From an uncultured Candidatus Saccharibacteria bacterium (GTDB lineage: Bacteria; Patescibacteriota; Minisyncoccia; Phycocordibacterales; Zambryskibacteraceae): a stretch of DNA of 64,000 nucleotides. Location of the stretch: assembly GCA_964355645.1 (NCBI GenBank), contig CAYHDI010000001.1, forward strand, positions 92,897 through 156,896, written 5' to 3'. Under the pieces are notes generated by a model. That model did not search any database. It worked only from the letters and a program-made list of their open reading frames with translations, and was not told where the DNA came from. The position numbers and the translations under genes were made by a program. Shown here in pieces: positions 1 to 64,000 of this stretch. Positions within the stretch are counted from its first letter, which is position 1. Each line of letters opens with the position of its first letter.

Positions 1-1003
1 TGTCACTTGAAATAGATTGGAAACAATCCGTGAGATATCGATGATTCACATTAATAACAAGGTCTGCTCCTTCTATCACCGCCTCAACGGCATAGACATT
101 TTCTCCAACATTATTGTTTTTTGATTCAATTTCAAAGAGTTTTTTAGAAGGAGCGAGGGTTATTCTGAGTTGATTGAGGGAGTCTGAAAAAACAAGGGCT
201 GTTTTCAGAGAGTTAATTAAATCTTGCTTGAGGACAACGGCTTTGGATGTGGTTTCTTTCGGAATAATTTGTTTGTAGTCCGGGAAAACCCCATCAATAA
301 TCCTTGATGTAAGATAAATTCCTCCTCCTCGAAAAGCAATTTGGTTTTCTTCTATAGAAAGAGAGATATCCTCGTTGATTGAATCGAAAACTCGAACGAT
401 TTCCGCTGCGTTTTTTTGAGGAATTAAAACTTGTTTAAAGTTTGGAATTTTTTTTGTTTTTATTTTCTTTTCAGCTAGTCTAAATGAGTCTGTGGATACA
501 AATACGAGATGGTCTTCCTCCCGAGTTAAATAAATGGAAGAGAGCTCAGGCTTCATACTTCCAGTAGAAGCCGCGTACATGACCGATTTGAGGCCAATAA
601 CAAGGTCTTTTGATGGTAGAGAGAAATTCTCTTCGTCTTTTATTTCGGGAATGATTGGAAAATCTTCAGTTGATAAGGTTTTTATGGATGTTTCCGTACT
701 ACTTGTCTCAATGTGTAGGGTTTGGTCTTTAGTATTTAGAATAATACTTTTATCTTTGGTTAATGAATTAAGGAAAGAATTCAAAACATGAGCTGGAACA
801 ACTATTTCCCCAGGTTCAACAATTTTTACCGGGATTGAAATTAAGATTCCTAAATCAAGATTAGTGGCCCGAATGTTTAGAGTATTTTTTTTCGCTTCCA
901 AATAAAGTCCAGAAAGAATCGGGAGGGTTGGATTTCTACCCGCAATCTTTTCCGCTCTCCCCACCGCATCCGCGAGCCTGTCTCTAATGCATTCTATTTT
1001 CAT
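1..1003 (-). CDS. dnaN: DNA polymerase III beta sliding clamp, 3'-partial (runs off window start)
   Basis: Minus-strand translation from the ATG at 1003 gives MKIECIRDRLADAVGRAEKIAGRNPTLPILSGLYLEAKKNTLNIRATNLDLGI..., which matches the DnaN N-terminus. It sits downstream of dnaA in the classic arrangement. It is absent from the ORF track because there is no stop codon within the window. Confidence 0.8.
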   Translation of the reverse strand, partial: MKIECIRDRLADAVGRAEKIAGRNPTLPILSGLYLEAKKNTLNIRATNLDLGILISIPVKIVEPGEIVVPAHVLNSFLNSLTKDKSIILNTKDQTLHIETSSTETSIKTLSTEDFPIIPEIKDEENFSLPSKDLVIGLKSVMYAASTGSMKPELSSIYLTREEDHLVFVSTDSFRLAEKKIKTKKIPNFKQVLIPQKNAAEIVRVFDSINEDISLSIEENQIAFRGGGIYLTSRIIDGVFPDYKQIIPKETTSKAVVLKQDLINSLKTALVFSDSLNQLRITLAPSKKLFEIESKNNNVGENVYAVEAVIEGADLVINVNHRYLTDCFQSISSD

Positions 1004-1213
1004 ATAAATACTTGTTAATACTATTAGTTCTGTGGATAAGTGGATAGCCTATTTAACCAATCATGACAACATATTCTAGACACCGAAAAATTTTTCTTGT
1101 GGATAGCCGAAGAAAAGAAATTTAAACAAAGATTTATTTTTTGAAATAAATCAATTATTCTCATCTTTTCCTGCCCCCTATCAACATGTTTGTACTCGTT
1201 TCTCAACATATTA
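1004..1213. promoter_or_regulatory. dnaA-dnaN intergenic region with DnaA boxes (oriC candidate / DnaA autoregulation)
   Basis: Perfect TGTGGATAA at 1031-1039 and a 1-mismatch TGTGGATAG at 1098-1106, with a further near-box at 1040-1048. An AT-rich tract follows (aaatttaaacaaagatttattttttgaaataaatcaattattc). Confidence 0.5.
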
Positions 1214-2563
1214 TTACACAATTAAAAGATTTCTAATTTGAGCAATCTCTTGAGAAAGAGCCACGTCTTCCTTAAGGTCGTTCTTCATTTTTTCACACGA
1301 ATGGATGACTGTCGTGTGATCTCTCCCCCCCAGTTTTTGACCAATCGACGGATAAGAGATATTAAAATCCTCCCTTAAGAGATACATAATAATTTGTCTC
1401 GGTCGGATAACCTCCTTTCTTCTTGTTTTCTCATAAATACTTTCTTCTTCTATAGAATAAAAATCGGAAACAATCTTCACAATATCCTTTACGGAAACAT
1501 TTCTTTTTGGCTTGGTGCTTGTTTTCACAAAATTTCTTACTTCGTTCATGGTTATTTCCTTCCCCTTGAGTTCGGCGTGGCAAATTAGAGTATTAAGAAT
1601 CCCTTCAAGATCTCTGATGTTCCCGTTCACTGTGTGGGCCAGATAATCAATAATTTCTTGGGAAAGAGCGAGCCCCTGCCCGGAAGCCTTTTTAGTGATA
1701 ATAGCGATTCTAGACTCTTCATCAGGAGGCGGAATGTCTATAACCATTCCGGCTGAAAAGCGAGATTTAAGGCGCTCCTCAAGGCCAGAGATGAAATGAG
1801 GGTTCTTGTCGGACGAGAGAATAATTTGTTTGTTGTTGTCGTAGAGGCTATTAAAAAGATGGAAAAGCTCCTCCTGGAATTTTTGTTTGTCAGTGAAGAA
1901 TTGAACATCGTCCATAATGATGACGTCGTATTTTCGGTATTTCTCCTTGAAAGAAGCCATTTTTTGGTACTGCAAGGCGTTCATACAATCCTGGCAGAAC
2001 CTTTCAGAGGTCATGTAGTAAACTTTCTTGTTTGGATTGGTTTTTTTAATATGGTTACCGATGGCCTGAACCAAATGGGTTTTCCCGTGTCCAGTAGAAC
2101 CGTAGATAAACAAAGGGTTGTATAGCACCCCGGGGTTTTTAATCACAGCCTGGGCGGCCGCATGAGCCAGCTCATTAAAAGGTCCAACAACAAAAGTTTC
2201 AAAGGTATAGCGGGGGTTGAGGTTGTCCTCCTTGTTCACGGTTATTTCAGGAATTGGCAGTTCATTCATTCCTAAATACCCAGAAATGGCTCGGTCTTCT
2301 CTCCTACGAGATTCTTCCTTGTTTATCACATATTCCACGCTATGCACCGAGCTTTCGAGAGAACGAAGAGTTTTAAGAATAGTGTTGTGATATCTCTCAA
2401 GAAGCCACTCCTTCACAAATGCGTTGGGGACAGAAAGAACTATTACCCCACCCTCTTCTTTCACAATACGGGTATCTTTAAACCAAGTAGTGAAATTTGC
2501 TTTTGAAACACCAAGTTCTATTTCGACTAGAACGCTCTGCCAAAGTTGTTTCGGATCAATCAT
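1214..2563 (-). CDS. dnaA: chromosomal replication initiator DnaA
   Basis: Walker A GSTGHGKTHL, the IIMDDVQF box, and the C-terminal DNA-binding domain (GGRDHTTVIHSCEKM) over a 449-aa product. Confidence 0.95.
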   Translation of the reverse strand: MIDPKQLWQSVLVEIELGVSKANFTTWFKDTRIVKEEGGVIVLSVPNAFVKEWLLERYHNTILKTLRSLESSVHSVEYVINKEESRRREDRAISGYLGMNELPIPEITVNKEDNLNPRYTFETFVVGPFNELAHAAAQAVIKNPGVLYNPLFIYGSTGHGKTHLVQAIGNHIKKTNPNKKVYYMTSERFCQDCMNALQYQKMASFKEKYRKYDVIIMDDVQFFTDKQKFQEELFHLFNSLYDNNKQIILSSDKNPHFISGLEERLKSRFSAGMVIDIPPPDEESRIAIITKKASGQGLALSQEIIDYLAHTVNGNIRDLEGILNTLICHAELKGKEITMNEVRNFVKTSTKPKRNVSVKDIVKIVSDFYSIEEESIYEKTRRKEVIRPRQIIMYLLREDFNISYPSIGQKLGGRDHTTVIHSCEKMKNDLKEDVALSQEIAQIRNLLIV

Positions 2564-2670
2564 GGTTTTTGTATCAAAGTTCTAGTAGTATATCCTCCGA
2601 GCCAGAGACACAAAACTTGTAAAAGAGCATAAACATGTTTATAATGTGTTTATAACTTACTTCGAAATTC

Positions 2671-2805
2671 ATGTCTATAACATACCAACCAAAGAAAAGA
2701 AAGAGGGCCAGAGCCCATGGATTCAGAAAACGAGCCAAAACCACCGGAGGTCAAAGAGTAGTTAGGGCCCGCCGCAGAAAAGGTCGAACAAAGCTCGCGG
2801 CTTAA
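2671..2805 (+). CDS. rpmH: 50S ribosomal protein L34
   Basis: A 44-aa ORF below the ORF-track cutoff: [44 protein letters not shown]. It has the canonical L34 sequence and the canonical position upstream of rnpA. Confidence 0.85.
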
Positions 2806-2808
2806 TCC

Positions 2809-3162
2809 ATGCTTCCCAAAAAATTACGAATTCCACGTAAACTTTTTTCAGAGCTTCTTCTTAATTCAAGATATACCAATTCCCCCATTTTCTCGTTGCG
2901 CTTTGTTGTTGATTCTTCAATAAAAGAAACAAGAGTTGGTGTTTCTGTTTCCAAAAAGATTTCCAAAAGCGCGGTGGTTAGAAATAAAGTTCGTCGTCGG
3001 ATTTATGATGCGCTTAAACCAATCATTTCTAATTTTCCGAACGGTCTTTTTCTTTTTATTACCAAACCAGGCATAGAAAAATTCAAAAAAGAAAAATTAG
3101 CCGATGAATTAAAAGGACTTCTAGAAAAAGGGCCGTTTGTTCTGGGAGATAAAAAAAGTTAA
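2809..3162 (+). CDS. rnpA: RNase P protein component
   Basis: 117-aa basic protein (VGVSVSKKISKSAVVRNKVRRRI) in the rpmH-rnpA-yidC synteny. Confidence 0.85.
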   Translation: MLPKKLRIPRKLFSELLLNSRYTNSPIFSLRFVVDSSIKETRVGVSVSKKISKSAVVRNKVRRRIYDALKPIISNFPNGLFLFITKPGIEKFKKEKLADELKGLLEKGPFVLGDKKS

Positions 3163-3176
3163 ACTAATACGACCGA

Positions 3177-3914
3177 ATGACCGCCTTCTATCACATTTTT
3201 ATTCACGATCCCTTGTACAACGGTTTAATTGGTATCTTCACCTTGTTGCCGTGGGCGGACGCTGGTGTGGCCATCATTATTCTCACTTGTGTGGTTCGTC
3301 TTATTCTCTTCCCTCTTTCAAGGAAGGCGGTGCACACTCAAGTGAAGATGCAGGAAATCAATCCGGCTCTGGCTCTAATAAAAGAAAAATACAAAGACAA
3401 TTCTCAAGAACAGGCCAAGAAGACTTTGGAGCTTTATAAAGAAAAAGGGGTTAATCCATTCTCCGGAGTTTTGGTTCTTTTAATCCAACTTCCAATCATT
3501 CTTGCTCTTTATAGAATTTTCTTATATTCAGGATTGCCAGCTGTAAATAGTTCGATCTTGTATTCTTTTATTCATGCTCCCACTCAAATCAATACAGTTT
3601 TCCTTGGGTTAATAAATCTCACTGAAAAAAGTGTGGTCCTCGCTGTTCTTGCCGCCGTCACCACCTTTTTCCAATTAAAATTAGCGGCTCCTATCCCTAC
3701 TAATAAATCAAAAGATGGCTCGAAATCTTTCGGAGACAACCTGGCTCAAAGTATGCAAACCCAAATGAAATATTTTTTCCCAGTCCTCGTGTTTTTTATT
3801 TCATATAAAATCTCCGGAGTGATTGCTCTTTATTGGTTGGTGTCAAACCTCTTCACTATTGGACAGGAAATCGTGGTTAGAAGAAAACTGAAAGCAAAGA
3901 TTAGTTTAGTTTAA
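3177..3914 (+). CDS. yidC: membrane protein insertase YidC/Oxa1 (short form)
   Basis: Multi-TM protein with the conserved YidC core (RLILFPLSRKAVHTQVKMQEINPALALIKEKYKD..., NPFSG). Lies downstream of rnpA. Confidence 0.9.
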   Translation: MTAFYHIFIHDPLYNGLIGIFTLLPWADAGVAIIILTCVVRLILFPLSRKAVHTQVKMQEINPALALIKEKYKDNSQEQAKKTLELYKEKGVNPFSGVLVLLIQLPIILALYRIFLYSGLPAVNSSILYSFIHAPTQINTVFLGLINLTEKSVVLAVLAAVTTFFQLKLAAPIPTNKSKDGSKSFGDNLAQSMQTQMKYFFPVLVFFISYKISGVIALYWLVSNLFTIGQEIVVRRKLKAKISLV

Positions 3915-5127
3915 GCGCCCACAAAGTCAAATCATTTTTATTCATGAAGAAGAGATAATCTTCATTAGGAGAAAGGCTTGGATTAATCAGATCTATATCT
4001 GTTCCAGAGTCTTTTTTAGGTTCAAAAAGAATTTCGCTTGTGTAGGTGATAATACTAAATCTCCAAATTTGATCAGAAAAATGAGTTATCCCTTGATACC
4101 AATTATCAGGTTCACCAGGACCAATAGTTGTGCTTGGAGTTCCACAATACAAAACCCCCGCACTCTTTTTGCTCCAAATACATTTATCTGCAAACGTTGT
4201 GGGCAAAATTTGGTCGCTTAAGCCATCAGACAAGTTTTTAAATTCAAACACAGTCTTACCATTTGAAACATAGGAGTAAACAACCCTCTTCCCGTCCGAG
4301 CTTTCTGAAAAGGTCAAAGCGTTTAATGGCCCAATAATTTTAGTTAATCTTCCTGTCGTTGGATTTAAATTATAAGCGAAACCCGAGACGGCTGAACTGG
4401 CTTTAGTAACCAAACTAACAATATTTGTATTTGGCCAAGACATTCTCCAATCAGTGAATCCAGATGAAAGGAGATTTGTCCCCTTGCTTCCATCAAAGGC
4501 GGAGGAGACAATCGATCCAGAATTTCCTAAAACATAAACCAACAGATTAGTTGGTCCCACAGACACATCTTTGATATCACCGATTAGATTTGTGGCTTTT
4601 ATTGTATACAAACTATCGGTAGTTGTTGCTTTGGGGGCGGTGAGGGACAAAGAAATGTTTTCAACTGTGTCGCTATCCCCTTTCAAATCTCTCAAAAGAA
4701 CTGATGAGCCATCGTTCTTGAAATAAGCCTCTTGGATTTTTGGAAAAGTGGTATTTGTGATTTTAGTTTTTTCTAATGTAATCGGGCTGACATCATAAAT
4801 ATGACCAGTAGCCCGATCTACGTAGCGGACGACCGTCTCCCCAGACTTTTTGTTGAAGGCAACCATTCCGGCGACAGGTTGTTCAGAAACACGAAAGAGT
4901 TTAGCTATGGGTTTCCCTTGAGCATCAAGGCCTGTAGGAGTGTTTTGACCGGTTGAAGTATTTGCTCCGATAGGAATATTTTCTCCACCTTGTCCAAAAG
5001 GTGAACCGGTTCCAGTTGTTGGAATTGCCGGTGTGGTCGGTTTGCTAAAAAAGAAATACCAACTTAAAAAACTAACAATTATTACCGCGACGATTCCGAT
5101 TATTATTACTGTAGTTTTTCTGGTCAT
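3901..5127 (-). CDS. hypothetical membrane-anchored extracytoplasmic protein (first gene of T4SS-like cluster, reading direction reversed)
   Basis: N-terminal TM helix (VIIIGIVAVIIVSFLSWYFFF) followed by a long beta-rich domain. No recognisable motif. Confidence 0.5.
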   Translation of the reverse strand: MTRKTTVIIIGIVAVIIVSFLSWYFFFSKPTTPAIPTTGTGSPFGQGGENIPIGANTSTGQNTPTGLDAQGKPIAKLFRVSEQPVAGMVAFNKKSGETVVRYVDRATGHIYDVSPITLEKTKITNTTFPKIQEAYFKNDGSSVLLRDLKGDSDTVENISLSLTAPKATTTDSLYTIKATNLIGDIKDVSVGPTNLLVYVLGNSGSIVSSAFDGSKGTNLLSSGFTDWRMSWPNTNIVSLVTKASSAVSGFAYNLNPTTGRLTKIIGPLNALTFSESSDGKRVVYSYVSNGKTVFEFKNLSDGLSDQILPTTFADKCIWSKKSAGVLYCGTPSTTIGPGEPDNWYQGITHFSDQIWRFSIITYTSEILFEPKKDSGTDIDLINPSLSPNEDYLFFMNKNDLTLWALKLN

Positions 5128-5130
5128 AAA

Positions 5131-6105
5131 TTAGTAGCTTATATGGAAACTAGGAGCAGTATTATATTTATAGTCCGATGATTTTGAAACGTCCCTCAGA
5201 ATAGCTGGATCTACTCCAGCTGCTGACAAATCATTGTAATTAGCAGTATTGACTTCAAAAATAACCCCAAGATCATTTGTTCTTATAACTTTAGCAAAGG
5301 CATTGATTTCATCTGTCTGCGCTCTAGTTGGTTTCCCCGAAACATACTTATTTGTAGTAAGGTTGGTGTCTATACAACTCCCAATACTATGACAGTTAGC
5401 AGAATGTGGGCTTGTAGTTGGCCACGCTTCCGTGACTTGCCATCCAAATACTATTAGAGAAGCTGCCACTTTTAATTTTTGAAGTAGACCAGCGTTCATT
5501 GATGAATTATTTTTGAAAGACAATCCCTGAATTCCCAAACCGCTTGTGCAATTTATACAAGTACACGGTGCCTTGGTACCGTTTTTGTCTACTACACAAC
5601 TTGAGGTCGCGTTAATTCCCAATGTTTCGGGAGTAGTTGATCCAAGATCTGTACTTATCGGCGCTCCGACTCTTAACCCAGCAATATCAAATTTAAAGGT
5701 AACTAAGTTTGGATTGAGAGTATACAAAATGATGTAAGCACTTATGGCGAGTAGAAGCCCAATGAGAGCATTGTTGATAGTTTCCTTCGCATCACTTTTC
5801 TTTTCGAAAGCATCAGAAGTCATATATTGAATACCGCCCATCATGATTCGAAGAACCGCCAGGGCTCCAGCAATGCCTATGATTAGTTTGATTACCGCGG
5901 GGATGTAAGTGTTTATGTTTACCGGAGTCTTCGCGTTTTCAGAAATTCCAGGAAGTGCAGTCAACGGGCAATAGCCGTCTGGTCCAGGAACACAGGTGGT
6001 TTGTGCATAAATCGGCGCAACGTTCACTAAAAACATAAGAGTGATGAAAGTGAATGCGAAGAATTTAAAAAAAGATTTCATATTATAAATTATTTTGAAC
6101 ACCAA
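5131..6105 (-). CDS. VirB2/TrbC-like T4SS pilin with ~170-aa Cys-rich C-terminal extension
   Basis: Signal peptide, then two hydrophobic helices separated by a short charged loop (IPAVIKLIIGIAGALAVLRIMMGGIQYMTSDAFEKKSDAKETINNALIGLLLAISAYIILY), the hallmark of TrbC/VirB2 pilins. There is no type IV prepilin G|F motif. The Cys-rich tail is unusual. Confidence 0.5.
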   Translation of the reverse strand: MVFKIIYNMKSFFKFFAFTFITLMFLVNVAPIYAQTTCVPGPDGYCPLTALPGISENAKTPVNINTYIPAVIKLIIGIAGALAVLRIMMGGIQYMTSDAFEKKSDAKETINNALIGLLLAISAYIILYTLNPNLVTFKFDIAGLRVGAPISTDLGSTTPETLGINATSSCVVDKNGTKAPCTCINCTSGLGIQGLSFKNNSSMNAGLLQKLKVAASLIVFGWQVTEAWPTTSPHSANCHSIGSCIDTNLTTNKYVSGKPTRAQTDEINAFAKVIRTNDLGVIFEVNTANYNDLSAAGVDPAILRDVSKSSDYKYNTAPSFHISY

Positions 6106-7102
6106 ATTCTATACTCATTGATTTCTCTATGGTTTGAAGAATATTGTTTGAATTTTCTATTTTTAAACCAAGAGTTGAGTTCCCTGCCACCCCTTGTTGG
6201 CCCCGGAGAGTAATAGAGTTTTGGTTTGGGGAGCTAATGTTCGAACCGTTCAGGGTCCAAGTATATTTTAGGGCGCCAGCCTGCAAATCCTTGTTTGAGA
6301 AAAAGTATGGGACCCCGATTACATTTACTTCGGAGGCAGAAAGTTTGAAACCGTTTCCAAGTTCTTGGTTATAAAGAATGCCGAGAAGAGGATTATTCTC
6401 ATAAAAAAGAATTATTGGAAAATCAGGTCGCATGGAGATTGAACTTTTTGTCACAATACTTTTATCAAGGGTAGAGGCCACCACTGAAACATTCATGGGT
6501 AATCCAAGGATAGAATCCACGAGAGTAAGGGAATTTTTCCCCGTACCAGAGAGACTCCCGAGAACGCTCCCATCTTTCGACCAAGTATAAATAACATTTT
6601 TAGGACTCACGACATTTCCATTTTGGTCGATGATGTTTGGTATGGCCACGAAAGTGATACTTCCCTGATTAGTAAACATAGCTCTACCTTTATAAAATGG
6701 TGGTACATATGAATCTCCTTGCCAGAGGAGGTCGACGCTTGCTGGAGTAAGGGTGATGGTTTTTTGAAATGAGTCTCCGTTTGAGGGTTGAATCGAGAGA
6801 TCAACCGAGGTGACAGTGCCTATATTTCCAGTTTTTAATTTCAAAACTTTTTGTCCCATTCCATCCTGAACCGTTTTTCCATTTACAGCCCAAGTGATTT
6901 GAGCACTGTTTAAATCAGTCGAATAGCTTTCAATTCTTATAATCACATCAGTATTTGGCCCAGGGTTCTCCGGGTTTATGCTGACATCAATATTTTCAGA
7001 CAATTGCTGTAAGGCTGCTTCAGGAGAAAGTTGGGCGTGAGTAAAAGCTGGAAGTAGGGAGAAAGAAGAAAGGAGGAGAATAAGTAATATTCTGGATTTC
7101 AT
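6083..7102 (-). CDS. secreted hypothetical protein (T4SS-like cluster)
   Basis: Signal peptide MKSRILLILLLSSFSLLPAFTHA, then a beta-rich mature domain with no motif. Confidence 0.5.
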   Translation of the reverse strand: MKSRILLILLLSSFSLLPAFTHAQLSPEAALQQLSENIDVSINPENPGPNTDVIIRIESYSTDLNSAQITWAVNGKTVQDGMGQKVLKLKTGNIGTVTSVDLSIQPSNGDSFQKTITLTPASVDLLWQGDSYVPPFYKGRAMFTNQGSITFVAIPNIIDQNGNVVSPKNVIYTWSKDGSVLGSLSGTGKNSLTLVDSILGLPMNVSVVASTLDKSIVTKSSISMRPDFPIILFYENNPLLGILYNQELGNGFKLSASEVNVIGVPYFFSNKDLQAGALKYTWTLNGSNISSPNQNSITLRGQQGVAGNSTLGLKIENSNNILQTIEKSMSIEFGVQNNL

Positions 7103-7120
7103 ACTTCTATTATATACGTT

Positions 7121-7546
7121 CTATAGCGGTTTGTTTAACCTTTTCCCCACGTCCTCTATTTTGTTGGTAATTTTCCCCGCTCTTTCTAAAGATTTATCCA
7201 AAATTGGTAAGGCTTTCTCAATCTTACCCTCAGCTTTGTCCCAAGCCATGATTAGAATTACGTCCAATGTCCAAAGAGGCAGTGCGTCTATAATCGGGAG
7301 CTCTTCTCCAACGAAAGAGGCTATCAGTGAAAGTATTTTCTTGGCATTCAATTTCACTCCCCTCAACCAGAAATAGGCGGGTAATACCATTCCCACTACG
7401 ATATCTATAAATCTGTTAGCAATAACTCCTATAGCAAACATGTCCAAAACAATTTGAACCACATCTACTGTGGCCACAGCCCCAATGACCAATCCCCATT
7501 CGAAGTTTGGTATTTTACTGCCCTGTTGTGGTTGTTGCTCCGGCAT
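7121..7546 (-). CDS. small two-TM membrane protein (possible VirB3-like accessory)
   Basis: 141 aa with two hydrophobic helices and a charged C-tail. Its start overlaps the end of the VirB4 ATPase gene. Confidence 0.4.
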   Translation of the reverse strand: MPEQQPQQGSKIPNFEWGLVIGAVATVDVVQIVLDMFAIGVIANRFIDIVVGMVLPAYFWLRGVKLNAKKILSLIASFVGEELPIIDALPLWTLDVILIMAWDKAEGKIEKALPILDKSLERAGKITNKIEDVGKRLNKPL

Positions 7547-9395
7547 TATTTATAGGATTAGGTGACACAATAGGAACTTCCTTTTCTGTTTCAAGTTCCT
7601 GGCGCGCTTTTTTCATGGCAAGGACTTGTGAAGGGTCTGAAGTAATGATTTGGTCCTCGGTGTATGAAGCGATAGCTTTGATGGCCACATGCTTAAGCCC
7701 AGCGAAGAAGATTCCTTCCCCCACATCAGATTCTAGAAGAAGATATTTCTCTTCATCGGTCAGATTAAATGTTTTCTGTAGGTCATCAATAATAGTTGGA
7801 GATTGTTTGAGGAGAATTTGAATCGAAGAGTTTGTGATGATAGGCAAACCGTATGGAGATTTGAGGAAGTCGCCAACGTCTTGAGTGATGGTGGCTATCC
7901 CAAGATAATATTTGCGTCCACGCTTGGCTAGGCCCATGAGGAATGAAGCCGTGTCTTCGGATTTCATCATCCACCACGCTTCGTCTATCACGAGGAGCCT
8001 CTTCTTGAGCTCTTTGCGGATAGCATTCCAGATGAAGTGCATAACGATATACATGGCGATAGGTTTGAGCTCGTCTTCCATGTCTCGCAGAGAGAAGACC
8101 ACGAACTTTTTGTTTATGTCTACATTTGTGGGTCGATTAATGAAGCCGGACCATGTACCTTTCGTGTATTTGGTCAAACGTTGAGCCAGCGATTCTCCTC
8201 CCTCGAGACCGGAGAGAACAAGTTCGAAGTCGGACATGAGAGGAGGCTCAACGGTTCTGAAATCTGATTCAGCGGTGATGTCTTTGAGCGCATAAGTTTC
8301 GGTGATGGCTCGGTCAATAATCGCATCCTCTTCGGCCGTCAGTCCGCCCATCATCAATCTGAACAATCCGACGAGATTAATAATATTTGAACGCAAGACA
8401 TTCGCGCTTGATTCATCCGGACCGGGTACAGGGAGGTCGAACGGATTAATGTGGTGTTCAGAATTAAGAGAGATTTTGAAATATCTTCCACCGGTGGCCT
8501 CGGCCATGTATTCGTATTCATTTTCTGGATCGAGACACAAAACTTCGGTGTCAAACATCAAAGTTCGAAGAATTTCTAGTTTGGTGGCATAAGATTTTCC
8601 TGCCCCAGCCTTCGCGAACATGATTGAGTTGTAGTTTTCGAGGGAGAATCGATCGAAGAGAACGAGAGATGAATTGTGTCTGTTTATCCCGTACAAAATT
8701 CCTTTGTCTGAAGTGAGGTCGAATGAGGTGAATGGGAAGAGTGATGAAAGCGGAGAAGAATTCAATTTAGAATGCACGGCGAGAAGGTCGTTCCCGAGAG
8801 GAAGAGTGCTTTGGTATCCTTGTTCTTGTTGAAAGAGGGCCGGTTTGATATATACAAGCTTCGCATCAAGAATAGATTTGATTTCCGTTTCTACTTTGTC
8901 GAGTTCTGCTTCGTTGTCTGCATAAATAGTGATGTACAAACCAACATCAAAAAGTTTTTCTTGAGCTTGTTGAAGTTGGTCGCGCAAATTCTCGAGGTCT
9001 TGATAAGCCACATCAAGCATTGGGTCACGCACGAGACCTTTGTCTTCTCTCGTATGAATCTGGCTCTGAACCTCGGCTACTTTCTTTTGAAATTGTCTGA
9101 GCACTTTTGAAGTTTCGACCGGGTGAACAAAGATAGAAACGTCGAAAACTTTATCCATGTTGATAATCGGGGCGAACCAACTTTCAGAAAGGAATCTAGG
9201 ATAAGAGATGACGAAGAAACTACGAAGAATCTTTTCTCCAAGGTTTATTTCTTTCGGGGTGACGGAGAGAGCCGAAGGGGCGATGATGTCTTTCAATTCA
9301 AGCACCCCGGCTTGAAATATTTCTTGAGGCAGGATAGAAGCGATGTCCGGCTTCGCGTTTTCTTTCCCTCCAAATAAGTTTGAAAAAAAACTCAT
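7515..9395 (-). CDS. VirB4/TrbE/PrgJ-family T4SS ATPase, C-terminal (ATPase) portion
   Basis: Walker A FAKAGAGKSYAT and Walker B LLVIDEAWWMM with the surrounding conserved VirB4 architecture. The VirB4 N-terminal domain is absent from this ORF. Confidence 0.85.
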   Translation of the reverse strand: MSFFSNLFGGKENAKPDIASILPQEIFQAGVLELKDIIAPSALSVTPKEINLGEKILRSFFVISYPRFLSESWFAPIINMDKVFDVSIFVHPVETSKVLRQFQKKVAEVQSQIHTREDKGLVRDPMLDVAYQDLENLRDQLQQAQEKLFDVGLYITIYADNEAELDKVETEIKSILDAKLVYIKPALFQQEQGYQSTLPLGNDLLAVHSKLNSSPLSSLFPFTSFDLTSDKGILYGINRHNSSLVLFDRFSLENYNSIMFAKAGAGKSYATKLEILRTLMFDTEVLCLDPENEYEYMAEATGGRYFKISLNSEHHINPFDLPVPGPDESSANVLRSNIINLVGLFRLMMGGLTAEEDAIIDRAITETYALKDITAESDFRTVEPPLMSDFELVLSGLEGGESLAQRLTKYTKGTWSGFINRPTNVDINKKFVVFSLRDMEDELKPIAMYIVMHFIWNAIRKELKKRLLVIDEAWWMMKSEDTASFLMGLAKRGRKYYLGIATITQDVGDFLKSPYGLPIITNSSIQILLKQSPTIIDDLQKTFNLTDEEKYLLLESDVGEGIFFAGLKHVAIKAIASYTEDQIITSDPSQVLAMKKARQELETEKEVPIVSPNPINNAGATTTTGQ

Positions 9396-9443
9396 AGACT
9401 AATTATCAATGAACAATGAACAATAAACAATGGACAGAAATGA

Positions 9444-9803
9444 TCATGTTTTTAATTTTTTCTTAAAACCACCCAATTGCCGGGCAATACTAGACGCTTT
9501 TTCTTTGGCTATCAAGAAGTCTTTTTGATCAATTAGGTTGTTTGTTTTTAGAATGTCAACATTTGCTACTGTTTCATATAAAGAACCCAGCGCTATATCG
9601 AGAAAGTGGGAAAAATCCTTTCTAGAAGCTTTTCCGCTTCCTTCCGCAATATTAAGCACTATTGAGGAACTCGACCTTATCAGTTGAGCACTTAACTCAA
9701 ATCTGTATTCCTTTGGTAATTTTCTTATTATTCCTAGACAAAATGAAGACAAATCCTGGGCATCTTTGTAAACTGGCCAGTCTAGAAAATTGAATTGGTT
9801 CAC
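9444..9803 (-). CDS. four-helix-bundle protein (TIGR02436-like, '23S rRNA intervening-sequence protein' family)
   Basis: 119 aa with GTG start; LNIAEGSGKASRKDFSHFLDIALGSLYE is characteristic of the family. Lies between the two halves of virB4. Confidence 0.75.
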   Translation of the reverse strand: MNQFNFLDWPVYKDAQDLSSFCLGIIRKLPKEYRFELSAQLIRSSSSIVLNIAEGSGKASRKDFSHFLDIALGSLYETVANVDILKTNNLIDQKDFLIAKEKASSIARQLGGFKKKLKT

Positions 9804-9846
9804 TTGTTAATTGTTTATTATTTATTGTGCATCAAGCCTTTGAAAG

Positions 9847-10551
9847 CTAATTAGCTTTCAAAGGCTTTTCTGATTCCCCCGGGTTAAAGGCCTTGTAGAA
9901 CAATTCAATCACCTCTTCCGTCCCAAGGCGAGCCACTCGAATTCCCGTACGAATTAATCCTTGTTCAACTACACTCAAACGCTCTTCGAGCTGAGTGCGG
10001 TTCTCTTCGAATCCAGCTTCGGCCACAGCGGATTTTTCTTTTATGCTTTGCCCACCGAAAATTCCACCGAGGCTAGAAATCTTCCCGGCAGAAATTGTGG
10101 CCGGAGAATAAGAAACAACAACAAAAAAGTTCTTGGTCATGATGTTTGTGCTCTCGGTGAAGCTCTTGATGAATTCGATGTATTCTTTCGTTTGAATTTT
10201 CATCAAGTCATTCACCTGCTTTTTCTCCTGTTCTTCAAGCAGGGCGATGTATGGTCGGATATCAAGCTTTCTAGACTGGATGACAATTTGCACAGAAAAA
10301 TCCAGAGAATTTAGGAAGTCTTGAAATTGGAAAATAATCGCATTCTTCTCATCTTCTGATTTCAAAGAGAAGTTGAGGGACGAAGCAAGGAGGATGGCGC
10401 GCATTCCGCCGTCCTTCAAGAGGAGGATGCCGTCGCGAACTTCCTGAATCGGGACAAATTGTTGGGTCGAGTTTTTACTCGGGGACATAGAATCATTATA
10501 TATTAACAATAGACAATGGACTATAAACAATAAACTATAAATAATTAACAA
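9847..10551 (-). CDS. VirB4 N-terminal domain encoded as a separate ORF (likely true start at 10488, MSPSKNST)
   Basis: FVPIQEVRDGILLLKDGGMRAILLASSLNFSLKSEDE aligns with the VirB4 N-terminus (YIGHLSDHIVLLEDGSIMSIARIDGVAFELEE). Its stop codon sits in the centre of a 34-bp perfect palindrome. Confidence 0.6.
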   Translation of the reverse strand: MLIIYSLLFIVHCLLLIYNDSMSPSKNSTQQFVPIQEVRDGILLLKDGGMRAILLASSLNFSLKSEDEKNAIIFQFQDFLNSLDFSVQIVIQSRKLDIRPYIALLEEQEKKQVNDLMKIQTKEYIEFIKSFTESTNIMTKNFFVVVSYSPATISAGKISSLGGIFGGQSIKEKSAVAEAGFEENRTQLEERLSVVEQGLIRTGIRVARLGTEEVIELFYKAFNPGESEKPLKAN

Positions 10552-10574
10552 AATACAATAAACAATGGAATACC

Positions 10575-11033
10575 TTATTGTCTATTGTCTATAGTAACTT
10601 GTTTATTATCCTGTGTAACAGGATTGTTATTATCTCGAATATCTAAACTCCAAGACAAATCTTTGAGCTTGGATTCTGAAAGTTTAGGCACATAAATTTG
10701 TGGGGCTGGCTTATTGTTCATCGCATTTTGTTCATTGTTTATCATTGGCTTCTTTTCCTCTTTCTTCCAAACATAAAGCTTCGAAGAGGTGGAGTAGTGC
10801 AGAAAATCTTCAACCACTTGAATAAACGGACGTTCGTTCACTTTATAAAACGCGAGAGCTGCCCCGAAGACTGCGACAGGTATAGAAAGGATAATGGCCA
10901 CGAACATCGGCAATAGACTGAAGAAGATGACGCACAACCCCACTGCCCCGGCGATATAGATGAATTGTTTGAAGGTCAAAGGCCCGAACAGTTTGTCTTC
11001 AATCTCAATGAATTGAGGTACTTGGAATCGCAT
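10575..11033 (-). CDS. PrgI/VirB3-like T4SS membrane protein
   Basis: MRFQVPQFIEIEDKLFGPLTFKQFIYI, two TM helices, and ...FIQVVEDFLHYSTSSKLYVW match the PrgI family (pCF10 PrgI VRVPKEIREYKEKIIFGLNLRQFICL...YIQSIYRYQTSPKKRYY). Directly upstream of virB4, as in Gram-positive T4SSs. Confidence 0.6.
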   Translation of the reverse strand: MRFQVPQFIEIEDKLFGPLTFKQFIYIAGAVGLCVIFFSLLPMFVAIILSIPVAVFGAALAFYKVNERPFIQVVEDFLHYSTSSKLYVWKKEEKKPMINNEQNAMNNKPAPQIYVPKLSESKLKDLSWSLDIRDNNNPVTQDNKQVTIDNRQ

Positions 11034-11119
11034 GCATTAATGATAACAAAAAAACCGACCAAAATCTGGTCGGCTCCAACGTATAGAATGAAGAAAGTTT
11101 AATAAAGACCAGTCGCAAC

Positions 11120-11644
11120 CTAATGTACGAACAGAAGATAACCAACCACCACAATTATTGCCACGGCTAGTATTTCCAGTGGTGTAGTGGGTATTTCCAC
11201 ATTTGGATAACAGACTGAATGCCACGAATAACCATTCTTGAGAGTAGTTACCTCTTGGTAATCAGGAAATATCGGTAATGAGCATGTCGGGCAATTGTTT
11301 CTTGAAACTCTCAGTGGCCCATTTGAACCACATCCGTGGCACACTGATTCCACTTTTAGAACTCCTTGAGAAGACAGAGCTTTACCACACTCGCAACATC
11401 TTAGAGTTTTTGTAGTGACATTTACTGTACGAATTCTTTCATCCAAACAGCTTGCATGAATGTAGTGGCTCGACCAACCCAAAGGTTCACTTGTACGAAC
11501 CATTTGGTCTAGACGACCCATTTTTTGGCACAACCTACACTTAACATAATCAAAACGTTTTTCTCCACACCTCGGACACTTTTCAGCTGATTGGCTTATA
11601 GAATGTCCACATTTCACACACGGAACGAGTTTTATCGAAGACAT
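11120..11644 (-). CDS. multi zinc-ribbon protein with C-terminal TM anchor
   Basis: Repeated CxxC pairs (CVKCGH...CPRCG, CRLCQ, CCECG, CHGCG, CPTCS) and a C-terminal hydrophobic helix (LAVAIIVVVGYLLFV). A rho-independent terminator follows (GGAGCCGACCAGATTTTGGTCGGTTTTTTT on the minus strand, about 11046-11075). Confidence 0.5.
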   Translation of the reverse strand: MSSIKLVPCVKCGHSISQSAEKCPRCGEKRFDYVKCRLCQKMGRLDQMVRTSEPLGWSSHYIHASCLDERIRTVNVTTKTLRCCECGKALSSQGVLKVESVCHGCGSNGPLRVSRNNCPTCSLPIFPDYQEVTTLKNGYSWHSVCYPNVEIPTTPLEILAVAIIVVVGYLLFVH

Positions 11645-11721
11645 GGGACGCTCCTGGGGTCGAAGAACGTGATTTTCCTATTGACACTTATATCATTTTA
11701 GCGTAAAAAGCACAACACATT

Positions 11722-12342
11722 TTATTCTAGTGGTTCTCTATATGGGTCTTTTCCTCCCGGGTATCCTGCTTGTGGTGTCGGAGGAGTATATGGCTCGGGT
11801 TGTTGTTTTTGAGCTGGGGTTTGAATGGGAGCTTGAACCGGAGGTGTTTGAGTTGGTTTTTGTTGAATAGGAGGAACAAACGGTTTCGTATCGTGTACTG
11901 TTTCGCTCGCTTCAATCATTGGAAGATTTGCTGGTGGAACTTCAAGTTCGGTAGTTTTGGTTGGGGGGAGGCTTTCTAAATCAGGCTTCTCAATGACCGG
12001 TTGTATTTTTTCTTGCTCCACTGAAGATACATCAATTTCTGTTGGAAGAAACGCCATCATTTCTTTGAAAATTCGTTCATTTAATTCCATTGTCACGGCT
12101 TTCGCAAGGACTGGGTCAATTCCTAAACTTGTAGATAAGTTTTTTTCTAAATTACTTAGTAAATCTAAACCAATCAATGCAAACAAAACTTCATTTTCTA
12201 AAGATGTTTTTTGATCTAGTGACAATCCATCTTTTTTTGCTATATCTTCTACTACGGAAACCCATTTTTCTTCAGCAATAAATTTTCTAATTTCTTCAGG
12301 AGCGCTCGTTATTTGCTGTTCTAGTATTTTTGAATCTTCCAT
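11722..12342 (-). CDS. hypothetical protein with Pro/Gln-rich C-terminus
   Basis: 206-aa ORF in the cluster with no motif. Confidence 0.4.
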   Translation of the reverse strand: MEDSKILEQQITSAPEEIRKFIAEEKWVSVVEDIAKKDGLSLDQKTSLENEVLFALIGLDLLSNLEKNLSTSLGIDPVLAKAVTMELNERIFKEMMAFLPTEIDVSSVEQEKIQPVIEKPDLESLPPTKTTELEVPPANLPMIEASETVHDTKPFVPPIQQKPTQTPPVQAPIQTPAQKQQPEPYTPPTPQAGYPGGKDPYREPLE

Positions 12343-12345
12343 AAA

Positions 12346-14685
12346 TTATTCTTTTGGTTTTTCCTCACCACTTTCGGTTGTTTTTTCTTTGGCACCCCCC
12401 TCATCCTTCTTTTCATCTTTGATATCACCCGCTTCTTTAAGTATAGCCTCTAGCTGTTCTTTAACAGGCTTTTTACCCTTTCTCAAATTTGCAGCAGCTT
12501 GAAGTGAAGATTGTTTTACAGCTCCAACAAGAAACACCCTGTCTAGACTCACCAGACCAGGATTTGAGATATTAAGAGCTCGAGATTGCGTTCTAAGTTC
12601 TCCAATCCCTTTAGTTTCCTTTATCGCCTCTCTTCTAGTTTTGTATTCCTCTGAAATGGCCTTTTGAGAAAGAACACTTTGTTTCTTAGCGATTTCAAAT
12701 TCTTGGTTCTTGATTATAAGTTCTTTGTTTAGAGCTTCTTTTTGGGCATCGCTAGCTTTATTAATTTGATTAACGAGATTTTTTACTTGTTCGTCAAGAT
12801 CTTTTTCCTTTTTAAGGTTAGGATCTTTTCCTAGAGCAGTTTTCTCTTCTTCGTTTAAAGCCTTCTGTCTATTATCAAATTCTTTTTTATCAACACCTGT
12901 TAGCTTATCTACCTTTTCTTGAGTACTACGCACTTTCTCTTCAACTCCAGAGCTTGAAACCAATTGTTCAATCCCCCTCTGTCGGCGGGCCTCGTGTGCT
13001 TCTTGTATTGGCTTTGCTTGTTCCTCAAGTTCGGCCATTCGTTTTAATGCTCCAGCACGTGAGTCAACAGAAAGGCTTGGATTTTCAGACAGTTTCTTTG
13101 CTGTTTGTATATCATTTTCTAATTTGACCAAAACTTCTGGTTTTTTTAGAGTCGAGTCAACCGTTGTCGTTGCTGTTGCTCTGACTTTCTTTTCTTTTTC
13201 TTTTGCCTCATCTCGATCTTGTTTTGCTCGATCAATTACAGTATCTGCAGGAGCAAGAGATTTGGCGAATTCCTCTTTTTTCTTTGCTTCGTCTTTTATC
13301 ATTTGTTCACGCCCGCCCTTTCCACCAGCTTTTCCTGCCCCAAGAGAATCGTTTAATCCTGTTCCGCGCAAATCAAAACTTCCCTTCGCAGCCTTACTAG
13401 CAGCCGCAAGTTGTAATCTAGCTCGAATGCTTCCCTCGGCAGCTCTTTTCTTAAGATCTTCATTATTTAAATCAGCAACAGCTTTCGCACCAATAGTCCT
13501 TCGACCGGCGTACCCAACCAACCCAAGCGTGGCCCCTCCTGCAAATCCCATAGCCGCGCCCGTCATTTTACTTACCATTCCCCCCGCTTTATTCGCCATA
13601 TTCTTTGAAAGGATAAGAGTAGCGATGAGGAAAACAATTACCACAACAAAGTTAAACAACAGTGATGCGGAATCCGGGTTTATCACATCTTGTCCGTTAA
13701 CAGTTTTCATTGATCCCGTGAGAGCGTCTGCCAAGGTTCCCGTTCCCTTCGGCATGTGTTGAAAAATATTGATAGTAATCCAAGTTAGCAACATATATAA
13801 AGGAGCGAAGAAAGCTTGATTAAGAAGAGCATCTTTCCACTTTCCCCATACACCCTCAATACCCGGGATGACCCATGAAACAAACGCAATAGGAGAAAGA
13901 ATTAAAACGAAAATAAGAACCACATATCGAATCACAAACATCATGGCAATCGCGAAGAACACGAAAGCAGCAATCAAGGAAACAATTGAGCCCATCACAC
14001 CAATAGTGGCAAGGTTAGAAGGGTCGAGACCGCCAGCCATACTCCAAATTGACTGCAGACTAAGAGGCTCCATCAGAGCATTTGAAAGTCCAGTATTTAA
14101 AATTTGATCTGGTGTGCCGGCTGTGCCGCCTGGTACCATTGCATTATAAAAAGTAACAGCGAGAAGGTTCGAAGCATCTATCACTACCTTGGTAAAGAAC
14201 AAACTAAAGTTAATCAGGATGGCGGCGATGACAATATTTACAATTAGTTTCCTCGTATCTTTCCCCACACCCAAAATCATTTGAATCGAAGCATAGAGTA
14301 ATACAAAGATAAAACCCATGTTGGCTATGTCGCGCAAAGTGCCCCATGCAGTGTCTATGGCTGAAATCTTTCCGTAATTTTCTGCCACATTAACGACAGT
14401 GTAATTAACTACATAATTTAGAATAATTCCCGACAATCCGGTAATGAGAGAGACTATTTTAAGGACAAGAATCGCTATTGGAGTGACAACTGAGCCGATG
14501 ACGTCTGCTCCAGCTTGTTTCCAACCAGAAGGAGTAAGAGGACCACAAGCGGGGTTCAGGTAAGCTAAAGGATTTGATGCTGAACAGTCGTCGGCGTGTG
14601 CAACGTTTGGCCAAACACTTCCCCCTACTCCAAACATAACAATGAAGAGTAAACCAAATGTGATGATATGAGAATATTTTTTCAT
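12346..14685 (-). CDS. VirB6/TrbL/PrgH-like polytopic membrane protein with long charged coiled-coil tail
   Basis: Signal/TM N-terminus, at least 6 predicted TM helices in the first ~400 aa, then a ~350-aa Lys/Glu-rich tail. Architecture and position upstream of prgI-virB4 match VirB6-like proteins. Confidence 0.55.
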   Translation of the reverse strand: MKKYSHIITFGLLFIVMFGVGGSVWPNVAHADDCSASNPLAYLNPACGPLTPSGWKQAGADVIGSVVTPIAILVLKIVSLITGLSGIILNYVVNYTVVNVAENYGKISAIDTAWGTLRDIANMGFIFVLLYASIQMILGVGKDTRKLIVNIVIAAILINFSLFFTKVVIDASNLLAVTFYNAMVPGGTAGTPDQILNTGLSNALMEPLSLQSIWSMAGGLDPSNLATIGVMGSIVSLIAAFVFFAIAMMFVIRYVVLIFVLILSPIAFVSWVIPGIEGVWGKWKDALLNQAFFAPLYMLLTWITINIFQHMPKGTGTLADALTGSMKTVNGQDVINPDSASLLFNFVVVIVFLIATLILSKNMANKAGGMVSKMTGAAMGFAGGATLGLVGYAGRRTIGAKAVADLNNEDLKKRAAEGSIRARLQLAAASKAAKGSFDLRGTGLNDSLGAGKAGGKGGREQMIKDEAKKKEEFAKSLAPADTVIDRAKQDRDEAKEKEKKVRATATTTVDSTLKKPEVLVKLENDIQTAKKLSENPSLSVDSRAGALKRMAELEEQAKPIQEAHEARRQRGIEQLVSSSGVEEKVRSTQEKVDKLTGVDKKEFDNRQKALNEEEKTALGKDPNLKKEKDLDEQVKNLVNQINKASDAQKEALNKELIIKNQEFEIAKKQSVLSQKAISEEYKTRREAIKETKGIGELRTQSRALNISNPGLVSLDRVFLVGAVKQSSLQAAANLRKGKKPVKEQLEAILKEAGDIKDEKKDEGGAKEKTTESGEEKPKE

Positions 14686-16640
14686 CTTGGTTTGTATATG
14701 AATACTTCAGGTTGGCAGGCTGCTGAGGCTACACCACTATTCGCAATAAACGGATCCATATCTCTGACTGTTAGTTTTGCGCTCACATTGCGATCAGTCA
14801 AAACATTATCTTTATCAATTTCGTATAACCTACTCATTGAGATTTTTGTACTTCCATCAGGGAGTTTAGTGATTGTTTGAATAGCTCCACTTGAACCACT
14901 CGCCCAATGTCCATCCCCGTTTGAACCATCACCCCATCTTTGATTTGGATTCCATAGCTCCACTGCGAGTTTATCGTGAGGAGACCCGTATCTTCTCGTT
15001 TGAATAATCATACGAATTCTATCTACTTCTTCCCCAGACCAAACAATAGGATTATTTTTAGCCAAATTCCCTGAACCCCCAGAAACATTTGCCTCCCAAG
15101 TAACCCGAGCCATTCGCATTCTTCTTTCGCCCTTAATATCTATTTCAAACGGTGAGATCTCGTTTGCCAGAGATTCGCCAGTAGTTGAAGTACAGGAATT
15201 AACCACAAGCGGAGCATATTTTGACACCTTCACCCCGGGTGAACAGCTGATAGTTGATGTTTTCATTGTTGGTATAGAAGAATCATCTACAGACAACGAA
15301 GAAGTTATTTTTACCGAAGCCATTTTGTTGCCCTCGCTCGCATATTTCATAACCAGAGAACTACCAGTCGAATTTGCGGGCACATCCGTACCACTCCATT
15401 CATAGGTGTACGAAAGACCTGGTGAATCACTCGCTGTGGTGGTCCATGTGACTGAATCACTAAACACCGCATTATTTTTGTCTGGAGAACAAGTCATGCC
15501 TGATGTCGGATCGACTCCCTGACCAGTGTCAACAGTCCCTGGGTCATAAACTCCATTTCCCGAATCCACATAATCACTTCCTTTTGTGGTGCTATCAAAT
15601 AATCCTGCGGCACTCATAAAGATTTTTTTTGAAAGAGAGCCTACAAGAGCACTGACAATATCATCGAAAGATCTGGCCAATCCAAGATCATCCACACCAT
15701 GCCCGAGAATTTTATTGAGTTGAGTTTCAATCACTGAACCCGGAGTAATAGTTTGAGTGGCGCCGACGCAGCTGTCTTTGCCAGTAGTATTGTCGTGTAC
15801 GGTTGTGCCGAGACATTTGGTGGTAGAAAGAAATCCCTTATTCCAATTAGATTCAAGTGTCGCTAAGCCGGTTTTCTCGGCTATCCCTTGATCAAGATTA
15901 GATTTGGCCTCTAGATACGCTCCATATGGATTATTAGAATCACTTTGGGTCATAGAGAACCACGACTCCCAACCCCCCTCCGAAAAGTTCGTATAAAAGT
16001 TTTCTAGATTGTGCCCTATTCCAGTCAAAGTACATTGCGGATTGTATTCATTGCGCGAAGATTGTTGAAGAGAAAGCACGATTTGAGGTTTAAACGGGGC
16101 ACACAAATTTCCACCCGCCACCTGGCTAAGAAAATCTCCAGCGAAACCATTGGCAATGTCTGCGAAATATTGTCTCGTGTTAGTAATGTATTGCGGTTTA
16201 CCCTTACCATTTATCCATTCCACTGTGCTTTTGGTGAGTTGGTTTACCACTATTTTCATAGCAGCTTTTCGGATTGCGTCCCAACTTGAGAAAGGAACTG
16301 GAATACCCCAAGCGGTAATACCAACCGTTTTATTTTTTAAAGCAGAGGTGGCTTTTTTTGTGGCACAGGCGATACTGTTCTGTTTGCTTACGAGAAGGTT
16401 TGCAGCTACGCTATTTGTTGGGACACTCACAACGGCATTCGTAGTGTTTATAGTACCATCAGTCGTTTTAATCACCGCATCTCCCGTACCATTATTAATC
16501 AAACAAGGATCATTATCATCAAGAATAGCAGTAATTGACGCCGCTCTAACCATACTCGGTAAAAAAATAGTAGGTATAAATACTAGAGTTATGGCCAAAG
16601 AAGAAAATAGTAATTGTTTTCGCCAGTGAGTCTTTTTCAT
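14682..16640 (-). CDS. large secreted protein with PKD-like domain
   Basis: Signal peptide, then a PKD-like motif (SYTYEWSGTDVPANSTG...VKITS). Confidence 0.5.
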   Translation of the reverse strand: MKKTHWRKQLLFSSLAITLVFIPTIFLPSMVRAASITAILDDNDPCLINNGTGDAVIKTTDGTINTTNAVVSVPTNSVAANLLVSKQNSIACATKKATSALKNKTVGITAWGIPVPFSSWDAIRKAAMKIVVNQLTKSTVEWINGKGKPQYITNTRQYFADIANGFAGDFLSQVAGGNLCAPFKPQIVLSLQQSSRNEYNPQCTLTGIGHNLENFYTNFSEGGWESWFSMTQSDSNNPYGAYLEAKSNLDQGIAEKTGLATLESNWNKGFLSTTKCLGTTVHDNTTGKDSCVGATQTITPGSVIETQLNKILGHGVDDLGLARSFDDIVSALVGSLSKKIFMSAAGLFDSTTKGSDYVDSGNGVYDPGTVDTGQGVDPTSGMTCSPDKNNAVFSDSVTWTTTASDSPGLSYTYEWSGTDVPANSTGSSLVMKYASEGNKMASVKITSSLSVDDSSIPTMKTSTISCSPGVKVSKYAPLVVNSCTSTTGESLANEISPFEIDIKGERRMRMARVTWEANVSGGSGNLAKNNPIVWSGEEVDRIRMIIQTRRYGSPHDKLAVELWNPNQRWGDGSNGDGHWASGSSGAIQTITKLPDGSTKISMSRLYEIDKDNVLTDRNVSAKLTVRDMDPFIANSGVASAACQPEVFIYKPR

Positions 16641-17449
16641 ATACTGTTCCAGCCGAAGCCAGGATCGCTTTCATTAAAAATTATACCACTCTCAGAGAAA
16701 TATTGAGCCATTGTAGAAAGAATGATATCTTCATAATCTGAATATTGGCTAAAAGTGCTTATACCACTAATTGCAGACATGGAGTCATTGTTTATCTGAG
16801 CTAATTTTTTTAATGCTTGACCACTCGTTGCATAATTATTAAGAAGTTTAAGATGCAGGTTGGCCAGTTCACTCGGTACGGAGAGTTTAGAAAGTTCGCT
16901 TGCCGCCTTTATATACAAGTCTCCCGTAGCAATGAAACCACTTACGAATGAAGAACTTAACGGATCTGTTGCAAAATTTGCACTCCCGATTTGATTTTGA
17001 CTGTACAAATCCATATATTTTTTTCTAATTGCCCAAAATCCATTGGCATAATCTTTAATTTCTTTTAATGAAGCGTTGTCTACTAAATTCAAATCACTGA
17101 TTTGATACTGAACAGTGGCTTTGGTATCAAGCCCAGAAGCGATATTGTCTGCCAAGTCGGTTATTGTCTGGGGGTTTAGATTACCTGAACTTTGAAGGGC
17201 CGCAAAATTTGCAAAGAGTTTCTGGCTTACCAAATCTGTTTGGTTTGTGACCAAAGCTGATAAATCAGTCGAAAAGGCCGTTTCGTTTATTGAATTGGCC
17301 AAATTGTTTTGTTGGTTAGCGATATTGTCTACGTAGGCAAGCCGGCCATTTATCTTCTGAGTATTGACGAATCTTATGATTATAGAGGTCGCGATTAGCA
17401 CAAAGGCCAAAATGCATGCGATGACAACTTGGGGTTTAGATTTAAGCAT
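16637..17449 (-). CDS. N-terminally membrane-anchored hypothetical protein (VirB8-like topology?)
   Basis: Single N-terminal TM (VVIACILAFVLIATSIIIRFV) followed by a ~240-aa extracytoplasmic domain. Confidence 0.45.
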   Translation of the reverse strand: MLKSKPQVVIACILAFVLIATSIIIRFVNTQKINGRLAYVDNIANQQNNLANSINETAFSTDLSALVTNQTDLVSQKLFANFAALQSSGNLNPQTITDLADNIASGLDTKATVQYQISDLNLVDNASLKEIKDYANGFWAIRKKYMDLYSQNQIGSANFATDPLSSSFVSGFIATGDLYIKAASELSKLSVPSELANLHLKLLNNYATSGQALKKLAQINNDSMSAISGISTFSQYSDYEDIILSTMAQYFSESGIIFNESDPGFGWNSI

Positions 17450-17502
17450 TGTTTCATAAAGTATAGCAAATAATTCATCAAATCGTGATATGATTACTTC
17501 AT

Positions 17503-17877
17503 ATGAAGAAACCCCAAATATTTCTTGCCTCTCTAATTCTTACTTCATACTTCTTGCTCCCTACTTCAGTTCTAGCTGTGACCGGGGTTGGTTTTGGGGG
17601 CCTAGTCTCAGTTTCTGTTCCTTGTACTTGTTCAGGTGGTTTTTGGGTTTGGTTTACCCCCTTGTATATAAATTCGCCTGTGCCGACCACTGGGGCAATA
17701 TATTTCTCTGCTTTTCACACCGTTCCCTATTCTTGGTATGTCTTCGGAGTTCCAGGCACCTTTGAACTCGGGACTTTCACCCCTGGTGTCCAAGAATGTT
17801 TAGTTGCAACCCCCGTAGGCTGTACTATCCTTCCCACACTCGGCTCCATGATTATGGTTGGTACGAGCAAACTCTAA
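17503..17877 (+). CDS. small secreted Cys-containing protein
   Basis: Convincing signal peptide MKKPQIFLASLILTSYFLLPTSVLA and 4 Cys in the mature part. Convergent with rsmA, with a 4-nt 3' overlap. No obvious SD sequence. Confidence 0.4.
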   Translation: MKKPQIFLASLILTSYFLLPTSVLAVTGVGFGGLVSVSVPCTCSGGFWVWFTPLYINSPVPTTGAIYFSAFHTVPYSWYVFGVPGTFELGTFTPGVQECLVATPVGCTILPTLGSMIMVGTSKL

Positions 17878-18656
17878 GCCAAAATTTTCAGTAGTTTCCC
17901 CCAATCCTCAATCTTTATATCTTCCGCTCGGGTGTTTTCGTCCAGCTTTAATTTTTTAAAAGTTTCCAAAACTTTTTCTTTTGGGTAAATGGTCGAAAGG
18001 TTCGAAGAAAGTTTCTTCCTTTTGGATTTAAACCCAGCATGAAGAGCCCCAAAGAATTTTTCTTCGCTAAATTTATTAAAAAACTTTTTGGAAATATTTT
18101 CCACGAGTAATATAGCCGAATCAACCTTCGGTGTTGGGAAGAATGAACCGGCTTTGATCGTCTGAATATATTTTGGTTCGCCGTACGCTTTGACTGAGAT
18201 GGAGAGAATGCTTTCTTTATTGTCCTTGGCCACAATTCTATTCGCCACTTCCTTTTGAAGCATCAAGACCATTCGTTCGGGTTGGTTTTTTGTTTCAAGA
18301 AATTTTCTAATGAGTTGTCCGGTGATGTAATACGGTATGTTGGCGATTAATTTGTAGCCTTTAGCCTTTAGTTTTTTGTTCTCATATTCCAAAATATCTT
18401 GTTCAATTAAATCCAATTTACCATCCTTAATTTCTTTTTTAAATTTTTCTTCGAGATATGCAACGAGCCCGTGATCTTTCTCGATCGCAATTATCTTTCC
18501 GGCAAAAAGCAAAAGCTTTTTCGTCAACATCCCCTTTCCCGGTCCAACTTCGAGAATGATGTCATTTCCGGCGACATCTCCAGTATCAATAATTGTATCA
18601 ACCGCAGATTCGGAAGTGAGAAAGTTTTGCCCTAATGATTTTTTGGCGTATGTCAT
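17874..18656 (-). CDS. rsmA: 16S rRNA (adenine1518/1519-N6)-dimethyltransferase
   Basis: SLGQNFLTSESAVDTIID and ILEVGPGKGMLTKKL (SAM motif) identify the KsgA family. Confidence 0.9.
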   Translation of the reverse strand: MTYAKKSLGQNFLTSESAVDTIIDTGDVAGNDIILEVGPGKGMLTKKLLLFAGKIIAIEKDHGLVAYLEEKFKKEIKDGKLDLIEQDILEYENKKLKAKGYKLIANIPYYITGQLIRKFLETKNQPERMVLMLQKEVANRIVAKDNKESILSISVKAYGEPKYIQTIKAGSFFPTPKVDSAILLVENISKKFFNKFSEEKFFGALHAGFKSKRKKLSSNLSTIYPKEKVLETFKKLKLDENTRAEDIKIEDWGKLLKILA

Positions 18657-18661
18657 AATAT

Positions 18662-19324
18662 TTAGTTGCGAAGCCGTTTTCTCTTGTTGACACTCGGTGT
18701 CAACACAGATTCCCCCTCAAGTTCTTTCAGGAGGTCCTTCTTTTTAATGATGTCTTTTAGTGACTCTTCTGCGAACTTTTTATACTCCAGAATGTTTTTA
18801 AATTGTTCTAAAATTAAATTTTTTGTGCACAATTTATTGCCAGCCTTTCCCATATACTCATCCCAGCTTGATTTGTACAAAGCACTTTGAGGATAACGAT
18901 GGACTTTATTATTAAGGTTTACATAAACACTTGTATGCAAAAGTTGCTCATTTGTTTCAATATGCACGGCTTTAAATTTTCCTTGAAAAAGAGAGCCACT
19001 TCTTCTGTTTCTAATATTAAAATATTTTGCGTAACCCATTCCTATTTTATGCATAAATCGTTCCACCCCTTTGTCACAAACTTGACGGAGAATGAAATGA
19101 TAGTGGTTCGGATTTAAGCAATAGGCAATAAATTCTACTAATTTTTTACTCCTTGATTCGGAATGGTTTCTATCAATATTTCCAATCTTTTCTGAAGTAT
19201 TGAATTCAGACATTCCCTCAATAAATCTGTCTAAATCTTTAGAAGAAGTAAAAATAATTCGCTTATCAACCCCTCTGTTGAAAATGTGGTAAAATTCATT
19301 TTCTTCAAATTTTAAGTTTCGCAT
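18662..19324 (-). CDS. Y1 (HUH) transposase, IS200/RAYT-like
   Basis: HUH-type motif NPNHYHFIL with a downstream catalytic-Tyr region. Flanked on both sides by the identical hairpin GTTGACACTCGGTGTCAAC. Confidence 0.65.
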   Translation of the reverse strand: MRNLKFEENEFYHIFNRGVDKRIIFTSSKDLDRFIEGMSEFNTSEKIGNIDRNHSESRSKKLVEFIAYCLNPNHYHFILRQVCDKGVERFMHKIGMGYAKYFNIRNRRSGSLFQGKFKAVHIETNEQLLHTSVYVNLNNKVHRYPQSALYKSSWDEYMGKAGNKLCTKNLILEQFKNILEYKKFAEESLKDIIKKKDLLKELEGESVLTPSVNKRKRLRN

Positions 19325-19370
19325 ATTTCTTTATTTGCTTCACATTATCATGTTGACACTCGGTGTCAAC
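18686..19370. mobile_element. REP-flanked RAYT unit (palindrome-Y1 transposase-palindrome)
   Basis: Identical 19-nt hairpins (8-bp stem GTTGACAC/GTGTCAAC, loop TCG) at 18686-18704 and 19352-19370 bracket the Y1 transposase gene. Confidence 0.6.
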
Positions 19371-19373
19371 GGA

Positions 19374-21317
19374 CTAGTCAAATGATATATCAAGTAATGG
19401 TTTGCTCTTCCACGAATCTTCTCCTTCAAAAGTTTCTTCCTCGGTTAGTTCTTCGGGGATATCAAAAATAAATTCTGAAGGAATGTTCACTTGTCTTGAG
19501 CCGAAGATAGTTCGCATCTGGGCATATGAAAGGAAAATTTTCTTCTTGGCCCGAGTGATGGCCACATAGAACAGCCTTCTCTCCTCCTCCGCCTCTTCGG
19601 GTGTGATATTTTCTCTAGTGATTTTTTGATGAGGAAATAGTCCATCCTCAAGTCCAGAAACAAAAATTGTGTTGAATTCTAGGCCTTTTGAGGCATGAAC
19701 GGTCATCAATCGAACAGAGTTTTGTTCTTCCTTGAGTTCATCTTGATCACTATTTAAAGCCGAATCAGAGAGGAGTTGCTCTACCCCCTCTTCCGGATTC
19801 AAATCATCGTAGTGCTTGGCAAAAGCCACAAGCTCGTAAGCATTTTCTAATCTATCGAGATCTTCGCCCTGGTTTTCTTTCCATTCTTTTTCTAATCCCG
19901 AAGCTTTCAAAATGAAAGTGATGATTTCGCTCGGGTGTTTCTCAATCGTGCAAGCTTTTATCTCTTCGAGCAGAGAATAAAAATCTTTTATTTTTTTCTG
20001 AGTGGTTCCGGTCAGGCCCGCTTCAGCTCCAGAAAATAATTTGGCTACCGAGGCCTTCCCTATTCCTCGTGCAGGAACATTGATAATCCGTTTGATATTA
20101 GACAATCCGCTTGGATTAAGCGAAGCCCGGAGATACGCAAGGATGTCTTTAATTTCTTTGCGTTCAAAAAATCTTGTGCCGATAAGTTGATACGGCAGGC
20201 GATGTTGCATGAAGGCCTCTTCGAGAACTCGGGATTGAAAATTGGCTCTGTAGAGGACAGCAATTTCTCTCGGCTCGGTTCCCTCGCCGATTAGTTTCTC
20301 AGCTTTCGAAGCGATGAATTCAGCCTCGGCTGATTCGTCGAAGCCTTGAAAGATTCCAATTTTTTCTCCAGAACCTTGAGAAGTGAACAAAGTCTTCTTT
20401 CTGCGAATTTTGTTTTTCTCTATGACTGCGTTCGCTGCCTCAAGAATAGTTTTGGTCGAACGATAATTTTCTTCAAGCAAAATAATTTTCGCCTCGGGAT
20501 AATCCTTTTCAAAATCCAAAATGTTTTTTATGTCTGCGCCTCTCCAAGAATAAATGTTTTGATCTATATCCCCTACCACACAGATGTTTCTCTTCGGCCC
20601 AACCAAGAGTTTACAAATCTCGTATTGCACCCCACTCGTGTCTTGATATTCATCCACATGAACATAGTCCCAAGTTTTTTGATAAAAATGTCTGACTTCA
20701 AGATCAGTGCGCAAGAGCCACGCCATTTTTAAAAGCAAATCGTCGAAGTCGAGAGCCCCGTCTCTTTTTAAAATCTTTTCGTATTCTTTCCAAACCATCT
20801 CAACCACATCCGAGAAGTATCCTCTTTCGCTTCGATTCTCATAATCCGTTTCGTTTAATCCCCGGCCTTTCTCTTTGGAAATAATCGAGAGTACTCGAGC
20901 AGGGTCATGAGTTTTCACATCCAAACTGCACTTTTCGAGAGCCTCTTTTACCGCCTTTTTGCTATCATCTCGATCGAAAATAGTGAAATGTCGTCTAAGT
21001 CCGAGTTTGGCCGACTGTTCCTTGATGATATGAACTCCGAGCGAATGAAAAGTTGAGACAAACGGCCGTTCATTCATTGAAACCGGTTTGTTTATGGTTC
21101 TGTCTTCAGAAAGCATCTTTTCTATCCTCTCCTTCATTTCTCGAGCCGCTTTGTTGGTGAAAGTAATAGCCAGAATCCTCGAAGGAGAGGTCCCATTTTT
21201 CACCAGGTGTTTAATTCTTTCGGCAATGGTCTTGGTTTTGCCCGCCCCAGCCCCGGCCAAAATCAAAAGCGGTCCTTCGGTAGTCGAAATTGCTTCTTTT
21301 TGCCTTTCGTTTAGCAT
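19374..21317 (-). CDS. pcrA: ATP-dependent DNA helicase PcrA/UvrD
   Basis: Walker A LILAGAGAGKTKTIAER and ITFTNKAAREMKERI, with UvrD-family motifs throughout the 647-aa product. Confidence 0.9.
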   Translation of the reverse strand: MLNERQKEAISTTEGPLLILAGAGAGKTKTIAERIKHLVKNGTSPSRILAITFTNKAAREMKERIEKMLSEDRTINKPVSMNERPFVSTFHSLGVHIIKEQSAKLGLRRHFTIFDRDDSKKAVKEALEKCSLDVKTHDPARVLSIISKEKGRGLNETDYENRSERGYFSDVVEMVWKEYEKILKRDGALDFDDLLLKMAWLLRTDLEVRHFYQKTWDYVHVDEYQDTSGVQYEICKLLVGPKRNICVVGDIDQNIYSWRGADIKNILDFEKDYPEAKIILLEENYRSTKTILEAANAVIEKNKIRRKKTLFTSQGSGEKIGIFQGFDESAEAEFIASKAEKLIGEGTEPREIAVLYRANFQSRVLEEAFMQHRLPYQLIGTRFFERKEIKDILAYLRASLNPSGLSNIKRIINVPARGIGKASVAKLFSGAEAGLTGTTQKKIKDFYSLLEEIKACTIEKHPSEIITFILKASGLEKEWKENQGEDLDRLENAYELVAFAKHYDDLNPEEGVEQLLSDSALNSDQDELKEEQNSVRLMTVHASKGLEFNTIFVSGLEDGLFPHQKITRENITPEEAEEERRLFYVAITRAKKKIFLSYAQMRTIFGSRQVNIPSEFIFDIPEELTEEETFEGEDSWKSKPLLDISFD

Positions 21318-21537
21318 TATTTACACACTATAGCATGGTGGATATGTCGATTGCGGTGGCTGGTTATGAGCGTATAATGAAGGAGCGGTACAGAAGTATA
21401 CAGTGGGCCAGAAATATGGCCATACAGAGCCACCGACCGAAGAACTATAAATTTAACCCAAGTTTATTTCTAAAAAGTTAACCCTCAAAGGCCTTTTCTC
21501 GTCTCTCAAAGCCTTTGGCCTCCAAAATCCCCATATT

Positions 21538-22536
21538 GTGACAGGACTGCGAATCTCGCTCGTGACCGCTTTTTCTGTCCTTGTTGTGGTGCCTTCTCTA
21601 GCCAACGCCCGCGGTACTACCTTTTCTAAGGCTCCGGAAGTCATAATTAATCAAACCTCTCAAACGATGGCCTTGCTCGAGGCTCCAAAAAACATTAATC
21701 CAAGCGTTTCTGTTGGTCGAACTTTGGCTATTATAGATAATAGTGCACTTTATTATGAAGGAGACAGTGGTACGGCTTTCATTGATGCAGGCAAGTCTGG
21801 CACGGGCCAAATTAGTGTTTATGTGGTCAGAAAGGGTGATTCCCTTGCCTTGATTGCCAAGATGTTCGGAGTCTCAACCAACACCATCACTTGGGCCAAC
21901 AATCTTAAGGGAGGAGTTATCAAGGAGGGAGATCAGCTTGTTATTCTTCCGGTTTCAGGAATCAAACATACGGTGAAAAAGGGCGACACTCTCCAATATA
22001 TAGCCAAGCTTTATAAAGCAGATATAAACGACATTCTTTCATACAACGATGTCACTATTGATACAAAATTAGGTATCGGGGATGTGATTATTGTCCCGGA
22101 CGGAGAAATTGTTACCATCTCTATTTCTTCTGGTTCTTCAAATCAGTCGAAAGAACCTTTGCTTTTGAATGTAAACAATTATCCAACTTATGCGGGTTAT
22201 TATCAAAGACCAATCAATGGTGGAAGAAAGACTCAAGGAATTCACGGATACAATGGGGTTGACCTGGCGGCTCCTAAAGGTACTCCGATTTATGCAGCTG
22301 CCGATGGACGGGTTATTATCGCTCGAACCTCCGGCTACAACGGTGGATACGGACTCTATGTGGTTATTAGTCATACAAATGGCACGCAAACAGTTTATGG
22401 CCATATGTCCAAAGTAAATGTTTCAGTTGGCCAGAATGTTGTTCGGGGTCAAATCATCGGCGCAGTCGGCAACACCGGTCGTTCAACTGGTTCTCACGTC
22501 CACTTCGAAATCAGAGGGGCAAAGAATCCGTTTTAA
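21538..22536 (+). CDS. secreted peptidoglycan hydrolase, 2x LysM + M23 peptidase
   Basis: Signal peptide, two LysM repeats (YVVRKGDSLALIAKMFGV..., HTVKKGDTLQYIAKLYKA...), and an M23 core (GVDLAAPKGTPIYAAADGRV...TGRSTGSHVHFEIR). Confidence 0.85.
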   Translation: MTGLRISLVTAFSVLVVVPSLANARGTTFSKAPEVIINQTSQTMALLEAPKNINPSVSVGRTLAIIDNSALYYEGDSGTAFIDAGKSGTGQISVYVVRKGDSLALIAKMFGVSTNTITWANNLKGGVIKEGDQLVILPVSGIKHTVKKGDTLQYIAKLYKADINDILSYNDVTIDTKLGIGDVIIVPDGEIVTISISSGSSNQSKEPLLLNVNNYPTYAGYYQRPINGGRKTQGIHGYNGVDLAAPKGTPIYAAADGRVIIARTSGYNGGYGLYVVISHTNGTQTVYGHMSKVNVSVGQNVVRGQIIGAVGNTGRSTGSHVHFEIRGAKNPF

Positions 22537-22591
22537 GAGTTTTCCCCACTTCAAACAAATATTGTAGAATACTTGCTGTATAATTTGTTGC

Positions 22592-22990
22592 ATGCAAACA
22601 CAAAACAATAAACGTCCTATTTCTGCTTTTATTCTTGCTTGGTTGTTCTTGCTTGGTGGAGTATTCGGGATTATCGGTTCGATTCTTACTTTAGTGATCG
22701 TTCTTTCAACATCGGGTTCGACTGATGTTGCTTCTATTCAAATTCAAAATCTGAAAGGGATGTCTTTTTTGGTTGGAGGGTCTGGTGTAGTTATGGGCAT
22801 TTTAAGTATTATCGTGGCTTATGGTTTATTCAAAATGAAAAGATGGGCACTTGTTTTGCTGACTATTTTTGCTGCTACCGAAATCGTGTTATTCTTCGCT
22901 ACTTCTTTTCAGATTGGTAATCCAGTCTTTCTCCTCATCATGATAGTGCTGACGATTTACTTCTGGATGATAAGAGAAAAGTTTAATTAA
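22592..22990 (+). CDS. small 4-TM membrane protein
   Basis: 132 aa, four hydrophobic helices. Confidence 0.45.
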   Translation: MQTQNNKRPISAFILAWLFLLGGVFGIIGSILTLVIVLSTSGSTDVASIQIQNLKGMSFLVGGSGVVMGILSIIVAYGLFKMKRWALVLLTIFAATEIVLFFATSFQIGNPVFLLIMIVLTIYFWMIREKFN

Positions 22991-23002
22991 CTCGCCGAGC
23001 TC

Positions 23003-23060
23003 TCTCACATCAAATTTTTTGGGGCGAGATTCAACGGCTTCGAGAGCGTGAATATGGTTT
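23003..23060 (-). pseudogene. degenerate duplicate of the comM 3' end
   Basis: Minus-strand reading gives NHIHALEAVESRPKKFDV, against DHILEAVEYRPKKFDV* at the true comM end (23623-23670). Nucleotide identity is about 38/50. Confidence 0.4.
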
Positions 23061-23233
23061 GACAATCTAGCGTCAAGCCGTATACTTAATGTATTAGGTC
23101 CCTTCGGGGGACTCCGAGAAACCCGCCCTTCGGCGGGTTTTGATTTTGGCTACTTGCTTTATTTTAGGAGTTGACTATAATAATCATATTATGGCTTCGG
23201 CCTCCGAGGACCTCCGCAAGGGGGTCCGATTTG

Positions 23234-23617
23234 TTATAGTGATTCTAGCCAAGCGTTCTTAAGTTCGTTGAAGATTTTTTCATCAAGTACATCCACCTTG
23301 CGTAATAATCGTTTGTTGCTGATCACTCGCATTTGGCTAAGCTTTGCCCATATAACTCTTTCTTCCGTTTGAACTTTGTAATGGAATCTATCAGTTTTTT
23401 CTTTAGTAGTTAAAGGTAAGATTACAGCTGTTTCTTTGTTGTAAACTTTCATAATAATAACTGGGCGTTCGAAATTTTCATTCTTTCCGTCTATTTCCGC
23501 GCCAACATTAAGACCTAACGAACACCACCATATCTCTCTTGGGTGTACATATTTGGTAATAGGAGCTTTTTCAAGTTCCTTTTTATTTTTATTCCATGTG
23601 TCAAAATCTTTTTGCAT
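23234..23617 (-). CDS. PemK/MazF-family endoribonuclease toxin-like protein (no adjacent protein antitoxin)
   Basis: REIWWCSLGLNVGAEIDGKNENFERPVIIMKVYNKETAVILPLTTKEK aligns with B. subtilis EndoA/MazF ([28 protein letters not shown]...AIVAAITAQ). Confidence 0.55.
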   Translation of the reverse strand: MQKDFDTWNKNKKELEKAPITKYVHPREIWWCSLGLNVGAEIDGKNENFERPVIIMKVYNKETAVILPLTTKEKTDRFHYKVQTEERVIWAKLSQMRVISNKRLLRKVDVLDEKIFNELKNAWLESL

Positions 23618-23622
23618 TTGTT

Positions 23623-25164
23623 TTACACATCAAATTTCTTGGGCCTATACTCGACGGCCTCGAGGATGTGGTCGCGGGTAATTTCCTTAGAATTATCCAA
23701 ATCAGCGATGGTGCGAGCGACTTTAATCATTCGGTGATAAACACGCGGAGAGAATCCTAATCTATCGGACGCAAGATTGAGTGCAGATTTAGCTTCTGGT
23801 TCAAGGGTGATGAAATTTATCAAATCACGCGCACTCATCTCAGAGTTTTTTAATAAATAGGTTTTGTTATTTTTGTTTGATTCAGAAAATCTGGCGCGTT
23901 GAATATTCCTTGCATCAATCACTTTGTTTTTAAAGAATTCACTCTTGGCCCCTTCCTCAATACCTGAAAGTTGTTCAGCATTAATTCTGTCTACTTCAAG
24001 CCAAATATCTATACGATCAATAATCGGTCCGCTCATTTTTCTTCTATATCTTTGGAGTGATGTGGGAGTACAAATACAAGGTTTACCCCGAAAACCATAA
24101 TTACCACATGGGCAAGGATTCATGGCGGCGATTAGTAATACATTTGCTGGGAAGTTTGCTGTACCCTTCGCCCGAGCAACAGATATAACCTTATCCTCTA
24201 GTGGTTGTCTTAAACTCTCTACAACTCGTCTTTCAAATTCCGGAAATTCATCCATGAAAAGTACTCCACGATGAGCAAGAGTTATTTCTCCAGGTTTAGG
24301 CGTCGCTCCTCCACCAACGAGTGAAACATAGGATGATGTGTGGTGAGGCGAACGAAACGGGGGCTCGGTAATAAAATTAGCCAATGTACCAGCCACAGAA
24401 TGGATACTGGTGGCTTCGAGCGCTTCATCAAACGAAAGAGAGGGCAAAATACCAGAGAAGGCTTTGGCCAACATTGATTTTCCTGTTCCCGGAGGGCCAT
24501 ACATGGCCACATTGTGTCCACCAGCAGCGGCGATGAGCAGTCCCCGTTTGGCCCTCTCCTGTCCTCGGATATCAGAGAAATCAACACTAGAAACTTTGGT
24601 TTCTTTTTTAAATTCAGTTGTATTATTTTTTGTTAAAAGCCTTTTTTTGGTTAAGTGCCCAATTAATGAATTTAACGAATCAACCCCGTAGACATCTATA
24701 CCACTGATGATGGCGGCTTCTTCTGCATTTTCTTTAGGCACATATAATTCTTTGATACCTTTTAATTTGGCAAACTGAGTGATGGGCAATACCCCGCGTA
24801 CTGGGCGAAGTGTCCCATCCAATGATAATTCTCCAAGGAAAACTTTTTTCTCCGGATCAAAATCAATTTCTTCTGCAGATAATAAATATGAAAGGGCCAT
24901 AGCCACATCAAATGATGGTCCCTCCTTTTTTTCTGAGGCCGGGGCGAGGGAGATTACAATTTTATGGTTCTGTGCCTTTGGAGAATCATAACCAGAATTT
25001 TTTATGGCCGAACTTAATCTATCTCTGGATTCTTCTACGGCCTTATCTGGTAGTCCAACAACAGCAAAGGCATAAAGTGTCCGGGGCGTGATGTCAGTCT
25101 CCACAGAGACAATCCCCGCTGATAATGCTGAAGTCTGAGCGCTGTAAACTTTTGAGAAGCTCAT
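23623..25164 (-). CDS. comM: Mg-chelatase-like AAA+ protein YifB/ComM
   Basis: N-terminal Lon-like domain, Walker A GPPGTGKSMLAKA, and the YifB C-terminal domain. Confidence 0.9.
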   Translation of the reverse strand: MSFSKVYSAQTSALSAGIVSVETDITPRTLYAFAVVGLPDKAVEESRDRLSSAIKNSGYDSPKAQNHKIVISLAPASEKKEGPSFDVAMALSYLLSAEEIDFDPEKKVFLGELSLDGTLRPVRGVLPITQFAKLKGIKELYVPKENAEEAAIISGIDVYGVDSLNSLIGHLTKKRLLTKNNTTEFKKETKVSSVDFSDIRGQERAKRGLLIAAAGGHNVAMYGPPGTGKSMLAKAFSGILPSLSFDEALEATSIHSVAGTLANFITEPPFRSPHHTSSYVSLVGGGATPKPGEITLAHRGVLFMDEFPEFERRVVESLRQPLEDKVISVARAKGTANFPANVLLIAAMNPCPCGNYGFRGKPCICTPTSLQRYRRKMSGPIIDRIDIWLEVDRINAEQLSGIEEGAKSEFFKNKVIDARNIQRARFSESNKNNKTYLLKNSEMSARDLINFITLEPEAKSALNLASDRLGFSPRVYHRMIKVARTIADLDNSKEITRDHILEAVEYRPKKFDV

Positions 25165-25173
25165 AGCTCTGAA

Positions 25174-25530
25174 TTATTCCATGTGCTTCTTGCAGGTTGA
25201 AGCGGCCGGGTTGGCTTCCAATCTATCTGATTCTATTTCTTCACCGCATACTCGGCATATGCCGTAGGTGCCCTCGTCGATTCTCTGTAAGGCTTCTTTG
25301 ATTTCTTGAAGCTTCGGTTCAAGAGAGTTTACTATCGCGTTGTTGCTCTCATATTCATCTATACTGTTTCCTGCGGTGCTTTCTTCGTATACAGTGTCAT
25401 GCTCCTCGGGTACAGCTTCCCAGTCCCCTTCTCTATCAGGATTTTTTCTAGCAACTTCCAGTAGTTCTTTTTCAAGAAGAATTTTTTCATCGCGGAGCTT
25501 CTTTTCAAAATGTTTGGTGTCAATAGTCAT
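25174..25530 (-). CDS. DksA/TraR-family C4 zinc-finger regulator
   Basis: Coiled-coil N-terminus plus C-terminal CxxC...CxxH-type zinc finger (ICRVCGEEIESDRLEANPAASTCKKH). Confidence 0.7.
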   Translation of the reverse strand: MTIDTKHFEKKLRDEKILLEKELLEVARKNPDREGDWEAVPEEHDTVYEESTAGNSIDEYESNNAIVNSLEPKLQEIKEALQRIDEGTYGICRVCGEEIESDRLEANPAASTCKKHME

Positions 25531-25562
25531 GGAAGTATTGTATCAAAGTTGCTGGCCTCCGC

Positions 25563-26486
25563 CTAGCGAGAAAGTTTGGACGTGTTCAGTCGAATGATGA
25601 GGGCCCGCAAGCTCGGCTCGTTGTCTGTGATGATGAGCATGTTGTTGTCGTAGAACGAATAGAGAAGGAGAGTATTGTTGTTTTGGTCTTTGATAACACG
25701 AGCGTCTTTGTTTTGAATAGTGACATCTTGAAAAGGAATATCGCTCGGCATGTTTGAGACTGTCTCATCAGAAGCGAAGAGGGGCAGGAGGTCGTTCGAG
25801 AGGTCTTTCTCCCATGCGAGCATTCCTGCATAAGAATTTTCAAACGAATCAAGCTTGACTAAGAGGAAGGTGTGCGGAGTCGAACTCGCGAGAGATGTGT
25901 CTCCTATTAATCCGAGCATGAAGAGCGGGTCGAATGCTCGAACAAGACTGGCCTGAGCTTTGGTATTCAAAATATTTAAAAAATCTTCAGTGTTGATGAG
26001 AGGTGTACTCGTTGAGTTCCTTTTTAATTGTATCTGTTCAATATTTCCAGATTTAATTTCTTTGTTTCTCTCGAGATTAAAGGCGGAGAGGAAAGAATCT
26101 CGCGCCAAACCCGAAACATTCAAATCAACGGAGATTTCCGAAGAAATAAACTTATTTGGAACGATAGTCACAACAGGCAAAGCTGATTTTGTTTTGTATG
26201 AGGTGTAGGCGTAGAAAATTCCAATTCCGCCCAAAACAAAAAAGATAAGTGTCCCGAGGACAAGGAGCAAAGTTTTCTCTCGAGATTTCCTCAAAGCTTC
26301 TTCTTCGGGAGTTCTACGAGGAGCGAATTCATCGCCTCCGCCCTGTTTGACCAATTCTGCACGACGAATAGAAACGAGTGATTCATTTTGGTTTTTGAGC
26401 GCATCAGCTACGTCACCTTGATAGGTGCGAATTTGTTTAAGAGAGGAATTTTCTTCTGACTTTGGACTTTCGACTTCAGGATTCAT
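25563..26486 (-). CDS. membrane-anchored hypothetical protein
   Basis: One TM (LLLVLGTLIFFVLGGIGIFYAY). Confidence 0.45.
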   Translation of the reverse strand: MNPEVESPKSEENSSLKQIRTYQGDVADALKNQNESLVSIRRAELVKQGGGDEFAPRRTPEEEALRKSREKTLLLVLGTLIFFVLGGIGIFYAYTSYKTKSALPVVTIVPNKFISSEISVDLNVSGLARDSFLSAFNLERNKEIKSGNIEQIQLKRNSTSTPLINTEDFLNILNTKAQASLVRAFDPLFMLGLIGDTSLASSTPHTFLLVKLDSFENSYAGMLAWEKDLSNDLLPLFASDETVSNMPSDIPFQDVTIQNKDARVIKDQNNNTLLLYSFYDNNMLIITDNEPSLRALIIRLNTSKLSR

Positions 26487-26500
26487 TCTCTTATTCTACC

Positions 26501-27061
26501 TTATCTTGAGACTCTTTCACGAGTTCGTCTATCTTCCAAACCCATCAAAAACTTTTTTGGATTGGCATCGAGATCGAAGAAGTCATCGGCGACTTCAATC
26601 AGTTTGGCTGACGAGGATTTCCCGAAGGCCACCACTTCTACTTGTGTACCGTGAGTGTTTTGTAAATATTCTATAAGAGAAACGAAGTCGCCGTCGCCCG
26701 AAGCGATGATGACTGTGTCTAAGTGTCCTGCCATTTTAACCGCGTCCATGGCAAGGTCGATGTCCCAATTGGCTTTCTTCGCTCCACCGATGAAAATCTG
26801 TAGAGGTTTGGTGCGGGTTTCTATCCCTACTTTTGAAAGGGCTTCAAAGAAGCTTTTCTCTTCCCCCGTTTCGGTCGAAGCCACATAAGCAATAGCTCGA
26901 ACGAGGGTTCGTCCGTCTAAAACTTCTTTTAAAATGGCTCCGAAATTTGCTTTAGAATGATAGAGATTCTTCGCACTATGATAAATGTTTTGCGTATCTA
27001 TGAAAATGCCGACACGCTGGGCCTTGTGTTTGATAATTGACATGAAAATTATTCTTAACAC
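26501..27061 (-). CDS. NYN-domain (LabA/DUF88) protein
   Basis: RVGIFIDTQNIYHSAK...DIDLAMDAVKMAGHLDTVIIASGDGDFVSLIEYL matches the NYN fold motifs. Confidence 0.8.
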   Translation of the reverse strand: MLRIIFMSIIKHKAQRVGIFIDTQNIYHSAKNLYHSKANFGAILKEVLDGRTLVRAIAYVASTETGEEKSFFEALSKVGIETRTKPLQIFIGGAKKANWDIDLAMDAVKMAGHLDTVIIASGDGDFVSLIEYLQNTHGTQVEVVAFGKSSSAKLIEVADDFFDLDANPKKFLMGLEDRRTRERVSR

Positions 27062-27092
27062 TCGGTGTTGAGATTCCCAAACACCGAGTGTT
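27057..27092. repeat. REP-like perfect inverted repeat AACACTCGGTGTT-N10-AACACCGAGTGTT
   Basis: 13-bp arms seen directly. The core ACACTCGGTGT is shared with the RAYT-flanking hairpins. Confidence 0.7.
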
Positions 27093-27106
27093 TGTATAAA
27101 CGTGAT

Positions 27107-27373
27107 TTACTTCTTCAGACCGAGTTTCTTTTGGAGAGCGAGAGCCTGTTTAGGACTTTTCTTCTCCAGATACTTCATATGCGCCTGTCGTCCAGCCACC
27201 ATCGCGAGTAATCCTCGGCGAGAGTGATTGTCCTTGGCATTTTTCTTCAAATGTTGAGCAAGCTCTTCTATGCGCTTCGTAAGTATTGAAATTTGTACAG
27301 CCGCAGAACCCGTATCCTTATCATGGATTTGGGCTTCTTTGATAACTTTGGCTTTTTTGGTCTTGGAAATCAC
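27107..27373 (-). CDS. rpsO: 30S ribosomal protein S15
   Basis: DTGSAAVQISILTKRIEELAQHLKKNAKDNHSRRGLL is the canonical S15 sequence. Confidence 0.9.
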   Translation of the reverse strand: MISKTKKAKVIKEAQIHDKDTGSAAVQISILTKRIEELAQHLKKNAKDNHSRRGLLAMVAGRQAHMKYLEKKSPKQALALQKKLGLKK

Positions 27374-27461
27374 CGAATAACGATAGCATACAAGCCCAAA
27401 TTAAGCAAATCGGACAGTTTTGGATAGAAAAAAGCACAGGACGTGTCCTGTGCGTTGACGG

Positions 27462-27851
27462 CTATTCCCCGATTCGTTCGTTGATGATTTTCGTGAACTC
27501 AACGAGAGTACTGCGGGGAAGACTCGCAAAAAACACATCAACGAGTTCCGTTGCCTCAGCGAGCTTTGTCTCCTTGGGGAATGGTGACAGGCTAATAGGC
27601 ATTTCACGAAACTCGATGACTATGTTGTTCGGCAGATTGTGATTAGTTAGTCCAATAGGTGCCGTCATTCGAACAAATCTGGTTCCAGCCCCAACCTTTG
27701 GAGCTGAGAAATCATCTTTGTTTTCAATGACGATTTGAAACCCGCGAACAACACGGTTTGGGTCTAGGGTCCCTGTCCCTAATCGTCGAATGATATCCGC
27801 ATACATGCGCGACAGTTTCCCGAGTACTGCGTCAGCGACCTTGTGGGTCAT
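27462..27851 (-). CDS. hypothetical protein
   Basis: 129-aa ORF with no motif and slightly elevated GC. Confidence 0.35.
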   Translation of the reverse strand: MTHKVADAVLGKLSRMYADIIRRLGTGTLDPNRVVRGFQIVIENKDDFSAPKVGAGTRFVRMTAPIGLTNHNLPNNIVIEFREMPISLSPFPKETKLAEATELVDVFFASLPRSTLVEFTKIINERIGE

Positions 27852-27956
27852 GGGACGTCTCCTTTTAAGAGGGAAAAGAACGATTGCCTAGTGTAGGCGT
27901 TACTCATCTTAGTATTAAATAGACTCCCCGTCAATGGTTTCTCGGGACATGGTATA

Positions 27957-28934
27957 ATGTCGCACAATATGGGAACAACTACTGAACTTGAAAAGCTGAA
28001 ACGAGAATTTCTCGAATATACTGAGATAGAGAAGGGTCGCAGTTTGAATACCGTCCGAAACTACGAACATTACCTTGATAGATTCTTCGAATTTTCGAAA
28101 GCGAAGAAAGCGAGCGACATCACGGACGGTCTTCTTCGAGAATATCGTTTGTGGTTGAACAGGCAACCCACCTTCGCCAAGGCTTCGGTGGGCAAAGTCT
28201 CTAGAGCAGAGACTTTGAAAAAGAAAACCCAAAATTATTATTTGATTGCTCTTCGCGCGTTTCTGAAATACATTGCGAAGCGTGGAGTGAAGGTCCTCTC
28301 CCCCGAAGTGATTGAACTCGCGAAGGTTGGTGAGAGGCAAATTGATTTGATTACCTCTGAAGAATTGAATCGCTTGCTCGATGCGCCGGATACTGCCACT
28401 CTGCGCGGTTTGAGAGACAAAGCGATTCTTGAAACATTATTTTCGACCGGACTACGTGTTTCTGAACTCTGTTCCCTACCCCGCGAGATAAATCTCGAAA
28501 GTGATGAGTATTCGATTCGAGGCAAGGGTGAGAAAGTTCGCGTGGTCTTTCTTTCTGATGAAGCGAAACATTCAATCAAAAATTATTTGAATAAAAGAAA
28601 TGATTTGGACGATGCGCTCTTCGTAAAAATCGAAGAGCAAAGTCAAAAGTCAAAAGTCAAAAGTCAAAAGTTGAATGAAGTTGCACCGTTGACTCCCCGT
28701 TCAGTCCAAAGAGTTATTAAACATTATGCCATCAAGGCTGGGATATCAAAAAAAGTGACGCCTCACGTCGTGCGACACATGTTCGCGACCGACCTACTCT
28801 CAAACGGTGCAGATTTACGAAGTGTCCAAATGCTCCTCGGCCATGCAAATATCGCTACTACCCAAATTTATACCCACGTGACAGACGCAGCATTAAGGGC
28901 AACACATAAAAAATTCCATTCGAGGAGGAAATAA
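27957..28934 (+). CDS. xerD: tyrosine recombinase XerC/XerD family
   Basis: N-terminal core-binding domain (TVRNYEHYLDRFFEF) and catalytic R..H..R..Y region (HVVRHMFATDLLSNGADLRSVQMLLGHANIATTQIYTHV). Contains an internal (AGTCAAA)x4 tract. Confidence 0.85.
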   Translation: MSHNMGTTTELEKLKREFLEYTEIEKGRSLNTVRNYEHYLDRFFEFSKAKKASDITDGLLREYRLWLNRQPTFAKASVGKVSRAETLKKKTQNYYLIALRAFLKYIAKRGVKVLSPEVIELAKVGERQIDLITSEELNRLLDAPDTATLRGLRDKAILETLFSTGLRVSELCSLPREINLESDEYSIRGKGEKVRVVFLSDEAKHSIKNYLNKRNDLDDALFVKIEEQSQKSKVKSQKLNEVAPLTPRSVQRVIKHYAIKAGISKKVTPHVVRHMFATDLLSNGADLRSVQMLLGHANIATTQIYTHVTDAALRATHKKFHSRRK

Positions 28935-29318
28935 TTATATCTTCCTACAATTTTTCTTTATCCAAATTTCTAATTTTTTGATATTTATTTCCTTTGTTGC
29001 TACCTCGAGCACCACGAATGCAACTTCTTTGTTGGAAGCTGTCAGTTCATATTTGTTTTCGTGCAAAAAACGAGCCACGACTGTTAGGGCTGTGCGTTTG
29101 TTTCCGTCTATGAAGACGTGATAATTTACCAAAGCTTCCAGAAGCACCGCCGCCTTTTGAAAAACATTTTTATAAAGTTCTTTTCCTGCAAACATTGCCT
29201 GTGGTTTATGAACCGCGGCTTGAAGTAGTCCGAGGTCTCGGATCCCATGACTGCCTCCGATTTCATCTATGAGCAAAGCATGAACAATGAGAACCTCTTG
29301 GGCCGTTAAGTATTTCAT
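28935..29318 (-). CDS. doc: Doc (death-on-curing) Fic-family toxin
   Basis: Fic motif HVFIDGNKRTA. Start taken at MKYLTAQEV (29318) rather than the ORF-track upstream Met. Confidence 0.8.
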   Translation of the reverse strand: MKYLTAQEVLIVHALLIDEIGGSHGIRDLGLLQAAVHKPQAMFAGKELYKNVFQKAAVLLEALVNYHVFIDGNKRTALTVVARFLHENKYELTASNKEVAFVVLEVATKEINIKKLEIWIKKNCRKI

Positions 29319-29319
29319 A

Positions 29320-29550
29320 TTACTCGCGCGCCAGTGTTTCCAAGGCGTCCTTGTATTTGTGAATAAACTTTTTTGTCCAATCAACAAGCTCCGAAGAGAT
29401 TTCCACGGAAGGTTCAATAGTCATTCGTTTATGCGCGGTGTCCAAAGAGACGTTTACCCTGTCTCCAATTCGAAGACCCAAATTCTCGAGAGATTTCTTG
29501 GGGAGAGTGACAGCTGCGGAAGAACCTACTTGAAGTATTTTTTGGACCAT
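29320..29550 (-). CDS. AbrB/MazE/SpoVT-fold antitoxin (Phd-like partner of Doc)
   Basis: VGSSAAVTLPKKSLENLGLRIGDRV has the swapped-hairpin AbrB signature. Its stop is 2 nt upstream of the doc start. Confidence 0.7.
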   Translation of the reverse strand: MVQKILQVGSSAAVTLPKKSLENLGLRIGDRVNVSLDTAHKRMTIEPSVEISSELVDWTKKFIHKYKDALETLARE

Positions 29551-29802
29551 ATATTTTGTATTATAACGTTATTATAATCATCTGTATTGTCCTGTCAAGA
29601 GATTTCCCCCACTTAATATAATGGAGGATTAAGGAGGGGTTATAACTCAAATTTGACAAATTATTGTGTTTAGGTATATAATACAAAGGTAAATATGAGT
29701 AGTAGAAGTTCGCCCTTGGGCGGACTTCTTTCGTACCATTGGAGCTAACGGTTACAAATAATCTACCTCCAACGGTATAAATAGAAAATAATATATAAAA
29801 AC

Positions 29803-31008
29803 ATGTTCGACCTTAAAGTCATAAATTCAGTGCTCGGAGAACTCGAAGAAGTACGAGGTATTCCTCGTGAGAAAATCTTGGAGGCTATTGAAGCTGCCTT
29901 GGCCACGGCGTACAAGAAGGAATACGGCAAGCGCGGACAGATTATCCGCACTACTTTCGATGTGAAGACCGGAGAAGTCAATTTCTTTCAAGTGAAGGAA
30001 GTGGTAGACAAATCTACGGTAATTTTTGAAGACGAAGCTGAAGAATTAGAAAATGAAACTCCGGAATCAGCCGAAGTTGATGCGGACGAACGCTCGATTT
30101 ATGACCCAGAAAAACATATTCTCCTTGAAGATGCGAAGAAAATTAAGCGTGATGCAATCGTGGGCGAAGAAATTATTTTCCCTATTGAATCGAAGGGTGA
30201 CTACGGTCGTATCGCGGCTCAAACAGCGAAGCAAGTTATCATGCAGAAAATTCGTGAAGCAGAGAAGGCCCACCTCGTGACTGAATTCTCTTCGCGCGAA
30301 GGTACGATTGTTTCCGGCACGGTTCAACGTATTGAACGCGGGAATATTTTCATCGACCTTGGTCGGGCTCCCGGACTCTTGCCTTATGAGGAACAAATCC
30401 CCGGCGAACATTTCGCCCAAGGTGAGCGTGTTCGGGCTTATCTCTATAGAGTAGAAGAATCTCCTCGCGGAGTTTTCCTTCGACTTTCTCGTTCTCATCC
30501 AAAATTCCTCGAGAAACTTTTTGAAGCAGAAACTCCAGAACTTCAAAACGGTTCGGTTATTATTAAAGCTATCGCGCGCGAGGCGGGTTATCGTTCGAAA
30601 ATCGCCGCGGAGGCCAAGGATAATCACATTGATCCTGTTGGTTCGCTCGTTGGACAACGCGGAGTACGTGTCTCTACAGTCATGAGTGAACTTCGGGGAG
30701 AAAAAATTGATGTTATTGAATGGAATGAAGATCCAAAGAAGTTTATTGAAGAAGCCTTGTCTCCAGCGAAAGTGATGAGCATTGAACTTAAAGAAGATGA
30801 AACCGGCCTGCCCACCGGACAGGGACAGGTAAACAAAACGGCTGTAGTAAACGTTTCTGAAGATCAACAATCACTGGCCATAGGGAAGGGCGGGCAAAAC
30901 GTTCGCCTCGCGGCCAAACTCACTGGTTGGAAAATTGATATTCAGTCAGCGAAGGGCGAAGAACTCGCTTCTGCCGAAGCAGAAACAGTCAATTCGGAAA
31001 CCAAGTAA
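29803..31008 (+). CDS. nusA: transcription termination/antitermination factor NusA
   Basis: N-terminal domain (MFDLKVINSVLGELEEVRGIPREKILEAIEAAL), S1 domain and two KH domains. Confidence 0.9.
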   Translation: MFDLKVINSVLGELEEVRGIPREKILEAIEAALATAYKKEYGKRGQIIRTTFDVKTGEVNFFQVKEVVDKSTVIFEDEAEELENETPESAEVDADERSIYDPEKHILLEDAKKIKRDAIVGEEIIFPIESKGDYGRIAAQTAKQVIMQKIREAEKAHLVTEFSSREGTIVSGTVQRIERGNIFIDLGRAPGLLPYEEQIPGEHFAQGERVRAYLYRVEESPRGVFLRLSRSHPKFLEKLFEAETPELQNGSVIIKAIAREAGYRSKIAAEAKDNHIDPVGSLVGQRGVRVSTVMSELRGEKIDVIEWNEDPKKFIEEALSPAKVMSIELKEDETGLPTGQGQVNKTAVVNVSEDQQSLAIGKGGQNVRLAAKLTGWKIDIQSAKGEELASAEAETVNSETK

Positions 31009-31147
31009 TTTAAGGGTTTTAGGGCAAAAAACTTGACCAGAATGTTTTTTAGAGGTGGCTTGAGGGTGTAAATATGGATATGTGTTAAAATGTAGTAGTT
31101 CTCATACGGAAACGCCTGAATATAGTATCCACTTAACCCAAACAAAA

Positions 31148-31777
31148 ATGAAACGCACCAGTACTTTACTTGCAGGATTAATTGCCGTTGCACTCATTGC
31201 CACCCCTGTTTTCGCAGAAACAGCGAGTGTCAATGTCAAAAACAAAATCGAAGATAGAAACAAAAAGACAGAAGCTTCGACTACGATTAAGGTTGAGCAG
31301 AAAAAAACAGAAGACAAAAACAAACAGAGCGAATGGAATACCAGAGTTCTAGACAACAAAATTCGCAGTGACATCAAGGTTTTCACTGCCACAGCGAATC
31401 GTCTAGACAAGATTGTTGTTCGTATTCAATCGCGAGTAACAAAAATCAAAGCGGCTGGAGGAAATACGACTCAAATTGAGGCCAGCTTAAACACCGGAAT
31501 CACCAAATTGGCTGAAGCTCGTGCAGATATTTCAACCATTTCTTCAATTGACATCACTGGAGCAACTTCAAGCACAACTGTCCGCACCTTGTTCAACACG
31601 ATTAAAACTAATGCAGTGAAAGCTCGAGAGGCACTCAAAGCTTCTCACTCTGCACTGATTCAGGCCGTCACCTTTATGCAAGGTGTAGAGAAAAAGGTGA
31701 AAGTGAAAGACAGCAATGTCGGAGAGAATGAGACAAATTCTTCTACTGCCAGTACGACTAAGGAGGCCAATCGTTAA
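31148..31777 (+). CDS. secreted coiled-coil protein (start at MKRTSTLLAGL)
   Basis: Signal peptide MKRTSTLLAGLIAVALIATPVFA followed by an alpha-helical Lys/Glu-rich domain. Confidence 0.5.
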   Translation: MKRTSTLLAGLIAVALIATPVFAETASVNVKNKIEDRNKKTEASTTIKVEQKKTEDKNKQSEWNTRVLDNKIRSDIKVFTATANRLDKIVVRIQSRVTKIKAAGGNTTQIEASLNTGITKLAEARADISTISSIDITGATSSTTVRTLFNTIKTNAVKAREALKASHSALIQAVTFMQGVEKKVKVKDSNVGENETNSSTASTTKEANR

Positions 31778-31803
31778 TTATTAAAATTCTTAACAACATT
31801 CTT

Positions 31804-32097
31804 ATGGACGCAAACAACAACACGAATGGCGAAGGGTCGGTCGGGCCAGTGATCGCCACGATTATTATCTTGGCCGTGGTAGTCTTGGGCGGACTTTATT
31901 TCTGGGGACAAAGAAATACAGGTTCTGAGACGACTGACATCTACGGCAATCCGATTTCCACCACTACACCAGCCGCCACTCTGCCTGACACCTCAGCCAT
32001 AGATACTCAATCAAGTTCAGACAATCCTGCTTCAATCCAAAACGATTTGAATTCGACGAATCTTGATAATCTTGGAGCTGATATCAATGCCTCATAA
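31804..32097 (+). CDS. small membrane-anchored protein
   Basis: One TM (VIATIIILAVVVLGGLYFW) and a Ser/Thr-rich tail. Confidence 0.4.
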   Translation: MDANNNTNGEGSVGPVIATIIILAVVVLGGLYFWGQRNTGSETTDIYGNPISTTTPAATLPDTSAIDTQSSSDNPASIQNDLNSTNLDNLGADINAS

Positions 32098-32944
32098 TAC
32101 TTCGACTGTGCTCAGTATAAAACACTTCGACAACTTAAAAACCAAAAAGCTTCCGGATTCGGAAGTGGAGATCACCGGAGAGATTACCCTCTCCTTTTTG
32201 GTCGAATGTCGAGCCGCGGCTCTCAAAGAATTGAACAACCGTTCGGAGATTCCGGGATTTCGTCCGGGGAAAATCCCTGAAGACGTCTTGATTAAAAAAG
32301 TTGGTGAACTGGGTGTGCTCGAAGAATCAGCCGAGATTGCTCTGGGCAAGGAATATCCGAATATTATTAAAGAATTAAATGTGGCTGCGATTGGCCGACC
32401 GACGATTTCTATTACGAAGTTGGCGAAAGATATTCCTCTTGAATTCAAGATGATTACCGCGGTTGAACCGGAGTTTAAGTTGCCGGATTACAAAAAGATT
32501 GCGAAGGAAACCAAACTCGAGGAAGGTGAAAAAGGCAAGGAGAAGAAACGCCTCGCTATTATTGAAAAGCTGGTGAAAGAAACAGAAATCCTCGTGCCGA
32601 AAATTCTGCTTGAATCAGAACTGGCGAAGATGATGGGGCAATTCAAAGATGATGTCGTGCGGGCAGGATTGAAATGGGAAGATTATTTGAAGCAAATCAA
32701 GAAAACCGAACAAGATATAGAAAAGGAATGGAAGGATCAAGCCCTCGCTCGAGCGAAAGCTGAATTAATTGTAGGCAAGATTGCCATAGAAGAGAAAATT
32801 GAACCGACTGAGGCCGAACTTGAACACGAGACCACTCATCTTCTTGAGCATTACAAAGATGCCGATCCCCTTCGTGTACGGGTGTATGTCTACACCATGA
32901 TGAGAAACGAAAAAGTTTTAGAGTTTTTGGAAACACAAAAATAA
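32087..32944 (+). CDS. tig: trigger factor-like chaperone lacking PPIase domain (start at MPHNTST)
   Basis: Ribosome-binding signature GFRPGKIP in the N-domain plus a C-terminal chaperone domain. Only ~286 aa. In a tig...clpP context. Confidence 0.65.
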   Translation: MPHNTSTVLSIKHFDNLKTKKLPDSEVEITGEITLSFLVECRAAALKELNNRSEIPGFRPGKIPEDVLIKKVGELGVLEESAEIALGKEYPNIIKELNVAAIGRPTISITKLAKDIPLEFKMITAVEPEFKLPDYKKIAKETKLEEGEKGKEKKRLAIIEKLVKETEILVPKILLESELAKMMGQFKDDVVRAGLKWEDYLKQIKKTEQDIEKEWKDQALARAKAELIVGKIAIEEKIEPTEAELEHETTHLLEHYKDADPLRVRVYVYTMMRNEKVLEFLETQK

Positions 32945-32959
32945 ACCAAGTTTTTTGAT

Positions 32960-33477
32960 ATGATGGTTAGAATGGAAAACAAAGAAACAAACATCGCATT
33001 CATTGATGGGCAAAATCTTCATCTTGGGACTAGGGAACACGGCTGGTCTGTTAGTCATCAGCGATTACGCATTTATCTTAGTGAAAAATATAATATCACT
33101 GAAGCGTATTATTTCTTGGTTTCGTTTCCAGTGAAGAACAAGATTTATACGATAATCTTCAAAAAGCGGGCTATATTCTTTCATTTCGAGAGCATTCATC
33201 AGCTTTGAAGGGTAAAAAGAAGGGAAATGTTGATGGTGATATTATATTCGGAGTAATGAAAAAATTGGTTGATAATGAACCATTCGATAAAATTTTTATT
33301 GTATCTGGAGATGGAGATTATAAAAAACTTGTTGATTATTTGATAAAGAAGAATAAATTTGGGAAAATGCTTTTTCCCAACAACGAATTTTCATCATCGT
33401 TGTATAAAAGTTTAGGACGAGAGTATTTTGACTATCTCGAGGATAAGGATATAAAAGCGAAGATATCTCATAAATGA
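32960..33477 (+). pseudogene. NYN-domain gene disrupted by a single-base frameshift
   Basis: Frame 1 gives NIAFIDGQNLH...AYYFLV. The next frame then reads ...GFVSSEEQDLYDNLQKAGYILSFREHSSALKGKKKGNVDGDIIFGVMKK...IFIVSGDGDY. This is consistent with loss of one G in ttggg->ttgg near 33118. Confidence 0.7.
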
Positions 33478-33551
33478 AAAGGGCCCCTTAGGTATTTCAC
33501 CGTTTGGGTCCCTTTTCGTCTTAATACAATTCTTATTATACATGCACGCAA

Positions 33552-33800
33552 ATGAAAAGCAAGTGCAATTCCCATCTACATATGTATGGGATTGCTGGTA
33601 TACCAATATCATTAATTATGGGGTCACTACCCTTATATGCTATCAGCGTAGCTATTTTTGAAGATGAATTGGCCTATCTTATAATGCAAGGAAAAACCCA
33701 CCAAGATAATTATTCTCTTTTCTCTCTCATTGGCACAATTCTTTTTGTAATTGCTACGTTTATATTTAGAAGCTATATTATTACTCCATTTTTGACATGA
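33552..33800 (+). CDS. small membrane protein
   Basis: 82 aa, 2-3 hydrophobic helices. Confidence 0.35.
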   Translation: MKSKCNSHLHMYGIAGIPISLIMGSLPLYAISVAIFEDELAYLIMQGKTHQDNYSLFSLIGTILFVIATFIFRSYIITPFLT

Positions 33801-34252
33801 AATTAAGACTTTTACAAAAGAAAGATATTAAGGCCTGTGCAATTATTGTTGGCCAGAATTATTCTAAAAATTGGCAGAGAACATCATCTGCTGAATTAAA
33901 AAGCATGTTTAGCAATACAGCCATCAGGCCAGTGTATTGGGTTGCGGAAGATGAAAGAAAGATTGTTGGGTTTGCGGGATATATTCAATCGTGGATGGAT
34001 TACAATATTTATCAAATATTTTGGGTAAACGTTTTGCCTGAATTACAGAAAAGAGGTATAGGCAAGCAATTGGTTTCAAAAGTAATTAATGAAATTAAAA
34101 AAGATAAAAACGCTTACCTTATTCAACTTACGGCAACTACTCCGAACTCAAAATATTATAGGAAGTATTTCAAGTTTAAAAATACGGGCCACTTTGGGCC
34201 TAAGCCGTATCATCTTATGTCGCTTTCTATAGAAAGAAGAAAGAAACAATAG
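33797..34252 (+). CDS. GNAT family N-acetyltransferase
   Basis: Acetyl-CoA binding motif [15 protein letters not shown]. Confidence 0.7.
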
Positions 34253-34290
34253 AGTTTGATTTTAATAAAACTTTTCTATATAGTATCCGC

Positions 34291-34866
34291 ATGAGTTACT
34301 TAATCCCAACCGTCATAGAGAAGTCGCAGAATGGTGAACGAGCATATGATATTTATTCGCGTCTGCTCAGAGAGAATATTGTTTTTCTCACTGGCCCTAT
34401 TAATGATGAGGTGGCAAATATAGTTATTGCTCAACTTCTTTTTCTTGAATCAGAAAACCCAAAGAAAGATATCACCTTGTATATAAATTCCCCCGGTGGT
34501 CAGGTTACGGCCGGACTTGCGATTGTTGATGCGATGAATCATATCAAGCCAGCCGTTTCTACTTTGTGTATTGGTCTTGCTGCTTCTATGGGCGCTGTAA
34601 TACTTTCTGCAGGGTCAAAGGGTAAGAGATTTTCTCTACCGAATGCCGAAATAATGATTCACCAACCATCGGGTGGCGCAGAAGGTAAAGCTTCTGATAT
34701 TGAAATAAGCGCCAAGAGAATTGTGAAAGATAGAGAAGTTTTGAATAAAATACTAGCGAAAAACACAGGGCAGCCCCTTTCTCGGGTAGAAAAGGATGCA
34801 GACAGAGATTTCTTCATGGATGCCGAAGAAGCCAAGAAATACGGGATTATAGATAAAATACTATAA
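34291..34866 (+). CDS. clpP: ATP-dependent Clp protease proteolytic subunit
   Basis: [18 protein letters not shown] (active-site Ser), IMIHQPSGG, over the full 191-aa ClpP core. Confidence 0.9.
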
Positions 34867-35072
34867 TAATTGACTTCAGGCAGTGAGAGAATTTGAGAGC
34901 TTGCTCTCACAGAGCTCGAGCGAACCTGAAGCCAAACACGCAGTGTTTGACAAGATTCTTTAGTAGCGTATACTTCGGTAGTTCACTTATAAAAAATTAA
35001 TTGAAACGTTAACTTTCAGACTTTCGGCTTTCAGACTTTTTCCTTCCTGCCTCTCGGTTCCGCAACACCAAC

Positions 35073-36602
35073 ATGTCACTTAAATTAGCATTCTTGCTTG
35101 CTTTGCTTGCTGCATCAGCCGGTATTGGTCTTGGGTATTTGTTGCGCCTGATTATTGCTCTCGGGAAGAAGGGTTCGATGGAGCTCGACATCAAGCAGAT
35201 GGAGCTCAAGGCTCACGAAGACGCCCAAGATATTGTTTCCAAGGCCGAAACTCGCGCTGGAGAGATTATCAAGAAAGCCGAGGATATCATCAACGAACGC
35301 GAAGACCGCGCGAAGAAAAACGAAGACCGTTTAATCAAGAAGGAAGAATTTCTAGACAACAGACAGGTCGAGATAGACAAAGAAGTCGAATATGTGAAGA
35401 ACAAGGTCGCAGAAATCAAAACCATTCGCGACAAAGCCGATGAATTGATTCAAAAAAAGAACGAAGAATTGGCCAAGGTGGCCGGGCTTTCACCGAAGGA
35501 GGCACGCGAAGAACTTTTGAATATTGTCGAGAAGCAGTCCGAAGAAGATATCCTTATTCGTCTGCAGAAACTTGAAACTCAAAGTGAAGAAAAGATTGAA
35601 GAGAAGGCACGCCACATCCTCGCTACCACGATTCAACGTCTTGCTTCATCAGTGGCTGGAGAAGTGATGGCCACCTCTGTTCCCCTCGCTTCGGACGAAT
35701 TGAAAGGCAAGATTATTGGGAAGGAAGGCAGAAACATCAAATCTTTTGAACGCGCCACGGGGGTTGAAGTGATAGTGGATGATACACCCGGTTCTATTAC
35801 TCTTTCATCTTTCGACCCTGTTCGTCGCGCTGTGGCCAAGCTTGCACTTGAAAATTTAATTTCTGATGGAAGAATTCAGCCGGCGAAGATTGAAGAGTTT
35901 GTGGAGAATGCTCATGCAGAAATAAACAAAATAATAAAAGAGAAAGGAGAAGAGTCCGCCTTTGAATGCGGAGTTTATAATCTTGATCCGAAACTCCTTG
36001 CGATTCTCGGCCGACTGCATTTCCGAACTTCTTATGGACAAAATGTTTTGGCTCACTCGATTGAAATGACTCATCTCGCTGGGATGCTCGCCGAAGAACT
36101 TGGAGCGAACGTGGCTACAGCCAAGGCTGGCGCGCTTCTGCATGATATAGGCAAAGCGCTTGACCATGAAGTTTCTGGCACCCACGTAGAAATTGGCCGT
36201 AGAATTCTTCAGAAATTTAATGTAAGCGAGGATATCATCAAAGCAATGCAAGCTCATCATGGAGAATATCCTTATGAAACTATTGAATCAATCATTGTTC
36301 AAACTGCAGACGCTATCTCTGGAGGACGACCGGGTGCGAGACGCGATACGGTTGAACATTATCTCAAACGCCTTGAGGACCTTGAGGCTATTGCTCTTTC
36401 CTTCCCCGGTGTGGAGAAGGCTTATGCTCTACAGGCAGGCCGAGAAATAAGGGTCCTCGTCACCCCCGAGAAGGTGACCGATTTAGAAGCCAAAAATATG
36501 GCCAGAGATATAGCTATTCGTATAGAAAAGGATTTAAAATATCCGGGAGAGATTAAGGTTAATGTCATCCGGGAAGCTCGAGCCATCGAGTTTGCGAGGT
36601 AA
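35073..36602 (+). CDS. rny: ribonuclease Y
   Basis: N-terminal TM, coiled coil, KH domain (KGKIIGKEGRNIKSFERATGVEVIVDD) and HD domain (LLHDIGKALDHE). Confidence 0.9.
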   Translation: MSLKLAFLLALLAASAGIGLGYLLRLIIALGKKGSMELDIKQMELKAHEDAQDIVSKAETRAGEIIKKAEDIINEREDRAKKNEDRLIKKEEFLDNRQVEIDKEVEYVKNKVAEIKTIRDKADELIQKKNEELAKVAGLSPKEAREELLNIVEKQSEEDILIRLQKLETQSEEKIEEKARHILATTIQRLASSVAGEVMATSVPLASDELKGKIIGKEGRNIKSFERATGVEVIVDDTPGSITLSSFDPVRRAVAKLALENLISDGRIQPAKIEEFVENAHAEINKIIKEKGEESAFECGVYNLDPKLLAILGRLHFRTSYGQNVLAHSIEMTHLAGMLAEELGANVATAKAGALLHDIGKALDHEVSGTHVEIGRRILQKFNVSEDIIKAMQAHHGEYPYETIESIIVQTADAISGGRPGARRDTVEHYLKRLEDLEAIALSFPGVEKAYALQAGREIRVLVTPEKVTDLEAKNMARDIAIRIEKDLKYPGEIKVNVIREARAIEFAR

Positions 36603-36718
36603 TGCCCTGCCCCGAGCTTGCCGAGAAGTAGCACAAAAAAACGGCTTAGGATATAATTATATTGTCTTACACCCTTGACCGGGCGCTAGGAACTTTAGAA
36701 ATAATTGACGAGAAAAAA

Positions 36719-36991
36719 ATGAACAAGACAGACATCGCAAACGCAGTGCACGACAAACTCGGCGGCACAAAAGTGCAAGCAGAAGAAGTCGTAGACACCG
36801 TGATTGAATCTATCGTTCACACTTTGAAAAAAGGTAGTGAAGTTTCAATCGCAGGTCTCGGAATCTTCTCGACCAAAGTTCGCGCCGCACGTCAGGCACG
36901 CAATCCACGCACAGGCGAAGCCATCTCGGTTCCCTCGATGCGAGTACCGAAGTTTCGCCCGGCAAAAGCATTGAAAGATGCGGTGAAGTAG
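36719..36991 (+). CDS. hup: DNA-binding protein HU
   Basis: MNKTDIANAVHDKLGG...RNPRTGEAISVPSMRVPKFRPAKALKDAV is the canonical HU sequence. Start taken at MNKTD. Confidence 0.85.
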   Translation: MNKTDIANAVHDKLGGTKVQAEEVVDTVIESIVHTLKKGSEVSIAGLGIFSTKVRAARQARNPRTGEAISVPSMRVPKFRPAKALKDAVK

Positions 36992-37007
36992 ATCTAGTAG
37001 AACAAAT

Positions 37008-37068
37008 AAAAAATCTGAAGTCTTTACCCAGCAAAGCTGGGGCCTATAACTTCAGATTTTTTATTTAG
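37008..37068 (+). terminator. rho-independent terminator downstream of hup
   Basis: AAAAATCTGAAGT...ACTTCAGATTTTTTATTT stem-loop followed by a T-run. Confidence 0.6.
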
Positions 37069-37084
37069 TTTACCAAAGTTTTAT

Positions 37085-37495
37085 TTACTGACTTTCAAAT
37101 TGATTTGCAATATCTTCCATTGCGGTTTTAATCTCGCCAACGGTTGATTTAATTGTAATAGGAACAACTAAACTTAGAAAAGTTCTTTTTCTAAATCCGG
37201 TGTAGACAAAAGGTGTGCTAAATTTTTCAGCAATTATTTTGTTTTGTGGGCTGAGCATGTCGTAGGCGATAATAATATGTGCTTCTCCAGGAACATTCTT
37301 TTTATTTGCCCCGGACATTATTGTGGGGATATTTTTATCATAAAGAATTCTGCATGCCTCAAGAACGGGAAATTCTACTAGCTGATCGAGGTCTTTCCGA
37401 TCTGTTGGAGTAATCCCTCCTCCTTCGATAGGCTCGATTTCACTAATGGGTGTTGAGTCCATAATTTGTGCTTCTGATTCGGGGTTTTGTTTCAT
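37085..37495 (-). CDS. hypothetical protein
   Basis: 136-aa ORF with no motif. Confidence 0.35.
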   Translation of the reverse strand: MKQNPESEAQIMDSTPISEIEPIEGGGITPTDRKDLDQLVEFPVLEACRILYDKNIPTIMSGANKKNVPGEAHIIIAYDMLSPQNKIIAEKFSTPFVYTGFRKRTFLSLVVPITIKSTVGEIKTAMEDIANQFESQ

Positions 37496-37501
37496 TTTTC
37501 T

Positions 37502-38026
37502 TTATTTTACATTAAATCCAATTTTCCTGTGCTTGGTTTCGGGTGGAATCATAAGTGCCCGAATAGCATCGAAGACAACCGAAAAATTTTTGTCATATTT
37601 GGCTTCGAGTTGTTTGAGTTTTTCGGCCAAGTCGGCATGAGTGGCCAGGAGTTCACGAAGTTTTACGAATGTTCTGACTATTTCAATGCTTACTTGAATG
37701 GCCCGATTACTGTGCAAAGTGTTTGCGACCATTAAAGCGCCATACTCGGTAAATACATGAGGTAAATATCTCCGGCCTCCATGTGTAGAACTTGAGATTC
37801 CAGATTGGAATCTCAAGTTGGTGGACTCTTCCGCGGTGAGTTGAAACATGAAGTCCTCTGGAAATCGATCGAGATTGCGTCTAACAGCTTTGTTTAAGTT
37901 AAACGTGGTAACACCATATAATTCTGCCAAATCACTATCCAAGAGGACTTTTTCTTCACGAACAAAAAGTATTCGTCTTTCAATCATGCGAACAGAAACG
38001 AGAGCCACATTTTTATTTTGTTTCAT
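37502..38026 (-). CDS. ORF6N-domain protein (KilA-N-like)
   Basis: VLLDSDLAELYGVTTFNLNKAVRRNLDRFPEDFMFQLTAEE...GGRRYLPHVFTEYGALMVANTLHS matches the ORF6N family. Confidence 0.75.
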   Translation of the reverse strand: MKQNKNVALVSVRMIERRILFVREEKVLLDSDLAELYGVTTFNLNKAVRRNLDRFPEDFMFQLTAEESTNLRFQSGISSSTHGGRRYLPHVFTEYGALMVANTLHSNRAIQVSIEIVRTFVKLRELLATHADLAEKLKQLEAKYDKNFSVVFDAIRALMIPPETKHRKIGFNVK

Positions 38027-38040
38027 AGCTTTATTTTACC

Positions 38041-39549
38041 CTATCTCACCCCATGTTTCCCTTTTATCTTTTCAATTTCTTTTTCTTCTTCTCCTTCATT
38101 TTTCTTTCTCGCTCCTTCTCCTAATGTTTTTAATTCTTCGAATGGAAGGGAGTGCAACTCTACTACTCTCTTTTCAAGGTAAGTCTCTGTGTTAAGAGTA
38201 GGGTCTTCGAGGATTTCTGAAAGCAAAATTTCTAATATGAAACCAATGTATGGCCCGGGTTTTTCTCCGGTAAATTTCATTATCTTCTCACCATTTACCT
38301 TGAGCTGTTTGGCACTGATTGGGTCGCGCATCACTTCTTCAATCATCGAATGATATTTGCGTAGACGATACGGAGATTCTTTCGGCCTACCTGTGCCTAT
38401 CCTGTCGCAGGCGCGTACGTCCATGAGGTCCCAGATGAGCTCGGGTGAGACGTTCCTGACCATCCTTCTAACCGCAGAGAGTGAAATTTCTTCAGTGTCT
38501 GAGAAGAACATGTGCCAACGTACAAGCTTGGTCACTTTCTCCACGATTTCTTTCGGAAACTTCAAATCTATCAAGATATTCTTGGCTATTTTCGAGCCCA
38601 CCACTTCGTGTCCATAGAAGGTCCATTGTTCATTTTGCCACCTTTTGGTATGCGGTTTGGCTATATCATGCAGGAGTGTGGCCAGCCGAACATGGAGGGG
38701 CAAATTTTTCTTGGCCGAATGATCGAGGGAACGAAGAAGATGTTCCCACACAGTGAAAGCGTGGGCTTGATTCTGCTCAACTCCGATCCCCTTTTCAAAT
38801 TCCGGGGAAATGAATTTCAAAAGTCCAAGACGAGCAGAAAGATCGAGAGCGATAGCCGGCGAATCGGACATAATTATTTTCGTGAACTCATCTCTGATGC
38901 GTTCCTTACTGATATGTTCAAGCAAACTTGCATTTTTTTGTATGGCTTCCTGAGTTTTGTGTTCGATGGAGAAATCCAAAGTGGAAGCGAAGCGCAAAGC
39001 CCGAAGCATCCGCAGGGCGTCTTCATTAAATCTTTCTTCAGGCTTGCCCACAGTGCGAATAGTTTTCTTCTCAATATCTTTTTCACCCTCATACAAGTCG
39101 ATTAGTTTATTATTTTTTATATCATAGGCGAGCGCGTTCACAGTGAAATCTCTACGAGCGAGATCTTCTGCGAGAGTTTTTCCCCACACCACGGAGTCTG
39201 GTCGGCGAAAATCACTATAGACTGACTCCACGCGGAACGGAGTGACTTCGACGACTTTTAGACTTTCTGACTTTTCACTTTCATCTACGACCCCCACAGT
39301 TCCATATTCGTTTTCATAAAAAGTATGAGGAAAAAGTTTTTGGATTTGTTCTGGTGTGGCATTGGTAGTGATGTCCCAATCTTTTGGTTCTCTACCCAAG
39401 ATTAAATCTCGCACACATCCACCCACGACAAAATTTTCGAATCCAGACTTCGAAAGAATTTCTGAAATATTTTTTATTGGTTTAGGAATTTCGAGTTTGT
39501 TTGTTTCTGTTTTCATATTCAGGGTGCCCAGAACTAGATTATAAATCAA
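38041..39549 (-). CDS. cca: CCA-adding enzyme / poly(A) polymerase family nucleotidyltransferase with HD domain
   Basis: Pol-beta NTase head (FVVGGCVRDLILGREPKDWDITT) and HD domain (ATLLHDIAKPHT). Confidence 0.8.
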   Translation of the reverse strand: MIYNLVLGTLNMKTETNKLEIPKPIKNISEILSKSGFENFVVGGCVRDLILGREPKDWDITTNATPEQIQKLFPHTFYENEYGTVGVVDESEKSESLKVVEVTPFRVESVYSDFRRPDSVVWGKTLAEDLARRDFTVNALAYDIKNNKLIDLYEGEKDIEKKTIRTVGKPEERFNEDALRMLRALRFASTLDFSIEHKTQEAIQKNASLLEHISKERIRDEFTKIIMSDSPAIALDLSARLGLLKFISPEFEKGIGVEQNQAHAFTVWEHLLRSLDHSAKKNLPLHVRLATLLHDIAKPHTKRWQNEQWTFYGHEVVGSKIAKNILIDLKFPKEIVEKVTKLVRWHMFFSDTEEISLSAVRRMVRNVSPELIWDLMDVRACDRIGTGRPKESPYRLRKYHSMIEEVMRDPISAKQLKVNGEKIMKFTGEKPGPYIGFILEILLSEILEDPTLNTETYLEKRVVELHSLPFEELKTLGEGARKKNEGEEEKEIEKIKGKHGVR

Positions 39550-39589
39550 TTCTGGGCTACCCCGTAGTGAACTTTGTTCTACTTCGGGG

Positions 39590-39660
39590 TGCGGGATGGG
39601 GGAATCGGACTCCCGACTACAGTTTGGAAAACTGTCGTTTTACCACTAAACTAATCCCGC
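39590..39660 (-). tRNA. tRNA-Gly (anticodon TCC)
   Basis: Hand-folded cloverleaf: acceptor GCGGGAT/ATCCCGC, anticodon arm ACAGT-TTTCCAA-ACTGT, T-loop TCCGATT. One A-C mismatch in the T-stem. Confidence 0.65.
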
Positions 39661-39672
39661 ATTGGTATTCTT

Positions 39673-39743
39673 TCGGGGCGCCGAGAATCGAACTCGGACC
39701 ACATGCTCCCAAAGCAAGTATACTACCACTATACTACGCCCCG
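39673..39743 (-). tRNA. tRNA-Pro (anticodon TGG)
   Basis: Acceptor CGGGGCG/CGCCCCG, anticodon loop TTTGGGA, T-arm CCGAG-TTCGATT-CTCGG. Confidence 0.6.
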
Positions 39744-39757
39744 TTTATATTCATCTT

Positions 39758-39828
39758 TCGGGCTGCCGGGACTCGAACCCGGGTCTCACGAACCCGAATC
39801 GTGAATAATACCTCTATAATACAGCCCG
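39758..39828 (-). tRNA. tRNA-Pro (anticodon CGG)
   Basis: Acceptor CGGGCTG/CAGCCCG, anticodon arm CACGA-TTCGGGT-TCGTG, T-arm CCGGG-TTCGAGT-CCCGG. The D-arm is atypical. Confidence 0.55.
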
Positions 39829-39916
39829 TAGGAATTTATCCTAGCATGGAGAAGGTTATTTACCAAAGAAAAATAAACTCGATTTTTTTCGTAAGATAAG
39901 ATATTATCATCTAACT

Positions 39917-39987
39917 GCGGGTATGGTTCAGTGGTAGAACAACTGGTTGCCAATCAGTAGATGGGAGTCCGATTCTCCCTACCCGCA
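39917..39987 (+). tRNA. tRNA-Gly (anticodon GCC)
   Basis: GCGGGTA...TGGTTCAGTGGTAGAACA...ACTGG-TTGCCAA-TCAGT...GGGAG-TCCGATT-CTCCC-TACCCGC-A folds as a clean cloverleaf. Confidence 0.7.
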
Positions 39988-40013
39988 CTGAGAAAAATAT
40001 ACTAATATCGATT

Positions 40014-40087
40014 GGTGCCCCCGCTAGGACTCGAACCTAGAACGACTGCTTCGAAGGCAGTTATGATATCCATTTCACTACGGGAGC
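40014..40087 (-). tRNA. tRNA-Arg (anticodon TCG), CCA encoded
   Basis: Acceptor GCTCCCG/CGGGGGC with a 3' ACCA, anticodon arm ACTGC-CTTCGAA-GCAGT, T-arm CTAGG-TTCGAGT-CCTAG. Confidence 0.7.
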
Positions 40088-40138
40088 AGTGAGTTTTGTT
40101 TATAATACGCTATTAAAAACTTTTGCCAAGCAAGAGCT

Positions 40139-40474
40139 TTGGTGATGAAGGCTTTTCACTATCATATTCTCAACAATCTCATCATAGATGAATATAGAAA
40201 GCACAAGACGATGTCTCTCGATGTGCTCATCGAAAAAGGATTTGAACCAAAGGACAATGAAGCCGAACGCCCGTTTGACATGTTGGCTGGCAAGACGGCT
40301 CTCCTTCTTATCCAACAACTTCCGTTAAATTATCAAAAAGTGATGCGTATGAAGTTTGTCCAAGATCTCTCGCTCGAGGAGATGTCTCTTATCACTGGTC
40401 AAACAAAGAACACTATCGCAGTGCAAATACACCGAGGCCTTGCTAAACTCAGATTATTATATAACCCAGTTTAA
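40139..40474 (+). pseudogene. 5'-truncated ECF-type sigma-70 factor (regions 2.4-4 only, TTG start)
   Basis: HYHILNNLIIDEYRK resembles region 2.4 and LPLNYQKVMRMKFVQDLSLEEMSLITGQTKNTIAVQIHRGLAKLR is the region-4 HTH. Regions 2.1-2.3 are absent and the truncation point abuts tRNA-Arg. Confidence 0.5.
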
Positions 40475-40479
40475 CGGCC

Positions 40480-40923
40480 CTAAATAATGATGTTTTCTAA
40501 CATCTCAACTCTCGCCTTTCGGTTTGTCTGATCAATTTTGACCGTGATTATGTCTAATTGCCAATCCATATTGTCCAAACGCTTTTCAAGAATGTAAGTC
40601 TGAATCGCACGAGCCAAACGTTTTAGTTTTTGTGGGTGAACGTTCTCCTCTGGCCTATAACCAGCTTCATGAATAACATTAGCAGGCAATGTTACACAAG
40701 AAACACTCTTTACCTCTACAAAACGGATAATCCCCTTCCTTTTAGCAATAATATCAAGCTCGCCCCATTTGCGTAGGTAATTCCTATCAAGAATCTCAAA
40801 CCCGTGCCTTTTTAAGTAATCACAAGCGATATTTTCGCCGATATCGCCTAATTTTCTCTTTTCAGTCCGATTATCGGGTTTCGGGCTTGCCCTGAGCTTG
40901 TCGAAGGGTTTCATGAATAACAT
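40480..40923 (-). CDS. YraN/UPF0102 family endonuclease
   Basis: LGDIGENIACDYLKRHGFEILDRNYLRKWGELDIIAKRKGIIRFVEVKS matches the family. Confidence 0.7.
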   Translation of the reverse strand: MLFMKPFDKLRASPKPDNRTEKRKLGDIGENIACDYLKRHGFEILDRNYLRKWGELDIIAKRKGIIRFVEVKSVSCVTLPANVIHEAGYRPEENVHPQKLKRLARAIQTYILEKRLDNMDWQLDIITVKIDQTNRKARVEMLENIII

Positions 40924-41119
40924 AAAGTTAAATGTTTCACGTGAAGACGCTTTATGTATATATGGCCAAGATTAAGGATGAAAAGGGCAATAATTGTTAT
41001 GGACATGTCTTTAATACACAGTTTCCCCACACTTATCCACAGTTATAAAGTTTTGTGTTCTAGTAATCCCTAAAATTAAGGATTTTTTGGCACTTTTTGA
41101 TTTTAGCATGAAAATTTAA

Positions 41120-41450
41120 AGGACAAACAAAAACCGCCGGCGGGGCGATCCGCGGCGGGTGTCCACGACCGCTTTGCGGTCGGGAAGAAAGATAAGCCCC
41201 AGAACGAACTAGTGAGGCGAAGGATAAACTCAATCGCATAATTAAAGGTGAGGATTGGTGTCCTCCACCATACATAGTTCAAACCAGGCACTCCTTTCGG
41301 GGGAGTCGTACGACTCCCAATATATATTCGTCGACGTTTGTGCGATGCACCCGCCAGATCTTGTCGCTCAAGAGGAGAAACTTTCACCAGAGGAAGCGTC
41401 TGTACATAGTATACATCTTTAAAGGACAAATAATTAAAACAAAACTGTGG
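41120..41450. ncRNA. GC-rich structured element of unknown class in a 560-bp ORF-free spacer
   Basis: About 60% GC within a ~33% GC context. Contains GC hairpins (CCGCCGGCGG..., GGGGGAGTCGTACGACTCCC) and a ...CCTCCACCA stretch at 41262-41270. On the minus strand it ends in a GC hairpin followed by TTTTTGTTTG. No class could be assigned by eye. Confidence 0.2.
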
Positions 41451-41485
41451 ATAACGAAATTATTTTGTCTCTTAAATATATGGCT

Positions 41486-42265
41486 CTATTTAAGGGTTAA
41501 TTTGATAGGACAGTGATCTGAACCGAGAATGTTGTCAAGGATTTCCATGGATTCAATATTTTTCATCATTTCAAGTGAGGCAAAAAAGTAATCAATTCTC
41601 CAACCGACATTTCTTTCTCGAGCGAAAGTTTTCATATCCCAATATGTATAAGCCTCAGTTTTCTTCGGATTAAAATGTCTGAAAACATCTGTCCATCCAT
41701 GTGAGATTAACTTATCCATCCAAGCCCGTTCGATAGGGAGGAAGCCGACATGTGTTTCATTTTCTTTTGGTCTCGCAAGGTCTATGGCTGTATGGGCCAC
41801 ATTCACATCTCCACAAAAGATGATATTCGGCTGTTTCTTGTGTAACTCATCTATGAATTTTAGAAAATGGTCATAAAAATCAAGTTTATAGTGCAATCTT
41901 TCTGAAGCACCGCCTCCGTTGGGAAAATAACAGTTTATAAGTGAAAAATCCTTATAATGAGCCACAATTAAACGTCCTTCTTGGTCCATTTCCTTTATTC
42001 CAAGGTCGTTGGCTACCCCAATCGGCTCTTCTCTTGAATATATAGCTACTCCGCTGTAGCCTTTCTTGAGAGTAGGGAAGTGAAAGTAGGAATAGAAACC
42101 TTTCGGCGAACGAGCTTCGTCCGGAAGTTGTTCAGGCAAAGTTTTCGTTTCTTGAATACACAAGATATCAGGATTTTCCTCGAGGATTCGGTCAAAGGCC
42201 CCTTTCTTGTGCACTGCTCGCAGACCGTTCACGTTCCAAGAGATGATAGATAGATTTTTCTTCAT
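41486..42265 (-). CDS. xth: exodeoxyribonuclease III
   Basis: IISWNVNGLRAVHKK...ILCIQETK with the EEP-fold motifs through to the C-terminal SDHCPI. Confidence 0.9.
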   Translation of the reverse strand: MKKNLSIISWNVNGLRAVHKKGAFDRILEENPDILCIQETKTLPEQLPDEARSPKGFYSYFHFPTLKKGYSGVAIYSREEPIGVANDLGIKEMDQEGRLIVAHYKDFSLINCYFPNGGGASERLHYKLDFYDHFLKFIDELHKKQPNIIFCGDVNVAHTAIDLARPKENETHVGFLPIERAWMDKLISHGWTDVFRHFNPKKTEAYTYWDMKTFARERNVGWRIDYFFASLEMMKNIESMEILDNILGSDHCPIKLTLK

Positions 42266-42371
42266 GTTTTAATTCTAGCACGCGCGAACTGTGGATATAA
42301 AACGGCTCGCTTTTGTTCTAAAGATGTTAAACTAAATGTAGTTATAAATATTTTAATCTAAAGAACTTTTC

Positions 42372-43016
42372 ATGGAATCAAACAATCAATTTTCTCCAAT
42401 TCCAAACCCAGTCCCCCAACCAATCATCGCCGAAGGCGGGACCTCGCCAAAGGCGATGGCTCCTTCATATACACCTACGCCCGCATCATCTCCCGCGCCT
42501 CAAATGAAACCAGAGATGAAATCTATTTCGACTGGGACGAGTAGTATGTCGAGTCCAATTTGGCTTGGAGTGGCTGTGATAATTATTCTCATCGTCGCTT
42601 ATTTCTTGTGGAGTTCTTCAGGCAATAAAGTCAACAAAACAACTTTTAGTTCTGAAAATGTAGTAGTGAAAACAACCAACGTAGCTGTAGCGACTGAAGC
42701 AGAAAAGTTGCCGGCCGGATTCCTCAAATCAATTCCTGTGGAGACAACCTACATCACCGAAAGCACCACTCTGACTTATCCAGAGAGAAAAGCCGTTTTG
42801 TATTCCGTATCTTATTTCTCAACCAAACAACAACAAGAAATTTTTACCATATACGGAAATTTCTTAAAGGAAAATGGATACAAAATCACTAACACCAACA
42901 AATCGGCGAGTTATATGATGTATCAAGCAACGAAAGATAATAATGATATCACCGTGGTCATCACTCCTCAACCAGACCGAATAATGGTTCAAGTCAGCTA
43001 CGTGGTGAGAGGGTAA
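42372..43016 (+). CDS. membrane-anchored hypothetical protein
   Basis: Pro-rich N-terminus and one TM (IWLGVAVIIILIVAYFLW). Followed by the terminator AACAGCCCAAAATAGGGCTGTTTTAA. Confidence 0.45.
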   Translation: MESNNQFSPIPNPVPQPIIAEGGTSPKAMAPSYTPTPASSPAPQMKPEMKSISTGTSSMSSPIWLGVAVIIILIVAYFLWSSSGNKVNKTTFSSENVVVKTTNVAVATEAEKLPAGFLKSIPVETTYITESTTLTYPERKAVLYSVSYFSTKQQQEIFTIYGNFLKENGYKITNTNKSASYMMYQATKDNNDITVVITPQPDRIMVQVSYVVRG

Positions 43017-43099
43017 AAAAGTAGAAAGTAATTAGTAAACAGCAAACGAAAAGTTTGATTATTAAAACAGCCCAAAATAGGGCTGTTTTAAGGCTGAAT

Positions 43100-44300
43100 C
43101 CTGTGCACAGGAAAGATTGAATTAAGCAACATCATATCAGACACTCTTTAATCTTTTCCTTAGGTGTTAAGCCGTTAATTCCCAAATGTTCACGTTCATT
43201 GTTATACCAATCAATATAGACTTGTCTCTTTAAATCAAGATCCTCAAGGGTTTTGAATGATACTTGATTCCAGAATTCTTCTCTATCTGTCCGGTGGCTT
43301 CTTTCCACCTTGCCATTCTGAGATGGTTTGCCCGGTTGAATCAGATAATGAATGATTTTGTTTTTAAGACAAGTTTGATCAAACAAATGTTTCTTTCTTG
43401 CACCCAGGCTCTTGTATGCTCCAACATATCTATTAGTGAAGATGGAACCGTTATCTGTCTTAACCCCCAGGACTTTGAATGGGGCGTGTTTAATCACTTC
43501 ATCCAGAAATCTCGAAGCATTTAATGAATGTTGTTCCGAATAAAACTTCAAGAATCTCCATCTGGTGCAGCAATCTATAGCCGTGAACTGAAAGATCCAT
43601 TTATCTTTATATCTCTTCATTAAAGCCACATCTATCTCTATAAGTTCTCCAGGAACCAAACTCTTCGGTTTCCAGATATCAGTTCTAGGTATTCGTCTCT
43701 TGGTTCGTACTAACTTCTCACGTTTCAAGACTTTATGTATTCCTCTGGCACTCATCACAGTTCCTTCTTTCAAGAGTCTGAATCTAATTTTTTGAGCACA
43801 GAAATTGTGTTCACTTCTAATTTCTCGTATTCTTTGAACTATATGTATTGGAGTGGTATGAGGATGAGAGTGATGAGCTCTGGATTTCTCCTTGAGACCA
43901 GTTAATCCATTCTTGAGATAACTCCTCTTCCATCTATGCAAAGTATCTCGGCAGAACCCAGAACGTTGGCTTAACTCTGTGATTGATAAATTTCCTTCAA
44001 AATGAAGCTTGAGCCAACGTTCCCGTTCGCTGGCAATCAATATATCTGTTTTTCTTATCATCTTAACCATAGTTTTACACTGTCTGAGATGATGGTACAC
44101 AATACCATTTACACTTGCTTTATTTTCAATTAGTGGTAGTTTAACAATCAGAGCGGTTCCCTTATTCAGGAGTTCAGATGACCAAATCTCAAGAGAATTG
44201 TCATGATGAAGATATTGGCAAACTTGGTCAGAATCCATTTGCTGTAGCAGATGATCCGCCGGATTCTGATCAGATTCTCAAGCAACTCATGGTCGATTAC
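43100..44300. mobile_element. IS481-family insertion sequence (ends not resolved by eye)
   Basis: Single full-length transposase ORF. Terminal inverted repeats could not be defined confidently. Confidence 0.5.
43132..44238 (-). CDS. IS481-family DDE transposase
   Basis: N-terminal HTH (LSITELSQRSGFCRDTLHRWKRSY) and rve integrase core (KTDNGSIF...IQPGKPSQNGKVERSHRT...EREHLGINGLTP). Confidence 0.8.
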   Translation of the reverse strand: MDSDQVCQYLHHDNSLEIWSSELLNKGTALIVKLPLIENKASVNGIVYHHLRQCKTMVKMIRKTDILIASERERWLKLHFEGNLSITELSQRSGFCRDTLHRWKRSYLKNGLTGLKEKSRAHHSHPHTTPIHIVQRIREIRSEHNFCAQKIRFRLLKEGTVMSARGIHKVLKREKLVRTKRRIPRTDIWKPKSLVPGELIEIDVALMKRYKDKWIFQFTAIDCCTRWRFLKFYSEQHSLNASRFLDEVIKHAPFKVLGVKTDNGSIFTNRYVGAYKSLGARKKHLFDQTCLKNKIIHYLIQPGKPSQNGKVERSHRTDREEFWNQVSFKTLEDLDLKRQVYIDWYNNEREHLGINGLTPKEKIKECLI

Positions 44301-44312
44301 TAGAGGTTCCGT

Positions 44313-45602
44313 ATGAACCTCTTTTTTGTTAGTATGTCTGTATATATGAAATCTTTGACCAAATTTGGAGTAGAATTTCATCACGAAGTTTTAAGGAATG
44401 GGGTAAATCTTTTCTTGTTCAAAAGGAAGGGCATGCCTATTTATATAAGGGCCACTTTTTTTGCTGGTTCGCGTTTCGATTCAATCCACGGTACGGCACA
44501 TTTCTATGAACACATGCTCGTAGCTGGTACAAAAAAATTTCCCTCAAAAAATTTAATTGCAGACTATATTCAAAAAGTTGGAGGAGAATTTGGAGCGAGT
44601 ACCAGTAATACAATTTTGAAATTCAATGTAGAAATACCCGAGGCTAAGGATTTGGAGACAGGAATAGAAATTATGAGAGAGTGCCTGGTCAACTCGCTTT
44701 TTGATCCCAAGACTATCGAAACCGAAAGAGGCTCGATTATTTCTGAACTTAATGCGAAAAAAACAAACCCAAACGAATATGTTTTTGAAGTATTTTCTAG
44801 AATCGCCTTTCAAGACACGGCTCTTGAGAACAGTGTTCTGGGTACAGAAGCTGAGGTTAAGACAATTAAAAAAGACGATCTTTTAAATTTTGGATCCAAG
44901 TTTATACATTCAGGCAATCTCGCTTTTGTTGCCAGTGGAGATATCAATATTGATGAATTAAAAACAGCACTCGAAAGTATTCATATTCCAGAAGGAAAAA
45001 AATTTGAAGTAGAAAACCAGATACCAACAATAAAAACCCGAAATTCAGAGATTGAATTTTACTCTGGAGTTAAACAGCTACAAGTAATTTTTGGCTGCCG
45101 TACATCCATTGAAACATTTAAGGAATATTGTGCTTTAAGAGTTTTAAACAATGTTCTTGGGGGCGGGAGGGGTTCTCGGTTGATAACCAAACTTCGTTAT
45201 GAAAATGGTTTGGTATATTCAGTCTCAAGTAATATTCTTGAATCTGCTGATTGGGGAATGTTCAGAATAAGGTTATCTTGTGATAAGGATAATTTTAAAC
45301 TGGCGAAGCAGTTAATTTTAGATGAATTCGATAATTTAAAACAGAACAATATTACTACAGAAGAATTGGAGAACAACAAATCTAAAATCTCGAAAGGCTC
45401 AATTCGAGATTTGCAAACATCGATTTCTTGGGTTAATAATCACGAAACAGATTCTATTTTTAACCCAGAAGCTTTAAATACTATTGAAGACCATATTAAA
45501 ATGATAGAAAACCTGACGTTGGATGATATAAGTATGGTGATAAAAAAATATCTAAGAGAAGAAAACTTTTATACCGCTATTTGTGGAGATTATAAAAAGT
45601 AG
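44313..45602 (+). CDS. M16-family (pitrilysin/insulinase-like) zinc peptidase
   Basis: Inverted zinc motif HFYEH with a downstream Glu, and the two-domain M16 architecture. Confidence 0.7.
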   Translation: MNLFFVSMSVYMKSLTKFGVEFHHEVLRNGVNLFLFKRKGMPIYIRATFFAGSRFDSIHGTAHFYEHMLVAGTKKFPSKNLIADYIQKVGGEFGASTSNTILKFNVEIPEAKDLETGIEIMRECLVNSLFDPKTIETERGSIISELNAKKTNPNEYVFEVFSRIAFQDTALENSVLGTEAEVKTIKKDDLLNFGSKFIHSGNLAFVASGDINIDELKTALESIHIPEGKKFEVENQIPTIKTRNSEIEFYSGVKQLQVIFGCRTSIETFKEYCALRVLNNVLGGGRGSRLITKLRYENGLVYSVSSNILESADWGMFRIRLSCDKDNFKLAKQLILDEFDNLKQNNITTEELENNKSKISKGSIRDLQTSISWVNNHETDSIFNPEALNTIEDHIKMIENLTLDDISMVIKKYLREENFYTAICGDYKK

Positions 45603-45654
45603 AACCCCCCAGCTTACGCCAAGGGGTTCGACAATACCGCTGACCGCAGCTACT

Positions 45655-45756
45655 TTACGACGCCGGGGAATCAGCGTCGGAATCCTCGCTGTAGTCATCG
45701 CTGCTGACGTCATCGACGTCCGCATCGTTGGCGCTGTCGCCATCGTCTGCCATCAT
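45655..45756 (-). CDS. 33-aa highly acidic Asp/Ser-rich peptide in a GC-rich segment
   Basis: MMADDGDSANDADVDDVSSDDYSEDSDADSPAS. SD-like GAGGTG 4 nt upstream. Promoter-like TTGACA-N15-TATAAT on the minus strand at about 45845-45875. Not in the ORF track (<60 aa). Confidence 0.35.
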   Translation of the reverse strand: MMADDGDSANDADVDDVSSDDYSEDSDADSPAS

Positions 45757-45895
45757 GATACACCTCTCGAGAGGATTGGGCAGTTTTCCACGCTTCCCTG
45801 ATGTGGGGAGATCGCAGAGGGAGCAAAGATCACTCCTACTTTCAGATTATACCCGTATGGCTTTTTGTCAATATCCAACACGCGGGCCCTTTTTG

Positions 45896-46147
45896 TTATT
45901 TAATTTTTTCTATCTCTTTTGGTTTAATCAATTTTATATCAATAATTTGTTTAGTTTTAATATCAAGATAATCAACGACGGTATTATTCATGGCGTTAAA
46001 ACCTATACGAAAAGTTTTTTCATTTTCCTTCATTAATACCCCAACACATTTATACTTATTTTTATCGGCATCAAGCGCGGTCAACTCAATCACAATATTA
46101 TTTTTTTTGTTTTCTGGGCTGAATTTTGGAATAGGTTTTGCTTTCAT
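45896..46147 (-). CDS. hypothetical small protein (very AT-rich)
   Basis: 83-aa ORF with no motif. Confidence 0.35.
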   Translation of the reverse strand: MKAKPIPKFSPENKKNNIVIELTALDADKNKYKCVGVLMKENEKTFRIGFNAMNNTVVDYLDIKTKQIIDIKLIKPKEIEKIK

Positions 46148-46153
46148 AATTAA

Positions 46154-46645
46154 TTAAATAATTTTTATTTCAGTAATAAACGATTTCGGTATCATATAAT
46201 ATTTTGGTTTTTTCTGTGGATGATTTTTAATTGGTAATGGATGTGTTTTAATGGTTTCCGGATTTTTTAATACTAAATAAGAATTTGTTGCCTTATATAA
46301 AATACCCTCGGAGTACATAATCGAACAATCCCTCTTGGGCATATTTGCAATATAAACAATATCTCGCCATACAACGGATATATTCGACCCGATTTTAATT
46401 TTCTGTAGCCCTTGAATTTCAAAGTTTTTGTTTAAAGAAGTCAGCGCATTTGCTGGAATTATTAATCCTTTAATTATTTGTTTGTTATCTTTGTTTTTAG
46501 ATATTTGTTTTATGAATTCAATGGTTATGTTTTTCTTGCTTTTTCTCATATACCCATATGCTTCATGAATAGACAGTTTTGTAGGTAAATTCTTATTATA
46601 AAAATAAGATGCGTCAATGTATTTTATGTTAGATATTTTTTCCAT
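46154..46645 (-). CDS. hypothetical protein (start trimmed to MEKISNIKY; the ORF-track N-terminal 78 aa are read-through of a GC-rich insert)
   Basis: Composition switches sharply at 46650. The AT-rich part forms a coherent 164-aa ORF. Confidence 0.4.
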   Translation of the reverse strand: MEKISNIKYIDASYFYNKNLPTKLSIHEAYGYMRKSKKNITIEFIKQISKNKDNKQIIKGLIIPANALTSLNKNFEIQGLQKIKIGSNISVVWRDIVYIANMPKRDCSIMYSEGILYKATNSYLVLKNPETIKTHPLPIKNHPQKKPKYYMIPKSFITEIKII

Positions 46646-46700
46646 ATACTTTAATAATAAACCCGGGGAGGATGATAATCTATCCTCCCCGGTTGTGCTG

Positions 46701-46901
46701 TTACTTCTTGGACCCGAAGACGGAATCCCAGAAGCTTGTAGCGCGACTTCCAGATTCGTCGTCGCGACTGAACGATTGGCTGTTCTTCTCTGAGTTCCCC
46801 CGTTCGAACACGCCTGCCTCGGTGGCATCATCTTGTGCCTGGTGCTCTGCCGCCACAGCTTTGCTCGAAGAATCGCCACTGTCGCTTGAGTATTTGTTCA
46901 C
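46701..46901 (-). CDS. 66-aa acidic Ser/Asp-rich protein in a GC-rich segment
   Basis: GTG start preceded by AAAAGGAGG at an 8-nt spacing, and a minus-strand TTGAAA-N17-TATAAT promoter at about 46985-47015. Confidence 0.45.
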   Translation of the reverse strand: MNKYSSDSGDSSSKAVAAEHQAQDDATEAGVFERGNSEKNSQSFSRDDESGSRATSFWDSVFGSKK

Positions 46902-47157
46902 AGTTCTCGCCTCCTTTTCGAGCGGTTAAAGACAAGGCTGGCTGTCATCCGACTACCAGCATTATTTACATTCTATATGCAATTATAAGACAATAATTGA
47001 CTTGTTTCAAGCTTGTATAAGTTGTTTTACCCATCCAGCATGCGGGCCCTTTTTGTTTGAGAATTTTATTTAATGGTTAAGTTTCGCGATTGGTTTAAGT
47101 TATATGATTACTGTACAAGTTGTTGAAATTAATGTCTATTTATATTAAAATCATTTT

Positions 47158-48855
47158 ATGGAAAACCCCGATACATACGATGATTTTTCAATTAACAGGA
47201 AGGAGAATCCTGAATTACAAAAAAAGATTGCGGAGGCCGTTTTTCTGTCTGAGGCCTTATTAACACCTGAAGAATTAGAGAGAAAATATCCCGAGAGGGA
47301 ATTACCTCCAGAAGCGATGATCACAAGAGTTGGACCCAGTCCAACAGGATTTATGCATATCGGGGGAATATATATGGCCCTTATTTCTGAAAGATTTGCC
47401 CACCAAACGGATGGTATTTATTATCTTAGAATAGAGGATACGGATAGAAAAAGAGAAGTAGATGGGGCACGAAAAGTCATCGTTGATTCACTTCACAATT
47501 TTGGACTTGACCCGGATGAGGGAGAAAAGTTTGATGGTTTAGAGCATGGAAACTATGGACCGTATTGTCAATCAGAGCGAAGGGAAGTATATGGGAGTTA
47601 TATTAAGTCACTTCTTACAAGAGGTGACGCATACTTGTGTTTTTGTAGTGAGGAGGAGCTGGAAGCTATGCAAAAAATGCAGGAAACCTTAGGTGTAAGG
47701 AGAGGATATTGTGGGCCGTGGGCTAAATGGCGGGATGCATCTCAAGAAAAAGTTTTAGATGAATTATCAAGAGGAACTCCATATGTTGTCAGGTTTAGGT
47801 CCCAAGGAGACCCTAATAAAATCTTTACCCACCATGATTTACTGAAAGGCGATGTTATTTTATCAGAAAATGATTTGGATGCTGTGATAATGAAATCAGA
47901 TGGTTTGCCCACATATCATCTTGCTCATGCTGTTGATGATCATCTCATGAGAACAAGCCATGTTTTAAGAGGTGACGAGTGGTTGCCTTCCGTTCCCCTT
48001 CACTACGAATTGTTTAAGACCCTAGGATTCGATCTCCCAGAATATGCTCATATATCTCCGATAAATAAATTGGATAATGGGAATAAAAGGAAACTTTCGA
48101 AGAGAAAGGATCCAGAGGCCAATGTTTCTTTCTATCAACAGAAAGGTTATCCTCCCGAGGCTGTTTTGGAATACCTTTTAAATCTTGCTAATTCTGATTT
48201 TGAAGATTGGAGAAAAGAAAATCCAAACACGAGTTATAAAGAGTTTGAACTCAAAATGAGCAGGTTGGCCAATAGTAACGGGCCATTGTTTGATGAGAGT
48301 AAATTAAGGGATACAGCAAAAGAAATTATCTCAAAAATGTCTGCGGATCAAATATTCGAAAATGTTTTAAATTGGGCAGAAATTAATGATTATCAATTTT
48401 TTACTTTATTAAATAATGACAAGGAATATTGGACCAGTATTTTTGGTATTGAAAGAGGGGGTAGTAATTCAAGAAAAGATATTTCAGCATGGTCTGATGT
48501 GCGTGGATTTTACGAATTCTTTGATAAAGGAAAATATCAACTGCCAAATTGGGGGAATTTCGTCTCAATTTTTAACACCAAAGAAATAAAAGAGATTTTT
48601 AGTGAATACCTTGCCATTTATGATGAGAACGATTCCAAGGTGGAATGGTTAGAGAAAATTAGACAATTATGTATCAAATATAATTTGGCGCCAAATTTAA
48701 AAACATACAAAGCAGACAAAACTAATTTTAGAGGCCATATAGGAGATCTTACTCAGTGTATACGCTTTGCAATTACTGGAAGAACTCAATCGCCTGATAT
48801 TTTTGAGATAATAAAAATATTAGGCAAAAGTGAGGTTTTTCGAAGACTTGCATAA
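47158..48855 (+). CDS. gltX: glutamyl-tRNA synthetase
   Basis: Class I HIGH motif (PSPTGFMHIGGIYMAL), KMSKS-like KLSKRK, and an anticodon-binding C-domain over 565 aa. Confidence 0.85.
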   Translation: MENPDTYDDFSINRKENPELQKKIAEAVFLSEALLTPEELERKYPERELPPEAMITRVGPSPTGFMHIGGIYMALISERFAHQTDGIYYLRIEDTDRKREVDGARKVIVDSLHNFGLDPDEGEKFDGLEHGNYGPYCQSERREVYGSYIKSLLTRGDAYLCFCSEEELEAMQKMQETLGVRRGYCGPWAKWRDASQEKVLDELSRGTPYVVRFRSQGDPNKIFTHHDLLKGDVILSENDLDAVIMKSDGLPTYHLAHAVDDHLMRTSHVLRGDEWLPSVPLHYELFKTLGFDLPEYAHISPINKLDNGNKRKLSKRKDPEANVSFYQQKGYPPEAVLEYLLNLANSDFEDWRKENPNTSYKEFELKMSRLANSNGPLFDESKLRDTAKEIISKMSADQIFENVLNWAEINDYQFFTLLNNDKEYWTSIFGIERGGSNSRKDISAWSDVRGFYEFFDKGKYQLPNWGNFVSIFNTKEIKEIFSEYLAIYDENDSKVEWLEKIRQLCIKYNLAPNLKTYKADKTNFRGHIGDLTQCIRFAITGRTQSPDIFEIIKILGKSEVFRRLA

Positions 48856-48867
48856 ACGACAAACAGA

Positions 48868-49818
48868 ATGGACAGCTTGTTTTTTAAGAAAAAAGAGGTT
48901 GCCGAATCTTTAAAAAGACTTTCTAAAAACATTATTTCATATTATGTTGATTATAAACTAATGTCTAAGAATGCCATTCATGAACTCAACACAAAGACAA
49001 AGAATAGGCAATTTCAAAATAATATTATTGGCGCGTTCACACTGAGCACTTGTTTGCGGCAAGAAATTTATTCATTTGGTTCCAAAAAAAGTGTTGATGA
49101 TGAAAATTATTACGCATGTTTGAGTGGAAAATTAGCACTAAGAAGATTAATTACTATTGCCTGCGGTCTTCACTCAGAAATTATTGGTGAGAAAGAAATA
49201 TTTTTACAATTAGGTAATTCAATACTTTTTGCTTACGATCAGTCATTAATATCAAAGATGTTATGTAGCGATTTATTGAATATCTTATATATTGCGGATG
49301 AATTAAAGAAGAAATTTAGTATACAAACAGATGAGAACTACTCAACTGTCGGTGTTTCAATTATGGCAGGTTTTGCAAATTCTAATTCAACGTTATGTAT
49401 TATTGGTTCTGGATATATGGCTCATGTTTTTATTAAGAATTTCAAATCAATAGAGTATAAGAAAATAATATGGATTAGTCGGGACATAGACAGGCTTAAA
49501 AAAATAGTCGGTATTACAGGTGTTGACAAAGATAAAGTAGTTTACGTAGAAACAAAAGATGCAATTAAATATATACAAGAAGCGGATCTAATTTTTGCAG
49601 CTACAAATAATACTGATACCCCATATCGCCGTATGCTTTTCCCCAAAGCAAAAGCTATTATTGATGTTTCCTACCCGTCGCTTTTTTCTGAAGGTTGTAA
49701 CTCAAATTTTATTTCTATTCAAAACACATTTTTTGAAAAATTGATTAGTAAGCCGGTAGACAAAATATCAATACTCAAGGTTGAAAAGGCGATTGATAAG
49801 TTACTAAAAATTATATGA
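48868..49818 (+). CDS. glutamyl-tRNA reductase (HemA)-like protein, C-terminally truncated
   Basis: Block-wise alignment to E. coli HemA: FTLSTCLRQEIY vs VLSTCNRTELY (catalytic Cys retained); IACGLHSEIIGEKEIFLQ vs VASGLDSLVLGEPQILGQ; CIIGSGYMAHVF...IIWISRDIDRLK vs LLVGAGETIELV...MIIANRTRERAQ; EADLIFAATNN vs EADIIISSTAS; AIIDVSYPS vs LLVDIAVPRD. Lacks the ~100-aa dimerisation domain. Confidence 0.6.
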   Translation: MDSLFFKKKEVAESLKRLSKNIISYYVDYKLMSKNAIHELNTKTKNRQFQNNIIGAFTLSTCLRQEIYSFGSKKSVDDENYYACLSGKLALRRLITIACGLHSEIIGEKEIFLQLGNSILFAYDQSLISKMLCSDLLNILYIADELKKKFSIQTDENYSTVGVSIMAGFANSNSTLCIIGSGYMAHVFIKNFKSIEYKKIIWISRDIDRLKKIVGITGVDKDKVVYVETKDAIKYIQEADLIFAATNNTDTPYRRMLFPKAKAIIDVSYPSLFSEGCNSNFISIQNTFFEKLISKPVDKISILKVEKAIDKLLKII

Positions 49819-50477
49819 AAAAAGTGACCGATGCAAAGATTGTTGACCTTGTTGTAGATATGGTTCCCAAGACCAAGATAATTTTTATCACTGCCCAATA
49901 CGGGAAGTCAACAAGTGATGTTGATATCTATTGTGTTGCTGACGTTAGAAAATCATATGTTCACATTTTTTTAAAAAATGATCGTTTGTATGAAATTTTT
50001 ATTGATAGCATCAAAAATCTTAAGAAAAAAGCAAAAAATAAAGATGAGATAACTTTTTCATTTTTGCATAGAATGAGGTTGGTTTATGGTGACAAAACCG
50101 TTCATAATAATTTCAAGAATTTATTCCCAACAAGATATTCTATGCCCGAATACAGACTCCAGAAGTTAATATATCGAATTAAAGTTATTAGTTCGAAATA
50201 TACTTCCTCAAAAAATGATTTGTTGAGGAATTTTTTCCTAGGACAGCTTATTCAATATTTTATAATGTTGGAGTTTCATCTGAATGGTATATGGCCAGCA
50301 AGTCCTAAGAAATGGCTGGAACAACTTAGTCAAATGAATACGGCAACCTCTAAACAGTTAATAAGTTTGATTGCAAATAAAAACACAAATGTTGGCTCCC
50401 TTATATTAGAATACACCAAGAATTTTAAGGGGCTAGATTTGGAATATTTTACAACCAATCAAACATTAATTGTGTAA
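49815..50477 (+). CDS. putative nucleotidyltransferase-fold protein
   Basis: GKSTSDVDIYCVAD resembles the pol-beta NTase G-S...D-x-D signature. Start overlaps the hemA-like stop (ATGA). Confidence 0.4.
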   Translation: MKKVTDAKIVDLVVDMVPKTKIIFITAQYGKSTSDVDIYCVADVRKSYVHIFLKNDRLYEIFIDSIKNLKKKAKNKDEITFSFLHRMRLVYGDKTVHNNFKNLFPTRYSMPEYRLQKLIYRIKVISSKYTSSKNDLLRNFFLGQLIQYFIMLEFHLNGIWPASPKKWLEQLSQMNTATSKQLISLIANKNTNVGSLILEYTKNFKGLDLEYFTTNQTLIV

Positions 50478-50506
50478 TTATCGGTTCTTTCCCTGTTTTA
50501 GATCTT

Positions 50507-50590
50507 GTGGATACCCACAACTTTTTTAAAGAGAATACTATATAATAGAGAATAGTAATTCTTTAATTTTCTTAAACTAATGAAAAAAGA
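50507..50590 (+). repeat. copy 1 of 70-bp direct repeat + ATGAAAAAA (duplicated promoter/5' end of the surface protein gene)
   Basis: TGTGGATACCCACAACTTTTTTAAAGAGAATACTATATAATAGAGAATAGTAATTCTTTAATTTTCTTAA is identical at 50507-50576 and 52256-52325. Both copies continue into ATGAAAAAA. Confidence 0.85.
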
Positions 50591-50593
50591 GCG

Positions 50594-50620
50594 TTGTGGG
50601 GTTACCACAACGCTCCGTGT
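50594..50620 (-). terminator. rho-independent terminator of the metzincin cassette
   Basis: GAGCGTTGTGG-GGTTA-CCACAACGCTC (11-bp stem), followed on the minus strand by TTTTTTCAT. Confidence 0.6.
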
Positions 50621-50665
50621 TTCGCGCGAATGGATATCGCAGAAACTATGCAAATCAATCCAATC

Positions 50666-52033
50666 TTACTGGCAAACGGTTTTTTCGAGAGCAAGTTTGA
50701 GCATGAACTCGCGCTGACCCTGATGTGCTTCCATGATCGAGCACCGAAGACCACCGTACTTCCTCTCGAGATCCCTCGTCTTGTACAGCATGAGAATGTA
50801 CAGGACGTCGTACTTGCTGGGATATCCGGGCACGAACCCGGTGCGATCATCAATGGTGAATCCCTCGCACTTCTGACCCTGAAGGCTTTGGAATCCGCAC
50901 CCGTGACCAACTCCAACGAAATGGAGCAGTTCATGGCGGAAACTTCCCGGATTCTTGCGCCAATCGTCGAGAGACATGGATACGACTAGACCTGCCCCAA
51001 GCTCTCCATTCCCTAGATAACTTACTCCACCTTGAGCTGGGATAGGAGCAATCTTTGAGGAGATGTATACATTCACGCCGTCTGTCGTCGTGACCTCGCT
51101 CTGATTTCCAGCACGAAGGTATTGACTACCGAAGTACTGGTTCAGAACGTCTGCAGCTGACCATGCCAGTGCCGAATCGGTCGGAGCGAATTGAGCATCG
51201 CCCAAATCGTTTCGGAGCGCATACGGCTGTGGGAGGGTCTTGTGAGTGGCGTTGTTGTAATACCACACACCATTCACAAGTTGACGAGGGTAGAACGATG
51301 AACCATCACTCCCCGCAATGTACGCCAAGCTGATGTCGAACGGTAGCCTTACGCCGGCATACACGCCCGAAGGAATGGTCATGCCGAGAGGCTCAACAAC
51401 GAGTACAAGAGTCTTCGTCATGTCCGCCTTCCGGATGGTTCCGTCGCACTTCCTCGCCGTGTACAACCGACTCGTCCCAGGCATCGCGTCAACAATGCAC
51501 GAAACAGAATCGGTATTCGCAAGCGCGGTCGGAAGAGTGAAACTTCCGTCCGATGACGTCACATCAACACTTGCAGTGTCGGCACCCTTGAAAAGAGTGA
51601 CACGTACACTCTTCGGTGTAGCCCAATCATTTGCCAGGTCGACAATCATTACTCGACCATTCACAACTGACTGTGGTACAGGAACGGGCTTGCAGTCACT
51701 CTTGGTATCTCCGCTCTTTACCGAATGTACCGTAGCACAAACAGTATAGAGTCCGGGCATCGCGGGTACTGTGCCACACGTAGCTGGGTTGCCATTCACC
51801 GTGCAGTCAGTCGTAACGCTTCCAACGTTTGAGGAAGCTTGGACTGAAATCACGATCAGAGGCATCGGGTATGCCTGCGTCACAGACGCCGACACATTCA
51901 CCGAAAGCGTTTCTTGCACCGGCGGGGGCGGAGGATTTCCATTCCCCGTCGGAGAACTGCCACACGCTGTGGCAATGAAAGAGATCACGGCCGCGCAAAC
52001 GGCCGTGGCGAAACCACGGATGATGCGCGACAT
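50666..52033 (-). CDS. secreted lipoprotein zinc metalloprotease (metzincin-like HExxHxxGxxH), GC-rich foreign gene
   Basis: Lipoprotein signal MSRIIRGFATAVCAAVISFIATAC|GSS and the motif HELLHFVGVGHG. GC is about 55-60% against ~33% in the flanks. It has its own promoter (TTGACA x2 ... TATGGT) and SD (CAGGAGG) at about 52040-52200. Confidence 0.6.
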   Translation of the reverse strand: MSRIIRGFATAVCAAVISFIATACGSSPTGNGNPPPPPVQETLSVNVSASVTQAYPMPLIVISVQASSNVGSVTTDCTVNGNPATCGTVPAMPGLYTVCATVHSVKSGDTKSDCKPVPVPQSVVNGRVMIVDLANDWATPKSVRVTLFKGADTASVDVTSSDGSFTLPTALANTDSVSCIVDAMPGTSRLYTARKCDGTIRKADMTKTLVLVVEPLGMTIPSGVYAGVRLPFDISLAYIAGSDGSSFYPRQLVNGVWYYNNATHKTLPQPYALRNDLGDAQFAPTDSALAWSAADVLNQYFGSQYLRAGNQSEVTTTDGVNVYISSKIAPIPAQGGVSYLGNGELGAGLVVSMSLDDWRKNPGSFRHELLHFVGVGHGCGFQSLQGQKCEGFTIDDRTGFVPGYPSKYDVLYILMLYKTRDLERKYGGLRCSIMEAHQGQREFMLKLALEKTVCQ

Positions 52034-52255
52034 TGAAACCTCCTGCCTGACGAATCAGGACTTTTAGATTGGATGATTACAAAGAACTGTTCAGTCGAAC
52101 AGCTCTTCATAGAGGAGTCATTCGACTCAGGCGCTTTCGCACCTCTTACGTCCACCATACACCCAAACCATAAATTTGTCAAGTGTCAAGTCCATCTTCC
52201 CTGTGTATAGCTTTTTAGTCGGAAATCATGCCTAAGAGACATATTTACTCAATCA

Positions 52256-52337
52256 TTGTGGATACCCACAACTTTTTTAAAGAGAATACTATATAATAGA
52301 GAATAGTAATTCTTTAATTTTCTTAACAATGAAAAAA
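52256..52337 (+). repeat. copy 2 of the 70-bp direct repeat (native promoter of the surface protein gene)
   Basis: Identical to 50507-50576. Carries the palindromic TTGTGG-ATAC-CCACAA element and TATAAT-like boxes. Confidence 0.85.
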
Positions 52338-54596
52338 CAAATTTTATTTAAAAGCTTTATTCTCTTGTTTGTTGCAAGCATTACTCTTTTCAGTTCTCAA
52401 AAAGTTGAAGCGTATCAGATGGAATTTTTTGCCAGTGATGGGATGGGGGGTAATACATCGATAACATCGAACACCCTTGACGCTGTGGCTCCAACCTTAA
52501 CAACAACTTCCTCTTCTATCACATTGTATGTTGAGGGAGGGCCATTAGACGGGACACCATACCTTCTAAAATCATCGAGTCCAGCAACAGCATATAGTGG
52601 TACAACTGCTTTTCCTATAGATTCAGGATTTGACAACCAATATATCACTGGTCTTACGCCCGGTGATTACACGTTTCGTGCACGTCTATCAAACACCCAA
52701 GATGGCGGGACAACATATCTTTATGCAGAAATTCCTGTTCGTGTCGTAGCCACATCCGCCACAGTGAATGTTTCTCTAAACTCATGCCCAACTGGTACTA
52801 CGTACGGTTCGAGTACAGGGAACAATGGGACACAGCCGGGAGGAACCTTCACCTTTACTCCAGCATCAAATGGAACTCAAGTTACCATAAGTGTAACAAC
52901 TCCGGTTGATTATGTATTTGATTGGACGACGCCGAGTTCACAAATAGCTTATCAAGGAGGTTCCTATAATTTTACAGGGCTATGTAGACAACAAACACCG
53001 CCTGTAACTGCTGACATAAAAGCCAATGGTTCTGACGACCCAATTACTATTACTTCTGGACAATCAGCCTCGCTTACTTGGTCATCAACAAATGTAAGAT
53101 CTTGTTCGAGTGCGGATTTTTCAACTGGGAATGTCACTTCTAATTCAACAGGAGTATCTGTATCACCCACAGCAACGAAGACTTACAACCTAACTTGTAC
53201 ATCTAATGATGGGCGAACTGGAATAGATAGCGTAACCGTGAATGTTGTCTCCGCTCCAGCTCCAACGGTCACAGTTACCGCTAGCCCAGCTTCAATAAGT
53301 TCTGGGGGTTCTTCTACAGTCTCGTGGTCTTCAACGAATGCCACCTCTTGTGCTTCTAATTGGTGGAGTGGTTCCTCATCTACTTCCGGCTCGGTAACTG
53401 TTTCACCTTCTGTGACAACGAATTATACGAAAACCTGTTCAAACGCTTCCGGAAGCAACACTGGTTCTGCCACGGTTTCTGTCACTCCTGGTGCTTCGGC
53501 TAACCTGACAGCAAATCCAACTACCATGACGAAGGGTAACGGTACCATTCTGAACTGGACGAGTACCAATACGAGCTCGTGTAGTGGAGTCGGCTTCAAT
53601 ACTAGCGGAGCCACTTCGAATACAGTGTCTTGGTACTATTGGATTGCCCCAACTCAAACCACTACTTATACCTTGAATTGTATTTCAAGTGTCGGCGGCC
53701 CAAATCCATCATCAAGTGCGACAGTGACGGTGACTGCTCCGACTGTAGCTACGATCATACTTTATGCTGGTTTGGCTCAAGGTGGGGGAACTGTTAATCC
53801 TGGAAATTTTAGCAATACTGGTCAAACCCCGACTCCTATATATGTGACCCCGAATCCTACGAACGGTACGACTTACACTGTGACTCCTTATAATGTTTCA
53901 GGATACACAGCGTCTGTTGAAGATGGTCAGACAGGAGTACCTGGAGCTTCGGCCTTGCTGTTCCCCGGGGATTCCAAGTATTTCTCAGTGATTTACACTT
54001 CATCCTTCAATTATTCTCTCTCGAATTCTGGAGCAACCACAGTGCCGAAGGGTGGTTCAGGACAAAATACCATCACTGAAACACTCGTGAGTGGAACTTC
54101 TCAACCAGTCACCCTCGCTGTTTCTGGTGTTCCGGCCGGAGTTTCTGCCACACTTTCTACATGTTCTCCTGTGAATCCAACATGTACTTCGGTCATCACG
54201 TTTACAGTTCCTGCGAATACTCCAGCTGGGGATTACAACGTCACCGTGACCGGCAGTCCTTTGTCCAAAACAACGAATCTTACTCTTCGTGTAGTGAACA
54301 ATCCTGCTATTACTTCTACTTGCGTGGCCTCACCTTCCTCGGCCCTTGTTGGCCAAACGGTGACTTGGACAGCGAATGCTTCAGGTGGAACCCCGCCCTA
54401 TACCTATAGTTGGTCTGGTTCAGGAATTCCTACAGATCCCGCACCAAGTTCAGCCTCATTTGGTATCACTTACTCAACTATTGGACAGAAAACTGCTCAA
54501 GTCGTAGTGACCGACTCACTCTCGTCTACTGGTTCGTGCCCAGCCCCCGGTGGTACAGTTCAAATCAACTTCAACCCACAGTTCAAGGAGTTTTAA
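52329..54596 (+). CDS. large secreted surface protein with tandem Ig-like repeats and C-terminal PKD domain
   Basis: Signal peptide, then three ~85-aa repeats with the conserved pattern sWsSTN..SC...........TY.L.C (53040-53760), and a PKD-like ...GGTPPYTYSWSGSG near the C-terminus. Confidence 0.65.
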   Translation: MKKQILFKSFILLFVASITLFSSQKVEAYQMEFFASDGMGGNTSITSNTLDAVAPTLTTTSSSITLYVEGGPLDGTPYLLKSSSPATAYSGTTAFPIDSGFDNQYITGLTPGDYTFRARLSNTQDGGTTYLYAEIPVRVVATSATVNVSLNSCPTGTTYGSSTGNNGTQPGGTFTFTPASNGTQVTISVTTPVDYVFDWTTPSSQIAYQGGSYNFTGLCRQQTPPVTADIKANGSDDPITITSGQSASLTWSSTNVRSCSSADFSTGNVTSNSTGVSVSPTATKTYNLTCTSNDGRTGIDSVTVNVVSAPAPTVTVTASPASISSGGSSTVSWSSTNATSCASNWWSGSSSTSGSVTVSPSVTTNYTKTCSNASGSNTGSATVSVTPGASANLTANPTTMTKGNGTILNWTSTNTSSCSGVGFNTSGATSNTVSWYYWIAPTQTTTYTLNCISSVGGPNPSSSATVTVTAPTVATIILYAGLAQGGGTVNPGNFSNTGQTPTPIYVTPNPTNGTTYTVTPYNVSGYTASVEDGQTGVPGASALLFPGDSKYFSVIYTSSFNYSLSNSGATTVPKGGSGQNTITETLVSGTSQPVTLAVSGVPAGVSATLSTCSPVNPTCTSVITFTVPANTPAGDYNVTVTGSPLSKTTNLTLRVVNNPAITSTCVASPSSALVGQTVTWTANASGGTPPYTYSWSGSGIPTDPAPSSASFGITYSTIGQKTAQVVVTDSLSSTGSCPAPGGTVQINFNPQFKEF

Positions 54597-54617
54597 GGAA
54601 TTATTAAATTAGGTCAA

Positions 54618-54650
54618 TCAGAAACCCCGCCGAAAGCGGGGTTTCTGATA
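54618..54650. terminator. bidirectional rho-independent terminator
   Basis: GAAACCCCGC-CGAAAG-CGGGGTTTC perfect stem-loop. Confidence 0.6.
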
Positions 54651-54661
54651 TACTTAAACCA

Positions 54662-55420
54662 ATGGCAAAACAAATTTTGGTGGCCAATTGGAAAAATTAT
54701 CCTGATTCACTTGTGCGGGTAGGGGAAATTCTCGATGGGTTGGCAAAGAACTCAGGAATTTTCAAAAAAGTTTCTACTTTCATTGCACCACCGCTCGCGT
54801 ATTTTGAATCTATTAGTAAACGTACGAAGAGTTTCGCTCATCTGGCTTCTCAAGATATCTTTATTAAGAAGGGAACTATCACTGGAGCAATTGGTCTAGA
54901 TATTTTAAAAAGTTTCGGTGTTCGACTCTCTATCATCGGACACAGTGAACGTCGAGCGCTTGGTGAAACGAACGAAATAGTCGCGGAGAAAATAAAAGTT
55001 GCTTTGAAAGAAAATATTATTCCGCTTCTGTGTGTTGGTGAGAGCGAACGAGATAGAGAAGGGGAATATTTGGAATTTATCCGACATGAAATTCGCCTCT
55101 CACTCTCTGGAGTGAAGAAAAAGGATTCAGCGAAGAAACTTGTCATAGCTTATGAACCGATTTGGGCCATAAGCACGAAAGCTAAGGGGGTGATAGAGCC
55201 CGATGACCTGGCTCAAATGGTAATTTTCATCAGGAAAGTTTTGACTGATTTGTATGGACGTGAGACAGCAGACAAGATTTCTATTCTCTACGGAGGTTCG
55301 ATTGACCAGAACAATGTTGAAGCTCATATACGAACAGGAGTGAATGGATTCCTGGTTGGGCGAGCTTCTCTTGATTCAAAAAAGTTCGTGGAGATAGCCA
55401 AATCTCTAATTAAGAAATAA
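54662..55420 (+). CDS. tpiA: triosephosphate isomerase
   Basis: VANWKNY, IIGHSERR, YEPIWAI.T and the GGS motif. Confidence 0.9.
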   Translation: MAKQILVANWKNYPDSLVRVGEILDGLAKNSGIFKKVSTFIAPPLAYFESISKRTKSFAHLASQDIFIKKGTITGAIGLDILKSFGVRLSIIGHSERRALGETNEIVAEKIKVALKENIIPLLCVGESERDREGEYLEFIRHEIRLSLSGVKKKDSAKKLVIAYEPIWAISTKAKGVIEPDDLAQMVIFIRKVLTDLYGRETADKISILYGGSIDQNNVEAHIRTGVNGFLVGRASLDSKKFVEIAKSLIKK

Positions 55421-56466
55421 TGGATTTCAACACCATACTTGAAGCAGGAAATCTGGAAGGCAAGAGAGTTCTTGTACGAGTAGATTGGAATGTGCCTATA
55501 GAAAACGGTGTGGTTATGGACGATTTTCGTATCAAGAAGTCTCTGCCCACGATTGAATATTTGCAGAAAGCCGGTGCGAAGATTGTTTTGATTAGTCATC
55601 ATGATACGGAGAACGAAACCCTTAAAACCGTTTTTGAATATGTGAAAAACCTTTTGCCCATAACCTTTGTTGAACCAAGTAATTTAATGTTGCTAGAAAA
55701 TTTGTTCCTAAACGAAGGAGAAAAACAAAACTCTAGAGATTTCGCGGTCAAACTGGCTTCAAAAGCGGACATCTTTGTGAACGAAGCCTTCTCAGAATCA
55801 CATCGTGAGTATGCTTCTATCATTGGGCTACCGAAGCTTCTGCCTTCCTACGCCGGTCTGCAGTTTTATGAAGAAGTGAAACAGCTCTCAAATGCGTTTT
55901 ACCCCAAGCACCCATTTCTTTTTGTCCTCGGAGGGGCAAAATTTGAAACGAAGCTTCCCATTTTGGATAAATTTTTAAATATTGCGGACAATATTTTCGT
56001 CGGGGGCGCACTGGCGAATGACTTTTTCAAAGAAGAAGGGCAGGATGTTGGTTCCTCGCTTGTTTCAGAAGGGGATTTTAATCTGAAAGAGAAGCTTCAT
56101 CCACCGACTGGCGGAGGGAAAATTATTTTGCCCACGGATACGATTCTCGAAGGTACAAGGATTGTGGATGCGGGACCGAAAACCATAGAAAGTCTAAAGT
56201 CAAAAGTTGAAAGTGCGAAGTTTATCTTGTGGAATGGCCCCCTCGGTGAATTTGAAAAGGGTTTCAAAACCTCTACCCTTGAATTGGCGAAGTTAATTGC
56301 TGATTCAAGCGCCGAAACCATTGTTGGTGGGGGAGACACACTTTCGGCCATCAAAGAATTAAATCTACTTGATAAATTTAGTTTTGTTTCTACGGGAGGA
56401 GGAGCAATGCTTGATTTTCTAGCCCTAGGAACCCTGCCGGGGATAGAAGCCCTTAAGAGGAAATAG
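55420..56466 (+). CDS. pgk: phosphoglycerate kinase (short, 348 aa)
   Basis: RVDWNVP and VLISHHDT (cf. RVDFNVP, ILMSHLGRP), with a C-domain Gly-rich loop. Start overlaps the tpiA stop by 1 nt. Confidence 0.8.
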   Translation: MDFNTILEAGNLEGKRVLVRVDWNVPIENGVVMDDFRIKKSLPTIEYLQKAGAKIVLISHHDTENETLKTVFEYVKNLLPITFVEPSNLMLLENLFLNEGEKQNSRDFAVKLASKADIFVNEAFSESHREYASIIGLPKLLPSYAGLQFYEEVKQLSNAFYPKHPFLFVLGGAKFETKLPILDKFLNIADNIFVGGALANDFFKEEGQDVGSSLVSEGDFNLKEKLHPPTGGGKIILPTDTILEGTRIVDAGPKTIESLKSKVESAKFILWNGPLGEFEKGFKTSTLELAKLIADSSAETIVGGGDTLSAIKELNLLDKFSFVSTGGGAMLDFLALGTLPGIEALKRK

Positions 56467-56549
56467 TTTTTAATTTGGTCTTTGTCATATAGTTAATTTG
56501 ACATTATGTAATTTTTCTTTATAGTTGTTATAGATTTTGTTGGGCCAGA

Positions 56550-56948
56550 TTGTCTCCACCGAATATCTTCCAAAGGAGTAGACAAGTGTCAACCTTCCCG
56601 AAATGCCCCAATTGTGGTAACACAGATGATGGCGACAGCATTTGGACCTGTCGCGATTGCGGTTTGGTTCATTGCAAGGAATGTGATCCTCCTAATGGGT
56701 CATGCCCTTCTTGTGGTGGTTCTTGCAAGGAAGCTGGAACTATCGACAGTTCGAGTGGCCAGGATGAAGATGACGATGTTAGTGGATTCTCATCATGCCC
56801 AAATTGTGGCAAGAACGACGATGGTGATAGTATCTGGAAATGTGGACATTGTGGCCTTGTCCACTGCAAAGACTGCGACCCAGATGATGGAGGATGTCCG
56901 TCTTGTGGTAGCAATGATGTAAGCATTATTGGACATATCGACAGCTAA
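56550..56948 (+). CDS. tandem double zinc-ribbon protein
   Basis: Two copies of CPNCGxxDDGDSIWxCxxCGLVHCKxCDPxxGxCPSCG separated by an acidic linker. Confidence 0.45.
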   Translation: MSPPNIFQRSRQVSTFPKCPNCGNTDDGDSIWTCRDCGLVHCKECDPPNGSCPSCGGSCKEAGTIDSSSGQDEDDDVSGFSSCPNCGKNDDGDSIWKCGHCGLVHCKDCDPDDGGCPSCGSNDVSIIGHIDS

Positions 56949-57000
56949 AATAATTCAGAGACACCAAGTCAGGTTCCCTTGCCAAAATGCGGGGGAATTT

Positions 57001-57549
57001 TTATTTTGTATAAAGATAAAGAGTTTTTGCCAATTGATCGTTGTTAGTTTCTATCGAAATTGTTTCTATTGGTTTCCAATTTGGGAATTGATAATCGCAA
57101 GAAACGATTCGTGTCCCTATCCCGCATTCATTTTTTATTTTGGATTTCATCTTTTTCATTAAAGGAGAAGAAAGGTAACAATAAATATGGGTTGCTTGTG
57201 ACAGATTTGAATTTAAGATGTTTCCAAATTTAATTTGTACAGGAATCCTGCATGTATGAATTTTTGCACTGAGAAACGGCAAGATTCCAAATTCAATACC
57301 TACAGCATTAATCCCCGGCACATGTCTAACGGCTTCAATCAGTATTCGTGCATCCCCACATCCTAAATCATATAAAACACTTTCTTTAGATAAATTTAAT
57401 AATTTAATTATTTTTGTCAGAGCTCTTTTCCTAGTTGATACAAACGGAACATTTATAAACATTTGGTCTCTTAGAATAATTACAAAAATAATAGTGAAAG
57501 CTATGATTACAAACAAAAAACCAATAATTATCAAAAAAAGTAAATTCAT
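57001..57549 (-). CDS. membrane-anchored class I SAM-dependent methyltransferase
   Basis: N-terminal TM followed by motif I VLYDLGCGDARILIEA. Confidence 0.6.
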   Translation of the reverse strand: MNLLFLIIIGFLFVIIAFTIIFVIILRDQMFINVPFVSTRKRALTKIIKLLNLSKESVLYDLGCGDARILIEAVRHVPGINAVGIEFGILPFLSAKIHTCRIPVQIKFGNILNSNLSQATHIYCYLSSPLMKKMKSKIKNECGIGTRIVSCDYQFPNWKPIETISIETNNDQLAKTLYLYTK

Positions 57550-57562
57550 AAATATTTCTGTG

Positions 57563-57967
57563 TCAACTTATGTGTTTTCGGATTTTGTCTCCGATTTCTT
57601 TCATTTTCTCAAGACTTTCGTATTTGGTTGGAGGAGAAAAATGTATCTCATCATTCGGATAGCGCGGAATTAAATGTATATGAAAATGAAGGACATCCAT
57701 TCCCCAAATAACCAAGGCAATCGGGTCAGCTTCCAGAGCATTTTTTAATGGTTGCATTAGATGCTTTGCTCTCAAAAACATATCTTTTATTAAATTGTCT
57801 GGTACATCCGGCATCCTTTCATAATGCTCTTTAGGTATTAAGAGAAGGTCACCACAAACTTGTGGACTAATGTCTAGAAAGGCCAGCATTTCATCATCCT
57901 CATAAACAATTTCAGCCGAAATTTCTTTTTTTATAATCTTACAAAAAATACAATTTGGATCAGTCAT
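57563..57967 (-). CDS. HIT-family (Hint-like) nucleotide hydrolase
   Basis: CIFCKII and the histidine triad HFHIHLIP. Confidence 0.8.
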   Translation of the reverse strand: MTDPNCIFCKIIKKEISAEIVYEDDEMLAFLDISPQVCGDLLLIPKEHYERMPDVPDNLIKDMFLRAKHLMQPLKNALEADPIALVIWGMDVLHFHIHLIPRYPNDEIHFSPPTKYESLEKMKEIGDKIRKHIS

Positions 57968-57973
57968 ATTATT

Positions 57974-58978
57974 TTAATACGATTGATAATTAACTAATTT
58001 TCCTGCCGAATCAAAGAGAGAAATTATTTCATAATCCTTGGCCCACAACTCCCATTTCTGCCCAAGGAAAATTCTCCACTCCGAGCCCGAGAAGTCTGGA
58101 TCGTTCTGATGATAGGCAAGACATCCAGGATAGCTGAAATGTGATTTGATAAATGCGACGCACGAACTGGATAGGGTACTGTTCCCGTCCACACATCCGG
58201 TGCATGAATTTCCCTGACTGTCGGTGAGACGACCTTGAGTATCCACGGTGTTGAACTTGGGAGTATGGCAACTCGACATGCCGGAGATATAGTCTCTACA
58301 ACCAGTGTCCAAGTTTTCTATCCCAGGCTCGTTGCGAGGTTGAACACAATTTGTTTGAAGTGAGGGGGTGAAGGAATAGTTGTCCAACTTTTCAATATAT
58401 CCAGTGCAGATATTTTCTTTGAAACTCACAATTTTGTAAGGAATATTTATTCCCATCTGTCCTGTAGTAATGATGGCTGATTCATTCGGTTTGAGCACAA
58501 TGTTTTGCATATTGTTTGCTCCGTTTGGAGAAAGGATATAGGTACCTTGTGGGATAGAGACTGCCTCCGAAGGGAAGTATTGCAGAGAACTCCCAACGTT
58601 GTAAGCTCTTTGTCCTTTGCCGTTTTGAAGTTTCCAACCAGTGATAATAATATGTTTTGAATCACCGTTGGACAGGCTGATGTATTCATCATCCGGTTGG
58701 AAAGAATAAGGCCCGTTGCCCATACTCAAAGATATTGAATTGGCAAAGATAGAATCTTTCGTAATGTTTGTGTTGGCTCCGCCTGAATTGTTTGAATTAA
58801 AAGGTTGGTTGAAAGAACCGAAATTTCCTCCAAAGAGTGAGGGTAAACTAGGCGTTGGACCGGGTGGAGTCTTCGGCAGAATGAAGAGTATTAAGATTGC
58901 CACGAGGCCCAAGGCCATGACGAGACCCTCAATAAACCCCGATTGATGTTGCTTTTTCATATATTCATCATAATACAA
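57974..58978 (-). CDS. N-terminally anchored secreted hypothetical protein
   Basis: TM (LVMALGLVAILILFIL), then a Cys-containing extracytoplasmic domain. Confidence 0.45.
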   Translation of the reverse strand: MYYDEYMKKQHQSGFIEGLVMALGLVAILILFILPKTPPGPTPSLPSLFGGNFGSFNQPFNSNNSGGANTNITKDSIFANSISLSMGNGPYSFQPDDEYISLSNGDSKHIIITGWKLQNGKGQRAYNVGSSLQYFPSEAVSIPQGTYILSPNGANNMQNIVLKPNESAIITTGQMGINIPYKIVSFKENICTGYIEKLDNYSFTPSLQTNCVQPRNEPGIENLDTGCRDYISGMSSCHTPKFNTVDTQGRLTDSQGNSCTGCVDGNSTLSSSCVAFIKSHFSYPGCLAYHQNDPDFSGSEWRIFLGQKWELWAKDYEIISLFDSAGKLVNYQSY

Positions 58979-59009
58979 TAAGGGCGAATTCGCATGCTAA
59001 ACTAGGTCG

Positions 59010-60692
59010 ATGACCTTTCCTGAAATTTTTGAAGTTTTGCTTGAAGAACGAGGACTAGTAGGTGATTCTCGAGAAGAATTTCTGCATCCTGATTATGGGA
59101 AACTCCACCATCCCTTGCTTTTGCCGGATATGGAGAAAGCTCGAGACAAAGTGATTGAAGTCATGGGTCGAAATGAGCACATTGTGGTTTTTTCTGACTA
59201 CGATGCGGATGGAATTCCCGGAGCAGTAGTGCTCTCGGACTTTTTCCATCGGGCGAAATATGAAAATGTTTCATTTTATATTCCACATCGACACGATGAA
59301 GGCTTCGGTTTGAACATGGAAGCAGTGGATGAGATGGCCGAACGTGGAGCGAAGCTTATCATCACCGTGGATTGTGGAACCGCGGATATAAAGGAGGTGG
59401 CGAAGGCAAACAAAAAAGGCATGGAGGTGATTATCACAGATCATCACGAGAGTTCAAAATTACCCAAAGCGTATGCGATAGTCAACCCAAAGAGAAAAGA
59501 TAGTACTTATCCTTTCAATCCGCCAGCCGGCGGACTTTGTGGAGCGGCCTTAGCTTACAAACTAGTTCAAGCAATTCTTATGAAAGAAGAATCCGCCAGT
59601 TGGCGGATTGGGATTAAAACAGGACAAGAGAAGTGGTCGCTCGACATGGTGGGTATCGCCACACTTTCAGACATGGTTCCTCTCGTCGGGGAGAATAGAA
59701 TTTTGGCCAAGTTCGGTTTGGATGTTTTGCGCAAATCCCCGCGCCCCGGACTTTCAGCTCTCTTCAATAAACTCAAGATTGAACAAAGATTTTTGACCGA
59801 GGATGATGTCACTTTCATGATTACTCCGCGCATCAATGCTGCGTCGAGAATGGGTAAACCCGAAGATGCGTTCAAACTTCTTTCGACTACAAATATGTTG
59901 GAAGCCGTAAGACTGGCCGAACATTTGGAAAAAATAAACAATGAACGCAAAGGCACGGTCGCTGCACTTGTGAAGGAGGCGAAGAAACACCTCGAGGCTC
60001 GCGAAAAGATAAATTCGGTGATTGTGGTGGGGAATCCGGAGTGGAGGCCATCACTCCTCGGCCTTGTAGCCAACTCTCTCGTCGAAGAATATATGCGACC
60101 GGCGTTTGTGTGGGGAAGAGATGGAGATAATGTGCTCAAGGGTTCGTGTCGTTCATACAATGGATACAATTTGTTCGATTTGATGAACGGAGCAAAGGAT
60201 TCGTTTCTAGAATTTGGTGGACATGCTGGTGCGGGAGGATTTTCTGTGACCCTTGAGCAGATTACAAAGCTTGAAGAAAAACTTTCGGAAATGGTCGGGA
60301 AACACTCGGTGTCAAAGGATGCCCAGACACCGAGTGTTGAGGAGACCACGAAAAAAATTCAGATTTCACTTTCAGACATCGGAGAAGATTTGTGGAAAAC
60401 CGTAGAACAATTCGCTCCATTCGGTATGGGGAATCAGAAACCAATTTTCAATATCAAGAATGCAGAAATCAAACAAGTTCGACAATTCGGCAAAGAAAAT
60501 AATCATTTAGAGATTGTATTTAAAAGTGGAGCAAAGGATATAAAAGCCATCTCCTTCTTCTCTTCTCCTACTTCCTACTCCTTTCTCCCTACTCCAGGAA
60601 TCTCCTGCACTCTCACCGCCTGTCTCGAGAAATCCTATTTCCGCAATCGTCCAGAAGTCCGTCTTCGAATCGTTGATATTATTGAACAATGA
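59010..60692 (+). CDS. recJ: single-stranded-DNA-specific exonuclease RecJ
   Basis: DHH motifs (VVFSDYDADGIPGAV; VIITDHHE), a DHHA1 domain and a C-terminal OB-like domain. Contains an in-frame REP-like palindrome at 60301-60338. Confidence 0.9.
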   Translation: MTFPEIFEVLLEERGLVGDSREEFLHPDYGKLHHPLLLPDMEKARDKVIEVMGRNEHIVVFSDYDADGIPGAVVLSDFFHRAKYENVSFYIPHRHDEGFGLNMEAVDEMAERGAKLIITVDCGTADIKEVAKANKKGMEVIITDHHESSKLPKAYAIVNPKRKDSTYPFNPPAGGLCGAALAYKLVQAILMKEESASWRIGIKTGQEKWSLDMVGIATLSDMVPLVGENRILAKFGLDVLRKSPRPGLSALFNKLKIEQRFLTEDDVTFMITPRINAASRMGKPEDAFKLLSTTNMLEAVRLAEHLEKINNERKGTVAALVKEAKKHLEAREKINSVIVVGNPEWRPSLLGLVANSLVEEYMRPAFVWGRDGDNVLKGSCRSYNGYNLFDLMNGAKDSFLEFGGHAGAGGFSVTLEQITKLEEKLSEMVGKHSVSKDAQTPSVEETTKKIQISLSDIGEDLWKTVEQFAPFGMGNQKPIFNIKNAEIKQVRQFGKENNHLEIVFKSGAKDIKAISFFSSPTSYSFLPTPGISCTLTACLEKSYFRNRPEVRLRIVDIIEQ

Positions 60693-60723
60693 TAACAATT
60701 TTTACTGACGGTACGTTGAGATT

Positions 60724-60933
60724 TTATTCGAAGTCTTCTTTTGAGAGTTTGGATTGACGCAAGACTGAATGAAAAGTTCCCATTGGGATTTCTTTTTTAT
60801 TTGCGGGGATGATAACCACAAATCGTTTGGATTTAGAAACTAATTTTAGATGGCTACCTTTTTGAGAAACTATTGCAAACCCATTTGCTTCCAAAACTTT
60901 AACAATTTTTTTGGAAGAGTGGAGCCTAGGCAT
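60724..60933 (-). CDS. hicA: HicA mRNA-interferase toxin
   Basis: KKIVKVLEANGFAIVSQKGSHLKL...IPMGTFHSVLRQSKL matches the HicA/YcfA family. Confidence 0.75.
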   Translation of the reverse strand: MPRLHSSKKIVKVLEANGFAIVSQKGSHLKLVSKSKRFVVIIPANKKEIPMGTFHSVLRQSKLSKEDFE

Positions 60934-61144
60934 ACTGAAGCGAGGTGCTTCGAATGACTGGATTTGTAACCCTAGTTACTTTATTTGTTTGAGTGTTTTC
61001 AAGATACAATTCAAGAGCTTCTCTTATATTCGCCAGAGCTGATTTCTGTGTCCTACCAAAACTTGAGATATCAATATTAAGACACTGGGCAACAAAATGT
61101 CTCCCTTCTTTCCAAATCACGATTTGTAGATTAACTTTTCTCAT
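60926..61144 (-). CDS. hicB: HicB-family antitoxin
   Basis: ...WKEGRHFVAQCLNIDISSFGRTQKSALANIREALELYLE has the HicB/UPF0150 fold signature. 8-nt overlap with hicA. Confidence 0.65.
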   Translation of the reverse strand: MRKVNLQIVIWKEGRHFVAQCLNIDISSFGRTQKSALANIREALELYLENTQTNKVTRVTNPVIRSTSLQYA

Positions 61145-61187
61145 GTTTTTATATTATCACATGCTGACCCATGCTACAATTCTATCA

Positions 61188-61691
61188 ATGATAACAATTT
61201 TTACTGATGGGTCGTCGAAAGGGAATCCGGGGCCGGGAGGATGGGGAGCGGTAGTTAGTTATGAGAAGACAGTAAACAGTACACAGCAAGAATGGATTAC
61301 AGAGCTCGGAGGAAGAGAAAATCATACTACAAACAATCGTATGGAATTAACCGCAGCGATTAAGGCTCTCGAATCTTTATCTGTGGGAGTTGAAGTTACT
61401 CTTTATTCTGATGCGACATATGTGGTGAAGGGGATGACCGAATGGATACACGGGTGGATGAAAAACAATTGGCGCACGAGTGCGAAGAAAGCCGTCGAGA
61501 ACCAAGATTTGTGGATGGATTTGTATCAGGCGAGTGTGGACAAAAAAATTCATTGGAAACTTATTGCTGGCCATGCAGGTATTCAAGCGAACGAAAGGTG
61601 TGATGAGATAGCCACTTCTTTCGCGGACTCCGCGCCGACTCATTTGTATAATGGTGCGAAGCATGGATATAAAATTTCTCTTAGAGCATAG
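61188..61691 (+). CDS. rnhA: ribonuclease HI (start at MITIFTDGS)
   Basis: TDGSSKGNPGPGGWGAV, NNRMELTA, and the YSDATYVVKGMTEWIHGWMKNNW catalytic residues. Confidence 0.85.
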   Translation: MITIFTDGSSKGNPGPGGWGAVVSYEKTVNSTQQEWITELGGRENHTTNNRMELTAAIKALESLSVGVEVTLYSDATYVVKGMTEWIHGWMKNNWRTSAKKAVENQDLWMDLYQASVDKKIHWKLIAGHAGIQANERCDEIATSFADSAPTHLYNGAKHGYKISLRA

Positions 61692-63165
61692 GCATCTAAA
61701 TATTTTTGTTTTCATCTGGAGTTTTATCTTTGGTATACTCGTCGCATCAATTGTTCATATTCAACCGCTTTTCGCCCTTTTAATTTTTGTTGTTGTCCTC
61801 GGAATATTTGCGGGTGAGAAAATTTTGCATAATGAAATATCGAAAGCGATTCTAATTATTATTTTGTCTTTGTTCGCGTTCGGTTTAGGAATTTTGAGGT
61901 TTGACATAAAGGATTTCCATCTCTCGGAGACGCCAGTATTCACCGGAGTGATAGTGAGCGAACCTGAAATCAGAGAGAAAAATATGCGTTTTGTTTTCCA
62001 ATCAGACAATGGAGAGAAAGTTTTGGTCAGCACCAATCTTTATTCTGATATTAGATATGGAGACAAAATTAAAATTGATGGGAAATTAGAAAAACCAGGA
62101 ATTATTGCAGAAAGTGATTCGGGTCGAGAGTTTGACTACGGCGCGTATTTATCCAAGGACGATATTTACTACACGATGAATTTTGCTCAAGTGAATGTGA
62201 TTTCTCATGATAATGGTAATCCGATTAAAGCCATGCTTCTAAAAATTAAAGAAAGTTTTATAAACAAAATGAAAAGTATTTTTTCTGAACCACAAGCCTC
62301 GCTCCTCGCGGGATTGTTGGTATCAGGCAAACAAGCTTTACCTACTTCAATTCTCGATGAATTCAAGCGAGCGGGCGTGGTGCACATCGTGGTACTCTCG
62401 GGCTACAACATTATGATTGTGGCTGAATTTTTCAAAGATATTTTAAGTTTTCTTTCTCTGCGTATCGCTTCGAGTGTTTCAATCTTTGGTATTATTCTTT
62501 TCGTTCTTATGACCGGAGCTTCGGCTACGGTGGTGCGCGCGGCCATCATGGCTCTCATTGCTGTCTCAGGCAAAATGTTTGGTCGAAGTTATTCGGCTCC
62601 ACGTGCATTACTCGTTGCTGGATTCTTTATGCTCATAGAAAATCCAAAAATTTTAATTTTCGACCCATCTTTCCAACTCAGCATGCTCGCCACTATTGCG
62701 ATGATTTATGCAGTACCTATCGTAGATAGGTATCTGTCCCGCGGAGCCTTGGCGAAGTGGGATAAATTCCGAGAAATTTTATCCGCCACCATTTCTACTC
62801 AAATCTTCGTTTTACCTTTTCTCTTGTATTCGATGGGGAACATTTCTGTTGTTTCTTTGTTTTCGAATATTCTGATTCTCGCATTCGTGCCTTACACCAT
62901 GCTCGTAGGTTTCATCGCGACCACTCTCGCATATATGAGTTCTGTTCTTGCATTTCCATTTACTTATATCTCGCATCTTCTACTCTCTTGGATTCTCTTC
63001 GTTGCCAACACTCTCGGCAACCTTTCGTTGGCCAGTATAAACGTTTCATCGTTCCCACTTTGGGGAATGATGGTGGTATATATTATTTATTTGGTTACTT
63101 TGAGACGTTTAAGCCCACCTGTGCGGTCAGGAAATTCTCTTCAATCTTTCCCCAATTCAAATTAG
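61651..63165 (+). CDS. comEC: ComEC/Rec2-family DNA uptake channel (DUF4131 + competence domain; start probably MDIKFL at 61663)
   Basis: More than 8 TM helices and competence-domain motifs (GVVHIVVLSGYNIMIVAEF...SATVVRAAIMAL). No MBL domain in this ORF. Confidence 0.7.
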   Translation: MVRSMDIKFLLEHRHLNIFVFIWSFIFGILVASIVHIQPLFALLIFVVVLGIFAGEKILHNEISKAILIIILSLFAFGLGILRFDIKDFHLSETPVFTGVIVSEPEIREKNMRFVFQSDNGEKVLVSTNLYSDIRYGDKIKIDGKLEKPGIIAESDSGREFDYGAYLSKDDIYYTMNFAQVNVISHDNGNPIKAMLLKIKESFINKMKSIFSEPQASLLAGLLVSGKQALPTSILDEFKRAGVVHIVVLSGYNIMIVAEFFKDILSFLSLRIASSVSIFGIILFVLMTGASATVVRAAIMALIAVSGKMFGRSYSAPRALLVAGFFMLIENPKILIFDPSFQLSMLATIAMIYAVPIVDRYLSRGALAKWDKFREILSATISTQIFVLPFLLYSMGNISVVSLFSNILILAFVPYTMLVGFIATTLAYMSSVLAFPFTYISHLLLSWILFVANTLGNLSLASINVSSFPLWGMMVVYIIYLVTLRRLSPPVRSGNSLQSFPNSN

Positions 63166-63640
63166 CGAAGAAATCTTCAACATAATTTTTCTTTCCACTC
63201 GGTAGATAATCGGCGACGTATGAATGTTCCCACATATCGAGGGCGAGAAGTGGAACGCAGGCGGAGAGTTGCCCCAAATGCTGTTCATCAACCCAATTCT
63301 GTAAAAGTTGTTTCGATGTAGGGTCCCACACAAGCATGGCCCAACCCACTCCGCGCGTGAGAGCGAGGGCTTTAAATTTTTCCAAATCAAATCCTGCTTG
63401 AATCAAAGGACTTTCCGGTGAGAGTGGTTGTGGTCCGTTTTCGAAATGCGAGAAGTAAAGTTCGTGATTTCTCATACCATTAAATTCAAATGGGAAACGG
63501 CGATCATATTGTCCTGTGGCAAGTATCTCATTCGCATTCTTCACATATCCAGCATAGAGCTTCAAATGTTCCTCAATAGTTTTGGCTGATATTCCTTTTA
63601 ATGTTGGAATATTAAATTTTTGTTCTGTGAATGTTTTCAT
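63095..63640 (-). CDS. sod: Fe/Mn superoxide dismutase-like protein (start at MKTFTEQ)
   Basis: C-terminal DMWEHSYVADYLPSGKKNYVEDFFANLNW (cf. DVWEHAYYIDYRN.R..Y...FW.LVNW) and NGMRNHELYFSHF. The N-terminal His pair is incomplete. The 3' end overlaps the comEC ORF tail by about 70 nt. Confidence 0.6.
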   Translation of the reverse strand: MKTFTEQKFNIPTLKGISAKTIEEHLKLYAGYVKNANEILATGQYDRRFPFEFNGMRNHELYFSHFENGPQPLSPESPLIQAGFDLEKFKALALTRGVGWAMLVWDPTSKQLLQNWVDEQHLGQLSACVPLLALDMWEHSYVADYLPSGKKNYVEDFFANLNWGKIEENFLTAQVGLNVSK

Positions 63641-63655
63641 AAGACCAATTATACT

Positions 63656-64000
63656 ATGTTTATGAATTTTATAAGAAAGAACTGGCGAGAGGTTGTTTTG
63701 GGTGTTTTGTTGTTCGCAAACATAATTGTTTGGATAACAATTTATGAGAAACGACCGAGCGATATTCTCCGGGTTTATTTTCTGGATGTTGGGCAGGGTG
63801 ATTCTATATTTATTGATTCTCCAACCCACGGTCGACTGCTCCTCGACGGTGGGCCGAATTCAAAGGTGCTCACGGAGCTTGGGAAAATTTTACCTTTCGG
63901 TGATAGACGGATAGATGTGGTTATAGAATCGCATCCAGATGCAGACCATATTGGCGGTTTGGTGGATGTGCTTAACAGATATGATGTTGGAACATTTCTA
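63656..64000 (+). CDS. metallo-beta-lactamase-fold protein (ComEC C-terminal domain-like), 3'-partial
   Basis: TM helix, then LRVYFLDVGQGDSIFIDSPTHGRLLLDGG...HPDADHIGG, typical of the ComEC MBL domain. Runs off the window end. Confidence 0.55.
   Translation, partial: MFMNFIRKNWREVVLGVLLFANIIVWITIYEKRPSDILRVYFLDVGQGDSIFIDSPTHGRLLLDGGPNSKVLTELGKILPFGDRRIDVVIESHPDADHIGGLVDVLNRYDVGTFL

Follow-up and report, generated by a model that had tools for sequence, protein, structure and literature searches.

The 562-nt spacer at positions 40924-41485 of the window (the whole stretch of DNA analysed, 64 kb) raised the question of what it encodes. It separates yraN/UPF0102 (40480-40923, minus strand; Pfam UPF0102, E = 9e-20) from the exodeoxyribonuclease III gene xthA (41486-42265, minus strand; Pfam Exo_endo_phos, E = 1.5e-30), with tRNA genes and cca nearby and an IS481-type transposase gene 1.7 kb away. 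When the ORFs of the window were mapped greedily, the median gap between them was 54 nt and the next longest gaps were only 385, 300 and 295 nt; the spacer was therefore the longest non-coding stretch. Its ORFs were short and overlapping, and a Pfam search of them gave no match, which bore out the initial annotation of an unusually long gap lacking a credible ORF. Elsewhere in the window, a G+C-rich 125-nt gap (45603-45727) looked like the minus-strand end of an acidic protein gene, not an RNA.

The G+C content was 53.5% at 41129-41402, 28.9% in the flanks within the spacer and 40.8% in the window. The interval 41120-41450, for which about 60% had been given, measured 48.9%. The fold z-scores were -5.2 (minus strand) and -4.7 (plus strand), and GGTGAGGATTGGTGTCCTCCACCA was found at 41247-41270 on the plus strand. 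The proposal that this G+C-rich island marks a structured RNA was upheld by the minus-strand fold and by covariation in relatives.

A small protein, for example the product of the 108-codon minus-strand ORF at 41103-41429, is hardly credible. That ORF exists on the strand of both neighbours, and gene callers sometimes place small ORFs there; it has a TTG start and no Pfam match, and it passes through the terminator described below. On near-identical and related contigs, the called spacer ORFs were inconsistently placed or absent, and those of relatives varied in position, length and even strand. Indels of 1 nt separated close relatives within the same region, which argues against coding, and the substitutions in its helices were compensatory.

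The sequence evidence identifies the G+C-rich core as a structured RNA gene on the minus strand, predicted to extend from about 41402 to about 41129 (about 274 nt), with the conserved CAGACGC at its 5' end and the last base of the terminator T-run at its 3' end; these ends were placed by a promoter-like element and the terminator. The -10-like hexamer of the putative promoter, TATACT (41408-41413, minus strand), reads TATAAT, TAAACT or TATACT in relatives. No good -35 hexamer was found at 16-18 nt from it, and canonical TTGACA-N17-TATACT promoters occur elsewhere in the same genome. The pattern TTGTCC-N10-TAWAMT was considered as a general promoter type and rejected, as it was not enriched in the window. 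The intrinsic terminator (41129-41151, minus strand) consists of a G+C-rich hairpin (41151-41131) followed by TTTTTGTTTG with its UUUUU run, confirming the reported minus-strand end. A hairpin and T-run stood at the matching place in the other family members with downstream sequence at hand.

The layout of the locus is gene-like, combining a promoter predicted from sequence, a terminator, a covarying secondary structure and no conserved reading frame, as in a stand-alone ncRNA gene. Our preferred reading, to which we give a probability of roughly 0.7, is that the minus strand of the spacer carries an independently transcribed structured ncRNA gene, about 274 nt long, whose family is not in Rfam.

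A homologous RNA lay just downstream of xthA in 22 loci of related, Zambryskibacteria-like groundwater Paceibacteria (CPR). It occupied the same site in every locus with an xthA identity of at least 68% and sequence downstream of xthA. Covariance models built stepwise (R1 to R3) gave one copy below xthA in 20 loci and two in L018, where the xthA-RNA-yraN cassette was duplicated as a unit. The R2 model scored the rod of the window's RNA at 122.5 bits and matched the untrained loci L029, L032, L030, L027, L025, L013, L024, L011, L042 and L061, as well as both L018 copies. In every locus found, xthA was directly upstream of the RNA; because all members were reached through xthA, this linkage is partly a product of the search. 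The downstream gene was yraN/UPF0102 in all loci of this kind (type 1) with sufficient downstream sequence and called genes, and the spacer stayed at 534-715 nt in relatives whose xthA was 74-95% identical.

In the present searches, members of the family, which Rfam does not include, came from Zambryskibacteria-like Paceibacteria only. When metagenomes were scanned with the pattern TTCTGG-N-GACGRAYCC-N-CTGGA, the matches listed were chance ones; of the 80 listed loci, one gave a marginal model match (20.5 bits, E = 0.0096). The R3 model, applied to the RNA after xthA in more distant Paceibacteria, gave no match except a weak one in L053 (E = 0.43). Searches of the literature for earlier descriptions of such an ncRNA in CPR bacteria returned nothing relevant.

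From 5' to 3', the RNA comprises a short tail (YAGRC), a long hairpin whose loop is yCUCU, the conserved junction GCAUnnGUUC, a small hairpin, an irregular rod of 120 nt, variable hairpins and the intrinsic terminator. In the 5' hairpin A (41347-41397, minus strand), conserved GC...GC pairs close helix a, and an internal loop is followed by helix b, as read off the sequences, whose pyrimidine loop is CUCCUCUU, or yCUCU in relatives. Hairpin C (41301-41318, minus strand) reads GGGAGUCG-UA-CGACUCCC, and relatives had a hairpin at the same place, for example UGGAA-GGCCA-UUCCA. The central rod (41181-41302, minus strand; 122 nt) was covered by the covariance models and contains H1 (GAAAG/CUUUC), H2 (CUGG/CUGG), H3, H4 and H5. 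Its family consensus is cggAAG-n5-ucUGG ... CUGG-n7-cUU; at the base of the rod are GGAAG/CUUUC and the CUGG/CUGG helix, whose sequence is nearly invariant and which has G.U pairs in tandem. The two CUGG strands of H2 (5' strand 41284-41287, 3' strand 41199-41202, both minus strand) were spaced 83-88 nt in 9 sequences. The rod ends in the apical loop CUCACCUUUAAUUAUGC (41236-41252, minus strand); across the family this loop is 16-21 nt long and U-rich and mostly starts CnCA (CnCAAC-UUUAUUU). L018a and L013 had no sequence element between H1 and the terminator.

Covariation was observed both in the rod and in helix a, where five of the six pairs carried compensatory changes (15 sequences). In the 22-sequence rod alignment, which was fitted to the covariance model and therefore favours the structure in pair counts, pairing held in 81.0% of cells, against 39.5-51.6% when the partners were slid by 1-3 columns, and both sides were changed in 157 cells, the slid controls giving 31-57. 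Compensatory changes were present in 33 of the 39 rod pairs, and none of 500 shuffles attained any observed measure. The slid controls and independent single-sequence folds lessen the bias of the fitted alignment without removing it; all 9 sequences folded singly gave the same rod. Unfitted alignments (MAFFT and RNAalifold) recovered H1, H2 and parts of the inner helices only, and the inner helices were obtained from single-sequence folds and model-based realignment. The H2 pairs C-G, U.G, G.U and G-C were kept in 21-22 of 22 sequences. On the opposite strand, the kept U.G and G.U pairs would be A.C mismatches; the RNA is therefore read from the minus strand.

The orientation shared by the RNA and both neighbours, the terminator ahead of yraN and the constant association with xthA would also suit a cis-acting yraN leader (riboswitch, attenuator or thermosensor) or a structured xthA 3' UTR, with no separate gene. 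This is quite unlikely. About 205 nt, with further promoter-like elements and an array of DnaA boxes, lie between the terminator and yraN; distant loci have a convergent cca gene after the RNA that stands behind this promoter, and no downstream gene to regulate. A conserved -10-like element and operator-like sites stand between the xthA stop and the RNA, and no riboswitch or leader family in Rfam matched.

Rfam 15 was searched at the gathering score and at E<=10 (matches listed down to 11-13 bits) with 801 nt and 291 nt of the locus, and no family matched; the same spacer in relatives gave no match either. Overall, the searches of the window, the bare RNA and the relatives returned tRNAs or noise only, and ARAGORN found tRNAs only and no tmRNA. 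The initial annotation had called for this Rfam scan and had expected rnpB, ssrA and ffs somewhere in the genome: none of these housekeeping RNAs fits. Its structured RNA stands on the covariation.

A tmRNA (RF00023, permuted forms included) was rejected, neither ARAGORN nor Rfam giving a match. The CCACCA motif that had been pointed out is present on the plus strand, abutting a hairpin with a 6-nt loop, but this strand is the untranscribed one and the motif is meaningless for the RNA, in which it reads UGGUGG, the 5' strand of helix H4. The stretch described as vaguely SRP-like, GGUCGGGAAGAAAGAUAAGC, is likewise on the untranscribed strand and corresponds to the 3' strands of H1 and H2. SRP RNA (RF00169, RF01854) was rejected, with no Rfam match and a rod tip formed by the 16-21-nt U-rich loop; 6S RNA (RF00013) was rejected, with no match, unpaired 5' and 3' ends and small internal loops in the rod. 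Threading by eye onto RNase P, the tmRNA TLD, SRP domain IV and 6S RNA found their defining motifs and topology absent.

RNase P RNA required closer comparison. The window encodes the RNase P protein (rnpA, with the RNR motif AVVRNKVRRR), so that an RNase P RNA must exist somewhere. In 10 of 35 circular CPR genomes the default Rfam RNase P match was missing and thresholds were lowered to 5 bits, and some CPR RNase P RNAs lack P12, P15 or the UGG motif (PMC8172020). A locus that was the genome's rnpB, too diverged or reduced for the Rfam models, could thus escape the default thresholds, as CPR RNase P RNAs do (PMC8172020); tRNA genes and cca are close, and H1 with H2 (GGAAG...CUGG / CUGG...CUUUC) superficially resembles P4 (AAG-U-CCGGG / CCCGG-CUU).

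The identity with rnpB is nevertheless very improbable. No RNase P model matched at E<=10 in the 291 nt, the 801 nt or the relatives, and diverged CPR RNase P RNAs still retain many conserved RNase P features (PMC8172020). CR-I GGAAAGUCC and CR-V ACAnAAnnCGGCUUA were absent; the family varies in the nucleotides that follow GGAAG, and GGCUUAUC is restricted to the window's closest relatives. As a candidate CR-V, GGGGCUUAUC looked alike in the window and was rejected, being conserved only in the closest relatives and misfitting the topology. There is no P1 end pairing, no P2 crossing P4 and no specificity domain: H1 and H2 enclose one unbranched 85-nt hairpin, and the 5' end of the RNA takes part in the local helix a. 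In sister lineages at about 60% xthA identity, termed type 2, the rod was unrecognisable, which is unlike the behaviour of a catalytic core.

The DnaA boxes around the RNA gene matter more than the initial annotation supposed, and are conserved across the clade. Two perfect 9-mers lie in the spacer, TTATCCACA at 41033-41041 and TGTGGATAA at 41446-41454; both had been reported and are real, the first at the right position and the second 2 nt off. The window contains three perfect boxes against 0.56 expected, and three were attained in 2 of 100 shuffles. The upstream box forms part of the extended 11-mer GTTATCCACAG (41445-41455, minus strand), about 45-55 nt upstream of the predicted RNA start. 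In E. coli, the high-affinity oriC boxes R1 and R4 have this 11-mer as their extended form. Within one mismatch, GTTATCCACAG was found upstream of the RNA in 19 of 22 type 1 and 12 of 13 type 2 loci (expected, 0.026 per 200 nt). It sits 25-40 nt upstream of the motif TGTCCTTTA adjoining the -10 element, an arrangement that suggests a DnaA-regulated promoter.

The most conserved block of the spacer lies downstream of the RNA, where three DnaA-box-like 9-mers share one orientation (41012-41041, minus strand): the perfect TGTGGATAA (41033-41041), TGGGGAAAC (41021-41029; TGTGGAAnn in most relatives) and TGTGTATTA (41012-41020). The inverted 11-mer of this array was within one mismatch in 15 of 21 loci. 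The two perfect boxes are parts of a perfect 12-nt inverted repeat, TTATCCACAGTT / AACTGTGGATAA. This repeat and a perfect 13-nt direct repeat, TTTAAAGGACAAA, which brackets the core at 41115 and 41418, had gone unmentioned in the initial annotation.

The direct repeat is explained by repetition of the operator-like motif TGTCCTTTA. Its first copy, TTTGTCCTTTAAA, is promoter-proximal (41418-41430, minus strand); the second TTTGTCCTTTAAA (41115-41127, minus strand) is just past the terminator and is followed by TGCTAAAAT with a -10-like TAAAAT at 41100-41105. Next to the -10 element, TGTCCTTTA was invariant in an alignment of 11 spacers, and in distant loci it was duplicated, an inverted and tandem set surrounding the DnaA box. 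Upstream of that box in the window, TTTAAGAGACAAA (41464-41476, minus strand) is a degenerate inverted copy of TGTCCTTTA, resembling TAAAGGACA with 2 mismatches; its counterpart in L008 and L009 is AAAAGGACA, and distant loci have an intact TAAAGGACA. The motif GTCCTTAA has a third copy, the degenerate CATCCTTAA (40972-40980, minus strand), which precedes a CATATAT -10-like element for yraN and has the counterparts TGTCCTTAA, TGTCCCTAA and TGTCCATAA in relatives. Just upstream of yraN is the palindrome TTTCACGTGAA (40935-40945), which reads TTTCAyrTGAAAC in 11 of 11 aligned spacers.

Such repeats could also have been left by a MITE-like mobile element, that is, a 290-bp G+C-rich insert with TTTAAAGGACAAA as a 13-bp duplication and TTATCCACAGTT / AACTGTGGATAA as 12-bp inverted repeats. 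Perfect direct and inverted repeats do bracket a core whose composition is unlike that of its flanks, and the IS481-type transposase gene is close by. A target-site duplication was rejected because the repeats turned out to be conserved motifs, which fit the DnaA-box consensus and vary elsewhere in number and arrangement, with yraN preceded by a third copy and distant loci carrying copies in tandem. The element is single-copy in the 64-kb window and occupied the same site where xthA was 60-95% identical, diverging in step with the genome, and the transposase was missing from the relatives' loci. The initial annotation had allowed for a decayed pseudogene or insertion remnant if an Rfam match, covariation and a transcript were all lacking; the compensatory changes in the rod run counter to it and indicate selection at the RNA level. 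A mobile-element remnant is thus most unlikely, and the sequences of both repeats mark them as putative regulatory sites, not insertion scars.

The boxes also raise the question of whether the spacer is mainly a DnaA-binding locus at the DNA level (a secondary origin, a datA/DARS-like titration site or a DnaA-regulated yraN promoter region), the G+C-rich core being incidental or only delivering transcription into that region. In the array, the best-conserved part of the spacer, one perfect box and two degenerate ones fall within 30 nt, next to an A+T-rich stretch; the spacer as a whole holds two perfect and two degenerate boxes, which flank the core in inverted orientation in most loci, and the putative oriC beside dnaA is no richer in boxes. 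However, dnaA, dnaN, rpmH and rnpA, with their own DnaA boxes, lie 40 kb off, which is the usual oriC position. The GC skew of the window was uninformative, with no turn at 41 kb, and genes run one way through the spacer. Distant loci keep the promoter box and an RNA and lack the downstream array and yraN, and covariation is inexplicable at the DNA level. A DNA-level role is compatible with the preferred RNA gene as far as the flanks are concerned; as a replacement for the RNA in the core it is unlikely.

The RNA gene is probably that of a previously uncatalogued, trans-acting structured RNA controlled by DnaA and another factor. Transcription would quite likely start about 7 nt past TATACT, under control of DnaA bound to GTTATCCACAG near -50 and of a second factor bound to the TGTCCTTTA / TAAAGGACA repeats, which would overlap the core promoter. 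With a DnaA-controlled promoter, the RNA level would track the status of the replication initiator. As for its action in trans, the RNA may serve as a protein-binding scaffold, with the invariant CUGG/CUGG helix and the conserved loops as recognition sites, a possibility that we hold at somewhat less than even odds. Pairing of the pyrimidine-rich loops with purine-rich RNA targets is a more tentative alternative.

It is speculative, and rather doubtful, that the locus represents a new class of RNA gated by DnaA and working with the DNA-processing genes alongside it (xthA always, yraN in one lineage). YraN reportedly acts in natural transformation as an endonuclease on D-loops (bioRxiv 10.1101/2024.02.06.579203). 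As a cofactor or decoy that binds protein, a DnaA-gated RNA could then link the state of replication with DNA repair, or with uptake and recombination, in these ultra-small CPR bacteria. Type 1 and type 2 loci have the promoter module in common, as well as AAGGAC...GUUCUUUC close to the 5' end and a hairpin with a CUCA-U-rich loop. As an equally doubtful part of the DnaA-gated reading, type 2, which stands behind the same promoter in the sister lineages, might be a relative of this RNA that has been restructured. This would suggest a fast-evolving RNA under a slowly evolving control module. In distant loci, an RNA behind the same promoter was followed by the convergent cca gene.

CPR/Patescibacteria make up a large share of bacterial diversity, and to our knowledge almost nothing is known of their ncRNAs beyond rRNA, tRNA and diverged RNase P RNA. 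The locus yields a well-delimited, covariation-backed RNA family missing from Rfam 15, with 22 members, a consensus and a conserved control region. Few conserved DnaA boxes outside an origin are as clear as the one in its putative promoter, which therefore offers a testable link from replication-initiator status to an RNA effector in organisms of minimal regulation. A covariance model of the RNA would improve the annotation of Paceibacteria and keep spurious small ORFs out of the spacer.

Among known RNAs, RNase P RNA (RF00010, CPR forms) shares with the present RNA a size in the reduced range, the presence of rnpA in the organism, the proximity of tRNA genes and cca, and AAG/CUU with a four-pair G/C-rich long-range helix; the present RNA differs in lacking CR-I, CR-V, the P1/P2/P4 pseudoknot topology, the S-domain, a covariance-model score and conservation in sister lineages. 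Like the Bacillus-type large SRP RNA (RF01854), it has two 5' hairpins followed by one long rod. It differs in that domain IV, with its GNRA tetraloop and its symmetric and asymmetric loops, is missing, as is a helix 2 to close the 5' domain, and in that the covariance model did not match. 6S RNA and Ms1 resemble it in being a mostly double-stranded irregular rod with conserved unpaired nucleotides, encoded by a stand-alone gene with a terminator, and a protein-binding action, by analogy, would be plausible for it. In contrast to them, its ends are unpaired, its largest unpaired element is the apical loop and not a central bubble, it has about 100 nt of extra 5' hairpins, and RF00013 and related models did not match.

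RsaE/RoxS-type RNAs are Gram-positive sRNAs with C-rich loops that pair to Shine-Dalgarno regions. The present RNA is similar in its two conserved pyrimidine-rich loops (yCUCU and CnCAAC-U-rich), its terminator, its own promoter-like element and its apparent transcription-factor control; it is 3-4 times larger, and its helix sequence (CUGG/CUGG) is conserved, which pairing sRNAs do not need.

OLE, raiA, ROOL, GOLLD and HEARO are large or complex bacterial ncRNAs of unknown function that came from comparative genomics. The present RNA differs from them in its smaller size (220-350 nt), its form as a chain of hairpins without a multi-stem junction, its CPR host and the DnaA box in its promoter, and has no sequence or structure match to them in Rfam 15. 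It resembles them in being a stand-alone gene that forms a G+C-rich island in an A+T-rich intergenic region, and in having a covarying multi-helix structure that is lineage-restricted and without an assigned function. The novelty of the RNA is at the level of the RNA family; its general kind, the orphan structured bacterial ncRNA, is already familiar.

The spacer 40924-41485 lies between yraN/UPF0102 (40480-40923) and xthA (41486-42265), both on the minus strand. As the initial annotation had held, it lacked any credible ORF: the ORFs inside it were short, overlapped one another, and had no Pfam match. At 562 nt the spacer is exceptional; a crude ORF map of the window gave a median inter-ORF gap of 54 nt, and the longest gaps after the spacer were 385, 300, and 295 nt. 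The G+C content was 53.5% across the 274-nt G+C-rich part, versus 28.9% in the remaining spacer; the earlier value of about 60% for the core was an overestimate. A perfect 13-nt direct repeat (TTTAAAGGACAAA) was present on both sides of the core. Folding was far more stable than that of shuffled sequences on both strands (z = -5.2 on the minus strand, z = -4.7 on the plus strand), and the GC hairpin at the minus-strand end corresponds to a G+C hairpin with a T-run at 41151-41129. Covariation in relatives supports the first view of the island as a structured RNA; the CCACCA motif and the "SRP-like" string both lie on the untranscribed strand.

Contigs from Hainich groundwater encode an identical xthA protein, a repair nuclease; in the three of them that were aligned, the spacer was identical as well. 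The xthA relatives carried the names Zambryskibacteria, Minisyncoccia, Parcubacteria or Paceibacteria. In genomes where xthA was 74-95% identical, a long spacer (534-715 nt) again separated it from a downstream yraN; tRNA genes and cca lay downstream of yraN in several loci with a homologue of the RNA (the window, L008, L011, and L015), and yraN was absent from the locus in distant lineages. One contig (L018) carried two diverged, inverted xthA-RNA-yraN cassettes (6001-7754 and 10612-12469) flanking a tRNA array. YraN has been reported as an ssDNA endonuclease that acts with ComM to resolve the D-loop of transformation (bioRxiv 10.1101/2024.02.06.579203).

Beyond xthA, at a distance of 0.9 kb, lay an IS481-type (rve) transposase gene (43132-44238, minus strand). 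The near-identical contigs carried it but the gene tables of L007-L009 did not list it, so it probably inserted recently. Near yraN, the relatives L009 and L010 have a complete ECF-type sigma gene (r2+r4); the 111-codon ORF at 40139-40474 (plus strand) of the window has sigma-70 region 4 (Sigma70_r4_2) only and may be truncated. The RNase H, reverse-transcriptase (RVT_1), and bAvd genes of L008 (1471-3312), about 7 kb upstream of xthA, look like a diversity-generating retroelement unrelated to the RNA.

A first covariance model of the central rod was trained on three close sequences and yielded 8 further loci; a second gave 22 copies in total, 12 of them outside its training set, and a third gained only one marginal candidate. 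The distance from the xthA stop to the copy downstream was 130-440 nt in every case, and all copies shared the strand of xthA; all members were retrieved via xthA, so this linkage partly reflects the search route. The 5' part of the RNA is a long hairpin with a yCUCU loop at its tip; the conserved GC of YAGRCGC and that of GCAU pair in its closing helix, where 5/6 pairs had compensatory changes. A short hairpin (41301-41318) follows, and then the rod, whose apical loop is U-rich, 16-21 nt long, and mostly starts with CnCA. In members with downstream sequence, 0-3 variable hairpins and a terminator were found 3' of the rod. With the predicted ends, the shortest RNA measures about 220 nt and the longest more than 350 nt.

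Pairs were counted in a 22-sequence alignment that was fitted to the model, a bias favouring the structure. Standard pairs occupied 81.0% of cells, versus 39.5-51.6% with partners slid by 1-3 columns; 157 cells were changed on both sides (31-57 when slid), and compensatory change was found in 33 of 39 pairs (16-24 when slid). None of 500 shuffles reached any observed covariation measure. Single-sequence folding of each of nine sequences gave the same unbranched rod, and the distance between the two CUGG motifs was 83-88 nt in all nine. The slid controls and these independent folds argue that the covariation signal is real despite the fitted alignment. Helix H2 of the rod forms C-G, U.G, G.U, and G-C pairs in 21-22 of the 22 sequences; the opposite strand would turn the wobbles into A.C, and the transcribed strand is therefore the minus strand. 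Close relatives differed by 1-nt indels, ORF calls were inconsistent, and the substitutions were compensatory, which together rule out a protein gene. These comparisons showed a conserved structured gene on the minus strand with a promoter-like element and a predicted terminator.

Alignment of 11 spacers, read in the direction of transcription (window minus strand), showed the order GTTATCCACAG, TGTCCTTTA, a -10-like hexamer, YAGRCGC, a body that varies but can be aligned and holds two CUGG motifs (both nearly invariant), the terminator, a second GTCCTTTAA in some spacers only, an A+T-rich stretch, the DnaA-box array CTGTGGATAA-n-TGTGGAA-n-TGTGTATTAAAGACA, a third GTCCTTAA, and the palindrome TTTCAyrTGAAAC before the yraN start. 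A mobile-element scar was ruled out by the single copy in the window, the position fixed across species, and the nature of the apparent terminal repeats, which are conserved regulatory motifs.

The two DnaA 9-mers flanking the core are real (41033-41041 and 41446-41454, the latter 2 nt from its first placement), and both are cores of a perfect 12-nt inverted repeat. Three perfect 9-mers were observed in the 64 kb, versus 0.56 expected. The 11-mer GTTATCCACAG, known from E. coli oriC as the extended form of its high-affinity boxes R1 and R4, was found (≤1 mismatch) upstream of the RNA in 19 of 22 loci and in 12 of 13 more distant loci undetected by the RNA model; about 0.026 per 200 nt is expected by chance. 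The promoters of distant loci read TAAAGGACA, n, GTTATCCACAG, nnn, TGTCCTTTA, nnn, TGTCCTTTA, -10. TGTCCTTTA lies around the DnaA box and reaches into the core promoter; given this layout, it behaves as a putative operator for a further factor. The window promoter has the same layout in a weaker form (41464-41476, 41445-41455, and 41418-41430).

The best-conserved block of the spacer (41012-41041) lies past the terminator and packs three DnaA boxes of the same orientation, one perfect and two degenerate, into 30 nt. This array is read as a putative regulatory or DnaA-titrating site rather than oriC, because dnaA, dnaN, rpmH, and rnpA with their own boxes lie 40 kb away at the window start. There, dnaN (2-1048, minus strand), dnaA (1217-2581, minus strand, with a GGRDHTTV motif), and rpmH/rnpA-like ORFs (about 2700-3170, plus strand, RNR motif AVVRNKVRRR) were found, with DnaA boxes at 491, 1031 (perfect), and 1098; window 1-3200 is probably the canonical origin region. 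The palindrome TTTCACGTGAA(A) at 40935-40945 is conserved just upstream of yraN, and a CACGTG palindrome of the same type recurs inside and after the type 2 RNAs described below (L044, about 3432-3443 and 3647-3656); it may be a third regulatory site.

Transcription of the RNA would be set by DnaA and a TGTCCTTTA-binding factor (probability roughly 60%). The RNA could, more tentatively, act in trans as a protein-binding scaffold, since the helical sequences CUGG/CUGG and GGAAG/CUUUC are conserved beyond pairing needs. A somewhat less likely alternative is that its two pyrimidine-rich loops pair with purine-rich RNA.

In more distant Paceibacteria, xthA is followed by a different-looking RNA (type 2, about 200 nt) behind the same DnaA-box/TGTCCTTTA promoter (L044 3270-3560; equivalent places in L045, L047, L050-L053, and L056), with a convergent cca gene beyond it. 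Its conserved blocks are CCUGCCnACGC, a hairpin, ACACAAGCC, GUGAAAGCGCCAG, AAACCGCCCUCAUUUCUC, and a 3' GCUCCUUUU; it had no Rfam match. The promoter module was also present in L039, L043, L048, L057, and L064, but with differing downstream sequences. Elsewhere in the window (23040-23240, plus strand), a perfect TTGACA-N17-TATACT promoter precedes a hairpin-plus-terminator unit of about 55 nt (GGUCCCUUCGGGGGACUCCGAGAAACCCGCCCUUCGGCGGGUUUU), and a second unit nearby shares CUCCGAG with it; neither had an Rfam match, and they may be two small RNAs.

Of rnpB, ssrA, and ffs, all expected somewhere in the genome, none was matched at the spacer by Rfam or ARAGORN. At the gathering score, Rfam 15 found only tRNAs in the window and 22 related loci; at E ≤ 10, only noise was obtained (801 nt, the 291-nt RNA itself, and one distant relative). 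No tmRNA was detected by ARAGORN. An RNase P RNA merited care, because the window encodes RnpA, which shows that RNase P is RNA-dependent in this organism, and because CPR RNase P RNAs can go undetected at default thresholds (PMC8172020). However, the family lacks CR-I, CR-V, P1, and P2, its helices H1/H2 surround only one 85-nt hairpin in place of the catalytic and specificity domains, and sister lineages have no recognisable rod, which makes this identity very improbable. The RNA family is new, with no Rfam 15 model and no description found in literature searches; as an orphan structured ncRNA of bacteria, it belongs to a familiar kind.

Follow-up and report, generated by a model that had tools for sequence, protein, structure and literature searches.

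The tiny genomes of CPR bacteria are rich in genes that lack annotation, and the locus described here can be compared with two kinds of described system. Hydrophilins are a physico-chemical class and not a homology family, exemplified by the E. coli YciG/YjbJ-type and B. subtilis GsiB KGG-repeat proteins, and are recognized by a glycine content above 6% and a mean hydrophilicity above 1. Like them, the protein encoded by what we call unit 2 is short and has no hydrophobic segments, and its gene is predicted to give a monocistronic mRNA with a strong promoter and a strong terminator; unlike the classical hydrophilins, it is tied to two specific partner genes. The second comparison is with integrated cassettes and islets, such as those delimited by att-core repeats or arrayed in integrons. 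As in these, a compact gene set lies between direct repeats of 25–46 nt, the gene order of strains changes exactly at the repeats, and the repeat sequence varies by lineage. In contrast to them, no integrase or recombinase was found in or beside the gene set, only an IS481-family DDE transposase being present, 1.4 kb away, no tRNA or tmRNA target was found there, and neither an excision product or circular junction nor an empty site was observed; unlike those of integron cassettes, the repeats are direct, non-palindromic and devoid of an attC-like fold.

The locus lies in a 64-kb stretch of DNA (the window), for which the original prediction had described two GC-rich units, each carrying a small acidic ORF behind a shared motif. 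On balance, we favour a reading in which the region consists of two different things joined at a repeat, namely a three-gene module and, just outside it, unit 1. The module would be a self-contained element of 1.16 kb on the minus strand (47057–45873), with unit 2 as its first gene; it is characteristic of ultra-small CPR bacteria from groundwater, in the Paceibacterota/Minisyncoccota group. At present the outcome is a correction of the annotation, which is useful, and a modest lead, and falls short of a mechanistic discovery. A conserved small-protein gene with strong signals, mis-called by gene callers in this population, is defined and linked to two uncharacterised partner families, and the module is placed at breakpoints of rearrangement between strains, where long direct repeats stand. 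The features of the module are as follows.

45873–45897, no strand assigned: direct repeat copy B, the module boundary on the 83-aa side; the minus strand reads AACAAAAAGGGCCCGCGTGTTGGAT
45896–46147, minus strand: gene for an 83-aa protein, the third of the module, with a stop codon that overlaps repeat copy B by 2 nt
46154–46645, minus strand: gene for a 163-aa beta-rich protein, the true extent of a 241-aa ORF
46653–46692, minus strand: predicted intrinsic terminator of unit 2, an 11-bp stem (8 G-C pairs) followed by GTTTATTATT, ending 7 nt before the next ATG; listed by the terminator scan at 46692–46663
46701–46901, minus strand: unit-2 coding sequence, 66 aa, Ser/Asp/Gly-rich and hydrophilic, with a GTG start
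46902–46975, minus strand: predicted 5' leader of unit 2, about 74 nt, with the ribosome-binding site AAGGAGG at 46916–46910
46982–47010, minus strand: predicted unit-2 promoter, TTGAAA (47010–47005), a 17-nt spacer and TATAAT (46987–46982), matching at 11/12 positions
47033–47057, no strand assigned: direct repeat copy A, the outer module boundary on the small-gene side; the minus strand reads AACAAAAAGGGCCCGCATGCTGGAT

The 66-aa ORF was found as originally quoted, with a good ribosome-binding site, and sequence comparisons show it to be a genuine protein-coding gene under purifying selection. Between loci L009 and L007, substitutions at codon positions 1/2/3 number 6/3/41 (36 synonymous versus 9 non-synonymous codon changes); further comparisons gave 5/2/30 and 9/6/27, and the window differs from a sister strain of about 94% identity by 1/6/14. 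Seven database homologues of 66–70 aa share 56–73% identity, and additional copies occur in Ca. Yonathbacteria and Paceibacterota genomes and on Minisyncoccota contigs; the homologues measure 66–71 aa. The N-terminal two-thirds of the family is conserved and its C-terminal tail is more variable, usually ending in FWDSIFGSKK. The promoter had been described correctly as TTGAAA-N17-TATAAT; at 16–18 nt spacing, the window contains only six sites with at least 11/12 matches, and this is one of them. Every homologue has its own promoter, a leader of 65–90 nt, a GGAGG site and a terminator hairpin, the leader sequence being kept only within sub-clades. Unit 2 would be transcribed from its own strong sigma-70-type promoter; the mRNA would be short, begin with a long leader, carry a consensus ribosome-binding site and end at a strong terminator. 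The expectation of a real small-protein gene with strong expression signals is borne out for unit 2. The N-terminal part of ORF 46154–46879 had also rightly been taken as spurious, as all homologues of the 163-aa protein begin with M-x-K-I-x-N-I-K-Y, which corresponds to the ATG at 46645. In this population, gene callers report unit 2 either within a fusion of 224–241 aa or as an antisense ORF.

The unit-2 protein is very hydrophilic and probably disordered. With 5 glycines among 66 residues (7.6%) and a GRAVY of −1.19 it fits the hydrophilin criteria, a compositional class that is silent on function, and by its physical chemistry it would behave like a hydrophilin-type abundant small protein; it matches neither KGG, CsbD nor any other Pfam or NCBIfam model in sequence. 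The description of both proteins as highly acidic applies to unit 1, which has 13 Asp/Glu and no Lys/Arg, and not to unit 2, which is only mildly so (pI 4.7, 12 acidic and 8 basic residues). The extreme acidity of unit 1 recalls Ocr-like DNA mimics, but at 33 aa it is far shorter than the known mimics, unit 2 carries its 8 basic residues, and both units differ from such proteins in having no phage or defence context. Nothing supports the anti-defence, DNA-mimic, secreted or immunity roles that had been suggested: neither unit matched PADLOC, PHROGs, Pfam or NCBIfam models, no signal peptide or hydrophobic segment was found in the small proteins, no relatives were found on viral contigs, and the search for a phage or defence-island context returned gltX, an M16 peptidase and a GluTR-like gene as neighbours. 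Rfam matches for both units stayed below gathering thresholds, at chance level (best E 0.15).

The two GC-rich islands are present, with maxima in 150-nt windows of 0.61 at 45555–45894 and 0.59 at 46649–46975 against 0.27–0.37 in the local surroundings. The mean GC of the whole window is 0.41, so the AT-rich background is local, and elsewhere GC exceeds 0.58 only in a 455-aa gene at 50.7–52.1 kb. A foreign origin of the GC-rich DNA is doubtful. Relative L011, with a 163-aa orthologue that is 70% identical, has the same compositional mosaic of a GC-rich small gene and very AT-rich partner genes, and the mosaic is therefore old.

The order small gene, 163–181-aa gene, 77–85-aa gene is found in L007, L008, L009, L011–14, L021 and L023, and all complete loci fetched (L007, L008, L009, L011–14, L016–L023) have the ~80-aa gene after the ~165-aa one. 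Because this order is invariant, the small protein would act together with the ~165-aa and ~80-aa beta-rich proteins. The partnership is not obligatory, since L018 keeps intact partner genes but only a C-terminal remnant of a decayed small gene. The larger partner belongs to a family of about 160 clusters at 50% identity. Its C-terminal domain, with the pattern W-R-D-I ... Y-(S/T)-E-G ... N-P-E-T ... N-H-P ... I-P-x-S, is predicted to be an Sm-like small barrel (model pLDDT 70, medium confidence; a very common fold), but sequence identity to Sm/LSm/Hfq proteins is only 8–23%, with no evidence of Sm1/Sm2 motifs. The structure model of the 83-aa protein is poor (pLDDT 48).

The identical 16-mer said to precede both units does occur twice, although at 45882–45897 and 47042–47057 and not at 45880–45895 and 47048–47063. 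The 16-mer forms the core of a longer direct repeat, of 25 nt, whose copies agree at 23/25 positions. Their local alignment scores 40, compared with 19.2 ± 2.6 for shuffled sequences, and the DNA flanking them on both sides shows no significant similarity. The copies are spaced by 1160 bp and exactly enclose the three module genes. With 0.04 copies of the 16-mer expected by chance, 64 kb contain exactly two, also when mismatches are allowed, and a scan of the metagenome collection detected the repeat only on two contigs of the sister strain. Occurrence at many unrelated loci, which would have marked the motif as generic, was thus not seen in the 64 kb or in the metagenome collection, and the 16-mer is no dispersed repeat and no generic tail of a terminator. 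No copy was found on viral contigs, and in all other lineages the unit-2 homologues lack the motif upstream.

In the sister strain the same repeats, there 28 nt long, stand at the same two module ends, and the likeness of copy A to them extends to 47059–47060. Homology between the window and the sister contigs stops at the outer edge of each repeat: beyond copy A, contig L015 carries a 41-aa ORF and a 201-aa gene, and beyond copy B, contig L016 has a promoter followed by a radical-SAM/SPASM gene where the window has unit 1. In two distant lineages the module stands between direct repeats of unrelated sequence, 46 nt long in L008 (93% identity, 1457-bp spacing) and 26 nt long in L021 (25/26 identical, 1240-bp spacing). 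Bracketing is not universal, as no flanking repeats were found in five lineages (L007, L009, L011, L018, L023). In L011, the module lies directly between orthologues of the window genes 42372–43016 and 50666–52033, compared with which the window has 2.9 kb and 3.6 kb of extra genes adjoining the two repeats. The 25–28-nt repeat marks both module ends and would be the boundary of a module insertion or of recombination in the neighbourhood. Since the same module is bracketed in the sister strain, the outer DNA differs, and unrelated repeats take the same positions in two distant lineages, we take it that the repeat is a boundary of the module or a junction of recombination, and most likely not an operator shared by paralogues.

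Unit 1, which adjoins copy B on the outer side, comprises the following candidate features.

45592–45629, minus strand: predicted intrinsic terminator, a 12-bp stem followed by TACTTTTTAT; listed by the terminator scan at 45629–45602
45655–45756, minus strand: putative ORF of 33 aa with 13 Asp/Glu, no Lys/Arg and in-frame 15-nt repeats
45768–45761, minus strand: predicted ribosome-binding site GAGAGGTG, 4 nt before the first ATG that the predicted transcript contains
45846–45871, minus strand: promoter-like hexamers TTGACA (45871–45866) and TATAAT (45851–45846), separated by a 14-nt spacer

The 33-aa ORF agrees with the sequence quoted originally and has a good ribosome-binding site. Of the promoter described as TTGACA-N15-TATAAT, both hexamers are perfect, but the spacer is N14, outside the usual 16–18 nt, and the site is not listed by the promoter scanner. 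Paralogy of the two units did not stand: the peptides score 31 versus 29.5 ± 4.5 for shuffles (p = 0.37), the DNA aligns only over the 25-mer, and unit 1 resembles unit 2 in composition only. Lack of conservation in related genomes, named in advance as a counter-indication, applies to unit 1 and not to unit 2. No homologues of unit 1 were found by blastn or tblastx in 22 fetched loci or in plasmid and phage collections, and none in the gene catalogue; at the equivalent position of the sister strain, where the radical-SAM gene stands, unit 1 is absent. Unit 1 would be a lineage-specific, GC-rich micro-transcription unit unrelated to unit 2, and may be a young orphan gene for a small protein or a small RNA.

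Several other explanations of the repeat have to be weighed against a boundary or junction. That the 16-mer is the tail of a rho-independent terminator, as its plus-strand ending in CCCTTTTTGTT might suggest, is hardly credible: for both copies and both strands, the surrounding 56 nt have no more stable fold than shuffled sequences (−0.9 to −5.8 kcal/mol, z = +0.4 to +2.0), and a repeat without a hairpin is not a terminator; furthermore, no plus-strand gene ends at either copy, the terminator scan does not list the repeat, and two copies in 64 kb do not make it dispersed. The 25-mer could also be a cis-regulatory site, an operator or activator element co-regulating two related small acidic genes with anti-defence or DNA-mimic, signalling or immunity functions. 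The repeat precedes a promoter in all three contexts (unit 2, unit 1 and the radical-SAM gene of L016), at distances from the −35 element of 22, 1 and about 33 nt, respectively, which are variable but differ by about multiples of 10.5 nt and are thus roughly in helical phase, fitting a protein-binding site. It contains the short palindromes GGGCCC and GCATGC, and a comparison of the sister strains shows less conservation in the adjoining 14 nt of spacer, just inside it on the unit-2 side, than in the repeat itself. Nevertheless, we consider such a site unlikely. The units have nothing in common beyond the 25-mer, which stands where synteny breaks and where a conserved module of three genes begins and ends; a regulatory site would not predict unrelated repeats in the same bracketing positions of other lineages, and the motif is missing upstream of the unit-2 homologues of all other lineages. 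The defence, anti-defence and viral searches gave no support, and no cognate regulator was identified. A bolder version of the junction is that the module, with its own promoter, a disordered small protein and two small beta-barrel proteins, is an undescribed, recombinase-less mobile CPR cassette inserted or exchanged at direct repeats of 25–46 bp, with the locus as a shuffling hot spot where micro-genes such as unit 1 and the 41-aa ORF arise or are traded. We give this version little weight. For the junction itself, a simple target-site duplication would predict flanks common to the window and the sister strain; these are absent, so that the repeat would have to be a specific site of recombination or to have undergone rearrangements later. 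In the empty-site comparison of L007 with L008 the module-flanking genes are not orthologous. We keep to the boundary or junction, at which the module may be mobile; if the repeats were recombination sites, they would offer a simple system for the movement of accessory genes where classical mobile elements are few.

The nature of the small proteins raises two further alternatives. Unit 2, unit 1 and a 41-aa ORF (44178–44303) might be RiPP precursors processed by a neighbouring radical-SAM/SPASM protein and the M16 peptidase, which follows the 41-aa ORF in the window. Like darobactin/dynobactin precursors, the unit-2 peptide is short and has an aromatic-rich C-terminal tail, FWDSVFGSKK, and its family combines the conserved N-terminal part with the more variable end; moreover, a DynA-like/AnSME-like radical-SAM gene directly follows the module in L016, and another radical-SAM/SPASM gene lies 2 kb upstream in L009. 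Among NCBIfam models, the L016 protein best matches those for anaerobic sulfatase maturase and for two peptide maturases, DynA and the cyclophane-forming type (E 1e-53 to 1e-36); as only part of the protein is present, the scores stay under the curated cut-offs. In contrast to the described systems, a maturase is associated in only 1–2 of about 9 lineages, with no radical-SAM gene adjoining the module in L007, L008, L011, L018, L021 or L023; the L016 and L009 proteins belong to different subfamilies (28% identity), the invariant partners are two beta proteins that look non-enzymatic, and no precursor-peptide family was matched. We regard processing of this kind as very improbable. For unit 1, it is a possible, though not the favoured, explanation that it is not a protein gene at all, being either a small non-coding RNA or an inert remnant of a rearranged gene start, with the ORF a by-product of high GC. 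By a base-composition estimate, 33 stop-free codons after an ATG are expected in about 30% of cases at 58% GC, the hexamers are 14 nt apart, gene callers miss the ORF, for which no homologue was found, the predicted 245-nt transcript folds better than shuffles (z = −3.1), and the locus is a rearrangement hot spot with the IS481-family element nearby. Conversely, no Rfam family was matched, the ribosome-binding site is well placed before the first ATG, and the 15-nt internal repeats are in frame. A strong terminator lies 25 nt past the stop codon in the correct orientation, so that unit 1 looks complete and not truncated. The plus strand has no T-run, which assigns this terminator to the minus-strand unit; its U-tract extends into the final codons of the M16 peptidase gene, which is convergent with unit 1.

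Unit 2, the GC-rich unit carrying a 66-aa coding sequence, is a mis-annotated conserved small-protein gene, the first in an uncharacterised CPR module of three genes. The elements discussed are as follows.

45655-45756 (-), 33-aa ORF of unit 1, the other GC-rich unit
45873-45897, repeat B
45896-46147 (-), 83-aa gene of the module
46154-46645 (-), 163-aa gene of the module
46701-46901 (-), 66-aa coding sequence of unit 2, GTG start
47033-47057, repeat A

The ORF, ribosome-binding site and minus-strand intrinsic terminator of unit 2 are all present, and its promoter, TTGAAA-N17-TATAAT, proved correct; only six sites in the window, this one included, match at 11 or more of 12 positions. A protein search returned seven homologues of 66-70 aa with 56-73% identity, all of them annotated as genes in their own right, and further copies were found in every related locus fetched. 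In codon alignments, the small genes of two such loci, L009 and L007, differ at 6 first, 3 second and 41 third codon positions, and unit 2 differs from its counterpart in a sister strain (~94% identical) at 1, 6 and 14. Judged from these alignments, unit 2 is a real gene, with a codon-position pattern indicating purifying selection on the protein. The ORF at 46154-46879, suspected of reading through unit 2 as an N-terminal extension, is an artefact, as homologues of the downstream protein all start at the equivalent of the ATG at 46645; gene-caller versions at this locus give 163, 224, 225 or 241 aa, or a 58-aa antisense ORF.

The unit-2 protein is rich in Ser, Asp and Gly (pI 4.7, GRAVY -1.19) and has no hydrophobic segment. 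It has no match in Pfam, NCBIfam, PADLOC or PHROGs and no meaningful match in a PDB profile search; exact-protein look-ups of the 33-, 66- and 241-aa products gave no record, Rfam at gathering and permissive thresholds gave nothing for either unit, and a literature search on CPR small proteins turned up nothing relevant. With no PADLOC or PHROGs match and with empty viral-contig scans for both the small-protein and the 163-aa family, the anti-defence, DNA-mimic and signalling roles proposed for the acidic proteins are without support.

The order small gene, 163-181-aa gene, 77-85-aa gene recurs in every lineage. A sigma-70-like promoter, a leader of 65-90 nt, a GGAGG site and a strong terminator accompany every small gene. 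A conserved 5'-leader RNA element common to the family was rejected, since leaders align within sub-clades only. One such sub-clade (L009 5885-5950 and its equivalents in L010 and L021) shares a leader hairpin, GCGAGTT...ATCAGGG..TCTTGAT..AACTCGC, with two apparently compensatory pair changes from A:T to G:C. In L018 (4816-4965) only the last ~20 codons of a decayed small gene remain (...SRDDDSGKSAMGFWGSIFGSKK*), while the terminator is kept and the partner genes are intact; an unrelated acidic 51-aa ORF at L018 5763-5918 is translationally coupled to the end of the 85-aa gene.

The 163-aa family forms 160 clusters among 50%-identity cluster representatives, including many ~80-aa stand-alone versions of its C-terminal domain (within P0111-P0166) with the pattern W-x-D-I ... 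Y-T-E-G ... N-P-E-T ... N-H-P ... Y-I-P-K-S-L-I. This domain is an unannotated family, predicted by modelling to adopt an Sm-like barrel. A PDB profile search with the 163-aa protein gave no meaningful match, and the 163-, 83- and 220-aa proteins found only non-significant matches in Pfam, NCBIfam, PADLOC and PHROGs (E of at least 0.006). The 83-aa protein was considered as a paralogue of the C-terminal domain and rejected (hhalign probability 2%); HMM searches of the ~80-aa stand-alone proteins for such kinship were negative, and its structure prediction (pLDDT 48) was too low for use. The 163-aa gene starts 7-20 nt past the small gene's terminator and has no ribosome-binding site (46645-46665 in the window, 7960-8003 in L011), and in L007, L009, L010 and L021 a -10 box like TGTATAAT lies 13-17 nt upstream of the family's ATG. 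Taken together, the missing site and the nearby -10 box suggest that the mRNA may be leaderless or near-leaderless, or that the gene may be expressed via terminator read-through.

The window derives from a Hainich aquifer groundwater metagenome (well H52), with identical copies on contigs up to 189-201 kb, and relatives of the studied genes occur in Candidatus Yonathbacteria, Paceibacterota and Minisyncoccota genomes, which places the source organism among the CPR bacteria. Mean GC is 41%, and the segment from 43 to 50.5 kb, which contains an IS481-family transposase gene, is unusually AT-rich (30-39%). Within it the two predicted GC islands were borne out, with peaks of 0.61 and 0.59 against a local 0.27-0.37 in 150-nt windows. 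The contrast extends to GC3, which is 0.74 in unit 1 and 0.63 in unit 2 versus 0.25-0.26 in the two partner genes and 0.33-0.47 in typical window genes. The same gene-by-gene mosaic is present in the related locus L011 (small gene 0.60, partners 0.25-0.27, neighbouring lipoprotein gene 0.62) and in no lineage more distant than L011. The GC contrast is thus real at synonymous sites and inherited within the clade, and the L011 mosaic makes a recent horizontal import an unlikely origin of the islands.

The 16-nt motif reported upstream of both promoters is indeed present exactly twice (0.04 expected), its true positions being 45882-45897 and 47042-47057. This motif forms the core of a longer, 25-nt direct repeat matching the pattern AAAAAGGGCCCGCNTGNTGGAT, with 23 of 25 positions identical (local alignment score 40 versus 19.2 ± 2.6 for shuffles). 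Its being a generic terminator tail was ruled out, as no hairpin forms on either strand of the two copies. The copies lie 1160 bp apart and bracket the three-gene module exactly, repeat A preceding the unit-2 -35 box by 22 nt and repeat B overlapping the stop codon of the 83-aa gene. No significant similarity between the units was found on either side of the repeat, and a test of whether the homology runs on into a second 83-aa gene, left as a relic 3' end, was negative, the flanks being non-significant. Scans for tRNA and tmRNA genes gave no integration target at the repeats, and a viral-contig scan for the repeat was empty.

A metagenome-collection scan with the 22-nt core (two positions free) matched only two short sister-strain contigs from well H43, L015 and L016. 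L015 can be aligned with the window from a point within the 83-aa gene as far as the outer edge of repeat A, beyond which it carries different DNA, with a 41-aa ORF and the homologue of a gene lying 4 kb from the module in L011. In L016 the 83-aa and 163-aa genes match the window and are followed by the repeat, a promoter and a radical-SAM/SPASM gene, with no unit 1. Therefore, the same repeats flank the same module in the sister strain, and synteny breaks at both. Unrelated repeats bracket the module in L008 (46 nt, 93% identity, 1457-bp spacing) and L021 (26 nt, 25 of 26 identical, 1240-bp spacing); five other lineages examined have no module-flanking repeat. In L011, a closer relative, the immediate neighbours of the module are orthologues of window genes 42372-43016 and 50666-52033, one on each side. 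Compared with L011, the window has extra genes on both sides, each block adjoining a repeat.

Unit-1 side of the module: IS481 element, 41-aa ORF, M16 peptidase, unit 1
Unit-2 side of the module: gltX, GluTR-like gene, 220-aa gene

Taken together, the bracketing, the sister-strain synteny breaks, the repeats of L008 and L021 and the L011 comparison mean that the repeat is best read as a module boundary, the junction of an insertion or of a recombination. A simple target-site duplication would call for common flanks, and these differ between window and sister strain even though the repeat is shared; an att-like core or repeat-mediated recombination would be compatible. As neither a recombinase nor an empty site nor a circular junction was found, we only infer the mechanism; an empty-site comparison of L007 with L008 was uninformative, their acyltransferases being only 29% identical and the upstream genes unrelated. 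A regulatory role of the repeat is conceivable: between sister strains it has changed less than the 14 nt adjoining it within the module at the unit-2 end, and it stands upstream of three different promoters at distances that lie roughly one, two and three helical turns apart. The repeat-bounded placement of the module, variable between strains, is the most interesting lead. A short gene remnant (..ITFLVHPRDLNNIFNNLLTA*) follows the first 46-nt repeat copy in L008 (937-1045); its resemblance to the N-terminus of a Shikimate_DH-family gene downstream of the module in L007 (MKFAFIVHPRD...) points to repeated rearrangement around the module.

While the original prediction was largely correct as an observation, its interpretation held only in part, as for the reality of unit 2 and the spurious extension; the shared motif marks module ends, and unit 1 is an unverified orphan. 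Paralogy of the two units is not demonstrable, since their peptides are no more similar than shuffled sequences. No relatives of unit 1 were found in the fetched loci, in plasmids or phages (blastn) or in a gene catalogue, and Pfam, NCBIfam, PADLOC and PHROGs gave no match. The ORF, ribosome-binding site and minus-strand terminator are present, and both promoter hexamers are perfect, yet they are separated by a non-canonical spacer of just 14 nt. A real unit is favoured by a ribosome-binding site 4 nt upstream of the first ATG, in-frame 15-nt repeats, the terminator's orientation and transcript folding better than shuffles (z = -3.1); against it stand the 14-nt spacer, the fact that an ORF of 33 codons easily arises at 58% GC, and the different gene at its position in the sister strain. 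On these sequence features, translation of unit 1 seems possible but rather doubtful. The radical-SAM/SPASM gene in its place (L016 1-552, -) best matches anaerobic sulfatase maturase, DynA and cyclophane-forming peptide maturases, and its promoter-like hexamers, TTGACA-N14-TATAGT, have the same N14 spacing as unit 1.

A third small acidic ORF (44178-44303, +; 41 aa, MTKSQENCHDEDIGKLGQNPFAVADDPPDSDQILKQLMVDY, pI 4.1) has an AGGAG ribosome-binding site and its own terminator and lies 9 nt before the M16 peptidase gene. L015 also has it, with many synonymous differences, but in that contig it is located directly outside repeat A; the first ~55 codons of a 368-aa transposase ORF antisense to it are probably spurious. 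On the other side, 47158-50477 (+) encodes a 565-aa glutamyl-tRNA synthetase, a 316-aa GluTR-like (hemA-like) protein and the 220-aa protein, all in very AT-rich genes (GC3 0.25-0.31); the GluTR-like gene is unexpected here because a CPR genome should generally lack haem synthesis. The 455-aa predicted lipoprotein gene at 50666-52033 (-), which encodes a lipobox-like motif (...ATACGSS) at the N-terminus, has a markedly high GC content (GC 0.54, GC3 0.57), and its 467-aa L011 orthologue (GC3 0.62) lies immediately downstream of the module. Neither the 41-aa ORF nor the 455-aa protein has a match in Pfam, NCBIfam, PADLOC or PHROGs. Elsewhere in the window, five tRNA genes cluster at 39587-40087 (Gly-TCC, Pro-TGG, Pro-CGG, Gly-GCC, Arg-TCG), and two divergent sigma-70 consensus promoters, each a perfect 12/12, at 29598 (-) and 29653 (+) precede a 160-aa gene (28935-29417, -) and a 401-aa gene (29803-31008, +).

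Follow-up and report, generated by a model that had tools for sequence, protein, structure and literature searches.

We found that three adjacent genes in the window (the whole 64-kb stretch of DNA that was analysed), which encode a glutamyl-tRNA synthetase (GluRS), a truncated enzyme related to glutamyl-tRNA reductase (GluTR) and a nucleotidyltransferase-like protein that we designated ORF3, are best read as a single module, mobile and co-evolving, that serves tRNA-dependent specialised metabolism and not haem; we put this reading at a probability of roughly 55%, and its chemistry is inferred. Since relatives of the trio, some of them fused, lie inside antibiotic-like gene clusters, the module most likely converts a charged tRNA into an unknown small-molecule building block rather than into haem. 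No enzymatic step has been demonstrated and no product identified. The preliminary description of this DNA had suggested a Glu-tRNA-dependent pathway other than classical C5 haem synthesis, an idea supported by gene adjacency, congruent trees, fusions, the absence of hem genes and the biosynthetic neighbours seen in related loci. The features of the region are:

47123..47151, + strand: promoter-like site TTGAAA-17 nt-TAAAAT (consensus match only, 10/12)
47158..48855, + strand: gltX, long-type GluRS of 565 residues (ORF call, Pfam/NCBIfam models, motifs)
48868..49818, + strand: truncated GluTR-like enzyme of 316 residues (Pfam/NCBIfam models, PDB matches, residue comparison)
49815..50477, + strand: ORF3, 220-residue pol-beta-fold nucleotidyltransferase with a HEPN-like helical C-terminal domain (predicted structure and fold search)
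50505..50520, + strand: terminator-like hairpin followed by a T-run (pattern match only)

All three reading frames lay on the + strand at the positions first reported for them, and their tight packing was as described: 12 nt separate the TAA stop of gltX (48853-48855) from the ATG at 48868, and the stop of the GluTR-like gene overlaps the ORF3 start as ATGA at 49815-49818, an overlap by which ORF3 is predicted to be translationally coupled to the reductase. The promoter-like site ends 7 nt before the gltX ATG, so that a transcript started from this putative promoter would have no leader or a very short one; the regional count of such sites was not significantly above that in shuffles. The hairpin, 28 nt from the ORF3 stop, is the probable end of a three-gene operon, although it too is only a pattern match and such hairpins were no more numerous than in shuffles. 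The trio had also been said to occupy an AT-rich stretch between a transposable element with an M16 peptidase and a GC-rich cassette, and this setting was confirmed. The GluTR-like gene (30.2% GC) and ORF3 (30.6% GC) form the window minimum (1-kb windows, mean 0.409, sd 0.038), with gltX at 36.9% GC; a DDE (rve) transposase (43132-44238) and the M16 peptidase (44313-45602) lie on one flank and a 54%-GC ORF (50666-52033) on the other. The trio, near the rve transposase and at the most AT-rich spot, was probably acquired horizontally.

The gltX product, claimed to be a full GluRS, passed TIGR00464 marginally (294 bits, cutoff 289.95) and also passed PF00749 (224.5 bits) and PF19269 (39.9 bits) in Pfam, and its PDB sequence matches were GluRS in every case. 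Its HIGH-type PSPTGFMHIGG and KLSKRK motifs are intact, an anticodon-binding domain is present, and the protein carries an N-terminal extension of ~50 residues. It shares 43-63% identity with the cassette GluRS of other phyla and falls in a long-GluRS clade that is distinct from standard GluRS in our tree, which did not resolve monophyly of the cassette GluRS. Because long-type enzymes also appear to serve as the ordinary GluRS in some Clostridia, gltX here may simply be a housekeeping gene; no second GluRS was found within the 64-kb window. Extra-copy status of the cassette GluRS is clear elsewhere, namely on a Bacillus plasmid, in locus L024 and in locus L032, where two intact GluRS genes are adjacent. 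We infer that the gltX product supplies and presents Glu-tRNA to the GluTR-like enzyme.

For the 316-residue protein, homology to the catalytic and NADPH-binding domains of GluTR with loss of the dimerisation domain had been proposed, and each part was upheld. PF05201 (GlutR_N) matched at 46.5 bits (gathering score 27) and the Rossmann-domain model PF01488 at 36.4 bits (gathering score 24.3). Set against the C-termini of 64 canonical GluTRs, the protein stops short by a median of 92 residues, the GluTR dimerisation-domain model did not match, and a Pfam scan found nothing past residue 256. All unfused members of the family are 298-340 residues long. The best NCBIfam match was hemA TIGR01035 at 54.7 bits, below the equivalog cutoff of 209.55, and the remaining hemA models gave 24-46 bits against cutoffs of 289-469. 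A better score for shikimate dehydrogenase would have undone the GluTR assignment; those models scored far lower (E about 1e-3), so that this refutation fails, and PDB sequence matches were to the GluTRs 4n7r and 1gpj only.

We compared 31 cassette GluTR-like proteins with 64 canonical GluTRs residue by residue. The catalytic Cys, noted previously as retained, lies in an STCLRQE motif and is invariant across the family; C62, R64 and R93 align to residues 48, 50 and 84 of 1gpj. Residues conserved in at least 85% of canonical GluTRs were invariant or nearly so in the cassette proteins, both in the catalytic domain (T61, C62, R64, E66, Y68, G100, S103, G107, E108, Q114) and in the NADPH domain (G180 and G182 of G180-x-G182, R205, D240, D266, P270). 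In the A..HL motif, 86% of canonical enzymes carry a His (M. kandleri residue 84), where 31/31 cassette proteins have an invariant Arg (R93); this leaves room for a chemistry other than simple reduction. The cassette proteins also have motifs of their own (ENYS, DVSYP, NT.F), and, judged from these alignments, all their catalytic residues are under clear purifying selection.

A GluTR homologue with a retained active site could mean that the genes serve, or once served, C5 haem synthesis, making glutamate-1-semialdehyde for 5-aminolevulinate (ALA), whether still in working order or as what is left of an acquired hem operon in decay. In the canonical C5 pathway GluRS supplies the substrate of GluTR and the two cooperate on the same tRNA; that pair (1GPJ and 4N7R for HemA) belongs to the same two enzyme families as the module, and the first chemistry we infer (Glu-tRNA to Cys thioester to NADPH reduction) is the same. 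However, the cassette enzyme departs from canonical HemA in its missing dimerisation domain, its Arg in place of His and its family-specific motifs, and it reaches only about a quarter of the bits that the hemA equivalog model requires; the module departs from the C5 pair in its obligatory nucleotidyltransferase partner, GluRS fusions and mobile-element association. The reported lack of hem genes held for those ORFs of the window that were annotated or scanned (nearly all of at least 150 residues, those at about 32-38 kb only partly covered); hemL, hemB and hemC were found neither there nor in any of about 15 related loci, and no GSA aminomutase or other hem gene lies near the module. Bacillus has a chromosomal hemAXCDBL operon, and its module is an extra, plasmid-borne copy in a haem-competent host. 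The possibility that the trio is a relic of acquired ALA synthesis, also raised at the outset, found no support: purifying selection, invariant motifs peculiar to a discrete clade, the conserved partner, with which canonical GluTR can dispense, and strong conservation across phyla all speak against decay. The C5 reading, already largely refuted, seems to us very improbable.

ORF3 from the window matched no Pfam or NCBIfam model, so that its fold was not detectable in this way; the pol-beta nucleotidyltransferase fold suggested for it was nonetheless borne out by structure prediction and fold search. The predicted structure has a pol-beta core and a HEPN-like helical domain as in ANT(4')/KNTase, and the best full-length fold match was ANT(4'), aligned in both domains over 202 residues. 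Top fold neighbours were small-molecule O-nucleotidyltransferases, the antibiotic-resistance enzymes being closest; further neighbours act on proteins (MntA, GlnE), lipids (Tam41) or nucleic acids (HalB), so that a small molecule as acceptor cannot be taken for granted. Among 45 family members D35, E60 and D64 are invariant and D37 is at least 90% conserved, in keeping with the metal-binding carboxylates of ANT(4')-type enzymes, a D-x-[DE] on strand 2 and one further acidic residue; SDIDIYCV aligns to S49-D50-I-E52-MMCV of ANT(4'), whose metal ligands are D50 and E52. Also invariant are D77-E78, Y120-R121, K128 and P161-x-S163-P164-x-x-W167. PF01909 matched 1/6 family members (E 0.12) and hhalign of ORF3 against ANT(4') gave E 0.11, neither significant, and sequence and profile searches found no significant similarity to any characterised nucleotidyltransferase, including ANT(4') kanamycin nucleotidyltransferase, ANT(4')-IIb, LinB, ANT(6) and ANT(3'')(9). 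Relative to the ANT(4') group, ORF3 has a shorter loop before the DxD strand without the classical G-S, distinct C-domain motifs (YRIKV..SKY, P.SPK.W) and a genomic tie to GluRS and the GluTR-like gene instead of to resistance islands. This context argues for an acceptor other than an aminoglycoside hydroxyl, with the activity itself inferred.

Searching 1.84 billion proteins, we recovered 31 representatives of the GluTR-like clade at E <= 1e-30, beyond which scores fall to ~100 bits, where canonical GluTRs of 400-470 residues start; judged by sequence, this is a discrete and rare clade. The expectation that the trio would co-occur in related genomes was met, as GluRS, GluTR-like and ORF3 genes were adjacent in 15/15 independent loci with enough flank to be counted (the window, L005, L007, L010, L012, L013, L014, L015, L018, L020, L021, L024, L032, L033 and the P0012 contig; L017, with GluTR-like and ORF3 genes and a cut GluRS, was left out). 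Linkage persisted despite changes in gene order that left the GluRS gene convergent or ~5 genes apart. Full GluRS::GluTR-like fusions occur in P0020, P0027, P0034, P0039 and the 875-residue Bacillus proteins, and in further fusions (P0023, P0028 and an 805-residue protein of L024) the GluRS catalytic motifs are lost and the C-terminal tRNA-binding half is kept; an intact cassette-type GluRS is encoded 2 kb from the L024 fusion. The gene trees of all three proteins are congruent, with the same supported groups, and a copy from an alphaproteobacterium, with 62% GC and native in composition, falls within a CPR group at 84-100% bootstrap. The module is accessory and mobile: in B. thuringiensis (MYBT18246) it lies on a plasmid (p109822) between IS6 copies, the sole such match among 72,556 plasmids, and in L007 it is flanked by IS200-type genes.

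Several of these loci resemble biosynthetic clusters, with a transaldolase-like enzyme (a neighbour of 'SHMT' type scored 292 bits on fluorothreonine transaldolase versus 204 bits on SHMT) and a PLP enzyme, both assignments being below curated cutoffs. Further tailoring neighbours elsewhere include HAD, GTP cyclohydrolase II, phosphodiesterase, radical SAM and cupin-like proteins; the B. cereus locus (L020) has two BacD/DdaF-like ATP-grasp ligases, and both Bacillus loci (L020 and L021 of B. thuringiensis) have an MFS exporter gene. A cluster-encoded synthetase and an aminoacyl-tRNA-consuming enzyme accompanied by tailoring or export genes are found in L020, L021, L012/L015, L024 and L032 but not in the window, whose 64 kb hold the core trio without any such genes. 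The closest relatives (L005, L007, L013) likewise have the trio alone in the available sequence, and CPR genomes therefore give no evident sign of an exported small molecule; that the window itself comes from a CPR bacterium is inferred from the contig name and from relatives.

The same neighbourhoods might instead mark a resistance or defence cassette, in which the ANT-like enzyme nucleotidylylates an antibiotic, the GluRS is a drug-insensitive copy and the MFS protein provides efflux, or in which Glu-tRNA is manipulated against phage. The resistance enzymes closest to ORF3 in fold and its neighbour HalB, a Hailong defence component, fit this, as do the IS6-flanked plasmid module adjoining an MFS efflux gene and the presence close by of GmrSD in L018 and CRISPR Cas2 in L033; extra synthetase copies in gene clusters are a self-resistance strategy (mupirocin, albomycin, indolmycin). 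Yet PADLOC defence models matched none of the three proteins, a fusion or a group-A neighbour, the neighbours are mostly biosynthetic enzymes, and a resistance cassette leaves no role for an NADPH-dependent Glu-tRNA reductase, although it is this gene that is fused to GluRS and translationally coupled to ORF3. We consider it distinctly unlikely.

The fusions and the minimal CPR loci bear on tRNA housekeeping or quality control, in which gltX would encode the cell's normal GluRS, the GluTR-like protein would deacylate, hydrolyse as an esterase or sense Glu-tRNA (removing, for example, its excess or mischarged forms) and ORF3 would be an enzyme acting on the tRNA 3' end or other RNA. Canonical GluTR (M. 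kandleri, E. coli) has esterase activity without NADPH, and retention of the GluRS tRNA-binding half in decayed fusions, CPR loci that often hold the trio alone and the clostridial long-type GluRS are all compatible with such a role. An esterase would not need the NADPH-binding residues, however, and these are invariant; moreover, an accessory, mobile module in a tiny minority of genomes, small-molecule enzymes around it in Bacillus, L012/L015, L024 and L032, the exporter in the Bacillus loci, the two GluRS genes of L032 and the small-molecule O-nucleotidyltransferases nearest to ORF3 make this explanation unlikely. A further variant keeps the reductive module and makes ORF3 its regulator, AMPylating GluRS or the reductase as an on/off switch, much as MntA AMPylates HepT and GlnE AMPylates glutamine synthetase. 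The two-domain match to ANT(4') counts against this, a strict 1:1 linkage in every lineage, minimal CPR operons included, would not be expected of such a regulator, and we regard the variant as unlikely.

In the specialised-metabolism reading that we prefer, the long-type GluRS, assigned by family membership with its activity inferred, would charge tRNA(Glu), and the glutamyl group would pass to Cys62 of the GluTR-like enzyme as a thioester, as the retained active site suggests, for NADPH reduction to glutamate-1-semialdehyde and possibly on to the amino alcohol. Having lost the C-terminal domain used for dimerisation and partner docking, the GluTR-like enzyme would depend on GluRS for its tRNA, and GluRS, especially its C-terminal tRNA-binding half, would hold and hand over the tRNA; their constant adjacency, and their fusion in several genomes, would follow from such dependence. 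The ANT(4')-like enzyme, its gene always in translational coupling with that of the reductase, its fold predicted and its substrate inferred, would then use an NTP to attach an NMP to the reduced product or to something derived directly from it, so that an amino aldehyde or alcohol that is labile by itself is trapped in a stable, nucleotidylated form; taken on its own, we offer this step only as a tentative possibility. Tailoring genes specific to each lineage, seen in other genomes and absent from the window, would extend the product: a threonine-transaldolase-like enzyme needs an aldehyde acceptor, and in Bacillus further genes would export the product.

A more speculative form of this route, which we think unlikely as stated, leads to an aminoacyl-adenylate mimic. 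Four-electron reduction of Glu-tRNA would give glutamol (4-amino-5-hydroxypentanoate) and O-adenylylation by the ANT(4')-like enzyme glutamol-AMP, to our knowledge so far only a synthetic GluRS inhibitor, with the long-type GluRS as both supplier and insensitive target copy; the B. cereus ATP-grasp ligases and MFS pump would yield an exported Trojan-horse peptide-nucleotide, and in CPR episymbionts the compound could act on host translation. 

Among known systems, some parallels to the module hold by analogy only. The two ligases and exporter of B. cereus recall bacilysin BacD and dapdiamide DdaF from the field of Trojan-horse antibiotics; unlike microcin C, the module has no MccB-type adenylating enzyme. 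NRPS terminal reductase (R) domains likewise release an activated carboxyl reductively, as an amino aldehyde or alcohol, the carrier here being a tRNA instead of a phosphopantetheinyl arm. Literature searches found no tRNA-dependent natural-product pathway with reductive release by a GluTR homologue or with a pol-beta nucleotidyltransferase, and we know of no system that has either. In the known systems (valanimycin VlmL/VlmA, LanB glutamylation by Glu-tRNA, PEARLs, cyclodipeptide synthases) the aminoacyl group goes to a nucleophile, in contrast to the proposed reductive release, but the diversion of an aminoacyl-tRNA is shared, and in the B. cereus, B. thuringiensis, L024 and L032 loci so is a dedicated synthetase within the cluster.

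The three ORFs of the trio lie at exactly the coordinates assigned to them in the preliminary description, which had also recorded the short spacer between gltX and the next start, and the overlap joining the GluTR-like stop codon to the start of ORF3. The trio and its immediate surroundings comprise the following features.

47123-47151, plus strand: promoter-like site before gltX (pattern match only)
47158-48855, plus strand: gltX, ORF with stop codon TAA
48868-49818, plus strand: GluTR-like ORF of 316 aa, beginning 12 nt after gltX
49815 (start), plus strand: ORF3, 220 aa, whose ATG overlaps the TGA of the GluTR-like ORF as ATGA (49815-49818)
50505-50520, plus strand: terminator-like hairpin after ORF3 (pattern match only)
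50666-52033, minus strand: 455-aa ORF 3' of the cassette, 54% GC versus a window mean of 41%, with no Pfam or family match
52329-54596, plus strand: next gene, encoding a 755-aa Ser/Thr-rich, repetitive, secreted-looking protein

The AT-richness previously remarked for the trio was borne out, as the GluTR-like gene and ORF3 are the window minimum at 30% GC and gltX has 36.9% (1-kb windows: mean 40.9%, sd 3.8). Genes for an M16 peptidase and a transposase of the rve type lie upstream of gltX. The product of the 455-aa ORF has a lipoprotein-like N-terminus (…ATACGSS), and together with the adjoining repetitive protein this region looks like a foreign surface-protein insertion directly 3' of the cassette. 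The gene before gltX (46154-46930, both strands) was called at 131, 163, 224, and 225 aa across near-identical contigs from other samples and is locally GC-rich in its 5' part; it may represent a variable or degenerating region.

Searches with the 316-aa protein placed it in the GluTR family, as had been proposed, and not with the shikimate dehydrogenases, whose models scored far weaker. It exceeded the Pfam thresholds for both the catalytic and the NADPH domain of GluTR, matched only GluTRs among PDB sequences, and had hemA as its best NCBIfam match, where it reached a quarter of the cutoff score. When 1.84 billion representatives were searched exhaustively by profile, no more than 31 proteins reached E <= 1e-30, below which scores fell to those of canonical GluTRs (i.e., the ordinary haem-pathway enzymes). 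When 31 family members were compared with 64 canonical GluTRs, all canonically invariant residues of both domains were found to be kept. Members of the GluTR-like family stop a median of 92 residues short of the canonical set, indicating that they are without the dimerisation domain, an absence already suspected for the window protein. Alignment to the M. kandleri GluTR structure 1gpj put C62, R64, and R93 on residues 48, 50, and 84, of which residue 48 is the catalytic Cys of M. kandleri GluTR. R93 is an invariant Arg in the GluTR-like family at a position where canonical GluTRs have a conserved His, and this change could alter the chemistry.

To our knowledge, glutamyl-tRNA reductase has so far been treated as dedicated to tetrapyrrole synthesis. 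The preliminary description had envisaged either a GluRS-coupled pathway other than haem synthesis or a relic of acquired ALA synthesis, and had seen no haem genes in the window; our searches, which covered nearly all window ORFs of 150 aa or more, agreed, and none was present in any related locus either. A 'Mg chelatase' match at 23623-25164 (minus strand) was rejected as a tetrapyrrole enzyme, being a ComM/YifB-type AAA+ protein (PF13541, PF01078, PF13335). Called hemA and gltX, genes of the trio could pass for haem capacity in genomes that have none. The possibility that the trio is a defence system was likewise dismissed, as no component matched a PADLOC model.

The window GluRS narrowly passed the gltX equivalog model (294 bits, cutoff 289.95). 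Its HIGH-type and KLSKRK motifs are intact, it carries an anticodon-binding domain, and in the PDB it matched only GluRS. Its length of 565 aa makes it a 'long' GluRS, and we found no second GluRS in the window. That cassette GluRS might form a clade apart from all other GluRS could not be upheld; this was unresolved, and they fall in a wider long-GluRS lineage to which genes without a cassette, from Clostridia, B. pseudomycoides, and Streptomyces, also belong. The cassette-free long-type GluRS of Clostridia is apparently the normal GluRS gene there.

Wherever a locus includes sufficient flanking sequence, the genes for GluRS, the GluTR-like protein, and ORF3 are neighbours, ORF3 always being directly 3' of the GluTR-like gene and the GluRS gene varying in position (upstream, convergent downstream, or ~5 genes off). 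Several proteins are fusions of GluRS to the GluTR-like part. These are of two types, one with an intact GluRS and one in which the GluRS catalytic motifs have decayed and the C-terminal tRNA-binding half is kept; one locus (L024) combines a decayed fusion with a separate, intact GluRS of the cassette type at a distance of 2 kb. Trees built by neighbour joining for each of the three genes recovered the same supported groups, and in 3/3 gene trees a copy on a 62%-GC alphaproteobacterial contig, where it is compositionally native, nests in a CPR group, from which we conclude that the module co-evolves and has moved between phyla. The nearest relatives of the cassette are labelled Patescibacteria, Parcubacteria, or Paceibacterota, and the window's contig stems from groundwater (0.1-µm fraction, Hain_H52_01um), from which a CPR source is inferred as likely. 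No dedicated tRNA gene was found to travel with the cassette consistently across loci. A cassette copy also occurs on a very short 35%-GC scaffold in an isolate assembly (Paenibacillus sp. 22594 scaffold27, L017, 3.2 kb), where the first ORF runs from a GluRS C-terminus straight into the GluTR-like part; this could be a further fusion, or the scaffold a contaminant.

Mobile elements accompany the module at several loci. On B. thuringiensis plasmid p109822 there are IS6 copies on both sides, the B. cereus copy has an integrase and an IS605 element near it, and the window has the rve transposase. In locus L007, two IS200/IS605 Y1-transposase genes encoding 138 aa (1831-2247 and 7329-7745) bracket an amidohydrolase gene and the trio, an arrangement suggestive of a composite mobile unit. 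An Amidohydro_2 gene is seen again in L024.

A single-sequence, word-indexed search with ORF3 returned only near-identical copies, so the family was gathered from the neighbours of GluTR-like genes and then by profile search, giving 45 members at 90% clustering. Neither phmmer and profile searches of the PDB nor Pfam scans of every member found anything significant from which to assign a fold by sequence. A first structure, predicted from two sequences, had pLDDT below 50 in its N-terminal half, and hhalign comparison of the family with an authenticated ANT(4') sequence yielded no more than a motif match over 14 columns (E 0.11).

Outside the trio, a common block is inserted or appended in four lineages (L012/L015, L024, L032, and the B. 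cereus locus L020), and consists of a phosphodiesterase-family protein, an 'SHMT', a class I/II PLP enzyme, a HAD hydrolase, and GTP cyclohydrolase II. The 'SHMT' scored 292 bits as a fluorothreonine transaldolase versus 204 bits as SHMT, both below cutoffs. Fluorothreonine-type transaldolases add a glycyl unit to an aldehyde, and the product of a GluTR-type enzyme is an aldehyde. Further genes differ by locus: the B. cereus locus adds two BacD/DdaF-like ATP-grasp ligases and an MFS efflux protein; the B. thuringiensis plasmid (L021) an MFS protein, an aldehyde dehydrogenase, and an SDR; locus L014 and contig P0012 a radical SAM enzyme; and L010, L013, L018, and L033 a weakly cupin-like unknown protein, which in L018 and L033 is the same ~375-aa protein upstream of the cassette. 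These last two loci, from organisms of 62% and 44% GC, respectively, also share a GluQRS-like truncated GluRS paralogue 3' of the cassette (L018 13430-14302, L033 12287-13150; 287-290 aa, 65% identical between loci) with a HIGH motif and without KMSKS. None of the accessory genes of other cassette loci was found in the window. Specialised metabolism shows just such a pattern, in which the core stays constant and the tailoring genes vary. In L032 (genome GC 34%) the extended cassette adjoins two intact long-type GluRS genes of 570 and 555 aa, arranged tail to tail (8936-12381) and 56% identical.

The family membership of the proteins, the retained active site, the linkage, fusions, and co-evolution of the genes, and the fold of ORF3 are established, and the scheme proposed for the trio is inferred. 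GluRS would charge tRNA(Glu), and the truncated reductase would form a thioester at Cys62, followed by NADPH reduction, no activity having been demonstrated for either enzyme. Without its C-terminal domain the reductase may rely on the tRNA-binding half of GluRS, a dependence which would explain both the fusions and the retention of that half in the decayed ones. More speculatively, and in our estimate doubtful, the ANT(4')-like enzyme might nucleotidylylate the reduced product or an immediate derivative; no substrate or activity has been demonstrated. That the product is glutamol-AMP, a natural mimic of the GluRS adenylate, is a long shot that is not excluded, no product having been demonstrated.

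All parts of the trio are members of known superfamilies, and public annotation gives the Bacillus fusion as 'glutamate--tRNA ligase' or 'gltX' and ORF3 as 'hypothetical protein'. A full-text literature search turned up no account of GluTR paralogues acting outside tetrapyrrole synthesis, of fusions between GluRS and GluTR, or of such a gene trio. The trio would be a neofunctionalised GluTR branch within tRNA-dependent metabolism, giving the family a second branch of reduced length, linked to its own GluRS either physically or genetically and invariably accompanied by a nucleotidyltransferase. If the inference holds, reductive release joins the short list of routes diverting aminoacyl-tRNA into secondary metabolism, and the trio would point to an unidentified glutamate-derived, possibly nucleotidylated, metabolite in bacteria as unlike as CPR ultrasmall bacteria and Bacillus. 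The module is directly testable, being present on a plasmid of the cultured strain B. thuringiensis MYBT18246, where the fusion is WP_065486939.1 and ORF3 is WP_157686198.1. The B. cereus isolate assembly GCA_053454635.1 contains a fuller cluster.

Long-type GluRS genes were also seen in other settings. On B. pseudomycoides plasmid NZ_CP007624.1 (L025, 5275-15581) a long-type gltX without a GluTR-like gene neighbours an ATP-grasp protein, a SAM methyltransferase, an MFS transporter, an S66 (MccF/LD-carboxypeptidase-type) peptidase, and a PLP aminotransferase; together these could represent a distinct small-molecule cluster that depends on GluRS or targets it. On S. viridifaciens pKVP1 (CP090840.1, L027, 1-8539) such a gene lies directly 3' of genes for an NRPS, a large SDR-domain protein, and an asparagine-synthase-like protein, a further aaRS copy within an apparent biosynthetic cluster. 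Elsewhere in the window, the origin region (dnaA, dnaN, yidC; ~1200-19400, L022) abuts a type-IV-secretion/conjugation-like block with PrgI, a TraC-like protein, a TraG-type P-loop ATPase, a T4SS pilin, a 23S rRNA-intervening-sequence protein, and several large unannotated proteins. Around 27957-28934 (L023), a tyrosine integrase beside a Fic-domain protein and a MazE-type antitoxin, with an NYN-domain protein nearby, is another small mobile or toxin-antitoxin island.
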